A DNA stretch of 54,974 nucleotides, counting the filler, from Sphacelaria rigidula (taxonomy: Eukaryota), in the NCBI GenBank assembly GCA_964200075.2. It is 4 parts of 4 records of this genome, joined end to end, with 100 filler letters (N's around TTAATTAATTAA, not from the genome) between each part and the next. Parts side by side here need not be neighbours in the genome. Positions count along the whole stretch, not along the records: positions 41,308 to 54,974 come from CAXNAA020002735.1; 3 more parts are not named here. The stretch is one strand, 5' to 3'. The notes under the pieces are model-generated. The model saw nothing but the letters and a program-made list of their open reading frames with translations, searched no databases and had not been told where the DNA came from. Positions 1-54,974 of the stretch are shown here, piece by piece; position 1 is the first letter of the stretch; the number at the start of each line of letters is the position of its first letter. The position numbers and the translations under genes are program-made.

Positions 1-3000
1 GTGGGAGGGGGGTGATGGGAGGGGGGGGAGGGGGGGGGTGGGGGGGGGGTGGGGGGGGGGGGGGGGGGGGGGGGGGGCGATCGCACCGTCGGTTTCAAAA
101 CGATGGCACGTTCAACTAGGCAGGAATAGTGCGAGCCACACCGATGGACCACACGGCGCGATATGCGCAGTAAGGTTTGACCTCTCCTATCGCTGTCAGC
201 GATATGCATTATACAAATCACAAGGCTGGCCGGCGCAATCGGTTCAGGGGACCAACTGTTGGCGGAAACGCGATGGCTCGGTACACTCTCTGTCGCCACA
301 TCACCGCCGCTCGCTTGTACATTTCCGAGAGAGATAGAGGTCAATGTGAACGCCTTCCGGCGCGTGTGGGGGGCAACATCTCTACGCAACACCATCCAAT
401 AAGAAAAACAAACGCCAACCTGTCTGTGATGGGTCATATATGACAAGTGCCAGCCAACCCCGGCAGCGCCGCGGTGAGTGCCGGATACGCTCCGAGGAGG
501 GAGAAGGTCTTGTGCGACACATGACTGGGAAAGTATCGATACTCAAACCAGAACCGACAAGCCCAGAACAAGGCATCACTCGAATGAAACCGAATGAGCC
601 GGGTCGAAACGAAAATATTGCACACGCAAACCAGACCCGAGCAAAACGTGCTACATGACCGCAATACGAAAATAAAATAGAAGCCGACCGAAAAACGATG
701 CGACTATGAGCTGTACCATCCGATTTGAAAAATGACCCGAGCAACCTCGCCGATACATGAGAACGTCCACTTACGCTGACGGAAAGTATCGAAAGCCGTG
801 TCGGGACTCGCTACCACATCCACATCCCGCCTGACTACTGGAAGCACTTCAAATCTACAGAGGCACTGCAGACCAAGAGGATTTCTGTAGAACCGAAGGG
901 TAGCGGAAATAATCTACAATATGAAGATGCGGTAGATCTACGGGACTTGGCTCTAACTGATCAGGTATGATGTCATTCGACTTTTGCGAGGAATCGGAAC
1001 ACGATTCCTACGTCAGGCACGGCCAAACGCCCCGACGGGAAGGCTGCTGATGAAAAGTAGGGCGAGCGTCTGTATGATGCCTGTACGATGTCCATGTCCA
1101 ACGACGATGATCTCAAGCACGCGATATTCGTAGGGGGAGAATCAGTACCGAACAAGAGGACGAGCAAAACCTCGTGAAAACTGTTCCGAGATCAATGAAC
1201 AGCGAAAAAAGGAAAACCAGTGATACGCGGGTTGAAATGTGAGGAGCCTTGGAGCATACAACAAAAAAAAGAGAAAAGAAAGAAAGCGTCCGCGTCGAAC
1301 GCCAGAAAAAGGAAGAAGTCGTTTATTCATTTATAACTTTCACCTCCCCCGTGTATTTAAACCTCCGTTTTTCTTTCTAAACTCTACACAACCGGGAACG
1401 ATCGGAACAAGTCGTTCGCTACTAAGTTACCCCGTTTAATTCTAGACACCGACAAACTCGCAACCCCCGTCCACCATGTACATTTAATATGTTTCTCAAG
1501 ATCGGCTGAAATTTTCAGTCGGCAAACCCACTTAGGGGAAAAGGCAGGTAGTAGCAGGTACTGCGAAGTCACCGTGCGGCCGCACGGCAAGCGCATCCTA
1601 CCGCACAAAGTATTGGGACGTAAAAATTCTAAATACGGACACAAGACAGAGAGCGCAGCTACATGAATAAGTACCATCGGACACTTCCGGAAACGCCTCC
1701 TTCTCAAGCAGGGCATGAACACACTCTACTCTCAATATTTCACACCTTAGACAATGAAAATACATGGTCAATAGTTGCAACAGACAACAAATATACTGCG
1801 TAAAGTATAGACCTATTATTGCAGCTATTATCGGCCGACAATAGTCGCAAGAGGCCTGTACTTTTACGCAATAAATTTTTTGTCTGTTGCAACTATTGAC
1901 CATATACTGTCCAAGTTGTGCGATTGATGCATATACATACTCGCACAAATACAGGCATCGAAAACGAAAAGTCAGGCAAACATTGAGACAATCGCAACCC
2001 CTGGCTCTCCTTGCGCCGCACGGACGAGTCAGTCGGCACACGCAAGGTATGCGGCATGGACGGGAGATGCGCACACAGCACAAGAGTCACGACGCCCAAC
2101 CAATAAACTTGGATGAAGAAAACATATTTTCTCGGAGGACATCAAAGTAGGAACGAAAACATACATTGTGTAAAGCACACCGTTAACGAAAATTGTGAGA
2201 AAGGTGGATATCCAATACCACACATTAAACCTAAAAACAAAGAAAAAGAAAACAATACTTACAGAAATCCCCCGACGAACAACTGGGGGGACGATCAACA
2301 GCTCTGCCACACCACCGCTGACCAAAACATACTCACGTTTTTTACTGTAGCTGGGTATATCCACAAACAACAGCGGCCAAACGAGTTCGGGTGAAATGTC
2401 AACCTCTAGAAAAAATTCAATTTCGTGTTTAGTTTTTCCAGAGGACCCAGCTCCCTCCATCTCCAATTCTCATCAAGCTCTCACCCGCAGTGGGGACCCA
2501 AAAAGGTACATCACGACACCGTGGTGATGCCGGTTCAAAAACAATACCACACTTGATGCGGTATTTCACACATACTTGTATCGTTCGCAAAAAACCACAC
2601 TGTCTGTGAACGGTCTGAACTGCGCGTATTCTTTTTTTAAGTATTGACACTTGTTTTAACTTAAGTCGAACCGCGACGGCGTAAACAAGACCGTCGTGTA
2701 TTTCTCTCGCTAAATTGACCTTAACAGGCGTGGAACATATGAATCGTCATTGTTTATTTCTCATTCGCTTTCGAATAAGCAGAGAAACACCCGTGTTGTG
2801 TTTTCCTTGCCAGGTCGGTCTTCACATCACAATCGAGCACTTGCTCGGGAACAACCATGTCCGACAGACAATTTTCAAGTAGAAATGGTGCCGATTTTCA
2901 ACATATGAACAAGCGGTGCGCCCGAAAATGGTCGTGTATGATTAGGGCAAAACTGTATACTCAAAAATCTGAAGCTGGATGTGCCGATCATCGGATGCCT

Positions 3001-4620
3001 TGCTGTCAGCCGAAGGTGGCCCGGCGCTGGGGAGGAGCTCGATGCTGCTGGTTGCCGGAAGGTACAGAAGGCAGCTGGCCGAAGCTCCTGGCCTTTGCTA
3101 CTTGCCTGTATAGTTTGTACGGAGTAGACGACGCAAAACACGGGAGGGAGGACAGTAAGTGTTTGAATAAAAGATTGCTGTCTTGTTGTGTTCTGCAGAC
3201 GTATACAGAACCGATAGTTGAAATGCATGCTTGGTGCTCTTCAGAGTGGGAGAAAGTTTCTATGTATGCTTCGATCTACAGTACGTCTGCTGGTAATAGC
3301 AACGCGACATGACCTCGTCATCAGACAGTATACGAATGCTAAAATCAGGAGGTGCTCGTTACGGTGGCGGGGTGTACACTATCGGCCCTGTCCGGTCATA
3401 TATTTTTACTGTATATTTTTCGTAAAGAAAAATGAGCATGCAAGAGGCAATATGGCGGGGGAAAGTGTTGGAATATGACGGCGCGACTATACGCTATTTT
3501 CGACCACCCGAGAGTGAGACACAGTATTCGCGAAATGACGTTACCCAACGCTGTGAATTTCTTCATCTTGTTCATCTTACTTGGCAATGTTGCGGTCCCA
3601 CTTTCTTCGGGCCTCGACGTACTCCACGTTAGAGTAGAAAAAGAGCTTGTCTCTGAAGTCCAACAGCTGGTCTTCCATGTCTTGAAGCCTCGCTACCTCA
3701 TTGGTCCACCTGCATAACTATCGTGTGGTAGGATACACCAAAACCACCCGAAGATAGTACAGCAACGTGAACAGCGAGAGTAGCGGTTAGAAAATCATGT
3801 ACACGTTATATATTTATTGAGCAGCGAACAACAATGCATATTATTTTCCAGAAGGACGCGCCAAAAACAATGCCCTACTCTGCTGTCCAGGATAGCCAGT
3901 ATTTGAGGTTCATCTAACCAGAAGACTACTGAGTCTCGACCTTCGCTCCCCCCGACTTTCATCCCTGTCCGCATCGTGCGTTTTCACTTTGGGGTTTCAA
4001 ACTATGTCCATCGTATTTTTTTCTCAGGTTTCAGACCGGCACGGTAAAGAAAGCAGCACTTGAACACTCATTTCGTTGATCGAGTCTGCTTTGGCTACCT
4101 GAGCGCCGTCTACCATTCGAGCCAGCATGCGCGTCGGCTTTGGTGGTATAGTATTCCACACCGTTTTGAAACAGGCCACAAATAGACGCAAGGAAACAAA
4201 GCATGCTGCCCTCGAAATGGAGCGTTTCACAGACACCCTTGAACTGCATCGAGCTATTCACAGCGGCGTCGAGAAGCTTGCAGTGCAGTCAGCAAAATGT
4301 ATCGTCATCATATTTCTCATTCGATTCGTTCGAGGACAGTGGTGTCACCACAACCAGTGAGGTCGGATAGCATATATATGTACTGGAGGTATCACAAGCT
4401 CGGTTCCCGGTTTTGTGGTTTCTTCGCTGGGTGTGAGTTTTATACTATTTTTTCAGTTGGAAGTGATGACGATTCATGGGAGCACCTGGCCTGGCGGTCA
4501 AAGGGTCTCATCATCTGATCATCTGGTGAATCGCCATCACTTTCACTTGGAAAAATAGAATAAAACAAACCAGGGAACGGGGAACCGAGTTTGAGATACC
4601 TCTACTAAGGACCGCATTAA

Positions 4621-4827
4621 TCCTTCGACGGCGGTGTGGGTAGTTCATCTACATCACGCATAATTTTTTCAAGTGATTATTGATGCCGATTCAGCGGTTG
4701 ACCTACCCTTGCGGTCCAAGGGTTAACCCTTGTACCGCGGTTTGGGTAGTCCGTCTGGATCATGTATAATTTTTTCAAGAGAGTATGATGCCGATTCAGC
4801 AGGTGACCTACCCTCGCGGTCAAAGGG
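4621..4827 (+). mobile_element. Two tandem ~101-bp piggyBac-like MITEs sharing a TTAA
   Basis: Structure is TTAA(4617-4620)-unit 4621-4722-TTAA(4723-4726)-unit 4727-4827-TTAA(4828-4831). Each unit has CCCTT..CCGCG..GGGTAG / CTACCC..GCGGT..AAGGG inverted ends. A TTAA TSD with CCCT termini is the piggyBac signature. Confidence 0.75.
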
Positions 4828-5945
4828 TTAACGGGCCTTATTCTTCATCCCCTTTTTCACATCAATTTTCACCCATTTTTTAATGCAATATGGAGGAAAA
4901 TGAATGGAAAAGGACTAAAGAGGATGAAAGTAATGAAAAATAAAAGTCGTTGATGAGGGCCTAAGCAGCAATAGCAGAAGTGATGCTAGTAGTGGTAACA
5001 CAAGAGGACGAGTAACCGTTGTATTTGTGGTGTTCCCAGAGCTGGAAGTGCCCTTCGATGGTGACCGTGGCTTGGTATGTGCCCAAGATTAACGGTCTGG
5101 TACTTACCTGGTTGTGGTTGTTGTTCATGGGCTTCGTATTGATGCTGGATCTGTTGATCCTCCTAACCAGCTTTTCGATTCGCTGGACAGTGAGATCAAG
5201 AGCCTCGTTCACGTCCTGGAATCTTTGCTGTCTCCACGTATCCATAACACAAATAGGCGATGCTTGAAGGTGCGCTTCCTTGTACCCACAACTACTTCCG
5301 TGGTACGTATACCGTAGAAGCAGGCAGCGGACCAAACAAAGCAAAGAACAAAGGTGAAGACGATGTTTACCAAATGGGCGCTGCGTGCAACACAAATAAA
5401 TGGTAACGCTCAGGTGCTCGTACATAATTCTTGGCAAGCTATGCATTCCGTAGAAAACACACCGAGAGTGCTTTCAACTTAGCCCGCAGCTATGATTTTA
5501 TCGGGCATTGATCAACCGGTACCGGATAACACGCTCATCCACCTTCGCTTGACGCTTACAAAGTCGTCTATCCCAGATGGTGGGTACATGGCAGGCATCA
5601 GTGTTGATATTTACCCGAGTTTGCCGACTCAACGGTGGGGAATGTGTCACACACACGTCGTACCTACGATGGTCAAACTGACGTACACAACACATGACCA
5701 GTATGTTACATCAGATCATAGTCGTTGCTCAGGTGGAACGTTTGACAGGAAACGTTGGCTCCATCACTCTGAGATCATGCCGTGAAGATGTTTGCTGGCA
5801 TGTAAGACGATGCCCGGTCGCCACGGGTGCATGCATGACATAGACCCACACGAAGAGGTACGGGCATCGGGCTACATCCATCCCGACCGTCCCTTTCTTT
5901 TCCTGACTCCTCTCGGTCGCTGTAGTACGTGGAGCACTTTGTCAA

Positions 5946-6043
5946 CACCTTGACGGCGAGAGTAGGTCATCTGTTCAATCGGCATCAGTTTGAACTGAAA
6001 AAAGTATGCATGATCCAGATAAACTACCCTCGCGGTCTAAGCG
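5946..6043 (-). mobile_element. piggyBac-like MITE, same family as 4621-4827
   Basis: Reverse-complement match to the 4727-4827 unit, flanked by TCAA/TTAA. Confidence 0.65.
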
Positions 6044-7782
6044 TTAAATACAAGGGTGAATTTACCGGCCGTGGTTGTTGTTCATCTGACGTCACTGTGT
6101 GCTCCGTAGTACAATCAATGTTTCATTGTTTTCATTTTCACGCGTACGTACTTCGTACCACGTACAGAGAACCAATGAACTCGGCTACTCTGTCCCACCA
6201 CAAAGGCGGATCTATAGTTGATTATACTTTCCCCGTCGCAACTCTTTACCGCAGAATGCAGCTCCTTGGGAGAGTCCCACATTGACGGCGGCATGCAGAA
6301 GACCTCGCGTTACGTGTCGGGAGTGAGTGTGGGGCGAGTGGGTGTAGGGTTGCGAACTGACATACGATGTTTCTGGTTTCTCTTTAGCTCTATTCAGCAG
6401 AGTGACTCCCACGAGAAGGCATAGAGACAATTCTCCCAGCATGACAACGACCAACAATCAATGCGTTTAACTTGAAAAATATCACACAAATAAGTCCCCT
6501 CTACTCAATTAGTTCACTACACAGTCTAGACAACCCGGTGCAAACGCGGCCGAAGGAATTGCGACAAGCCTACCGGCTAAATCACCACCCTATAATCTAC
6601 TCTTCTTTTCCAGGAACACTGAAGAACCACTGACGGTATGAAGAGTTGCATGGAGGAAGAGCACGAAACCTCACCTGCAGTGCGTTGGTGGTAGACGTTG
6701 AAGAGTCGATTATCAAAGCTGCAGCGCAAAGACAGAAGAAGAAATACTGAAGCTGTCGATTGTTGATGCGAGTGCAACCACGGACGGCAGGCCGTGGTCT
6801 ACAGTCGTTGGGACGACCGCACTGTCCAGAAAGGTACACTGTATACTTCGATGGATGTTTTCAACGTTACTCCATGAAAAAGAACAGTGAAGCAGTTTGC
6901 CGAAACGTAGGTCCTGTTTGGTTGGTGTGGCTGTCTGATTGTGAGAGAGGGCTGGCTTGTGTTGGTGCTGGGCCTCAAACGGGTGGGGGAAAGGGAAGCA
7001 GGGGGGGGGGGCTTCCCAAGTTTACCACCGTTACTTAAGATGACATCAGCCAAAGGCTGCAGTGCTCGCGTGAACAGGGCCGTTTACGTGTGTGATCTAC
7101 AACAGTAGTACCGGGCGGGATTAAACACGGGAATAGGCAGTGTTGAACTCGCTGTTTGTATGATCGTTACTTCACAGCATGTTACTTTGAAGAACTTCAA
7201 AGTAGGTTGTGAAGAGTCGATGGATGCCCTCTGACATCAGAATGTGTGCTCTAACCCTGGAGGCGGCGCGCGATGTTTGTACACAAAAGGCCGTGACGGA
7301 ACAACTGTGACATCATTCGACGCTGATGGCGTAGTATACACCGCAGAACGTTATTCACGCTGTCCCGACGTGATATTATCATGTAACGCATGGATACAGT
7401 CATCAATATTTGTGAGTCACTCGAGAAGATCTCTGCAAACCCGTCGCCTACAGAGAAGGGGCGGGGCGCAAGTGTAGTGAAGTTGAAGTACCTGCTGTAA
7501 CATGCCCAACGTGTAACAAGGAAATTATTTTGTCGTGGTGAAAACAGGGTGTGACGTCAATCGTCAGCTTCTAAATGTATTTTCAACCGTAAAGAATGTG
7601 AGAATCATTGCGGGTGCGGGGCGGGTGTGTGTGTGGGGGGGGGGGGGGGGGGGGCCGGGGCGCACCGGGCCCCGGGCGGGAGGGAGAGTAAAACGATTGG
7701 AGTGAATTTGAAAAAACAAGAACNNNNNNNNNNTGACACATTTCCGCATTTTTATATGATGTTTTAGCAGGAAAAGAGGGTG

Positions 7783-7835
<53 letters not shown>

Positions 7836-9443
7836 CTGCCTGCGCGCGCACATCCCCGCGCGCGACGGTACTTCAACGCATTTCACTTAATTTTCAAATG
7901 CAAATACCTCGTATTTACTGTACATGCATTGCGTGATGATGCTGGATATTTCATAGCTCAGACAGTAGCAGCTGAATCAGAACTTTGCCCAAAGCTGCAG
8001 TCTGTTTTGGTCCTTCGTGGTGAGACCGCGCACACGAGACCGAACTATTATTGTTGCATCATCTTCGGCTCGAAAAACGCAACAAAATAACGAATCGTGG
8101 TGGTAACCGATACAGCTCACAGCGGGTCACGTGCAAGAGATATTTCTGATTAGAGATTAGAAGGGGCGAGTGAAGCAAATTTCAGCTGTCGCAATCACTT
8201 CATGTACTGTCCTGTAGCTTTGCCTCGTTTGGTCCTCTTGTGGCGCACGCTTCAAGATCTGTAGACTTGCAACAGCAGCATGGAAATCTCCCAATAACTT
8301 CATGTTGTAGATGCTTGTTTGCCGTTCAGTCCCAAGTGATTTCTGCTCGCCTCGCAGATGTGTCGGTGGTTGTATAATAGTACCACCACCCACGGTAGCG
8401 ATATCAACATGCTTCATCATCAACGACCTAATCCAGAATATGTGCTGTACTGCACCATACCGTACCACTCTCTGTACTCTACTGTGTTCGTGCCGGTGTC
8501 CATCGACGGGATGTCGCCCGCGTGCGGCGTAATTGTGAACGATTGAGCCGAGCAATGCGCGATCAACTGCATGACCCTGACTATCCCTTATCCCTTCACA
8601 AGTAGCATGAACTGTGCAATTGAAACGCGCTGTACTCCAGGATAAGCTGAACTCTAGTAAATGATCGCACCCCTCTTCTTTATCACACAAGTTCCCGGGA
8701 TCGCGCAGCGGGTTCTTGCAGCCGGTCTCACGCGGTAGATATATGGAACACCTTCTCCAGAGGTTCCCTTGTGGCAGATCCCGGGTTCAACAAAATGACA
8801 GGTAATGTCTACTTGTGCGGCCCATCAAGCCCATATAACTTCTAAATGCATTAAACAAAGACATTGTACGTGCGCAGGTCTGCAGTCAGTTTTCGTGGCG
8901 AGCGGTGTGCGTCCAGTCTCGCAAGGTCTCCCTTGATAAGCAAAGCTGGAACAACCACACGCAGCTTGATCCTTGCGTGATCTCCCAAAGCACCAAATCT
9001 ACGAAGTGTAAGGTAATTATGCCGCACCTTCAACGAAGAACAAACCTGCAGTCAATCTCCGGGCATTCCTTCGGCAGTATCCACGTGTGCGGCTCGCCAA
9101 CAGCTTGGTTCTTGGCATGGATTCCCCCATAATCGAAGGGGGGATGTCGTCCCCCAACAGTAGTATACACGGCGACGGTGAAGACAAGATGATGGCAAGG
9201 TTTTTGGAGTCATTGCGGCTGACAACACTGACACGTTCAGCAACAGCGGCATCAGGGCAAGAAGGTATTGTGTTTTGTCTACCGTAGTATAAATAGAGCG
9301 GTACCGACACAACGGTACAACGCTGTCGCAATCTCAAGATAACAACGTGTCATCAACGATTGGAAGGGATCACGACGCGGTACGTAGTTAGCGTTTCCTG
9401 GGAATTACGTGGCGTGAGGTGACTCTTATCCATTGTCCTCGAT

Positions 9444-10364
9444 ATGCTGCCTGAGAAATCCGGCCCTTGGCAACAACTGTACAATGTTCGAATTCTACTC
9501 GATTTCCGTAAAATGCGCTCAGTCCGCGGGGGTATTTGTATCTCATGTCCACGCCCCCCCGCTATCGTGGAACGACTGCAAGCAGGGTGCGCACCGACAA
9601 GCAATAGCAGCATAGATGGAAATTACGATAGCAGCAGCAGGAGCCATCAAAGTATTCAAGACTCCTCGTTTATGCAGAGATCTGCTCTCTCTCCGTCGCC
9701 GCCGCCACCGCTCGAGTGGAAGGATGGACTCGGGAAGTACATCGATCTACCGCCCAGTAAGCGGCAGATCTTGGGGTCAATGTTGGGAGTGGATGGGCAA
9801 TCAGGGTTATTTGAGGTTATTTCTGGTGGTGTCGCACTCAAACCGCTACAGGATTGTTTGAATGACTATCCTTTTCAGTCGTTGCTGGATGCTGCTTGGC
9901 GGGATGGAATACTCGGGGTCGAGGATATTGGAGTTGTGCCGCAGATTTGGCTGGAGGCCTCTGAAGAAGATGAAAGAGTCCAAGTTTCAGCAGCGGTAGC
10001 AAAAGAAGAGAGCGTCCAGGGTGCAGTATTATCATCAATATATTCGCAGCTCAGGGTGGTCGGCAACGCTGCGATCACTACTTCCACTGTTGGTTTTGGT
10101 ACCGCATCCGGGTCTTATACGACCCCTGCCGCGGTGTTCTTACAGACTGCAAAACAAAAGAATATGACGTTCTGCGCCGGTACTGAGACCAATTTATTTC
10201 GGCTCAGACACGCAGGCGGTTGTGATGGTACAGATTCGGGTGATGCAGGGGTCGGGGCCTGCAAGCATGAATGGTGTGGCCGTACACGGGAGCTATGGAA
10301 GCACCTACAGACTTGCTCCGAACTTCACTGCGGCTACAGTCGCTGCATCACTTCTAGTTGGGAG
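9444..10364 (+). CDS. Large exon/ORF of unknown protein (possibly frameshifted near 10200)
   Basis: 316-aa ORF with a globular-looking core (LEWKDGLGKYIDLPPSKRQILGSMLGVDG...GFGTASGSYTTP). Plausible donor GGAG|GTACGT at 10364. No family recognised. Confidence 0.4.
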
Positions 10365-10849
10365 GTACGTACGACTATTGTGTGCTGTCTGTAACCTACC
10401 GTATCGCACGGCACTCTCTGCCCTACAATTATGGTCAAGGACACAGAAATAACGTCAGTCAGTCTACCGCTGACCGAATATCACCCGTCCCGCGGCGCGC
10501 ACTACTGCCGCTCAGTCGTGTGCAGACAATATCAAATGTATCGAGACACAAGTTGTATTTTTAACCGTGCACTCAACTCAGAGCACACCGCCACCTCGAC
10601 AGAGACACGCGAACAATACGGGGGGAGTGGGGTGCGGGTGGACACAGCCCAAAAACAACCCGAGATAATCACCTGTATGGAGGTTCTTATCGATGGTGCG
10701 TATCACTTTTTATGTGATCACTGTTGGAAAAAACGGCCGGTGACTGGTTGCTGCGATACCCCCCCATATAATCGCGTCCACCTCCGCCCACCTGCGTCAT
10801 ATTTCCAGGTGCAACAGATGCGGAGGTGGGCAGTGCGCGTGTTTTCAAA

Positions 10850-13610
10850 GCTGTCGACAATTTTCTCCACAAACCTGGACTGAGAAATCTTGCTCGTACT
10901 GTTGTCCCTGTTGCGCTCGTATGCGCATCCACGGTAGAATGCTATGTCCCCAAAATCCCTTTCGGGAAACTTGAGTAATATAGCTGCTCTGAGCTTACCA
11001 CACTCTTCAATTTTCCTTGCTAGATACCACAAGGCCATCCATGCAGAGGTAGGAACGCTTATACATCGCCCTCCTCTAACAACCTGAAAACGCACGATTC
11101 AATCAAGTATTGCTCGAACCCGTACTCCTTGAGGTCTGTCACATGTTTGGCGCTCCACGCCCTACCTGCTTGCTTGAGCCCATATAAGGCTCTCAAGACT
11201 CTGGCGTATCGTCCGGAAAAATCGCCACAGCCTTCTCTTATGCGCAAGCAGATCTACTCCTCTAGACATGACTGAATGGACGCTTCTTCCACGTGCAAGT
11301 GGTACATCTCAAGGTTGCTGTGGCAACCATTGGCAGTGAGTGCTCTTGGCATGGGACTAGGTAGGGGTGGGGGCGAATATATCGTCAAACTCGACACTAG
11401 GCTACTGCAGATTTCCAAACACATAAACCTAGCCTTAACCTTGACCACAAACCCATCCTGATCGATCTTCCGACTATAGCGACTTTGCTTCAATGGCCTT
11501 GCAACCCTCCGGCAGCTGATCTACCAACTCGAAAGTCAGTTTCATCACGAACTCGGCAAACTTATACCCAATTCGAGTACTCACGACGCGTTTTGGGTGT
11601 CGGCTCTACCTCTATTACGTGCTCCCGTTCAGAACCATACTCCACTGATTGTGCCATGAAAACCGCACATGTGGTCGCGAAGTTGGCGTCTCCAGCCATG
11701 TCCATCAGCGGTGCCCGTACGCTCTGCTGTTGTGCGCGGGTTTGCTGTTGCTTGCGACCGAGCGCATGCAGGTATGATTCAGGGGGACTAGCTCCCGCCT
11801 CGCTGCTGTTGTTGATGTCCAGCTCACCATCTTTGCCTGCCGGTGTTGACTACTGCTGCTGCTGCTGCTGCTGCTGGTGGTGGTGGTCTTGAACGCGAGT
11901 TTACGGTTGCTCCCGCTGCTGTTGTTGTCGTTACTGCTCTTGTCTGCAAGTGTGCTGCCGTGAATGCCCAAACACGCGTGGCTCAGCCACGGGTGATCTA
12001 TCGCCTGCCTCGCTGAAGTTGATTTCCGCCGCGCTATCAGCTACGCTATCATCGGGCTGTACTGTCTGCTCCTCGCCCTCCCCGCTTTGAACTCGAGGGT
12101 GGGATCCCCCATCGCTGGTACCCGCCCACCTCACACTTGTACGAGTCGCAAGCGTTGAAATCCGGACCGTTTCTTGTTCATCAGCTCCGTCGTCGGACTT
12201 GACCTCTTGGCTTGTACTAAACGAAGTACTCTTCCATCCAAGCGAAGAACCAATGTCTTGTTGCATGGGTACAGAAAGTCGGCGCTGTATCACGTTGCAT
12301 GTTGTGATCACATAACAACCCTTGGTCAGCATTTGCATTGAATCTCGATTACGATTTCGGACGGGTCCAAGATAGAAACGCTCTTGTGCCTTGGCCACAT
12401 GTCTCGGAATACGGTCTTGTTTGCGGTACCCCGGCTTGAGAAGCGGAAACAGCTTGAGCTCGGAGACTTCTCCGTAGAGCACTCCTTTGGGGACTTCATG
12501 CCAAGGTAAGCAGTTATTGCAAATCTGTTTAGCGCGTCTACTGCAAAATTGATAGACTCAACCCGCAGCGATCCCTAGACGTCAACGCCGTACGATCGAC
12601 CAGCACCTATTCTAGCTGCCATTGCGGTTGCCTTTACCATCGTATTCCCGTGTTCTGTCACCCTGTTGTGCTGGGGCTGTCTGAAGGAGTGAACTCCTGC
12701 TTGATGCATCGTTCCCTGCATTGGTCACCACAAAAATCCTCGAACTCCCCATCAGAGTCGCTCCGCTCACATTCTGCAATCGAGGGAATACGGTCTGCTC
12801 GTACATTCCCTATGATTTGTTTGAAACATTTTGTTGTTTTTGATTTTAGGCGTGCGATGTACACCCCAAATCCCCCCGAAAAATCACACTGAATCAACAT
12901 GCAGTAACTCCTACCACCTGGATTATGTACACCCTTAGACTCACGCAGATCAACACAGACGCGTTGCGGTCTCTCAAGTGCACGAGTAGCCGTCTCCCGC
13001 GAAATTGGCCACCGTCGGCCCTTGACCAGCGGACACCCAAGGCATGGCTCTGACTTGCCCTCACGCTCCATAGCGATAGTTTTGGCCGATTTTCGACGTA
13101 AAACCTCGTTTAAGGGGCCGTAAGATTGGTGAAACAAATGATCCTTGACGGCACCATTGAGCGACATGAAATCAGGGGCGAGTACAGCGTTTGCCAACTC
13201 GTTTTCGGATGAGTCAAAACTCACCCTCCCAACAAGCTGGGAGGCGGCGATAGGCGAGTATCACGGATTGTATTCCCTTTCCGGAGGGAAAACCCATTTC
13301 CCCCCAACGTTCACGGGTAATCACACTCTCGACTAACAAACCAGTGCTAGATGATCAATGACGGCTGCGATCCTGAGAGGAAATAAGCTTTAGTCTAGCA
13401 TGGGCACGTGTGCTACTTTTCCGAGGTGAAGTCTGGACTCACATCTCTCGCACTGGGATGGTCCAGTTGAACTCCCACGCCTCTGGATGGGAAGTGTTGG
13501 ACCGTGTACAATAGTCAATTCAACTCTACCGTTAGCCTTGGTATAGTTACACATGCCCTCCTTGATAGGCGTAGTCATGTCACGATAAGCCACTACCAGC
13601 CATCCGAATG
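10850..13610 (-). mobile_element. Degenerate Ty1/Copia pol (PR - GAG-pre-integrase - INT - RT)
   Basis: Fragments in Copia order: protease-like 13390-13593; integrase 12658-13224 (CLGCPLVKG, RVCVDL, RSDSDGEF, IKQEFTP); INT C-terminus 11931-12482; RT 10718-11493 (KARF, LYGLKQAGRAW, ISQSRFVEKIV). Many stops and frameshifts; truncated inside RT. Confidence 0.9.
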
Positions 13611-13671
13611 AGCTACGGAAGGAAAGTAATGAGCGCCAGAATGTTGGAGGTGTCTATTAGGAGTAGGAACG

Positions 13672-13771
13672 NNNNNNNNNNNNNNNNNNNNNNNNNNNNN
13701 NNNNNNNNNNNNNNNTTAATTAATTAANNNNNNNNNNNNNNNNNNNNNNNNNNNNNNNNNNNNNNNNNNNN
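13672..13771. other. Artificial contig linker (N44-TTAATTAATTAA-N44)
   Basis: Exactly 100 bp, with a six-frame stop cassette. Confidence 0.98.
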
Positions 13772-13781
13772 CAGCAGCAGC

Positions 13782-13830
<49 letters not shown>
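13772..13830 (+). repeat. (CAG)n(CAA)n microsatellite at contig start
   Basis: Direct reading. Confidence 0.95.
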
Positions 13831-14229
13831 GTCAACAGTTTCCCGCCATCGTTGTGGGTGGCATGGTGATGCTGTTCTTTGTCCTGAAGCTCTACTGCGC
13901 TGTATATATCGCTGCACCGTACCGTACCGTATCGTGCCGCGATGTACCGTGGCGATCTGCGTTGAACCGTCTCTGTTATATGTACGTTGGTTGTGAATTA
14001 GCTGTGCCCACGGTGGTGGGTAACTTCCATGTTCATTCTTGCTATCTTGAATTCTGAAGCTGCATTTTATACTCGCCTGCCTCTATAACTTCAGTCAATG
14101 CACTGTCAGGGATGGTCAGTTCACGCTCAAAGGCTCCTTCGACGGGTACTATTTCGCCATTTCATGTGCATTTTCGATGTCACCTCGTTCCCATGGGAGA
14201 ATCTTGTTCGCATTTTCAGGGTCCCGCGT

Positions 14230-14885
14230 TCATGGTCGACGTGATCTTCCAGTCGTTCGTAGCAGAACCAGGCATCGTGTCAGACTTGGTATATCTAGGT
14301 GGTGCGCCAAGATGATGATGAACCTCTCAACGAGACGCCGCTCGAGCGGGAGCGGCACGCATTGGGGAATGCTCAATATATGTGGATGGCGCAGGCATTG
14401 TCTCGTGGTCCCCAAACGGGCTTGTGAGAATTATGGCGGTGACGAAGGTAGTCTGTCAGCAGTTCGGATCGACGGTATCGAAGAGAGAAGGACAGAGTCG
14501 ATGCGCCTGTGATCAGTACCCAGCTCCGTAGAGACCGAAGTACGGATCAAAGCGGCAGGTCAACGGTAAAGGCAGACGATCAAGTTCGTCTGACTTGATG
14601 GTCCGGTCAGCGCGGACGCGAATATCTCCGTGTTCAACCGCCGCAAAACCGCTGCATGGGCGCGTCTCCGAACTTTTACAGTCCTTTCCAACTCCACGGT
14701 TTTCCCATTTTTACGATCGGCCCAACGCCAAGCAACCTCTCGAGATCTGGTTGCTTGAAGTGAAGGTGGTGGAAGCTATGCTATACAGTTGTGCTACATG
14801 GACTCTTCATACCAAGGGCGTCGAGAGTCCGCGCGCTGACCAGAACCAGCTTTCACTACGAGTGTTTGGATTCGCGACCACGTAA
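14230..14885 (+). mobile_element. Degenerate non-LTR (LINE) RT C-terminal fragment
   Basis: Decayed WGML.YVDGAGIVS (YADD region), IKAAGQR..QTIKFV.LDG.VSADA and YDRPNAK..LEIWLLEVKVVEAMLYSCATW, with stops and frameshifts. Confidence 0.75.
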
Positions 14886-15753
14886 GTCAGCAGGTCAACA
14901 GCCTTCCATTCGCGACTACGTCGGTCAGCACGAGCGAGGAGACATCACATCAGGGTCGTCACAGCATCGCCAACTAGAAGATCAGGAAACCAGATATTTT
15001 CAGAAGATCTGCAGATGCGAAAAAAAATCGAACAGCCTCACAGATAAAAATTCAGGAGACCCATCTGTGACTCAGCTCATCTAGAGCACACACATGCTCG
15101 ACGGTACAAAGTTCCTGGAGTGGACGCGCTCTACGGGCGCTATCACTTCTTTAAGTTATCCGGGGATTTCTGATCCCCAACGGGGTTGAATGCTCCACGG
15201 GATGTTTTGAAGTATTTTTTCCCTGAGGTAGATCTGCCACAATCAGCTGCCGGATCGACACCGAGAAAAAGCTCAATCGAGACCCGTTCTAGCCGCCAGC
15301 AGCCGTCCTGTCTATTAGCATATTGCCGACCTGAGTCCTCGTGCATGTGAACTAGGATTGAGTTGGGTACATTCCAGTGAAGGTTGAGTGCGCAATAGAT
15401 TTGGGGGGCGGAGAGATGATGAACCAATCATGGGGGTCGATATTGTGTCAGGACTACATGTACCACACAGAAAGCGGTGTACCCTGCACGTCCGCACTGC
15501 CTCACTTAGTATTTAACCTGTATTCTGCATACTGGGTGCTTGGTGGCAGCTCGTGGGGCTTGCCGTCTACAGTCTACGTTCGGCGAGTCAAGGGTATAAA
15601 CGATGTTTATACGAGAGTTAACACACATTCACCTCTGTCCAGAGCACCTGGTCCAAGAGGCTTCCACTTACGCTAGCGATAAGAGAGCGTCGCAGATAAA
15701 TTTGAGTTGAACTGATTCCAGGCAGAGGGACGTTTGAGAGAGTATTTCACGTA

Positions 15754-15990
15754 TTGAGCATTGAATGCAGACAAGCAGAACAGCAGAATCATGCGTTGAG
15801 CGTTGAGTGCAGACAAGCAGAGCAGCAGAAGCATTTGAGCATTGAGTGCAGACAAGCAGAACAGCAGAAACAATTGAGTATTGAGTGCAGGCAAGCAGAA
15901 CAGCACAGTCACGCGTTGAGCGTTCAGTGCAGACAAGCAAATCAGCAGAAACAAGTGAGCATTGAGTACAGACGAGCAGAAAAAAGAGAA
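15754..15990 (+). repeat. Six 39/42-bp in-frame tandem repeats (LSIECRQAEQQKH/NHA)
   Basis: Unit TTGAGCATTGAGTGCAGACAAGCAGAACAGCAGAA.. repeated six times in ORF 15754-16143. Confidence 0.9.
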
Positions 15991-18219
15991 GACTTGATTA
16001 AAGAATTACTCTTTGAGACAACTGCGATTGAATACAGTCAAGCAATGGTTGCCCTGAAGGAAGGAAGCACTGAAGAGATGCTAGCCGAGACGTTGCGGCT
16101 GATGGAAGTCAAGCAGGCAGAGTTACTAGAAGCCGCGACGTAGAGGGCAGAATGTGATGCGATTGTAGACCACGAGAGAGAGCGAAGTATGCATCATGAG
16201 GGTAGAGCTATACACGACAACCCTGCAAATGAAGGCCCGGGAAGCACCCATCGACCGAGTCACCCCGTACAGTATACACAGCAAAATAGATATCAACCAT
16301 ACATGGATGGGCAGGGAGCCAGCACGAATGTTGTAAAAGTACATTGCCACAACAGTATTTCCCCTTGGCACCGGTTGGTGAAGGCGGGGGAAACTCTCGA
16401 GTCAAAGTTTCGGATGTTCCATGTTCAGATGCGCGCCTATTTTCGGCAAGAAAAGTGTTTCGAATCCCTTTTTTACACAGGTTCCCATTCGGGTGTCCCA
16501 TCAGTCTGGGGAGGAGCTGAGGCGACAACATGGATATGTCGCAGCAGATAAGGCTCGATGAGCTTGGGACATAATCTTCGAAACAATCACAGTACCTCCG
16601 ATAGTGGAGCATCTGGCAATTCTAGGTTCACCTAGCGAAGCATGGGAGTATTTTGTTCAGTACTATAGCGTTCCTCTCACTCCTGAAAAAGCCCACCTCG
16701 AGCAAGAATGGACCAATCTCGAGATGGGGTATGGTAAATCACCTCTAGTGTTTTTCAATGGGGCCAATCTGATCAGACACAAAAGACAACAATACGGTGT
16801 TGTGATTCCAGAGTCTGAACCCAGAAGGCACCTCAAGCGTAGTCTGTCATCGGATTTCGATATTCAAAGGGGGATGTAGCTTGCAATGCCGGATACTTAC
16901 GATAAAAATTGCACACGCCGAATCGGAGTTGTCTAAAAGCAAGTTAGGATCGTCAGAAAACCGTGCCCTTGCCACCACAGTTCATGGTGTTTCCGACAGT
17001 GACGCATCGGTGAGACGACGTGGCAGAGGGGGGGCAAAAGGTAAAGGAACCCAGACGCATGCTGAACCGATCACCACCACCACAACCACCATTCCGATAC
17101 CCGACGACCCGACCATAACCATAGGTACACACCACGTTCGCACAGTTAAAGCCGAGAATGCTACCCTGATCGCAGTGGGTATAACATCTCAAACCAAAAA
17201 CCCGCTACTCCTTCTTCCCCACGCCGGAATCGCGGTCCACCTCATCAATCCTATGCCCCGGAATACCACTCAATCCCTTCATCACCACAACGTCGAAACC
17301 GAAACTCTTCCTAGTCCTCCTCCAATTTCTCAACATTCGATTCACGCCCCCGCGATGAAATCTATGGGAGTTTTGATTCCCATGCACGAGGTTACGCGCG
17401 AAGGAATGTCGATTGCCGACAAGGCCATCGGGATTTCAGATGCCCAGAACAGCGTGTCTCACATCACGAGCGAATCACCCGCCCCGTGATTACCCCTTCA
17501 GCAACTCTCGCCCACATGCAAACTTTGTACAACGTAATGGGGACTCCGCCACTGCCGATGACTTCGGCTCACAAGATAGGGATGATTTGGACGGTATTGG
17601 TTATGCTCACTGCGGGCAAAGCCAGCCACCGACATGCCCGAGGTCTCGGACGTCCCCAACTCATCAACCACATCAATCCTTGCCCCAACACCACCCACAC
17701 TAGCCGAATGCCCGCTACACATCAACCTACCTTCACCACCATCCACAACATCCTCCTCAATTCACCTTCTAACCTCCTCAACCAGCACACTCTTATTACC
17801 CGCACTATCCCGTTCCGTACCATACACCAACGTAACCATCTCCAGCACCAGCACCATATGTCCATGACACCCGTCGACAGCATCATCACCCTGCAGCCTA
17901 TTCCCACGACCCATATGAACAGCATCATCAGCTTGCAGCCCCCCCCCCCCCCCCCCCCCCCCCCTTCCCTCCCGCCTCTCCTTTCCCCTCCCCCCCCTCC
18001 CCCCCCGTCCTCNNNNNNNNNNCCCCCCCGACACCACCATCCCCCCCCCCCCCCTCCCCCCCCCCCCCATGAACCGCCCCCCCCCCCTTCCCCCCCCCCC
18101 CCCCCCCCGCCAGTTCATCTCCACCTGTCGATGCGTCTACGTCGCAGCACCCACAACGGTTTGCCGCCCCCTTTTGGCCATGCTCCGATTGCAGCACCAG
18201 CTATGAGCGATTCTACTAG

Positions 18220-18620
18220 TTCTTCTGTCGGCGCATCCCCCGCGCCGACCGGTGAAATACAGTCACGCGCCTCTACTGAGACTTTGTCTTCCCGTTCTTC
18301 TGTCGGCGCACACCCCGCGCCGACCGGTGCAGTACAGTCGCGTGCCCCCACTGAGACTTCGTTTTCTAGTTCTTCTGTCGGCGCATCCCACGCGCCGACC
18401 GGTGCAGTACAGTCGTGTGCCCCACTGAGACTTTGTCTTCGCGTTCTTCTGTAGGCGCATCCCCCACACTGACCGGTGCAATGCAGTAGCGTGCCTCTAT
18501 GAGACTTTGTCTTCGCGTTCTTCTGTCGGCGTATCCCCCGCGCCGACCGGTGCAGTACGGTCATACGCACCCACTGAGACTTTGTCTTCGCGTTCTTCTG
18601 TCGGCGCATCCCTCTCGCCG
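18220..18620 (+). repeat. ~75-bp tandem repeat, ~5.5 copies (SSVGASPAPTGAVQSRAPTETLSSR)
   Basis: Unit TCTTCTGTCGGCGCATCCCCCGCGCCGACCGGTGCAGTACAGTCGCGTGCCCCCACTGAGACTTTGTCTTCGCGT inside the Copia. Confidence 0.9.
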
Positions 18621-21600
18621 ACTATAGTAATCAATCCCTCTGCACCTACAGCGGCTTCTGCTCAAAATTCAGAGTGTCCACCCAGGAGTGCTTCAATTTC
18701 GGGCAGCAATAGCAACATCAGTAGGGTTCCCACAGGATTGATGCCATTTCCAGGTTTGCATTCACCTGACCTAAGCACTTTTCCCGATTTATCGTCAGAT
18801 GAGCACGTAGCCCCCCGGCGTTTCCCCCCTAAGTTCTAAGCATTCAGGAATTGACAGAGGGGGAGATTTGGAATTTGGCACTTGGAGTCCTTGCCCCCGG
18901 ACGTCGATCATCATGTGTCGGAGAACCCCAACGAACAGTGGGCATTGAGCACTTCCATGTCTCCCTTTCCCACGCTCACGAGACCGTTCTCCGAGCAACT
19001 GCTACCTAACAGGGCATAACCCTGACAAGACAGTTGGCGCCCTGTACAGGATGTGTGGAGGCAAAAGGGCGACGTGAAGCGATTCCTCGACTAAAGTGAT
19101 CATACGGCTACGGTCCTCGGCATCGTACAGCTGGACCTTACGGGACTTGATGTGCGGACTTTGGGCGGTTCACTATGCATGCTCGCCTGCGGAGGGATGC
19201 TACGGTAGGGATGCACGAACATTTTCTGAGACTAGAATTGTTAGGAGCCCTTTATCTCATCCAAAACACGTGGTAAAAATGAATATGTGAGAGTACGCCA
19301 GCATTACTATTCCATGTGCTACGGATAACCCGAATGAATTTGCTAACGGGGATGTCCTGACCCATATACTTGTGCATCAAGGAATATTAGGAGCCCCTGA
19401 ACCAGACAAGATTTTGCACAAAAAGTGCACCCCTACCGTAGCATTGATCTGCGTGGATAGTAAGTCGCGCTTCATTATGCTGTACGGAATGGCGAGGAAG
19501 GCACCTGGCGAAGGGTGAAGCGCTACATCTCCGCCGTTAATCAAATCGACATTCCCCGGTGCTTCCGTATCGACAACGGCGGTGAATTTCGCTCGGAAGG
19601 TGTCATCGACTTCCGTGACAATGAACGGATTCGCCGCGAGTATACCGCGCCCGATACGCCGAAGCAGAACGCTGTAGCTGAGAGCGCAATGTGGGGCGTG
19701 ATGAAGGCTGGCCACGCTTCGCGTTGTGAAGCTTCGCGTCTCTTCCCCGCTGAAGACTACACTGCCATCCTCACCTTGGGTGGCACCTCGGACCGGCTTT
19801 GGTTGGAGTCCGCGGTGTGGGCCGCTGATGCTTTCAACCACTCCGCGACGATGGCCAACCCTCAAAAAGTACCGGCCTACCAGATCTTCACCAACCATGC
19901 CTGCCGTCTCCAGATTGTTCCCTTTCTTCGACCAGGGATGGTGAGGGTACACCGCCGCTCGAAGATGGACCCGCAAGCTATCACCTGTTACTACCTCACT
20001 AACGGTAGCAACCACTCCTCTTCAACGGAGAAAGTTATCAACCGCTCCAGCCACTATCGCCGCTCGACGGAAGGGGGGGGGAAGACAACGCTTCCGGTCA
20101 CATCGACGCTTCCGATTCCACCGACGCCACCGACAACCCGCCGCCGCCGCCATCAAACCCCACTGTTCATCCGCCTGTTCACCGTACCGACGCTCAGTCG
20201 CCATCATACGCCACTGTCTCGCCGCCGCGACCACATCAAGCTGTCCCGCCGCCGCCACGCCATACGGTCCTGCCGCCGCCGCCAAGCCCCACAGTTCACG
20301 CGCCGCCGTTTCACCATACTCGCCGTGCAGCCACCATCGTACCCTACTGTCTCACCGCCGCGACCACATTATACTGCCTCACCGCCGCGATAACATCACA
20401 CTGTCTCGCCTCCACGACCACACCATACCGCCACGCCGCCGTGTCACCATACCGCCGCGTCGCCACCATCATACTCTACTGTCTCGCCACCGTCATCACA
20501 TCATACTCTTCCGCTGCCGCTACGCCGTACCACCGTGCCGCCGCCATCATTTCCATTCACCGCTGCGCCACGTCATCTACATCTACCTTCCACCACACCG
20601 TCGACACTGTCATCAGTCGCCGCTCAAGATCGACAATACCAGTGGGCCATACTATCCACTTCACCACCCTCACAACCGACTTCACTGTTCCAGCATCCGA
20701 CTTCATCCCCGGTAGTCAACAGTTCTTTACCACCATCAACCGTTTCAGAAGCCTTATCATCAGCAACCCATCATCGACAGGACCGTTCTCTACCACAGCT
20801 ACTGATGGAGTTACCCAGGAACTGGACCTGAGTAATGATTCTCGGCAGCCGGGGAGGACGCGATCGAGGCCGGCTCAGCACAAAGCCGAGAATGAAGGGG
20901 GCGACAATATCGCTCTAGTTCATCATGAAAGGGACCGTTTTGCTCAACTCGACAAGCCATGCCTATTATTCGCCCATCTCACGCGGTCCGCTATAGACGC
21001 CGGGAGAAAGCGGCAGGATGATGGGGCAGGGGGGCGCAACGGCATACAACTTCGGGATTGCGATGGTGTTGGCGACGCGGGAGAATATGAAGATAGTCAT
21101 GGAGAAGCACCATCCGCCACGCAAACTGCCCAAACTTTCTCATCACCCAGTGAAGGAGCTGAAGACCCCAAGGACTTACGCTGAAGCCACACGTGAGCAA
21201 TGCTACGATAGGGATGCACCTTTTGCGCAAACTCTTGTCTGGTTCAGGGGCTCCTAACGACTCTAGATACTCGAGAACATGGATCAGGGCATCCCCGTGT
21301 GCAATTTCATTCGGAATATCCTCAGCACATTGGAATAGTATTCCTGGCGCACGCTTACATATCTCATGAGTCGTGTTGTAGATTAGATAAAGGGCGCGTA
21401 ACAATTCTAAGCTCAGAAAATATTTGTGCACCCCTACCGCAGCATCACTCACGTCTGGAGCAGAAAGGAGTGTGGGTGGACTCTATGGCGCGGGATTTCA
21501 AGGCCTCAAGGAAGCAGGGACTCTAGATGCGGCAGAATAGCAATTAGTAGATTGTTTCATTCACGCAAAGTGGGGTTTACAACTGGAAGGCTGACGAGTT

Positions 21601-22811
21601 TGGGTGGCCAACGAAAGGAAAAACGAGACTTATCGCAAGGGGGGAAATGCAACAGGCAGACATTGACTTTGGTGAATTGTATGCATCTACCGTAGCGGCT
21701 TCGAGTGTACGTTTGCTGACAACTCTTGCCTGTGAGCAGAATCTTTCATTACGCCACTTTGATATCGAGCAAGCTTTTGTGCAGTCAGTAGTGGAAGAAG
21801 ACGTATATATGCGATTGCTTCCTGGTTGTGGTGATTTATGTGGTAAGATAGTGTGAGACTTGTTAGATCGCTCTATGGACTCCGGCAGGCTTCCAGACGA
21901 TGGCACCATCACCTGGCAGGATGCATGAAAAGTCTAGATTTTGATCCGACTTTGGCAGATCCATGTATGCTCTGACTGATGGAGAACAACAAAGTAGTGA
22001 CCACAATGGTGGTACATATAGACGATATCTTTGCTGTAGGGGATGAGGAAAGGTGTGATGGATCTGGCAAGCAACTGAACACAACGGTTCCAGTCAAGGA
22101 TTCAGGAGAAGTGCGGTGGTATTCTGGACTGTATTACGGGAGACTTTTGGAGAGAGGGACACTTACTATTTCAGAACAGACTTTTGCAGAGGAGTTGGTA
22201 GAGGAGTACCATACATCATGGGGGAATAAAACACCGATGAATGCCAGTGTGAAGCTCGAGGATTTCAGTGACAATGAGCAGGTCACGACATTTCCATTCA
22301 GGGAATTGGTGGGGTCGTTGATGTGGCTGGCAAATCAGACAAGACCGGACATTTGCAACGCAGTGAGAGCGGTTGCGAGATATTGCGCGTCCCCAAGATT
22401 GATTCACTTGCGTACTGCTCTTGGTAGACTGAGGTATGTTAGGCGAACTAGTACATTAAGTATTACTTTTCGGAGAGGCAGTTTACCGAGCGTTAGTTTC
22501 CACGCATATGCTGATGCACACTACACGAGTAAGGCAGCCGACAGATGATCAGTGTCGGGGGAACTGGTGATGTGCGGGGGTGGATGCGTCTCATGGTCCT
22601 CAAGGACCCCAAGTTGTGTGATGCTGTCAACATCACAAGCAAAGTACGTCGCTGTGACTAAAATAGTGAAGGAGTTGCTTTTTCCGAGACAGGTGTGGGA
22701 ATTCATTCTGCCTGAAGTTGGACAATCGTGCATTCCTGTGTTCGGGGACAATCAGGGTAACATTCAGCTGGCACAGAACCCCATTACGAACACCAACTCC
22801 AAACACATTGA

Positions 22812-23720
22812 TGCAATATATACATCTCCGGGCCGCGCTCTACCGAGCGTTCCACCGCCGCATCCCGCTCCTCGGTCACCTGTCCTCCAGCCTCCTGAAA
22901 AACACCCACCGACAAGCTCACGCGACGACTGCCCAAAACGACGGGCGTCTTCAAGCGCGGACCAGGCGGAGACATCCGCGTCTTCATGGAGCCCCACAAC
23001 CGCCGAGCGTCGACTCCAATATCCTGAAGCGTCGGTAATCCCATGAGAATAACGCTATCCGACCCCGGCATGATCGCACACGAGATGGGAGGCAACTGCG
23101 CCGGCCCCCAGGAAGTCGTGAAAGTCAGCTTCAGCAGAACAGTACGCTCTGTGACGTAAACATGCTGACACGACGCCGTGACGGCCTGCCGCGCCCCGAG
23201 CGAAAACGGAATGCGCAGCGGCACACTCGGGAGAAGACGCTCCAACATCTCTACAATTTGCACCGACAGACTCACATGACCCGTCAAGTGGGCGCCAGAA
23301 TCCCACTTAGCCTAAACCGCAATGGCTCCACGCTCCCCTTAATTTGGAAGGCACAGTTCCGCAGGGACATTCAGTTCCGCAAACTCCACTGGCAATTTAT
23401 TCGCCCACCGGTGCGCTGCTAATCCCACTTAACGCAACGACTGCGCAAGCTGCACAGGCGTAGACGCCCCGGCAGGTTCAAACGGCACCGCCGGCGGGTA
23501 TGACCCCCAGCCAGCAGACCAAACATTTGGCGAACCTCCGACCGGCGCATCAGCAGGCGTCGCGCCTGGCGCTGCTGCCGATGTCGCCGTCGGCGCCACC
23601 ACCGGCGCCGGCGCAGTGTTTGACACTGTAGAAGTCGACCCCACCTGCACCGCCCGTTGCGGAGCAGCAGCACCTACAGGACGCCGGACCCAGAACCAGA
23701 CCCATGCTGACGCCGCTGCC

Positions 23721-23754
<34 letters not shown>

Positions 23755-24396
23755 AGAACTCGACTGCGGCCCTCCACCGTCGGAGGATCCGCCGCCGCCA
23801 CCCCGATTACCTCGTGTCTTGCCCTTGTGCTGACGATACTGATGGCGCGCGGCATGAGACTGCCCAGACTCTCCACCGGAAGACGTTTGGCAATCGCGCG
23901 CGTAATGGCCGAGCTGGCCACAACAGTGGCAAGTGCCCGCCGCATGCCCAGTATGCTTTTTGATCGCCGCAACCAATTCCGGCAGGGTGATTGTGCTCTT
24001 TTCATTCTCCAAACGAGCAAAAACTCTCTGCACTTGAGTTGGCACTTCTTGAGCCATTGGCACCACCTGATGCCGCACAGCAACCCCTGCGTTAGTCTGC
24101 TCCACACGCCTCTTGTACTTAGAGTACTTCGTAATAAAAGTGCGAGATACACTCTCTGAGTACCTATCCCCATATTGGGGAGGTCGCAACTCTTCCCGCA
24201 TAACCACGGGTGTCGCCATAGCTGTAAGCGACTATCTGCGAACCTTTTGCAGGCCAGCGAACCTTCGCGAATTGCACTTTCCTTGCTTCGTCGCCGCACC
24301 ACCCAATCGTAGGAGCCTTCAAGATCCCGCTGCACGCAGCTTCAGCAAGTCTCCAGCCTGGATCAATCATAGGTCAGCCGCCTTTCTGCAGCGGCC
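22812..24396 (-). mobile_element. Ty3/Gypsy-like gag-protease remnant
   Basis: gag 23674-24219 with CCHC knuckle CHCCGQLGHYARDC. Protease C-terminal region TSWGPAQL..AIMPGSDSVILMGLPTLQDIG is homologous to the elements at 24877 and 41308. Confidence 0.8.
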
Positions 24397-27323
24397 TGTA
24401 GAGTAGTCCACCTCTAGTTCACGTATAGATGCATGAGGAGCTGCAGGTTGATGCATGGAGGTTTGGATATGAGGTTTGCATTATGATATTAGGTCATGAG
24501 ATATTCTCTGGAGTATGACTATGACTGCTTGACAGTAAACGTGTTCAAGGAGGTGCAAGGTTACTTCCGATAACAAACATTGTGTGTTTGTGAACATCAT
24601 CTGTCTTGAAGTCTTCATGCTCTAGTGAGGGAGAAAGCCCTTGGAGCAGTCTTTTGACCTTGTTCTGAGTCCAGGAGGGGTCTATTATAAACGTTTATTC
24701 AGGGAACCCGCTGATTTTTGGCAAAGGTTTTTCTCAGCTGCGGACAGTCTCTACAAAAATATCTTTGTATTGTACACAGACAGGTGTTCAGTCTGTAACG
24801 CGAGGCAGCTCGTTACAACTCGTTGAACGGAGGGACCGCTACGTTGGCTGGAAGCATTGCGAGCAGCTAAGGAAGGATGGCAGCGCGCAGGGAAGGTGGT
24901 GGGAGCGATGCAGGCGATGAGGTGACGTTTAAATTTACTGAGCTTATGCCAGGTAGATTACAAAAAGCACCGGAGTACGGATGGCACGTTATTGAAGATG
25001 CCTCCAGACGTTTTTTTCAAACGCATAAGGATTACGAAGAGACTGTAAAATTGAACAACGAGGGGCGTACAGTACAGGCTGCTCTATTGACGGTGACAGA
25101 ACTCGTGCCTGAGCACATTCGCGCGTGTTTTGTCACGTACAATATTTGACGGATCGATACTCGATTATGAACATCTGAAGGAGGCACTAGGCCGACATGC
25201 AAAATCTTGGATTGATACAGAAATTGATCCTTCAGTTGCTGCAGCGGGTGTGCGGAAGGCGTTGGCCGCTCGCAACGAGCCGACTGCCATGGATAAACTC
25301 GAGGGACAGTGGGGTGCCCTCGAGGAATTTTTTGCCGATAATGCGAGCATCGAGCGCGCGTTCCGCGAGGACGAGAGGTTTAAAGCAGGACCCGCTCAAA
25401 TAATTACGCGGAAATTGCTCGCTGGCATGTCCCCCCCCTGAATTCAAGACAAAAGTGCTCAACATACTGCACATGAAGGGGGGGTGGAAAGAGGACCCTG
25501 GGGTCGTATATGATACGGCTTGGGAAGCAGCAGAGGTATGGAAGACGGTGGAAGCGGCTGATAAACAGCGCAGTCACCAGCCCAGCTGAAACAGAAGGGC
25601 GGCAGTGGGACTTCCGGGTCCAAGCGCGAACCGAATGGTGGAAAAGGGGCGACCACTGGCAGTGAGACTGCAAGTTCCGGGAAATGTCGCAAACCGGGCC
25701 CAAGCTATGCAGGTTGTTTCTCATGTGGAGACAAGCGCCACTTCGTGAAGAATTGTAAGCAGCAAAGCCAAGCTGCTGCTCCACAACATACTGCAGGTAG
25801 GCAGTCGAAGGCCGGCAACACGCAGCAACAATAGCAGCAGCTGTCGCAGGGCCCTGGACAGGTGCCTCGAGGAGGAGGCAAGAGTCCCGCCGCTACAAGC
25901 GCTGTATTTTCAACCGACGGAGGGGGTGCTCCCAGCAGCAGTGGAGCGATTCTGCCGCCAGAACCGGTCATTTCTGCTGGTGGCGTACAGCAGACCGTAT
26001 CGGGGGGGAAAGGGAAACAGTCCCGCACTGGATGTTGTCGTGGAAATCGCTTAAACCAGGTGAGGTATCAGGTTTTCAATTTGAGGATGTACGCGTAGAA
26101 AAGAGGAACGATGGTGTTTCGCCGACATATCTGTACCGAGTGCAGGGGCACAGAGTGTTTGTCAGGTCAAGGCCATTTTAGGCTCGGGATCTGGAATTAC
26201 GACCATGTCTGTGGGTGTAGCGGCGAAATTGCGGTCTACGGTTCCAGATGTTCGAGTGGTTACACCGATGGTTGGTGGACAGCTGGTGAAACTGGCTGGC
26301 GGCAATATTGAGCGCGTGAAGTAGAAAACTTGCCCTGTCCGAACCGCTTTACACACCAGCTGGGGACCGGTTGTGCTAGACCCATGCTAATATGCGGTCA
26401 TGCCGGGTACAGATGACGTGGTAGCCATGGGGAGCCCTACGCTACAGGAGCTGGGCATTGACGTGTACAGTAGTTTAGGTGTTTGTGCACGTGCAAGAAA
26501 CACTTCGGTGCAAGGTGCAAATACGCCTGATTCTACGGGCTGTCGGCGTGTCAGTATCGCGATTGATGCTTTACAGCAACCAGGAGGTCGGGCAGAGCCC
26601 GTTAATTCTTCAGTCGAGAGGTTGTTGTCGAGAAGTCCGGCGATAAGCATATCCCCGGAACAAGAGCTTACTGAGCTTGATGTTGCGCCGGAGGAGGCGG
26701 TACAAGCTGCCGCGGATAACGGCATATATATCGGAGAGCGACGTGAGCCAGGTTCGTGAGCCTGTACGAAACAGAGCAAGAATGTTTCGGTGAGTACTGC
26801 ATGGTTATCCGCCCGCTCGCGTCGAGCCCTTGAAGGTGAAATCCAAACCTGTTGTTGTGGAGGCAAAGGCTCGGCCGAAGGCGTACTTTCCGGTCAGATG
26901 GCGCGGTTGGCACGCTGCATCGTGACATTGGTGGCGCTCGGGCTCGTGTACTGCAGTTTGCAGGTAGTGTGGGGAAGAGCGGCAATTGCAACGCCCAAGA
27001 CGTTCTGTCTTCGCTGGATGGGGGCTTACAAGGCAGGGGAGCATGTCCCCCGTCCCCGCAAGGAGATGGTGCATGGTACTCACCCAGGGGAGGTGTTCCG
27101 TTTCAATATTCCCAGTGTTGGCGAGAGTGGTTCGCTGGGAGATAATGGATTGGACGAAGGAGATCGGTTCAAGTACATATTGGTAAGGATGGATGACCTG
27201 AGCGACTTCGTGCGGTTAGAGCCCGCGGAGTCTTTTACGGCGGCGACGACGGTGGAGCATCTGTTGACATGGTTCAACGCGCTGGGGCCGCAGGAGGGAT
27301 GGGTCAGCGATACGGCATCACAA
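24397..27323 (+). mobile_element. Ty3/Gypsy-like element: 5' LTR (~24397-24817), gag, PR, then deletion joining early pol to integrase
   Basis: LTR starts TGTAGAGTAGTCCACCTC, shared with 43451(-). gag from 24877 has stops and a CFSCGDKRHFVKNC knuckle. PR region at ~26150-26500. Integrase YILVRMDDLSDFVRLEP...WVSDTASQ at 27060-27323. Confidence 0.85.
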
Positions 27324-27440
27324 TAGACTAATGCCGAGATAGCTCCCGCACAAAATGTGCACCGGAGACCGTCCGACAAATCGGCTGCGATCCCACTATT
27401 GGGCTCATTTTCAGTAATTTCGCCCACATGAGAGGCGTGT

Positions 27441-27540
27441 NNNNNNNNNNNNNNNNNNNNNNNNNNNNNNNNNNNNNNNNNNNNTTAATTAATTAANNNN
27501 NNNNNNNNNNNNNNNNNNNNNNNNNNNNNNNNNNNNNNNN
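27441..27540. other. Artificial contig linker
   Basis: N44-TTAATTAATTAA-N44. Confidence 0.98.
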
Positions 27541-27757
27541 AAAGCCACTCTCAATCGTATCATCTACTCTCCATCTCACGAAAACACTGTTCACCCTGGA
27601 CTGCCAAAAACAATAGATGACAAATAACGGTACATTCCTGGCAGTGCATTTACAGTGATTTTCGGGCACCGACTCCGTGCTAGGGATATCTTCTGGCGGC
27701 TAGAACTCAAAAAGATTTGAAAGGCATGTGAAGCCAATTACCTATTCTCCATTCAAC

Positions 27758-28175
27758 AGCCTGGATCCGTGTTTGAGGTTCAACATTTTAATGAGTTTCA
27801 ACTCGAAAACAGTGCTTTCCCTGATCTCAAGCCATGACCAATGAATTTCACATGGACGGCATCATGCCCCCCGACCTCCTCAAAACTATTTTGGGGGGTT
27901 GCCCGTCTTCCGTCCCCCCGAAGCGTATGTGCAAAAGCACCTTTTCGCCTCGATAGCGGGGCGAAAAAGGGGACGTTTTCAGCCCGACATTGGTGCTTTT
28001 GCATATACACTTTGGGGGCACGGAAGACGGGCAACCCCCGAAAAAAATTTCAAGGGGGTCGGGGGGCATGAGGTCACCCATATGAAATTCATTGGTCATG
28101 ACTTTAGGTCAGGGAAAGCACTGTTTTCGAGTTGAAACTCATTAAAATGTTGAACCTCAAAAACGGATCCAGGCT
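27758..28175. mobile_element. Fold-back MITE with ~184-bp inverted arms
   Basis: Arms at 27758-27941 and 27992-28175. The outer 67 bp (AGCCTGGATCCGT...TTTCCCTGA) differ at one position. The 50-bp loop contains its own small hairpin. Confidence 0.88.
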
Positions 28176-29525
28176 CTAATTTCCTAGGGCTAGACCCTCA
28201 CGTTATAACGGCAGTCAACGGCACACGTTGTGCAAAACCTTCAAGTTGACAGAGCCAGGCATGGGGCACTCAGATGGTGCGCATTCATGTGTACCCTAAT
28301 GTTGATGTTTGCTGTCCGCGCGAAAATAGAGAAACATATGTGACTCCTGAAACATGACGCCTTTCCAGACGCAGTATCGGTGCACGTCAAATACAAGACA
28401 ACTGAAAGTCTTTCTCACTTCATTGTGACTTGTGACAATGCAAAACATATTGGATACTGTGCCAATTTGATCTCCCGTTCTCGATCTCAGAAAACCTTCT
28501 CGATCCCAGTTAAGTGCCCCACCATGTTTCGGGGTGTAATGGTATCTCCCCTACATCAGTACAGCGTACGATTACTGAAGCACGGTCGACCCCTACAGCG
28601 AAGTAGCGGGCACAATACATAGATGATGTCAACCGGCGGCTGGCTTTTGGTCGGACGCAAAAAACGAACGCCGTTCGTGTTTGTCCAGATGTAACGGTCC
28701 GAAATACATCCGCCCCAACACGTCAGATTGAGGTAGACCAAGTTCAACATGGGACGTCAGATAGCCTGCTGAACAGTAGCGGCCGGCTAGAAGTTTGCAC
28801 GTGGACCATTTGCGATATCACAGTCCGACACCCAGTAGCTGATTGTTGCGTACCATTACTTGACTCTTCGGTGAACCAACACGCCGGTCAGCCACAGACG
28901 CACCTCCACAAGACTTTCCTGTACGGAAGTATGAGAATCCAACACACGACAAAAGCAACACCGCCTTTGAAAAAGAGGCGATGAATAAGCCAGATCACAC
29001 CCCCTTGCCAAAAGCACCCATTACCCGAAGACCAAATACAAGGGCATGATAAGCCGGTGAATTAGTCGCCCCGCCTCACAAATACAGTACCACCCAACAT
29101 CAAATATCGAAAAGGCCTAGTTATCGTGTCGCAGCATATTTCAAAACAGCGTATATCATGTCATCGCGGATTTTGTCCTGTCGCCGAACTCGCACACCAC
29201 CACGCGGCGATCCTGACTCATGTTGGAGCCCCCATGCCATCATGAATGCACCCGGCCAGCAGCTAATATTTCCGACTGTAATATCGACACGCATTGACTG
29301 CCAGCCATACACATCAATCAATATTTTGGGGCATTGGCCAGAACAATCGGCTTCATCGGGATGGTTGATTTCACCGGGAACCTTCTTTCTACTGCTGCAA
29401 GTAGCACATACCGCCTATGACGCTGGCTTAGCCATGGTTGAGGGAAGAGCCCATCACTATTTACGAAAACAGGACTCGCCAGTCACATCCAGTACCAGCG
29501 CCAACGCTAACAACAGCATCATTGC

Positions 29526-32500
29526 CTAGTCCTCGTCCTCAGAGTTATCAACATTATCACCATCACCATCACCATCACGTTCTTCATCTTCATAGCCCTC
29601 ACCATTAGAATCGTCTCCCTTGTGCTTCCTGTCGACAGCGCCGTTCTGTATATACAGAAGGAGAAACCAGAGATGAGAACGGGGCGCATCGTAACACAGC
29701 GACGACACACATCCTACACGAAGTGCAACGCTCCCGACGACGAGTGCGAGGAATGTCATTCACCTCAACATATTCGCAAATAACACCCCGCGCATATACT
29801 GGACAGGCTTTCCACAAAAATAACACCTCACACCGTGACCGGGGCATTGCGATTTCCTCCGTTACCATTCCAGGTTACCCCAGTACATGTGAGTCTAATT
29901 GTCGACCTAAACAAATACCCCTGAGCATCGGAACAAATACCATGCATCTTGTTCAACACAGGTAACGTTATTTTACCGTTTTGCCATTGGCGTGGTCCCC
30001 GTTCTCCTCGTCCCCACTTTCGCGCTCATCATCCTCATGCTTCTTGTGCTTGCCACCACCTTTTGCAAACGAACCCCGAAGCAAGCGCCCATGTCGAGTG
30101 ACGAAATTTGAAATATGTACAGCAATCTGGGCGAGCGCATGGCGATGCCCTACTTTCAACACATGGCCAGTAGGGTATTTCTGCAGTCACAATTCAACTT
30201 ATCTTGGATTGTCTGCCGGAGGTGACTTGGAAAATCCAACCAGATGCCGACTGATCGTCAAGCAATGTTTTTCCTCCGTATGGGGGACAAGGACACAGAA
30301 AGTCGTGAAAATGAGGACTGGATCCCATAAATTTTTACACGAGGTGAAAGCATGAGTAACATCAAAACAGTCACGACAATAGTGCATCGCACTGGGGTAG
30401 TAGTTGCACACGATATTCACCTCTTTCGTCATTCTTGCTCCTGCCCTTGTCCCTGCTTCTGCTCCTGCTCCTGCTGCGGCTCGGTTCCCTCCGCCTGTTC
30501 ACACCGTAGAAAAAATGGTGGGGGAGTGGGGTAACTGTGTGTACTTTCACAGCTTAGAGAGTAACGAGGAGAATATTTGTGCATCAATATAGCTATAAGT
30601 AGCAGCGATTCAAATATTGGCATCAAGTCCATCTGAGCGGTTGATAGCTCCAAGCTTGTGGATGTAGCTGGTGCTGAGCCCGGCACCATTTTTCGATCTT
30701 GAAGCTCCTTGCTACTTGAACCCTGGCTCATCACTGCGGATTCGCGACCGATCACTCATGACTCATCCACGGTATTTCTCGCCGCTGCTCGTTCGCTCCT
30801 TTACTCCACAATTTCGCGGGTAAAGACCATCAACAATATGCGTGCTACAGAGCGAAATCTGTTGCTGTCCTACCGTGAAAGATTTGTACCATCAGTTGAA
30901 CGCAGAACTGGCCGCCGCTCGATCATCTGCTCGATATGCACCCTACACGGCAGAGGGAGGACACTGCAGCTCCAGCGTTTATACACTACTGCAGAGTAAC
31001 GTATCGATTGACCTCGACAGTTCATCTGGTGCTCACAGTCGCGTCTTTCTTTTCACTACTAATGTCGAGTAAAGATCAAACAGATTCCATTTTACAATAT
31101 GTTGCCCTACACGTTAGCTTTTCCCATGACTTCATCATCACCTCCCTCACCCCCCCCGCCACCACGAGACACCAAGATTTGAAGCCTGCTTCGGTTACTT
31201 CAGTTCTTCACTTCACGACTTTTGTACCTGCCCTCTATCCTATCAAGATGGGACGAAAACAAGCGGCTATCAAGCATGGTCAAGACCACCATCATCTCGT
31301 TTTCTCACCACAGTCGCACTAAGTTGCATCGACATGCCGAGCGGTTACGCAAATAACAGGGTCAGTGCACCATCAAGCCTGAAATTATGCAAACACGCGG
31401 GATTCAGATGGAGACTTGAGGCTTCTGCATGGTCGCACTGCTACTAAAAGCTGAAGGCTGTGCACCACAATACCTCTTCTTGCCGCGGGAACGGGACCGG
31501 GAACGGGAGTAGGAGCGACTGCGCCTCCGGGCACTGCGAGACCGGCTGCGGCTACGGCTGTGGCCTCTCTTGCGCTTGGGCGGCGGGCTGTTGACAGGAA
31601 GCATCGAGGGGCCAAGAGGTCAGACCGTTATAAAAACAAGAGAGGGTATTGTTTCTCGACTAGCCCAGGCCTCAGCGGTGAAGATCTGAATGGAGCGAGA
31701 ATATTGGACACAAGATACCACATCAAGAGAAGGTCTCCTCACAGTACAGATACAAAGGATTCACAGTATCGTACAGTCAACATAAACACGACAAGTCAGA
31801 CAAGAAGCAGACGCCGTAACAAGTTCCGAGGACCGGTCGAGTAGAGTACGTACTCTTGAATACTCGGGTGAAATATTCGAGTATTTACTCTACCGAACGC
31901 TTGGATAGACTGGGCACGGCCTCAATATTTTACTCAAATTTCGGGTAGACTGGGTATGACCTCTATACTCTAACCAAATTTTGGGGAGATTGAGTACGAC
32001 CTCAACTACTCTACTCAAATGTTGGGTAAGCACCCTCAGCAGTACTTGGGTATATGGTATCACTTGGGTATGACCTCAATGACTTACTCAAATTTTGGGA
32101 ACTAAAGTATGACTTTTCAAAAATACGAGTATTGAGTATACTCTACTCGACCTACCCTTGAACACATCTTCCGAAACGAGATGGAGCACACCTCGCGATA
32201 GGTTTAAGCGCAAAGCATGTCAACATGTCAAGAGGGTAACCCCTGATACTCGTAAACGGCACTGTTCACACACGCTCGACGCAAATGAAACATGATTCTC
32301 GAAGGAAATGAGAGATCACCTGCGGGAGCGGGAGAGGGAGCGGGAGCGGGAGCGGGAGCGGCGACCCCTTGAGCGCGATCGGGATCTGCAAATCCGACCA
32401 CAATGCAGCAAACAAACGAAAAGACAAGCGGGAGGCAGCGGCGGGAGGGAATCGATACACACATCAGTGTCGGTGACAAGGCCGGTGCTAAAATGACGGC

Positions 32501-32684
32501 TCACCGCATCACAAAGTACGTCACCACCGTGTCCCTCTGCACACCTCGCCCATCTATTAACCCTGTCCCCTCGGTATTTCTGATGCCACCCACGTCGAAC
32601 CCCCCGTTCAAACCTCACCTGTCTCTGTCCCTGGCTCGGTCGCCGTATCCATCCCGAGAGCGAGAGCGAGAACGGGAGCGGAAG

Positions 32685-32716
<32 letters not shown>

Positions 32717-35700
32717 GGAGGGAGATCGACCCCTGGACTTTTTGGGTGACGGACTGCGGGACTTTCTGACCGCCGCCGCCTCTGCCCGTCTCTTGGCACA
32801 CTTCGCATCCTCCTGATCGGCAGGCATAGCAAATTATCGTCGACAAAGTTCAAAAGAAGTCTCTGTTAGACGCCAGTCCGCAAATGCAGCCCACGTAAAA
32901 CCCACTGATTTTTTAGAAACCACATGCTCGACAAGGGCAGGTCATATAAGTCTCCGGATCCGAGCTATTTCTCACTCATACTGCTGTATCTGTGCGGCGT
33001 CTCTCGTGATTGTGACAAGAGCAGTCGCACAGGGTAATCAACTCAACAGTCAGTTAAAGCCCTCGACTCGAAGCACACGTGCATCTACGGAGCAAGAATA
33101 AACGGACTCACGCACAGCGTATGGGGGTCAATGGTTCGACGGCGGACGCAATCCGTTCGAGTCGACTCGTGTATTATGGTAATTATCAGTGAGGTGTGTG
33201 GTGCGCAGTATCCGAAACGTGCGGTGACGGTATTTCCAGGATCTTCGCGTACACAGCAAGCTCCTTCATGACCACCGCTGAGTCCGGTACGAGTCTCACA
33301 TGGCCACCTTCAAACCAGGCAATACTCTGACATGATCATCTTTGAACAGGAAGCAAAAAGTTAAAACCTTACGGAACAATATTTGAAGCTGTTCGGGAGC
33401 ATGGACCCGTGAACAAGAGACGTGTAACGCTGGTGATGTGAAAAGCCTTGGCAAAAAGATACGGTTTTTGCTTTGGGGCGATGAGAGGTGTCGAATGTTC
33501 TGGAACTCAATTATCGAAATGAAGAGACTTGACTCGCGGGAAAAGCGACCTCATACAGGTACTGTCTCATACGCCACGAACTGCTACTGGACCAGTTTGA
33601 TTTTCGCCGTCCGGCATGGGCAAATGCTCGACTACTCATCCACTTGGTGCAGCTACCACGTCAAACATTATTTCGCACTTGTTCATAGCCCGTAGGAGCC
33701 TGAAGTGGGCGTCTGCGATATTTTGGAGCCTAGAAGTAGTAGGAAAAGTGGATTAGGCTCCCCTCTGTGAGGGGATACGAAGTACCCAAGGCATGTAGCG
33801 GCGATGCTTTCTGTTCTGGAGCAAAACAGGAGCTTTCGATTGGATAGGAACCGAAGCACCGCAAAAAAAACTGTCCAAGAGCACCTGCCTGGTGCTCGGC
33901 ATTTAGTCTTCACCAGCATCATAACGAAAATAGTTCACCTGTAAGCGAATGTATTCCCCACGGAACTTTGTGTCGTCGAGCTTCCGGATCACGTGTTCCA
34001 TTTCATCTTCTGACAGGAACTCCGCCAACCCCTCGCCCTTGGTGTGTATCTGGACGTACGCGGGCTCTCCGTACTTGCGGAACAGGCTGCTTCAAGGCGC
34101 GTGCCACCAAAATAAAAGTAGCAGTTGCATTCCAAACAAAGCTCAGATTCCAAAAACATCATAATGTCACACGTACTCACGCGTTTTGCCATCTTCCACA
34201 AAACAGTGAGGCAGTGTCATAATCCGAACATGGATCACGTTATTGTTCACACAGGCACGAGAGGTCACGGGTCTTTGAGTGCCACGGCGCCGTTTACTTT
34301 TCACATCAACACGTTAGCCCAACCTCTCAGACCCGCGGTGTGAGCGATACTTTCTCAAAGCCAAACCGTAAATGCTAACTGAGGACAAATTGAGCACACA
34401 CACGCCACTCCTTTTGGGGGGAAACCAGAGGAGCACCCTCTGAAGTGCAACACGATGGAGCATGGCGCGCGCATGTAGAGACACTGAAAATATGAAATCT
34501 GAAAAATACGACAAGGGCATGCTCGTCTTGAGGTCTTGTTATGGAACAAGCACAAAGATGTTCAGAGGCAATCTAGAGAAAAACGGCCACCCTGAAAATC
34601 AATATGCAGCATGTGTCCTTCAGGCTTTGCCGCGGTACGTGGGAGAATGACACATGAAGGTAGGATACTTTGGTGGAAGACACAAGATGCAGAAGCAAAT
34701 GCGCCGACAGTGAAAAGAAAGGCTTCCACCCAACACAGTGACGGGACGGGAAACACACACACCTCTTGAGGTCTTGCCATGAAGTTCCTTCGGGCAGACC
34801 GGAAAGGTTCACACGGAAGTCTGTCCGCCGAGGTCCCATCTTCTTGCCCTGAGAGAAGTCCGCTCCGCTCCTGTACCTAGGCCTGCCGCAACCCGATTCA
34901 CCGCCACAGTGATCCGGGAATGGATAGGGTGAGCACACGTACGAGACACAAGGAGAGAGTGTTTCAAGAAACGGACAATGCCCACGTGTCTCCAGGATAT
35001 GATACCACGCAGCACAAGGCATCTGATTCAGCCCGTGCCTGTATGCCTCCTACCCAACAAAAAAGGCGCACGGATCGATATACAACACAAGTTTCAAAAA
35101 AGGAATGTCACATTTACAACCCACTGCATGATGTTCGGGAACATGTGATACAGATGTTGTGGGCAAACGCAACGACACAAAATGTGAGCAAAAATTCTAA
35201 GAGGACAGACAAGGCTTGCACCAAATCCAATATACGCCGACGGCACACTCCACCAACACAATCGACGCTACGGTAACACAAAATTCTCCACGACTGCGAT
35301 TCTCGAGCAGCACAGATTAGGCAACTTGGATACGTCATATATTTTTTTCGGAGTGGGCACCGCCATCGACTCGTAGTCTTCCTGGCTTATTGATGCAAGT
35401 GGTGTGCCTGGATGACCTCCGGCTACACGTGAATAAAAACGCGCTCAACGCTGCATACAACTCACGGGGATGATCTCCGGCCGCTGCGGCTACGGCTGCG
35501 GCTACGGCTGCGGCTGCGCCTGTCCCTGTCTCTGCGCATCAGAGTGTACACACGCAATTATTACGGGGGGTGGGGGGCGGGGGGCGGGAGGTGATCACTA
35601 CCAACATAGCATGGTCGTTAGCATCATCATGAGGTTGGTACAACCCCCGGAGTTGCCGTTCGCCGAAGAAAGAGAATGGGAAAAAGTAAGGCCACGGCAA

Positions 35701-37964
35701 CGCGCTGGATGGGTCGCTGCTCCGATAGGCACTGGCACCTGCATAGGGGAAATGAACGTGCACAGCACTGGTAGCCACTCAACCGCAACACAACCTCCAA
35801 CGATATTCAGACCCAATATTTGTGATGAACACACTTCATCTCCCGAAGCCACTGAGAAACAATCACCACGACAAAAAAACACGACAACATCACAGTATCG
35901 TAAGCACTCGCGCTAACAGCCACGGTTGAGAGATCGGTTGTAGGTATACCTCGACCACCACGCATTGAACAGAGCGATCAGACCGTCTCAGCACTTGAGC
36001 AAGCGCAAACGCAATCACAGATAAAAGAGCCGCAGCAGCAGTGAAAGGTGGACATCGAAAGCAAGATAAGGAGTTCAATGATGGGAAGGTAACGCAAGGA
36101 AATCAAACACGGTTCAAATATAGGCACCTGTCTCGCCCGCCTCTCCTGTCTCTGTCAGCGTCACGACTATAGCTCCTGTCTCTCCCACGGCCTCTATCAG
36201 CATCACGACTGTAGCCCTCACGGCTAAAGCTCCTGTCCCTGTCCCTCCGACGGTCTCTGTCACGGCTTCGGCTGCGGCTCCTGTAGCTGTCTCTATCTCG
36301 ATCTCTTCTGTCGCGGTCTCTATCGCGACTGAAAGACCGGGACCTTCCCCTTCAAAACAAGATCACGTCGTAATAATACATAAACAGCGGATCACCAGCT
36401 CACAGCTCGAACATCGGATAAACGCACGGAGAAACACACGCTTGCTGAGGAAGGGTTGGTGGTAAAGCGCTGCCGGCACCGATGCCGTTGAAGTCATTAC
36501 TCTTTAGTCTGATGTAGAAAATGTTCAACACTGTGCCATGCATCACTGCGTTCATCACCTATCGGCACGCGCTGCAGCGTAGCCATTTCGTTCTCTGAAG
36601 CCAGGGCGAGGGCCGAGCTTGTTGTTCTCGCTGATCTCGATGCGGAGTCTGCTGCCATGTAGGGAGGAGCCATTCAAACCACGGACGGCATCTCTTGCGT
36701 CCCTAGGATCGTCCATATACACGAAGCCAAACCCAGGCGGCTTCCTTGCCACCTGCGACGGACAGGGGCAGCATGAAAAATCATCTCAAATTGCAGGCAC
36801 GGGGTAATTTATCTTCAGCGGTTGATTACGGGATTTGACTCCAGTGATTCACTCCCACGGTGAGGAAGTCACCGAGAGATTGAGTGGCTGGTCTAAAAGA
36901 CCCCCGCGCAAGCCATTTAGCACGGCGAATGGGTAGCGTGCACTGTACAGGCGTACGTTCGTACCCAGAAGCAGAAAAATGTCCTCAAGCATTCCAAGCG
37001 TCACACACACGCACACCCACACACACGCACACACAGCTTCGCAGCTTTCGCTGCCATAATTCTGCGCAGAACAGGAAAGCAAAAAGACAATTATCGCGCT
37101 AGACATAGCCCCGAAGCTCCACACAGTAGCTCCCGAGACAGGGAAAAGAGCAGCAGGATACTGGCAGAATTTCTCGCACTATTTCTGCAATGTTTCTCTC
37201 CCTCCTACAACGTCCCTGCCCGTCCAATGCATACGCACACTGACGCACAGCAGTGGAGTACGACCAAAGTACCATTGTACCGGCTGCAGCGCCGAGCGTA
37301 GCGAAGGGCTATCGAAGTGCAGTACGAGGAGTACCGTGAACGGAACGGTAGTCATAATCCAGATCGGCGCTGGTACGGGTGCGGTGCCCTCGAACAACGG
37401 TGATCATTATCCACGGCGGCGTAGAGGGGGATTGTTGGACAGTCCGGAGAGTCTCAAACATAGAAGGTCACTTTTGAAGGTCACTTTTGGAGGATGACGT
37501 TTGAAGGTCACTTTTCGTCGTGCATTAACGCAGATCGGAGGTGCAGGACAGCGGAGGGCTATGACTGTGCCCGGACAGAAGAGGAGGCTTAGCCCTCAAC
37601 ATCTTATCATGAGGAATGCACGTAACATAAGCATGAGGGAGAGAAACAGGAGGAAAAAGGTGAAAAAACAGAGAGGAAGTGAAACACGGAGGATACGGAC
37701 GGGGGTAGTCGTGTTTTGCCATGACAAGCCGAACACATGAAAATACAAAATACAGCACATCACGCGCTCTCAACAACCAACTATGAGCATCTATTGGCGA
37801 CTCTTGATACGAATATCTCTCGCGATGGTACTTGGTGCAAGATTTTGAGTACGTGACACCTCAGTAACTCACCCAGATGTCGACAATCTTGCCGTACTTG
37901 GCGAACATGCCCTCGAGGTCGTACTTGTTGGATGTGGGGTTCATATTCCCGACGAAGATATTAG
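29526..37964 (-). CDS. Serine/arginine-rich (SR) splicing factor: RRM + RD/RS + pseudo-RRM + RS + acidic tail (~498 aa; start exon not resolved)
   Basis: Twelve phase-consistent AG/GT exons: 37873-37964 (NIFVGNM...IVDIW), 36559-36752 ([35 protein letters not shown]), 36128-36349 (RD/RS), 35466-35531 (RS), 34763-34882 ([22 protein letters not shown]), 33939-34086 (SLFRKYG...[17 protein letters not shown]), 32619-32812, 32320-32385, 31474-31587, 30421-30494, 29977-30059 and 29526-29645 (acidic, TAG). RNP2/RNP1 and SWQDLK motifs are diagnostic of SR proteins. Confidence 0.93.
31835..32152. mobile_element. Intronic MITE with 14-bp TIR and internal ~40-bp tandem repeats
   Basis: TIRs GGTCGAGTAGAGTA (31835-31848) / TACTCTACTCGACC (32139-32152). 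Internal units approximate ACTCAAATTTTGGGTAGACTGGGTATGACCTCAATACTCT. Confidence 0.75.
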
Positions 37965-39916
37965 CTGTCGTTCGAACACCACGCAGGCCAAATGGAACAA
38001 GAGCAGAAAGAGCGGACACAAGGTTGACACGTTGCTTTCAAAAGCGCGTAATGGAAGGTGCGTCAACACCTCACTCCAACGTATTCGCTGGGAAACGTAC
38101 GAATGCAGGAACATAAATATCATTACTCGGGAGAGGCGGGGGGTTGCTCATCGCCCCCACGACCCTCGTACTGTCTGCATCCTCACGTAGCTGGACACTA
38201 GACTAACGGGCTTTCGGGAGATGGGGGAGGAAGCAACGTTTGCCTGAAAAACGGTTGCCACGCATAACCTATAAGTCATTATAATTTGTGCGTATGCCAC
38301 GACCAGCAGTGTATGTTATCATGCGTGTGAAACGGTAAAACGTAGCGTAACCGCTTGAACGATGGCTGCTGGCATGCTCTACAAGTATGTGCAACATTAA
38401 TGCTAGCATGAGCTTGATGCTGTTTCATTTTCGTCATTTTTCATCGAGGCGCCCGAATGTACCTCCAAATTCGAGTCGCGGTCTTAGCGGCTACTCGGAT
38501 AATGGCGACTGTACTGGGGTCCATACCCTTGACCCTAAAGAGAACAAACCCGAGGTGCAGATCCACCCTCGTGGCACCCAGACAAGCAACATATATCAGA
38601 GCGGAAGCACTAGTACACTACCATGTACCCACTTACTTGGTTAGCAATTGAGCTATGCAGCGGGTCCGCAGGCGTTCTCGCCTTCCTTTCATTACTAAAA
38701 CGCAAGGAAGAAGAGGCATCATTCGACTTTTGCCTACTGTAGTGTATGCTCCCTTTGAGACGGTTACTTGCAACAAATCGCGACTCGATGTACCAAGTAT
38801 CAAACCCACATCACGCGCAGCGTTTAGCGCCTGCCTTGGTGTCATATTATTCATCAGCCATCGAAAACAAGACACGGTAAAGTCAGCAGACTCGATGAAG
38901 CATGAAAGTACAACCATGTTCGCCTTCAACTATAGACCATGTCCATGACAACCTCATCCAAGAAGTCTGGCTCAATTTTACTCTTAGCAGCGTACACACT
39001 TACGATTCATTCATCTCTACAGCTGGCAAACAGGTACACATGGTACAAACACGAACGTCATCTCCCATTCTGGAATCCAAACGCGGTCGCAAAGAACTCA
39101 ACCTGTACTGCGTCGCATATGCTGTGAACGCAAGCACAAATAGGGCATACTAGCAGCTACTGCTCAAGGCCAACGGTGTGCCCTTAACATGAAAAAATGA
39201 CGTAAATTTTGCTGCTCGTGGTTGTGTCTTCACTTGACCCTGTTCATCTGAGGCAATGGTGCATCACGTTGGAACTTGGTCCACTTGTGCGTATGTGTCC
39301 CAGCTATATAAAACGAGTTGGGTGGTCTCAATGGGTACTGTGGGAGTAGAGATATCACGACGTCTGTACCAGATGTTCGAGTATATTGTAGAGGGTGTAG
39401 CTGAAACAATCACCACAGGAAAAGCAAAATATTCACAAAGGAGGTTTCGCTGCAAATGCCTCTTGCTGGCGAATTCAAGACCATTTTACGCTTCGCTGTA
39501 CATTTCTGCTGCATGTTGCACATAGGGCAAATAGTACGCCATGTGCGTCTTTCTTTGGAGCTCGATTTGAGTGGACCAGCCTCTTTTCAGTGATTAAAAG
39601 CCATCGCAACACCGTTCAGAAATTGATTAGGGCTGCGTACACATGCTAAGCCACGTATGCTTCAACGTCCCGATGTTCGCGACGTTGTCCAACGTCTGCC
39701 CGCTTATTTTATTTGCGGCATGTTCTTCTATCATTACTTCCATTCGTTTGCTCCATTTTTCTTGTATTGCGTCTGTACGATTCTTTGTTGGGTCCGATTT
39801 TCTTTCTTGATTCATTTTGCCCTATTTTGGGGTAGGTAGCCTGTGATCACAGAAGGCGTCCGCATCAGATGCCCCATACAGAGTACTGCGCAGTATAGGA
39901 AAGGTTTGTGATGTGA

Positions 39917-39917
<1 letters not shown>

Positions 39918-39947
<30 letters not shown>
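39918..39947 (+). repeat. (AAC)n microsatellite
   Basis: Direct reading. Confidence 0.9.
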
Positions 39948-39948
<1 letters not shown>

Positions 39949-40132
39949 TAGACGTATTCCCGTCACATCTTTTGCAATGGAAATCTTATAGTGGTGCACC
40001 ACCATATTCCTTGTTCAAACAGACTCCATTGTGCCGGAGATTTCTGTATTAAATGCCAGAACAGCAGTTTTCAGAGAGTGGGTGTCTCGGCCAGTGCGTA
40101 CTCAAGTCAAGTCAAGTCAAGTGAGATTTTAG

Positions 40133-40228
40133 CCCTTTGACCGCGAGCATAGCTCATCTGTTGAATCAACATCGATTTCACTTGAAAAAGTGTGCATGAC
40201 CCACATGCACCACTCTTGCGGTAAAAAG
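40133..40228 (-). mobile_element. Diverged piggyBac-like MITE, same family as 4621-4827
   Basis: TTAG|CCCTTTGACCGCGAG..CATCTGTTGAATC..CTTGAAAAA..GCGGTAAAAAG matches the reverse complement of 4727-4827. Confidence 0.6.
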
Positions 40229-40335
40229 CCTGCTCTCAAGACAGCGAGCGTCACCTCGGAACAGTTTCACAGGGTGACAGTTCAGGGATGTTCGAGGGTT
40301 TGCAGGGGGCGGGGGGGGGGGGGGGGGGGGGTGGG

Positions 40336-40368
<33 letters not shown>

Positions 40369-41207
40369 TTTTTTACAGGGGTGGGGAGCCTGTTGGCAGG
40401 ACAGCTGAAAAGCTTACCGAAGCGGAGAGACCATTTTGATCTATCACGGCCATCCAAATGTCATTTTGTTCCCCTACAGGTGGGCTACTTCGCTTTCGAG
40501 TCGTATTTCTGATTTTGGTGATGACAATTCAACCATAGATGGCATGGACACAAACAACGTGCCTGTTGCTCTGCTCGTGGTCTTTGCCGCCTGCCTGATC
40601 CCTCATGTGTTGCCAGCTTAACTTCACACTGCTTGCAGCGTTGATGTGGAACACTAAGCAGATGTATCACCAGCATGCAGTAGACTGTTGGGTGGAGAGC
40701 GATGGCACGTTGACCGTTTCTTGCCGTTGCTTCCGGCGAAATCATGCAGCACAAACATACACATTTAGACTCTGCACGCAATTTACTGCGGGGTCAAAGC
40801 CGTTCAGGGGCTCTCCCGTACGAATTTCTATACAGATGCCAAATATTCACATGTTTTTGAAAGAGGCGTTTTGTGAAAGAGCTGGGCCAGCAGTAGATCC
40901 CGCATTCGCTTCCCCCACCATCACTTCTCAAGTTTCCCAAATCAGCGCAACTTGAACATATCGCTGCGAACTGTGGACCAACTTGGTAGCACACGGCACC
41001 GCCGCTGGGTGCCTGGCGCAGCATTGGCGATGATGTTGTTGTACTGCATCCCGTACCGAGTACGTCTCCTCTCGTTGCGTGATAGCATGTCTTCAGACGT
41101 CTCGCTTCATAAAATGCGATGGAATTACGATAGACAGTTCCCACACTGCACGGTTAGGACAAATCATCACGACTCAAAATCACCAAATTCACGATTTCTT
41201 CGGCCAG

Positions 41208-41307
41208 NNNNNNNNNNNNNNNNNNNNNNNNNNNNNNNNNNNNNNNNNNNNTTAATTAATTAANNNNNNNNNNNNNNNNNNNNNNNNNNNNNNNNNNNNN
41301 NNNNNNN
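41208..41307. other. Artificial contig linker
   Basis: N44-TTAATTAATTAA-N44. Confidence 0.98.
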
Positions 41308-43451
41308 AGAGCCTCAACCGCGATGTTGATACGTCGACAATCCTTGAATTCAGGCGTGTCTACACCACGCACCGAAGTGTTTCTCGCCCGCGCACAGGCA
41401 CCTAAACTACTGTACACGTCGATGCCAAGCTCCTCTAGCATAGGGCTCCCCATGATAATGACATCATTAGTACCCGTCATGACCGCATAGGAGTATGGGT
41501 CCAATACAACCGGACCCCAGCTGGTGTGCAAAGCGGTGCGGACAGGGCAAGCTTTCTGCTTCATACGCTCAACATTGCCACTTGCCAATTTCACCAACTG
41601 TTCACCAGCCATCGGTCTCAACACTTGGACATCTGGAACCATGGCTTGCAATTTCGCCGCCACACCAGCTGACATGGTCGTAAGTCCAGATGCTGAATCT
41701 AAAATGGCCGTGACTGGACAAACACCCTTTGCCCCTGCACTCGGGACAGACAAGTCGGCAAGACACCACCTTTCCTTGTGATCTACGTGCAGACCCTCAG
41801 ATTGAAAACCTGACACCCCACCCGCTTTGAGCGATCTCCATGCTGGCACCGCCGCAGAGTTCGAACCCGGGAACGAGTGCGATGAGATGGTCTGCTGCAC
41901 GTCACCAGTAGAAGCGACCGGTTCTGGTGGCAACGTCGCCCCCCCGCCGGGAGCACTTTGTCCATCGGCTGAAAAGACAGCCCTTGTAGGAGCGGGACTC
42001 GTGCCCCCTCCGCGAGGCACCTGTCCAGGGCCCTGCGACAGCTGCTGTTGTTGCTGCTGCTTGTCGCCAGCCTTCGTCTGCCCACCGTCACTACGTTGTG
42101 TAGCAGCAGCCTTGCCTTGCTGCTTGCAATCCTTCCGGAAATGGCTCTTGTCTCCACATATGAAACATCCTGCATAGTTTGGGCCTGGTTTGCGGGTTTT
42201 TCCGGAACTGGCACTTCCATTTCCACTGCTCGCCGCTTTTCCACCATTTGGTCGGCGCTTGCTTCCGGAAGTCCCGCTGCCACTCCTTTGTTTCAGCTGC
42301 GGCTTCTGACGGCGCTGCTTATCTGCCGCTTCCACCGTCTTCCATGCCTCCGCTGTTTCCCGAGCCGTGTTAAACACAAGCCCAGGGTCCTCCTTCCACC
42401 CCCCCTTCATATTCAACATGTTGAGGACTCTAGTTTTGAATTCGAGGGGGATCAGTCCATTCAACATTTCCCGAGTTATGATTTGAGCGGGTCCTGGTTT
42501 GAAATCTGCATCATCGCGGAACGCACGCTCAGCGCTAGTATTCTCCGCAAAAACTTCCTCCAGGGCACCCCATTGCCCTTCTACTCTTCCCATTGCAGTT
42601 TGCTCGTTGCGGGCCGCCAACGCTTTCCGCACACCAGCAGCAGCAACTGAAGGATCAATCTCTTCATCCTGCCAACATTTCGCGTGAAGGCCTAGTGCCT
42701 CCGTGAGATCATCTTCGTCAAGCACGGATTCGTCAAAAATCGCGCGTGACAAACACGCACGGATGTGCTTCGGCACCAGTTCAGTAACAGTCAGTAAGAC
42801 GGTCTGCACACTACGTCCTTTGTTGTTCATTTTGACCGCCTCTTCATACTCGACGCTGATAAAAACGTCGGGACGCATTTTCGCAAAAATGCCGTCCGTT
42901 CTCTGGGGCTTCCAGCGATCCTGCAGGCATAAGCTCAGTAAACTTAAACTTCACCTCTTCGCCTGCATCGCCATCGCCCACTTTCTTGCGCGTTGCCATA
43001 GCTGTACGCAACAGTTCCAGCCAACCTAGCCGTCTCTCCGTTGTTAGTGAACTCCCTCACTTTACAGAGTGCACACTTCTGTGTACAAAGTCTGATATCA
43101 TTTTTCCGCAGCTGCCCACAGCTGAAAAACCTCTTCCAGAAACTAGCGGGTTCTTCTTAATAAACGTTTATTATGAAGCCCTCCTGGACTCAGAACAAGG
43201 TCACAAGATTGCTGCAAGGGCTCCCTCCCTCACTAGGGCCTGGAGACTTCAAGACAGTTGTTATTCATAAACACACAGCTTTCGTCATCGGAAGTAACCA
43301 CATGCGTGGAGCATGTGATGTTCAAATCCACATAGTCTGCCGATCAGACCCGCAGGTCCGTCAACCAATAGAAAACGCCTACAGCAGATTGTTCCACTTG
43401 TATATCATCATGAACCTGCACGTACGTGTACTGGAGGTGGACTACTCTACA
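41308..43451 (-). mobile_element. Ty3/Gypsy-like element 5' half: LTR (~43042-43451), gag with CCHC, aspartic protease; cut by contig end
   Basis: Long open gag-PR frame from 42878 to the contig edge, with CFICGDKSHFRKDC and AILDSASG. Co-linear homologue of 24397-26580, including the LTR start TGTAGAGTAGTCCACCTC. Confidence 0.9.
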
Positions 43452-44037
43452 CACTCCTGCTCCGGCCACCCCCGCAGTCGCCCCGAGCGCCGTAGTAGCG
43501 CCTTCGGTCGCTGTGACGACCACCGTCAGTGGTGACCACCGTAATAATTGGTCCCCAGCCGCTGTGACTGCCCCTGCAGTCGTCACTACGACCGTTGGCG
43601 GCGCCCCTACGATTGACAGGTCCCCGGGCAAGCCGCACCCTCAGCCGCACCTTACAGCGGAGTCCTGCCCAACGGGATATCTTGTGTGCCTCTTTCTGGA
43701 GCATAACAGAGCCACGCAGGAGGATATCATCGCTCGTTACCGAGCCGCCACCCCGGTGCCAGCCCTGCCGACCACCACTCCGGCGCAGAATCTTACAGCG
43801 ACAGCCCCGGCGCCAACATCGCAGGACATGCCAAATACCAGCACTGCTGACGAAAATGCGATTCGCCTCCTCCGGGAGGAATTTACCACTCGGCAGCTTA
43901 ATCTACAACGCAATGTCAACACCGCCGCCGCCGCTCACTCCGCTGCCCTTTGGGCTCATGCGGAACACCAATCGGTTGTTGCAGCCAGTCAACGTAATAT
44001 TGAGGAGCTGGCGGCCCACATTACTCGGAACGCTGAG

Positions 44038-44253
44038 CACGCTTTCTACGATAGCCCCCCCCCTCAAAAAGTGCATGGTTTTGGGAGGCAAAATCTTCAC
44101 GTAAATCGAAATAGGAAAAGCCGAGCACAACGAGCAGCTGGGAATTCCCCCGCTTGGGTTCGTTCTCGCCAATGTTGCCAATATGAGGTGCTTCATGCAG
44201 CCTGAACCCAAATATTAGTGACACGTTTGGGCTGGTTTTCACCATTTGCGGGG
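44038..44253. mobile_element. 216-bp insertion (MITE-like) in Gypsy ORF1
   Basis: Removing it rejoins ...HITRNAE|YRILRNSEAA in frame. Its ends share motifs with the SINE tail at 54910-54954. Confidence 0.5.
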
Positions 44254-46738
44254 TACCGCATACTCCGCAACTCGGAAGCCGCCACCCCTGACGCAACGCC
44301 CGCGGACAAACCCCGCCTTTCTTTCTTCCCTCACGAGGCCACTTGGCTCGTGCATACCGTGCGAGATTTCTCCACCGAGTTTTCGGTAGACAACGCCCCC
44401 CAAAGCTCCAAGGCCCTCTGAACTACTGTCTACCATAGGACCTCAGTTGCCTTGGGTCTATATTTGTACAAAGGCGCGCAACTCCCGGTGGCAGATCTGC
44501 ACGCTCTGACGCTCGCCCAGCTTGTGGCACACGCCCAAACGGGCCTCAATGATAGTGCCGGTGCCTACAACAGGGCCGCACATAGCCTTTTGCAGGTCTT
44601 ATGGGACGCGTTTCAGTGCGGCACCTCCGCTGACGACGACAACGACAACGACAATGACAAATGGGCTCCCGTCACCGCAAACAGTCGGCCGCATCAACAC
44701 CACGGCGACAATGGTGACCGCCTGGGTGGCGGACGCGAGGATCGCCGCGACGATTCCGGATCCTCCGGTAGAGGATGCCGGGGACTTAATTCTCGACGAA
44801 CGGTTCGTAGCAAACAATACCCGAAGTGGGAACGCACGGGATCTGTCTAGTCGGACAGCTCATCCCGCAATCCCCGTCACAGGAGTATGTCAACGACTGA
44901 CCTGCCGTCAGTTAACTCCATTAATGTCAGGCAAGACACACCTCGTTTAGCTGATGTATCCCACGAGTTATTAGGTTTGTCTGACACTGATGACAAAGAT
45001 CGACCCTTGCCTTCTACCTCGGCCCGCACTTCAGTTGCCGCCGCGGCTAGCCAAGCGAAGACCGCAGCCCGCGAGGCTGCAGCAGCTGCTAAGGCTGAGG
45101 CTGCTCGGGTAGCTGCTATCCAGAGAGAGTACTACAGATTGATGTCAAGAAACTTTGGCATATTAACACCATGCCCGCAGCGGACAATGAATACTCAGGA
45201 CAGTTTACCTAGAGTCTTATTCACTCCATCCGTCGTACTGTGCACAATATTTTGCAATTAGCGGATCGCACGGGTGCTCAGCGTTTCGAAGATCCTGTTT
45301 GGGTTGATGGTTGGTAGAAGCCGTTACATAAGGCCCAACACCACGCCATCTCTCACCGCTCGCCTGACCTTGCCTCTTCACTGACGCAGATCATCGACGG
45401 GTTTATCGCAGCGATAGATTCGGACTGTGCCTCGGGGCGAGCTGACCCAACGATACTCCGTGATTTGGAGCGGCGTCTGACCGGCTACTTTGATCGTAGT
45501 ACGCAGGGTAGCTCCATTCAGCGCCTGAGTTCGTTTGGTGTCGCCACAGACGTGCCGTTTTCCGACAACCTTCGTCAGTTCGAGTTGTTGTTCTCCAGTA
45601 CTTTGGGGACTGAACGCCAGAGTGGGCCTTCTGATTACATGTGTCAGTCTTATGTCCGTACGAGTGTGTCTGAGCAGTTCCCGGCATTGATGCCGTCGTT
45701 GTTTCCGTGTGCCCTAGCACACCGCGAGGTGCCTTACGCCTCCGTAGACCCAATATGGATAGCTTTTGTCCATCAAGAAAGCAATCTCACTCCCGTCATT
45801 CGGGGTAGAAAATATTTGTCTTCGCGTTCACAGCCTGCCGCTGTCTCCTCCGCGAACGCCTACGGGTCTCGCGGACGGAATTCGAGTTTATCTCGTGCTA
45901 CATGGACCCCCGCCTCTGTCGCCAATTCAGTGATGAGTTTTGAAAGAAACAAAGACCCATTCTGCGCGAGCTTTGACGCATGGCCGTACTCTGAGGAGAC
46001 ATGGGACGATGTTTATTTGACTTCTACAACAGCTTTTGTGACGGATGATCCCCATTCGTGGAACCCGCTTCTATCTTCTTCGGCTAAAGACGACGCTTTC
46101 AGCCGCCACACCAACAAATATGTCAATTGTAATGTACAAGGCCATAGCATGCGTGACTGTGACAACTCATGCATAAATGCGTACGATCTCATGAACTCTG
46201 AACTACAAAGCAATGAACCCGCGTGGCGCCGATGGCAAAAACGAATGCGCGACTATCGCACTTCAAATCGAAATAGTTGCCACCACTCGAATCCCGCGGC
46301 AACTATACCTCTAATCACGAGCGCCGACAAAACAACAACCATACTTCTGGCACTCGCCAACGAGATAGTACCTCTCGCGTCAATCATAGTTCCGCTGATA
46401 GACACCGGCGAACAAGACCGACACATAGCTCGAACCCCAACACCAGAAACCCTGGTACCTTCACTTCGGACCGCCTAGATCCATGACGTGACAACGTCGG
46501 CGTCCTAAAGTCTTCGGCGCCGCCGACAGCACTTTCGAAGACTTTTTCAACACCGCCCGCGAAACTAGCGACAAACATTTCTCGCTCAGTTTCCCCGGCA
46601 TTACGCAGGAGCACTAATGACGGCCTCTCGAATCGACCCCCGTCTTCATCACCTGGCATACAGCGTAACAGGAGCACTTATGACGGCCGCTCAAATCGAC
46701 CCCCGCCTTCACCTCCTGGCATACAGCGTTAACAGTTG

Positions 46739-48728
46739 CACACCCTGGACAATACAATATGTAGTATATATTGCCCGCACAACATGTCGACGCGTCGGGT
46801 GGTCAATATATATTGGGCGAGCAATATGATGGCACGAGAGAGGGTCAATATATATTGTGCCATCAATATGCCAAGGCCTGCGACATGCAATACATATCGA
46901 CCGAACAATATACCACGACACACCCCACCTCAATATATATTGGCCAAGTAGTATGTTGGTGCGAGAAAGCACCAATATATATTTGTCGAGTAATATGTTG
47001 GCTGCTGTCAGAAAATGAGGCTGTGGAGCCATGCCCTTCAACGCTTCGTATGGTATTGACTTTAAATATATATATGTATGTAGTGTTGGGATCGCAGGTA
47101 TACCGGTCACGAAGGTTTGGTCTGATGTGAGGGTATGATGTGGGATAGCAGTTGTGATACATGAATCACTCTCCTCGGTTGACCGTTCAACACGGTGGGT
47201 TGTTTGTANNNNNNNNGCAAGAGGCACCTTGAACATCATCTTCTGTCTACACTCCAGAGCAGCTTGTCTGCTTGCTTGGCTTAAGTGCCATTGCGCCAAC
47301 TCTAGCGATCACGTCAAGGGGGTCATCGCGACACTTTTCTAACAGCTGCCACACGAGGTCAATATATATTGATGATTCGATATACTCAACACCCGAGGCG
47401 TCAATATATATTGCCCCGCCCCAATATGCCGTGCGTTAATGCGTCCAATATATATTGGGCGGACACTACACGAGGGAACCGACGGTCACATTACATTTTG
47501 ATGTAGTAATACATTTTGATTTTCAACATGTATATTGGGAAGTGTATTGGAATTAGTATAATGAGCAACTCTATGTTCGCGGGCGCCATTGAAAGATGTG
47601 TCACTACATGCCGAAAACGCTCAATATATTCCTCCGCAAAGTGTTCAATATATATTGGCTGCACGATAGCTATGCGATGAGCGTGCGCAATATATATATA
47701 TATATATTGGAAAAACAATACTTTTGCATGGTTTGCGTTCAATATATATATTATGGCAACAATATGCTACGCATCGCTTCGACTCAATATATATTGACAC
47801 TTCAATACGTACAAGGCCGGCATGCACTATATATATTGAATGTTTTATTCCCGGAGCAAATGCATGTTCAATATATATTGTCATACATTACTTCATGATC
47901 ATGGCAGGAGCAATATATGTTGTTGCTTCGATGTCTTCGAGAACATCTCAACACAATATATATATATATATTGAAAGGACAATATTTGAGCTGGCTCCAA
48001 TACAAAGCATTGGTATCATATTGGAACATATTGTATTGTCCAGGGTATAAGCAACATAGCCCCGGTGACCACAGGGGTAACAAAAGCCGCATATCGACCC
48101 GCGTTTTCTGTCATCGTGATGTATAGCCAAGATATACTAACTACATGCTGTGAAGGGGATGGGCGGTCTCGCACCGGTAGCCATATAGGTATCAGAAGGC
48201 GTATATACCGGGTCGCCTCTTCTGTCGCCGCCTTTAAAGCTTTCAACAACTCTCCGTAGTTTTGCACGCGGACTTCTGCGGCTCCCTTTAAAGCTTTTCC
48301 CAATCTGGACGGGCTCCGGCATCCATCGCGTCTGGATCTTTCTTCAAGCGTACACCATAATTATAATGTACAATATATATTGACCGGCCAATACATAAGC
48401 ACCCACGTGGACCCAATATATATTGACCGGTCGATATGTTTTCATCAATGCGACCCTAACATATATTGGCCGTCCAATATGCTGTCGCCCACGCTGCCCC
48501 AATATGTATTGATGGGACAGTAGTTGTTCAACCCCACAGTGCCAATATATATTGGGCGGGCAATATGTATGCAGTCCCACGACATCAATATATATTGGGC
48601 TCGCAATTCGTTTGCAGTCCAAGGGTACCAGTATATATATATATATATATTACGCCGGTAATATATCGCAAAATTTCAATATGATCGACTAATATGTGTT
48701 GGAAACATATTGTATTGTCCAGGGTGTG
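46739..48728. mobile_element. Non-autonomous TIR DNA transposon, perfect 24-bp TIRs, 8-bp TSD AACAGTTG
   Basis: Left end AACAGTTG(46731-38)|CACACCCTGGACAATACAATATGT(46739-62). Right end ACATATTGTATTGTCCAGGGTGTG(48705-28)|AACAGTTG(48729-36). An extra internal right-TIR copy lies at 48026-48049 and a small N gap at ~47209. Confidence 0.93.
46762..48690 (+). repeat. Phased 42/43-bp repeat-spacer array (CAATATATATTG-N6-CAATATG-N17/18), three blocks
   Basis: Unit starts in block 1: 46762, 46804, 46846, 46888, 46931, 46973. Block 2: 47360, 47402, 47446 ... 47646, 47688, 47740, 47785, 47827, 47869, 47911, 47954. Block 3: 48371, 48414, 48457, 48500, 48543, 48586, 48629. Confidence 0.9.
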
Positions 48729-51700
48729 AACAGTTGCGTGAACTCACGACTTAGCTCTACGCTCGGCTCTGGACTTGGTCCTCCAGAACTGAGTGTAAAT
48801 CTGAGGTGTGGGAACACCAGCCGCCCGTTCCTGAGACAGAGGCTTCCCTCACCGACGGCACGCGCAGGCGGTAGTGTATCTAAGTCGACTGGTTCGAGTG
48901 TCGCTGGTCTCAATTTGACCAATTCGGGCCAAGTAACACCCACCCAGCTCGAAACAGTTCGTTCTTCGCGTTCATTACACAACGCAAACCTACCCCTAAC
49001 AGTTTCCAAGAAAAGTCGTCCTAATTTACAATCGGCTGTGACTCCTCAGCCAAGCTTGCCAACGGAAAGTCCACAAGCTTCGCCCAAGCATGCCGCGATG
49101 CTGAACCCATCCACACAACTGGACGCACTTATGGTGCCCCAACAAGCTTTGGAAGTTCCCCAACCATCGTCGCGGCCAAAGAGAAAGCCCCGTAAAGGTG
49201 CCCCAAGGAAGCGCGCGCATCATCACGTACACCTCTATCGAGCCGAAAACCTCGACCTCAATCTATTCAAAATGCGACGACTTTGCGCTCGACGGCTTTA
49301 TCAAGCATCCCGGACGAAACAACTTGAAATATTTATGACGCCACTGCTTCTTCAATCGACGGTCCTAACAACGCACAATCTGGACCCACCTTGGATGTTA
49401 ATCCCTGTCTACCCACGACGGCCATTTACGAAATTGCTCATGATCAGTCTACCCGTGCCTCACCTGGGAATAATATACCGTCGACCACCTTTTCTAGTGA
49501 AAAACCTGACCCACCGGCGGGTCACCCCCCGTCCGTTTTTGCTGTCAGCCCCGCCGATCCTGACCAATTTACCTTGCCAAAACATGGCCCGGATCTTGTC
49601 GGCGGTAAAGTGTCTGTGGACCCGACCACTTTCACTACCCGCGTCACGATCCACTCTGATCCAAACGCTACCACGCCTACGACATGTGTATTCCTGTTGG
49701 ACAGCAGCAGCCCGCAAACATTCATTCGACATTCAACATGGGGACACATGAAACAGACTGGCGCTGCTATCGCAGCTTGTGAAACCACCACCCAACCTCG
49801 AGTATGGGGCGGCTTCGGCGATTCTATCGCATCTCTGACAACACTAAAATCCGCACGTCTCAGTATGCAATTGTTTCACAACACCACTCGTTCTGCCAGC
49901 CTGGCCGCCTGGGCATACATTGTCCCCGACAGCACCATGCATCACGCCATATTATTGGGCAGAGATAGCTATGTGCGGTTTAATAAACGAAGCTACCGCA
50001 CGCTTCTACCAGTATCGCCACAACCCACGTCTCGTGGAGAATGCAATCTTGAAAACTTTGGTACACTCCACGGTGCTTCGGCCTACCAAAAGAATACTCA
50101 AACAACCGGAACTACTTACCGCCTACGATACAATGGTAGTGCTGGTATTACACTCTTCGACGATCCTCAACTTTTAAAAGTTGCACTAGTTTGCCGAAAT
50201 GGCATGCCTGCACTAACGGAGCATTGTCGTGCCGAAACGTTACCCCGTATTGGTGCACCAGCTGACACAGAACATTTTGTCTCGGCGGGACAACAACTCC
50301 TCCCTCTTACGAGACATGCTAACTTCGAACCCGGCGATATTTCAGGAATTGCCGCCGCTTCCCTGATGCGCATCCCACTTGAGACGTGCGTAACAGAGCC
50401 TGCCGAGCCCGACGCACCATCTCCGACGAAGTCAGTCCATTGTGTCAATGAACCTTCTTTCAACCTTGCCTCTGCGATTCCACCCCAGGTCCACACCGTG
50501 GATCTCGCCTAGTCAAATTCCGATCCTTCTGCTGACGTGCTTCAACGCTTATCACCAGATTCTCGGAATAGTTTCTTGCAAATGTGGCACCAACTACCGT
50601 CACACATATGCGTGATATCAATTTTGACCTTCATGGGCCAGGCTGGGAGCCAGCAGTCATCCAAGAACTCAGTGACATCCTGCTGCAGTACCAGGCTCGA
50701 TTTTCCGGATCCAATGCAGATCTTGGGTACTGCAAAACGCTGCCCTTGAGGTTACACTCCAACCCGGCGTCTTGCCAATATCGTCGCAACCATACCGGAC
50801 AAACCATTCCGGACAAACCATTCCGGACAAACCATACCGGACAAACCAAATCCTTACAAAAAAATTAAATGCCATCTTAGATGGATTTTTGGGAGCGGGA
50901 ATAATACAACATTCCTCCACTCCTTGGGCCTCGGCACTTGTGGTCGTCCCCAAAAATGATGGAAACATACGCATAATCGTAAATTACCAAAGGTTGAACC
51001 GCGTCACCGTGATTGGTAAGCTTCCAATCCCACGCATTGATGAAGTCTTCGACTCCTTACGCAAAGAAAAAATGTTTAGCACCTCCGACCTCGCTTCTGT
51101 ATTTTTCCGGAATGCTATCCACCCTGACACAGTCCCACTTACGGCCATCTGTACATCGTCAGGACTTTACGAGTGACTTCGAATGCCACCAGGCGCTGCC
51201 ACTGCCCCGGGGTGCTTTCAATGCTTAATGCAACGCATCACCGAGGGTCTCGAGCACATCATTATGTACCTAGAAGACGCTATCCCTTTCGATGCCTCAC
51301 TTATTGCACACATCCGAACTCTACGAGCATTCCCCTCTCGCCTACGAACACACGATTTGAAACTGTCTCCATCCAAAGCTCGCCTTGGCGCGACTGACTT
51401 GGATTTTCTGGGACATTCCATTTCGCCGGCAGACCTACATCCGGATACAAAGGCAGAGCGATGACTGACTTGCCAATGCCAAGCAAAATTTCTCAGCTTC
51501 GCTCTTTGTTGGGCGGACTATCCTACTACCGCAAATTTTCGCCGCATTCATCCAAAGGGATTTTCCCCTTACTGAGCTACTCAAGAAAGCAGCCGTGTTC
51601 ACCTTCACCACCGGTATGGAGAATACCCCCCGCGAATTGCTGAAAATGCTCACCGAAAAGCCAGTACTCTGTTTCCCTGATTGGGAGGCAATACAAAATG

Positions 51701-53598
51701 GCTCTCGCCTTTTTCAACTACACACTGACGCCAGTACAGACGGATTTGGAGGAGTTTTGAATCAACCTCAGGTTGACGCCTCCATTCGCCCCATCCCCTG
51801 TGTCAGTCGTGCCACCCTGCCCAATGAGGCCAACTTGAGCCCGCTAGAATTGGAAGGCGGAGTAGTCACCTGGGCCATTAAGCGCCTCCGACAATACATG
51901 TTTTACGTGCCATTCGAGATCTACACGGATCATGGGGCACTCGAACAACTCGCCAAGGTTGGCGAACACAATCCGCGTGTACAACGATGGTTGAAATTTC
52001 TAACAGCGTACCAGTATACCATAAAGCACCGTCTAGACAAAACCAACAGAAACGCGACCTTCTTTCCCGACTACCCCTGTCGCATACGACCGCAGATTTC
52101 AGCCCGGCTTGCCGTTTAAGGGAGCCCGATGAACCTGCGATTTACCGTTTAAGACGTTTTCAACGCCCGTTTATGCCCTCGACCTACAGTGCCCAGAGAC
52201 TGGTATGCACATGGGCGGTCTTCGCCCTCCACCATATGACGCCGTCTTGGATAAATCCCACTACCTGCGATTTTGTCGATTTCTGCGCATGTGGTACTCG
52301 CGCGAAGCTTTTCACGGAGACACCTTCGGTCATTCAACTGATCTCCGATAACACGCGCTCCCGGTCTGCCGCGGCACCACGCCCCCGAGTGCCCCGCCGC
52401 CACCGATAACACCTACAAATCCCACGAGCCACGCAGCACCGGTTGAACGGACCAGCACGCAACGCTCCGCGAAAAATACTGCAACATCCACCACGCTCCG
52501 CGAAGAATCTTTGCCGCGCACTGCTACAACCTCGCCGCCCATAACGGCGCCACCTACAGCTACCGCTCCCGAGCATGGAGCCGAGGACTCAGCTCCTGCT
52601 CCCGGGGCAGATATTGACGTCGGCATTTCTGCCCCGTCGCCTATTCCCCCGCTGCCAATCCCACCATGTCTGTTCGACCCTCCAGCGGAAGATCACCTAC
52701 GCGAGTTTCTCGCCAGCTACTCTCACCGTGATTGGGCTCGCGAACAAAACGCGGAACCGTTGTTTCGCGCAGCCATCCGGTACTTACAAGTTGACTGCTC
52801 GGTCTCTTTTCCATCCGCCCTTCTGGCCCCAGTTGGCACACTGCCACCACCAGATATCTCCAACGTATACGGACTCGTGCGTAAAGGCACCATTTTTACT
52901 ACGTATGAAGGTGTACAACTACTCGTGCGTCGCCCCACGCCTTTGACGGGCACAATTTCCTCCTCAACCACGGGACGCCACGCACGACTACTCGATGACG
53001 AACCAATGCGCATCTATGTCCCATTATTAATGCGCCCCTGGTTCATGAAGGCTTCCACACGGACTTGCCATGTCACCTTGGCGTCACTCGCACCTTAGCG
53101 CTCCTGGAACGCTTCTACTGGTGGGTTGGCATGGAAATTCCTGCTCGCTTCTGGATTCGGCGATGCTTCAAATGCCAAGCTCAAAAAACTTCACGACAGA
53201 CAGTACGCTGGCCCGTCATCTCTGTGGGACTCCCCAACACTCCGGGCCACTTTGTGTCCTTTGACTACTTTGTACCTCCCTGGAAAGCGCTCTGCTCGCT
53301 GTTGTACCTCCCTGTTTTCCCCCTTCTTTTTGCTAGGATGCCGAAGTAATTTGTGCTTCTCCGTTGATCGCTAGCACGCAGAAGCAGTATGTGCTTCCGC
53401 GTTTCGAAGCAGTCTTTCTGCTCCTTTAAGCAGTGTATGTTTCCCTTACTTTTTTTAGGTGTGGGAGTGGGTACGGGAGTATTTCCTTAGGAGCTTTATC
53501 AGCCGTTCATGACTTCACGAGGAAGGAAAACCTTAGTTTTCGCTGCTTTGAGGATAAAATCCTCGCAGCTGTAATAAGGGTTCGTCTGGGTGGGTTAG

Positions 53599-53950
53599 TG
53601 TCATGAGGAGCATATTCGCCTGTTGTCATGCCGCCTCAGACCTGTCGATAAGTCCGGCTTATATTTCATCCAGGCTAGTTGGACTGCAGGTCTTTTTAGA
53701 GTTGGTCAGATACGAGTGTGAACTTGTTTTTGGCAGAGATGGTAATTGGAGTTGCTTGGATGTGTCTTTGCACATCCAAGCCGCCTACCTCATTACCATG
53801 TACTCCTCTCTTCCAGCAAAAACGTTTAACACCGGTGAGACTGGTCGCTCGAGCTTGAGAGATTGGATCGAGAAATTGGATTGAGAGATTGGATACTCTA
53901 TAGTTGAGACCAAACAATCAAGGAGAGATATCATCTACCTGCGTGTAACA
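53599..53950 (+). mobile_element. Possible LTR (TG...CA) preceded by a purine-rich tract
   Basis: GGGTGGGTTAG|TGTCATGAG ... GTGTAACA. No partner LTR or clean TSD is visible. Confidence 0.3.
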
Positions 53951-54229
53951 TTTTGATATATTTCGGACACATATGTGTGAGATGGTGTCTTGTTGTCTGG
54001 CTTGGCTGTTCAGTCTGTTGACTGGCCCGTTACCTTGCATAGTGAGCCCGTGCTCTCCATACACTTCACACAACCATATCACACTCACAGAAAATCATTG
54101 CAGCCCTCCCTCTGAAGATGACAGAATGTGCCAAAAGTACTTTGATGCTAAACGGGGTGATATCGATTTTTTTATGTTTTACACGGATTTGCACAAGGAT
54201 ATATGTTATCACTCACTCCTTCGTACAAT

Positions 54230-54560
54230 ATATATGTCTAGTGTTAGCCTATAATAATAGAGATGAAAGCAGCAAAGCAAGGTGTCAAGGTAGGGGAAGA
54301 TACGGTATCAGGATTGATGTTCGAGGATGAGTTTGTGGGGATATAGTATCAGTAACACTAGAAAGGTTGCGGAAGCAAATAGAAAAGGCGCTAGAACACA
54401 CGACGAAAGAATGGAGAATGATAGCGAACGTACAAAAATGTGCGGTACTTGTATGTAACGAAGATAAGAACCCGGTATAATTCAAATGCGGAAGTGGGGA
54501 GTAAGAGGAATTGCCGATCGTAGACCGGTATACATACCTTGATGTAGATATCTGAAAAAT
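54230..54560 (+). mobile_element. Degenerate LINE RT fragment
   Basis: Decayed GLMFEDEFVGI (FADD region)..RLRKQIEKALEH..WRMIANVQKCAVLVC..ELPIVDRYTYL. Confidence 0.75.
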
Positions 54561-54668
54561 ATATACAGGGAGGGGCGGAACGTGCTAGAGGAGGATACGC
54601 TGGAGATAAACGAAGGTGCATCAAGTCGTCTGGCGCATTAGACAGTACGGAAAAATTGATGGCCATAC

Positions 54669-54961
54669 CGGTCGCCCCGGTGGCTCAGTTGGTAACCTCT
54701 AAGCCCTCTGGCGGTCAGCTCGTGGGTTGAAATTTCGGAGCGATCTGGGAGCTTTTCTCACACAATACCCAACAGTGTGGAGAGCACATGTGTCATGGGT
54801 ATATAGAGTTCGACTTGATGATCGACGAGGGAAAGGTATTGCTGAACCCCTCCCGCGATAAAGAAAGGAAGGCAAGCACCGCAGAAGAAAGGTGGAGAAC
54901 TAAAAATGACACTTTCTACGATAGCCCCCCCCCAAAACCAGCTAAAAGTGTCACGAAAAAA
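54669..54961 (+). mobile_element. tRNA-derived SINE with 10-bp TSD
   Basis: A box TGGCTCAGTTGG at 54681-54692, degenerate B box GGGTTGAAAT at ~54724, A-tail, and TSD ATGGCCATAC at 54659-54668 and 54962-54971. Confidence 0.8.
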
Positions 54962-54974
54962 ATGGCCATACAGC

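Follow-up and report, generated by a model that had tools for sequence, protein, structure and literature searches.

Repetition of a transposase-binding motif within a DNA transposon is a known architecture, represented by Galileo, Foldback, Hermes and Emigrant, and these are the systems against which we set the locus described here. In Galileo (of the P superfamily) and in the Foldback-like transposons of Drosophila, including Tetris, tandem repeats in the ends carry extra THAP sites (PMC3688188, PMC4079207). The repeats internal to the terminal inverted repeats (TIRs) of Galileo were shown by EMSA to hold sites for the THAP domain (PMC3688188), and it has been suggested that extra sites of this kind make binding specific and let the transposase assemble into higher-order multimers (PMC3688188, PMC4079207). 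All of these repeats lie in long inverted termini, mirror-oriented, as units of ~140–220 bp with few sites. In the hAT elements (Hermes, Ac/Ds and Tol2), short end motifs are bound by the N-terminal DNA-binding domain of the transposase, a palindromic pair is bound cooperatively, exact phasing matters and the target duplication is 8 bp; in Hermes itself, BED domains bind the subterminal repeats, phasing is critical and the motifs, 4–5 bp long, are spaced irregularly and not arranged alike at the two ends (PMC10368747). Emigrant MITE/Lemi1 (pogo-like), taken together with the IR/DR of Sleeping Beauty, supplies the non-autonomous case, in which the subterminal motif repeats the TIR's inner (3') half, each end holds two or three sites and TA is duplicated; in Emigrant, the transposase of an autonomous relative binds this motif cooperatively (PMC1636448).

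Two prokaryotic systems complete the comparison. The sopC site of plasmid F, a bacterial partition site that is immobile, is made up of 12 near-identical 43-bp direct repeats, a spacing of about four helical turns, and every one of them contains a 16-bp inverted repeat to which the dimeric protein SopB binds (PMC3177203). TIGR units give 36-nt RNAs with two spacers of 8–12 nt flanked by box C/D motifs, both repeats being bounded by box D (UG) and box C (CCA), and the arrays adjoin a Nop-domain (Tas) gene in prokaryotes and their viruses (PMC12045711).

What, then, is the locus that has been likened to CRISPR and TIGR arrays? It lies in a window (the whole 54,974-base stretch of DNA that was analysed) of an algal genome, and its features, in the order in which they stand, are as follows.

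46731–46738, no strand: left copy of the target-site duplication, AACAGTTG, 8 bp, found again behind the right TIR; empty-site contigs hold a single copy.
46739–46762, plus strand: left TIR, 24 nt, 100% complementary to the right TIR.
46762–47000, plus strand: array block 1, with six units (each a 12-mer, a 6-nt spacer, CAATATG and a 17–18-nt spacer) and a period of 42–43, placed by motif spacing, unit alignment and polarity.
47001–47344, no strand: nested insertion of a different and more abundant repeat, outside the canonical element, recognized by contig joints and depth.
47345–47531, plus strand: array block 2a, four units (47360, 47402, 47446, 47489), continuing the register of block 1 when the nested insertion is taken out.
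47532–47645, plus strand: degenerate array stretch with motif fragments only and lower family depth.
47646–47995, plus strand: array block 2b, eight units, two with the core expanded to (AT)8–9, placed by motif spacing and unit alignment.
48026–48046, minus strand: a third TIR copy, internal and oriented like the right end, found by inverted-repeat pairing.
48047–48370, no strand: segment outside the array, separating the internal TIR copy from block 3, with no in-register motif.
48371–48671, plus strand: array block 3, with seven units spaced exactly 43 bases apart and the core of the final unit expanded to (TA)9.5, placed by motif spacing and unit alignment.
48705–48728, minus strand: right TIR, 24 nt, forming the inverted-repeat pair with the left TIR.
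48729–48736, no strand: right copy of the target-site duplication, AACAGTTG, 8 bp, read from the sequence and from empty-site contigs.

The stretch from 46739 to 48728 is a copy of a non-autonomous DNA transposon of the cut-and-paste type, which is present in the alga at very high copy number and encodes no protein. Its mobility is demonstrated at both ends and at empty sites: unlike sequence stands directly before 46739 in 67, 84 and 102 contigs of sequencing runs X1, X3 and X2 and directly behind 48728 in 48, 52 and 63 contigs of the same runs (with 60 further contig breaks at 48730 in X3), and contigs join 46666 to 48729 across the missing element in 2, 3, 4 and 1 cases (X1, X3, X2 and X6), a second such joint running from 46668 to 48732. 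The TIR 19-mer has 3 matches, where 0.01 would be expected. Depth within the element exceeds that of the flanks by several-fold to tens-fold, and in three DNA runs 8,123, 9,444 and 8,888 contigs align at ≥80% identity to a 2,451-base stretch (the element, its flanks and the nested repeat), these contig counts and summed depths not being copy numbers. A further run, X6, guessed to be RNA, has 164 contigs on the stretch, and contigs of this kind cannot show transcription. Perfect TIRs, a target duplication that is single at the empty site, presence at many genomic places and the lack of an internal transposase gene together describe a class II non-autonomous element; the only ORF of at least 130 aa within it (46709–47308, minus strand) belongs to no Pfam family. 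The element is inserted within an LTR-retrotransposon-like repeat, and self-BLAST finds no further copy in the window. The setting is eukaryotic by its retrotransposon RT/RNase H, by an ORF with zf-TAZ and by run labels that are algal (one reads “algae metagenome”). The original prediction of a eukaryotic DNA transposon is supported.

To which superfamily might it belong? An 8-bp duplication, which hAT elements share with the P, Zisupton and Merlin superfamilies, is common to several groups and is therefore not diagnostic of hAT; that of Galileo is 7 bp. Elements of the hAT group have YARNG-type terminal bases and prefer targets of the form nTnnnnAn, and the present element does not fit these features: its ends start with CACAC, and the loose-end consensus of the flanks is AAATATTT up to the left end and GAATATTT from the right end, with an agreement of ~0.4.

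The array inside this element is as real as the element. The palindromic 12-mer CAATATATATTG, which is two inverted CAATAT half-sites, occurs exactly 13 times in the window, always within 46804–48586; at ≤1 mismatch, all 17 matches fall inside the element, and at ≤2 mismatches, 25 of 28 do, with 3 outside (14374, 28441 and 54226). A third half-site, CAATATG, follows 6 bp downstream and completes the unit, and 25 such units stand in a 42–43-base register. CAATATG (≥6/7) is found at offset +18 in 9 of the 25 units (five of six in the left block, three of seven in the right) and at +20 in two more, and its reverse orientation has no consistent offset among the 25. Intervals are 42, 42, 42, 43 and 42 in block 1, exactly 43 for six successive intervals in block 3 and 42–44 in block 2, save for units with a core expanded into (AT)n. 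With the nested insertion removed, the phase test gives R = 0.87 at 42.3 bases, the maximum for random placement being 0.59 (n = 500). The motif array, the regular period, the common polarity of all blocks and every spacer string quoted in the original prediction are thus borne out. A single polarity runs across the whole element with no mirror symmetry between the ends, and the sites fill the interior, beyond the subterminal 100–200 bp.

Each of the transposon systems resembles the present family in part and differs from it in part. In place of the mirror-oriented termini of Galileo and the Foldback-like elements, there is a one-way array of more than 20 short units with a palindromic site, a 42–43-bp period and an 8-bp target duplication. 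In place of the short, irregular motifs of Hermes, a palindrome of 12 bp and a half-site recur together at regular intervals in tandem, and in place of the few sites and TA duplication of Emigrant and Sleeping Beauty, there are about 25 sites and a duplication of 8 bp. A short motif is nonetheless repeated (25 units) inside the ends and is related to the inner TIR, as subterminal repeats are: the inner 7 nt of the left TIR (46755–46761) are CAATATG, the second motif of the array.

We consider it probable, reading element and mechanism jointly, that the array is a set of tandem-duplicated predicted binding sites for a transposase, and docking sites of this kind are most likely what it represents, rather than a CRISPR- or TIGR-like guide array. 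Protein binding and a role in transposition are what we infer from several observations, among them the differential conservation of the unit (12-mers are on average 0.866 identical in pairwise comparison, motif 2 copies 0.46 and spacers 0.276), the recurrence of motif 2 as the inner TIR and a phase held at 42.3 bp over the element. Of the two models that had been offered for the array, the evidence thus favors the one that invoked phased protein-binding sites. The family's transposase would dock on the motifs through a sequence-specific DNA-binding domain and would bind the palindrome as a dimer; a 42.3-bp period is about four helical turns (at 10.6 bp per turn), so all sites would lie on one side of the helix. 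Protein so bound could bind cooperatively, become concentrated at the ends and help in pairing them. The array may have grown by tandem duplication, as the residual homology of spacers within blocks and the two-unit differences between copies suggest, after which lineages that kept their motifs would have kept transposing while their spacers drifted. Among the 19 ORFs of at least 130 aa tested in the window, none matches a DNA transposase, whether of hAT type (with BED finger, DDE and hAT dimerization domain) or any other.

Could the array instead be a passenger, a 42–43-bp minisatellite that arose in the transposon and was carried along without a role, its conservation only apparent? The units are indeed head to tail and of one polarity, they vary in number among copies and they share a common ancestry, as those of a minisatellite do, and single polarity together with a filled interior fits such a passenger as well as it fits designed ends. 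The spacers, which the original prediction took to be essentially unrelated, are not: their in-register identity of 0.276 exceeds that of all 1000 shuffles (0.2496 ± 0.005), and 7 of 300 spacer pairs are at least 50% identical where 1.4 would be expected, all 7 being within-block pairs and the best (48543 with 48586) reaching 70%. Tandem Repeats Finder reports a 43-base repeat at 48533–48638 with 74% matches, and BLAST finds a unit-shifted self-match of 48458–48567 with 48372–48481 (69% over 113 bases). Spacers can thus be aligned to one another, as had been proposed for an old minisatellite, though weakly; for most unit pairs, the homology is slight. Copy-to-copy joints that skip 85 and 86 bases (two units each) demonstrate the variation in unit number, and a palindromic AT core is prone to slippage, with (AT)8–9.5 runs in three units.

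Against the passenger stands the manner of decay. Neutral decay should erode all columns alike, whereas in the 25 aligned units, the 12-mer columns hold 1.2–2.1 bits, motif 2 holds 0.24–0.97 bits and most spacer columns hold <0.3 bits. Nor can mutation bias have spared a motif only because it consists of A and T, since variable places in X1 are as frequent at reference A/T (133) as at C/G (116) and CpG is not depleted (observed/expected 1.12 in spacers and 1.08 in flanks). Among the best-supported 40 of 481 differences between the family majority and the present copy, 10 lie in motif columns, and 9 of these 10 shift the present copy toward the motif consensus; the majority of the family thus has better motifs than this decayed copy. 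That the second motif is the inner TIR sequence also counts against a passenger. We therefore regard a neutral minisatellite as unlikely.

It is quite unlikely, in our estimation, that the sites are bound by something other than a transposase for another purpose, such as maintenance of an episome, phasing of chromatin or nucleosomes or a cluster of TATA-like promoters. A dimeric protein of the host or the element might, for example, form a phased nucleoprotein array, like that of SopB on sopC, for the maintenance of excised circles, or the sites might phase nucleosomes (4 × 42.5 = 170 bp). The palindrome does suggest a dimer, the phasing is strict and the sites occupy the whole element rather than its ends alone; sopC, with its direct repeats of 43 bp and its inverted-repeat sites, offers a precedent, in form only and with no sequence relation (PMC3177203). 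However, motif 2 as the inner TIR ties the motif to recognition of the ends, no partner gene is known and nothing in the window or the runs favors episomes or promoter activity.

Very unlikely is a stronger version in which the array is a loading platform, where more than 20 dimers of an element or host protein would line one face of the helix as a filament-like nucleoprotein. Such a platform might keep both ends, or the DNA once excised, in one place or might tether it to chromatin, and it would be a eukaryotic, mobile counterpart of arrays of the sopC/SopB type and a transpososome architecture undescribed for eukaryotic DNA transposons.

There remains the possibility named in the title of the original prediction, that a transcribed array is cut into ~42-nt guide RNAs whose 6-nt and 17–18-nt spacers steer a partner protein to targets. 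Its attraction is plain enough, as each tandem unit has two conserved repeats and two variable intervals of conserved length, which is the likeness to TIGR-Tas, and both strands fold better than shuffled sequences (z = −3.2 and −3.7). We set the folding aside, since pairing between neighbors is to be expected of any self-complementary repeat. The spacers themselves speak against guides: family contigs in three DNA runs align across them at 80–99% identity, and 280–520-base pieces that cover several units differ by ~13–16%, where unrelated spacers would limit identity to ~59%. Copies therefore have the same spacers in the same order, contrary to what copy-specific gain or loss in an active array would have given, and the spacers are, as noted above, related to one another; the array has been copied by transposition, without acquisition of spacers. 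Nor do their matches elsewhere in the window exceed chance, with none at ≤2 mismatches and 6 at ≤3, compared with 3.75 for shuffled spacers. The observation that no cas or tas gene is visible holds for the 19 unspliced ORFs of 130 aa or longer that the window contains, 11 of which lie within ~5 kb of the array: none has a Nop, Cas or RuvC family, and no Rfam family is found in the array. Nor does the geometry agree, with units of 42–43 nt, spacers of 6 and 17–18 nt and repeats (CAATATATATTG and CAATATG) that lack CCA; the 36-nt RNAs, 8–12-nt spacers, box C/D motifs, Nop neighbor and prokaryotic or viral host that mark TIGR-Tas in the cited passages (PMC12045711) are none of them present here. 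CRISPR, whose spacers are specific to a locus, come from foreign DNA and stand beside cas genes in prokaryotes, fares no better, with spacers that are here family-wide and interrelated, no Cas family among these ORFs and a eukaryotic setting. A guide array is, in short, close to refuted.

Searches elsewhere did not extend the family, of which the metagenome and viral collections searched contain no member. A 19-nt piece of the TIR matches five loci of the metagenome collection, once each and with no 12-mer nearby, which we take as chance, and neither the unit pattern nor a pair of 12-mers at a 42–43 spacing occurs in the viral contigs (0 matches for each). Two loci in bacterial MAGs among the prokaryotic genome contigs have one palindrome pair each, in an operator-like setting, and are unrelated. 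The literature searched contains no paper with the 12-mer string, and nothing specific to this family was found in that on algal transposons.

Why should an array of predicted transposase sites matter? In part, because a false lead can now be dropped; an array of CRISPR/TIGR-like kind in a eukaryote would have been remarkable, and the array here is none. It also offers a natural example of a non-autonomous transposon, with thousands of contigs per run, that appears to owe its success to multiplied, helically phased, predicted binding sites. With its genome and partner transposase in hand, such a family would be well suited to asking what effect site number and phasing have on competition for transposase, how a minisatellite originates within a transposon and which of the superfamilies with an 8-bp duplication is active in this algal lineage.

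Two details of the present copy deserve a word. The first is the nested insertion, which contains an assembly gap (47209–47216), has short inverted ends and a 3–5-bp duplication (read from the sequence) and reaches a depth of up to 87,763 in X1, compared with ~15,000–32,000 in the array. Most members of the family are without it: 10, 11, 9 and 3 contigs of X1, X3, X2 and X6 join 47000 directly to 47345, skipping 344 bases, and 32 loose ends at 47005 in X3 continue straight into the next array unit. With the insertion removed, the interval from 46973 to 47360 becomes 43, and blocks 1 and 2a join in register; the three blocks originally described are thus in part an artifact of this copy, insofar as the first division is concerned. 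The degenerate stretch that follows block 2a has a depth of 6,472–8,426 in X1. Apart from the later insertion and one 324-bp segment, the body of the element is a 42–43-bp tandem array.

The second is the internal TIR copy at 48026–48046, whose outermost 3 bases have diverged and which has no matching target duplication. We considered whether it might pair with the left end (46739 with 48046) as a smaller mobile unit and rejected the idea, as AACAGTTG does not follow 48046 and family contigs read through. Because many of these continue into 48047–48226, the internal copy is sequence of the family, and the internal and outer right ends can be aligned with each other, (AT)n unit included.

The array-bearing stretch from 46739 to 48728 is mobile and has defined ends; real, non-random, and neatly organized, it is a non-autonomous DNA transposon in which putative binding motifs have been multiplied in tandem, a new family within a kind already known.

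Features of the element, by position in the window
46739-46762, left terminal inverted repeat (TIR), 24 nt, a perfect match to the right TIR
47001-47344, insert from a different repeat family, nested in the element and containing an 8-N assembly gap at 47209-47216
48026-48046, third TIR copy, in right-end orientation
48705-48728, right TIR, 24 nt, a perfect inverted repeat of the left TIR

Immediately outside both TIRs lies AACAGTTG. Contigs of three DNA runs and of one run of uncertain kind were aligned to 46500-48950 at a likeness of at least 80%, giving 8,123, 9,444, 8,888, and 164 contigs in the four runs, counts that include the repeated flanks and the nested repeat and not the element alone. 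Each of the three DNA runs has 67-102 contigs that turn into mutually unlike sequence exactly ahead of 46739 and 48-63 that do so exactly after 48728; an empty site, with 46666 joined to 48729 and a single AACAGTTG, appears in all four runs (2, 3, 4, and 1 contigs). The loose ends at these two borders yield a flank consensus, at an agreement of about 0.4, of ..AAATATTT just upstream and GAATATTT.. just downstream of the element, and there are hints that the family targets an AT-rich, palindrome-like 8 bp resembling the element's own AATATT core. Summed depth over the array is about 15,000-32,000 in X1 (one of the DNA runs), against 9-16 for single family contigs, which points to something like a thousand copies or more, a rough figure since summed depth is not copy number.

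The flanks of the element are repeated sequence too. Because downstream ORFs (50676-52119) match RT_RNaseH (86 bits, 2.3e-24) and, weakly, RVT_1, the element has inserted in an LTR-retrotransposon-like repeat. Directly upstream of the insertion, a 63-bp unit is duplicated (46606-46735; 2.0 copies, 89% matches), and the empty-site contigs have it once only; in the retroelement flank just outside the element, a minus-strand match to the Rfam family mir-9338 (48753-48802; 30 bits, below the gathering score of 98) is probably chance. An 8-bp target duplication is compatible with hAT and also with P, Zisupton, and Merlin. We have withheld an assignment to hAT, since neither the CACAC at the termini nor the flank consensus, AT-rich and palindrome-like, fits the end and target patterns of that superfamily.

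Three blocks of units had been described, and the blocks are indeed present, but the separation of block 1 (46762-47000) from block 2a (47345-47531) is due to the nested insertion: with it removed, the two are contiguous and in register. The insertion is missing from most family members (47000 joined to 47345 in 10, 11, 9, and 3 contigs of the four runs), is also marked by 32 loose ends in a second DNA run (X3), is bounded by short inverted sequences (TGTCAGAAAA ... TTTTCTAACA), shows a duplication of 3-5 bp (GCTGC / CTG), and belongs to a repeat more abundant than its host element, with summed depth to 87,763 in X1; run contigs span the gap within it. The third TIR copy arose by an old duplication of the right end within the element and belongs to the family sequence: its surroundings align with the outer right end, (AT)n unit included, family contigs continue through it, and 48026-48046 has no matching target duplication.

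As for the array, the region is as the original prediction described it, with motif copies, 42/43 spacing, and single polarity all borne out. The palindromic 12-mer CAATATATATTG occurs in 13 exact copies in the 54,974-base window, all within 46804-48586; one mismatch gives 17 matches, all within the element, and two mismatches give 28, with 25 inside it and 3 outside. Anchored on 12-mer matches, the units of block 1 are spaced by 42, 42, 42, 43, and 42 bases, those of the middle block by 42-44 (save where the AT core grew to (AT)8-9.5 runs), and those of the last block by exactly 43, six times. A phase test gives a period of 42.3 bases with R = 0.87, the maximum among 500 random placements being 0.59. 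Across 25 aligned units, columns of the 12-mer hold 1.2-2.1 bits, those of the second motif, CAATATG, 0.24-0.97 bits, and those of the spacers mostly <0.3 bits. Of the 25 units, 9 have CAATATG at offset +18 and 2 others have it at +20, and because it has no consistent placement in the opposite orientation in these units, left and right blocks share the same polarity. The palindromic core has become an (AT)8-9.5 microsatellite in three units (47690-47707, 47956-47971, and 48632-48650); in both right ends, the expansion hits the last unit ahead of the TIR.

What might such an array do? We favor predicted transposase-binding sites over a neutral minisatellite; of the two models first offered, phased protein-binding sites are preferred, and a transcribed guide array is not supported. 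The spacers had been called essentially unrelated, which was overstated: their in-register identity is 0.276 (shuffles, 0.2496 +/- 0.005; 0 of 1,000 as high), and 7 of 300 spacer pairs reach at least 50% against 1.4 expected, all 7 within one block and the top pair at 70%. This residual homology, a 43-base repeat at 48533-48638 (74% matches; Tandem Repeats Finder), and unit-shifted self-BLAST matches running through the spacers indicate that the units derive from tandem duplications. Pairwise identity of the 12-mer is 0.866, with spacers near random, and mutation bias does not explain that conservation, since variable places in the family (X1) number 133 at A or T reference bases versus 116 at C or G, and CpG is undepleted (observed/expected 1.12 in spacers and 1.08 in flanks). 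Motif columns account for 10 of the best-supported 40 of 481 majority differences, and 9 of the 10 restore the motif consensus, so that this copy has decayed from source elements whose motifs were better. B-DNA has 10.6 bases per turn, and a 42.3-base period, being four turns, would put every site on one helix face; the palindromic form of the site suggests binding by a dimer. The second motif is identical to the TIR's inner 7 bases, the same relation that transposase-bound subterminal repeats bear to the TIR in Emigrant/Lemi1 and Sleeping Beauty (PMC1636448). Tandem repeats carry transposase sites in Galileo (PMC3688188), and Hermes has subterminal repeats with a critical phase (PMC10368747).

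Unlike classic mirror-oriented subterminal sites, the array has a single polarity and extends through the whole element body, which leaves room for a platform-type nucleoprotein resembling sopC/SopB in form (PMC3177203), a role we consider unlikely.

That the array might be a guide-RNA-type analogue of CRISPR or TIGR strikes us as extremely improbable, and its spacers, shared in order between copies and weakly alignable to one another, are what the original prediction itself had named as counting against it. Family pieces of 280-520 bases, several units each, differ from this copy by about 13-16%; motif columns make up 45%, and unrelated spacers would hold identity to about 59%, so spacers and their order are common to copies. 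What sets copies apart is the presence or absence of whole units (skips of 85 and 86 bases), not new spacers. In the rest of the window, spacers have no matches above the level of shuffled controls, no Nop, Cas, or RuvC family matches any of 19 ORFs of at least 130 aa, and Rfam has no family in the array. TIGR, as defined in PMC12045711, requires units of 36 nt that hold two spacers of 8-12 nt, repeats that each carry box C/D motifs, a gene for a Nop-domain protein next to the array, and a host that is a prokaryote or one of its viruses; the array departs from that description on every sequence-level point. Good RNA folding energies were dismissed as support, since any self-complementary repeat folds so.

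In two bacterial MAG contigs (L006, 3142-3195; L007, 6984-7037), the 12-mer palindrome occurs as a pair spaced by 42 bases, and more half-palindromes lie close by in an AT-rich intergenic stretch of operator-like look; these pairs are unrelated to the algal element. The longest ORF in the window (41256-42950, minus; 564 aa) combines a zinc-knuckle pattern, CX2CX4HX4C, with a long stretch rich in Gly, Ser, and Gln; it matches no Pfam family, enters an N block, and has the appearance of a gag-protease region from another retroelement. The stretches at 13672-13771, 27441-27540, and 41208-41307 each consist of two 44-N runs with 12 bases between, which has the look of masking or scaffolding and not of biology. 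On the plus strand at 9423-10394, an ORF scores 27 bits for a TAZ zinc finger; in the protein collection only two proteins, both derived from assembled runs, are related to it, with identities of 99% and 83%.
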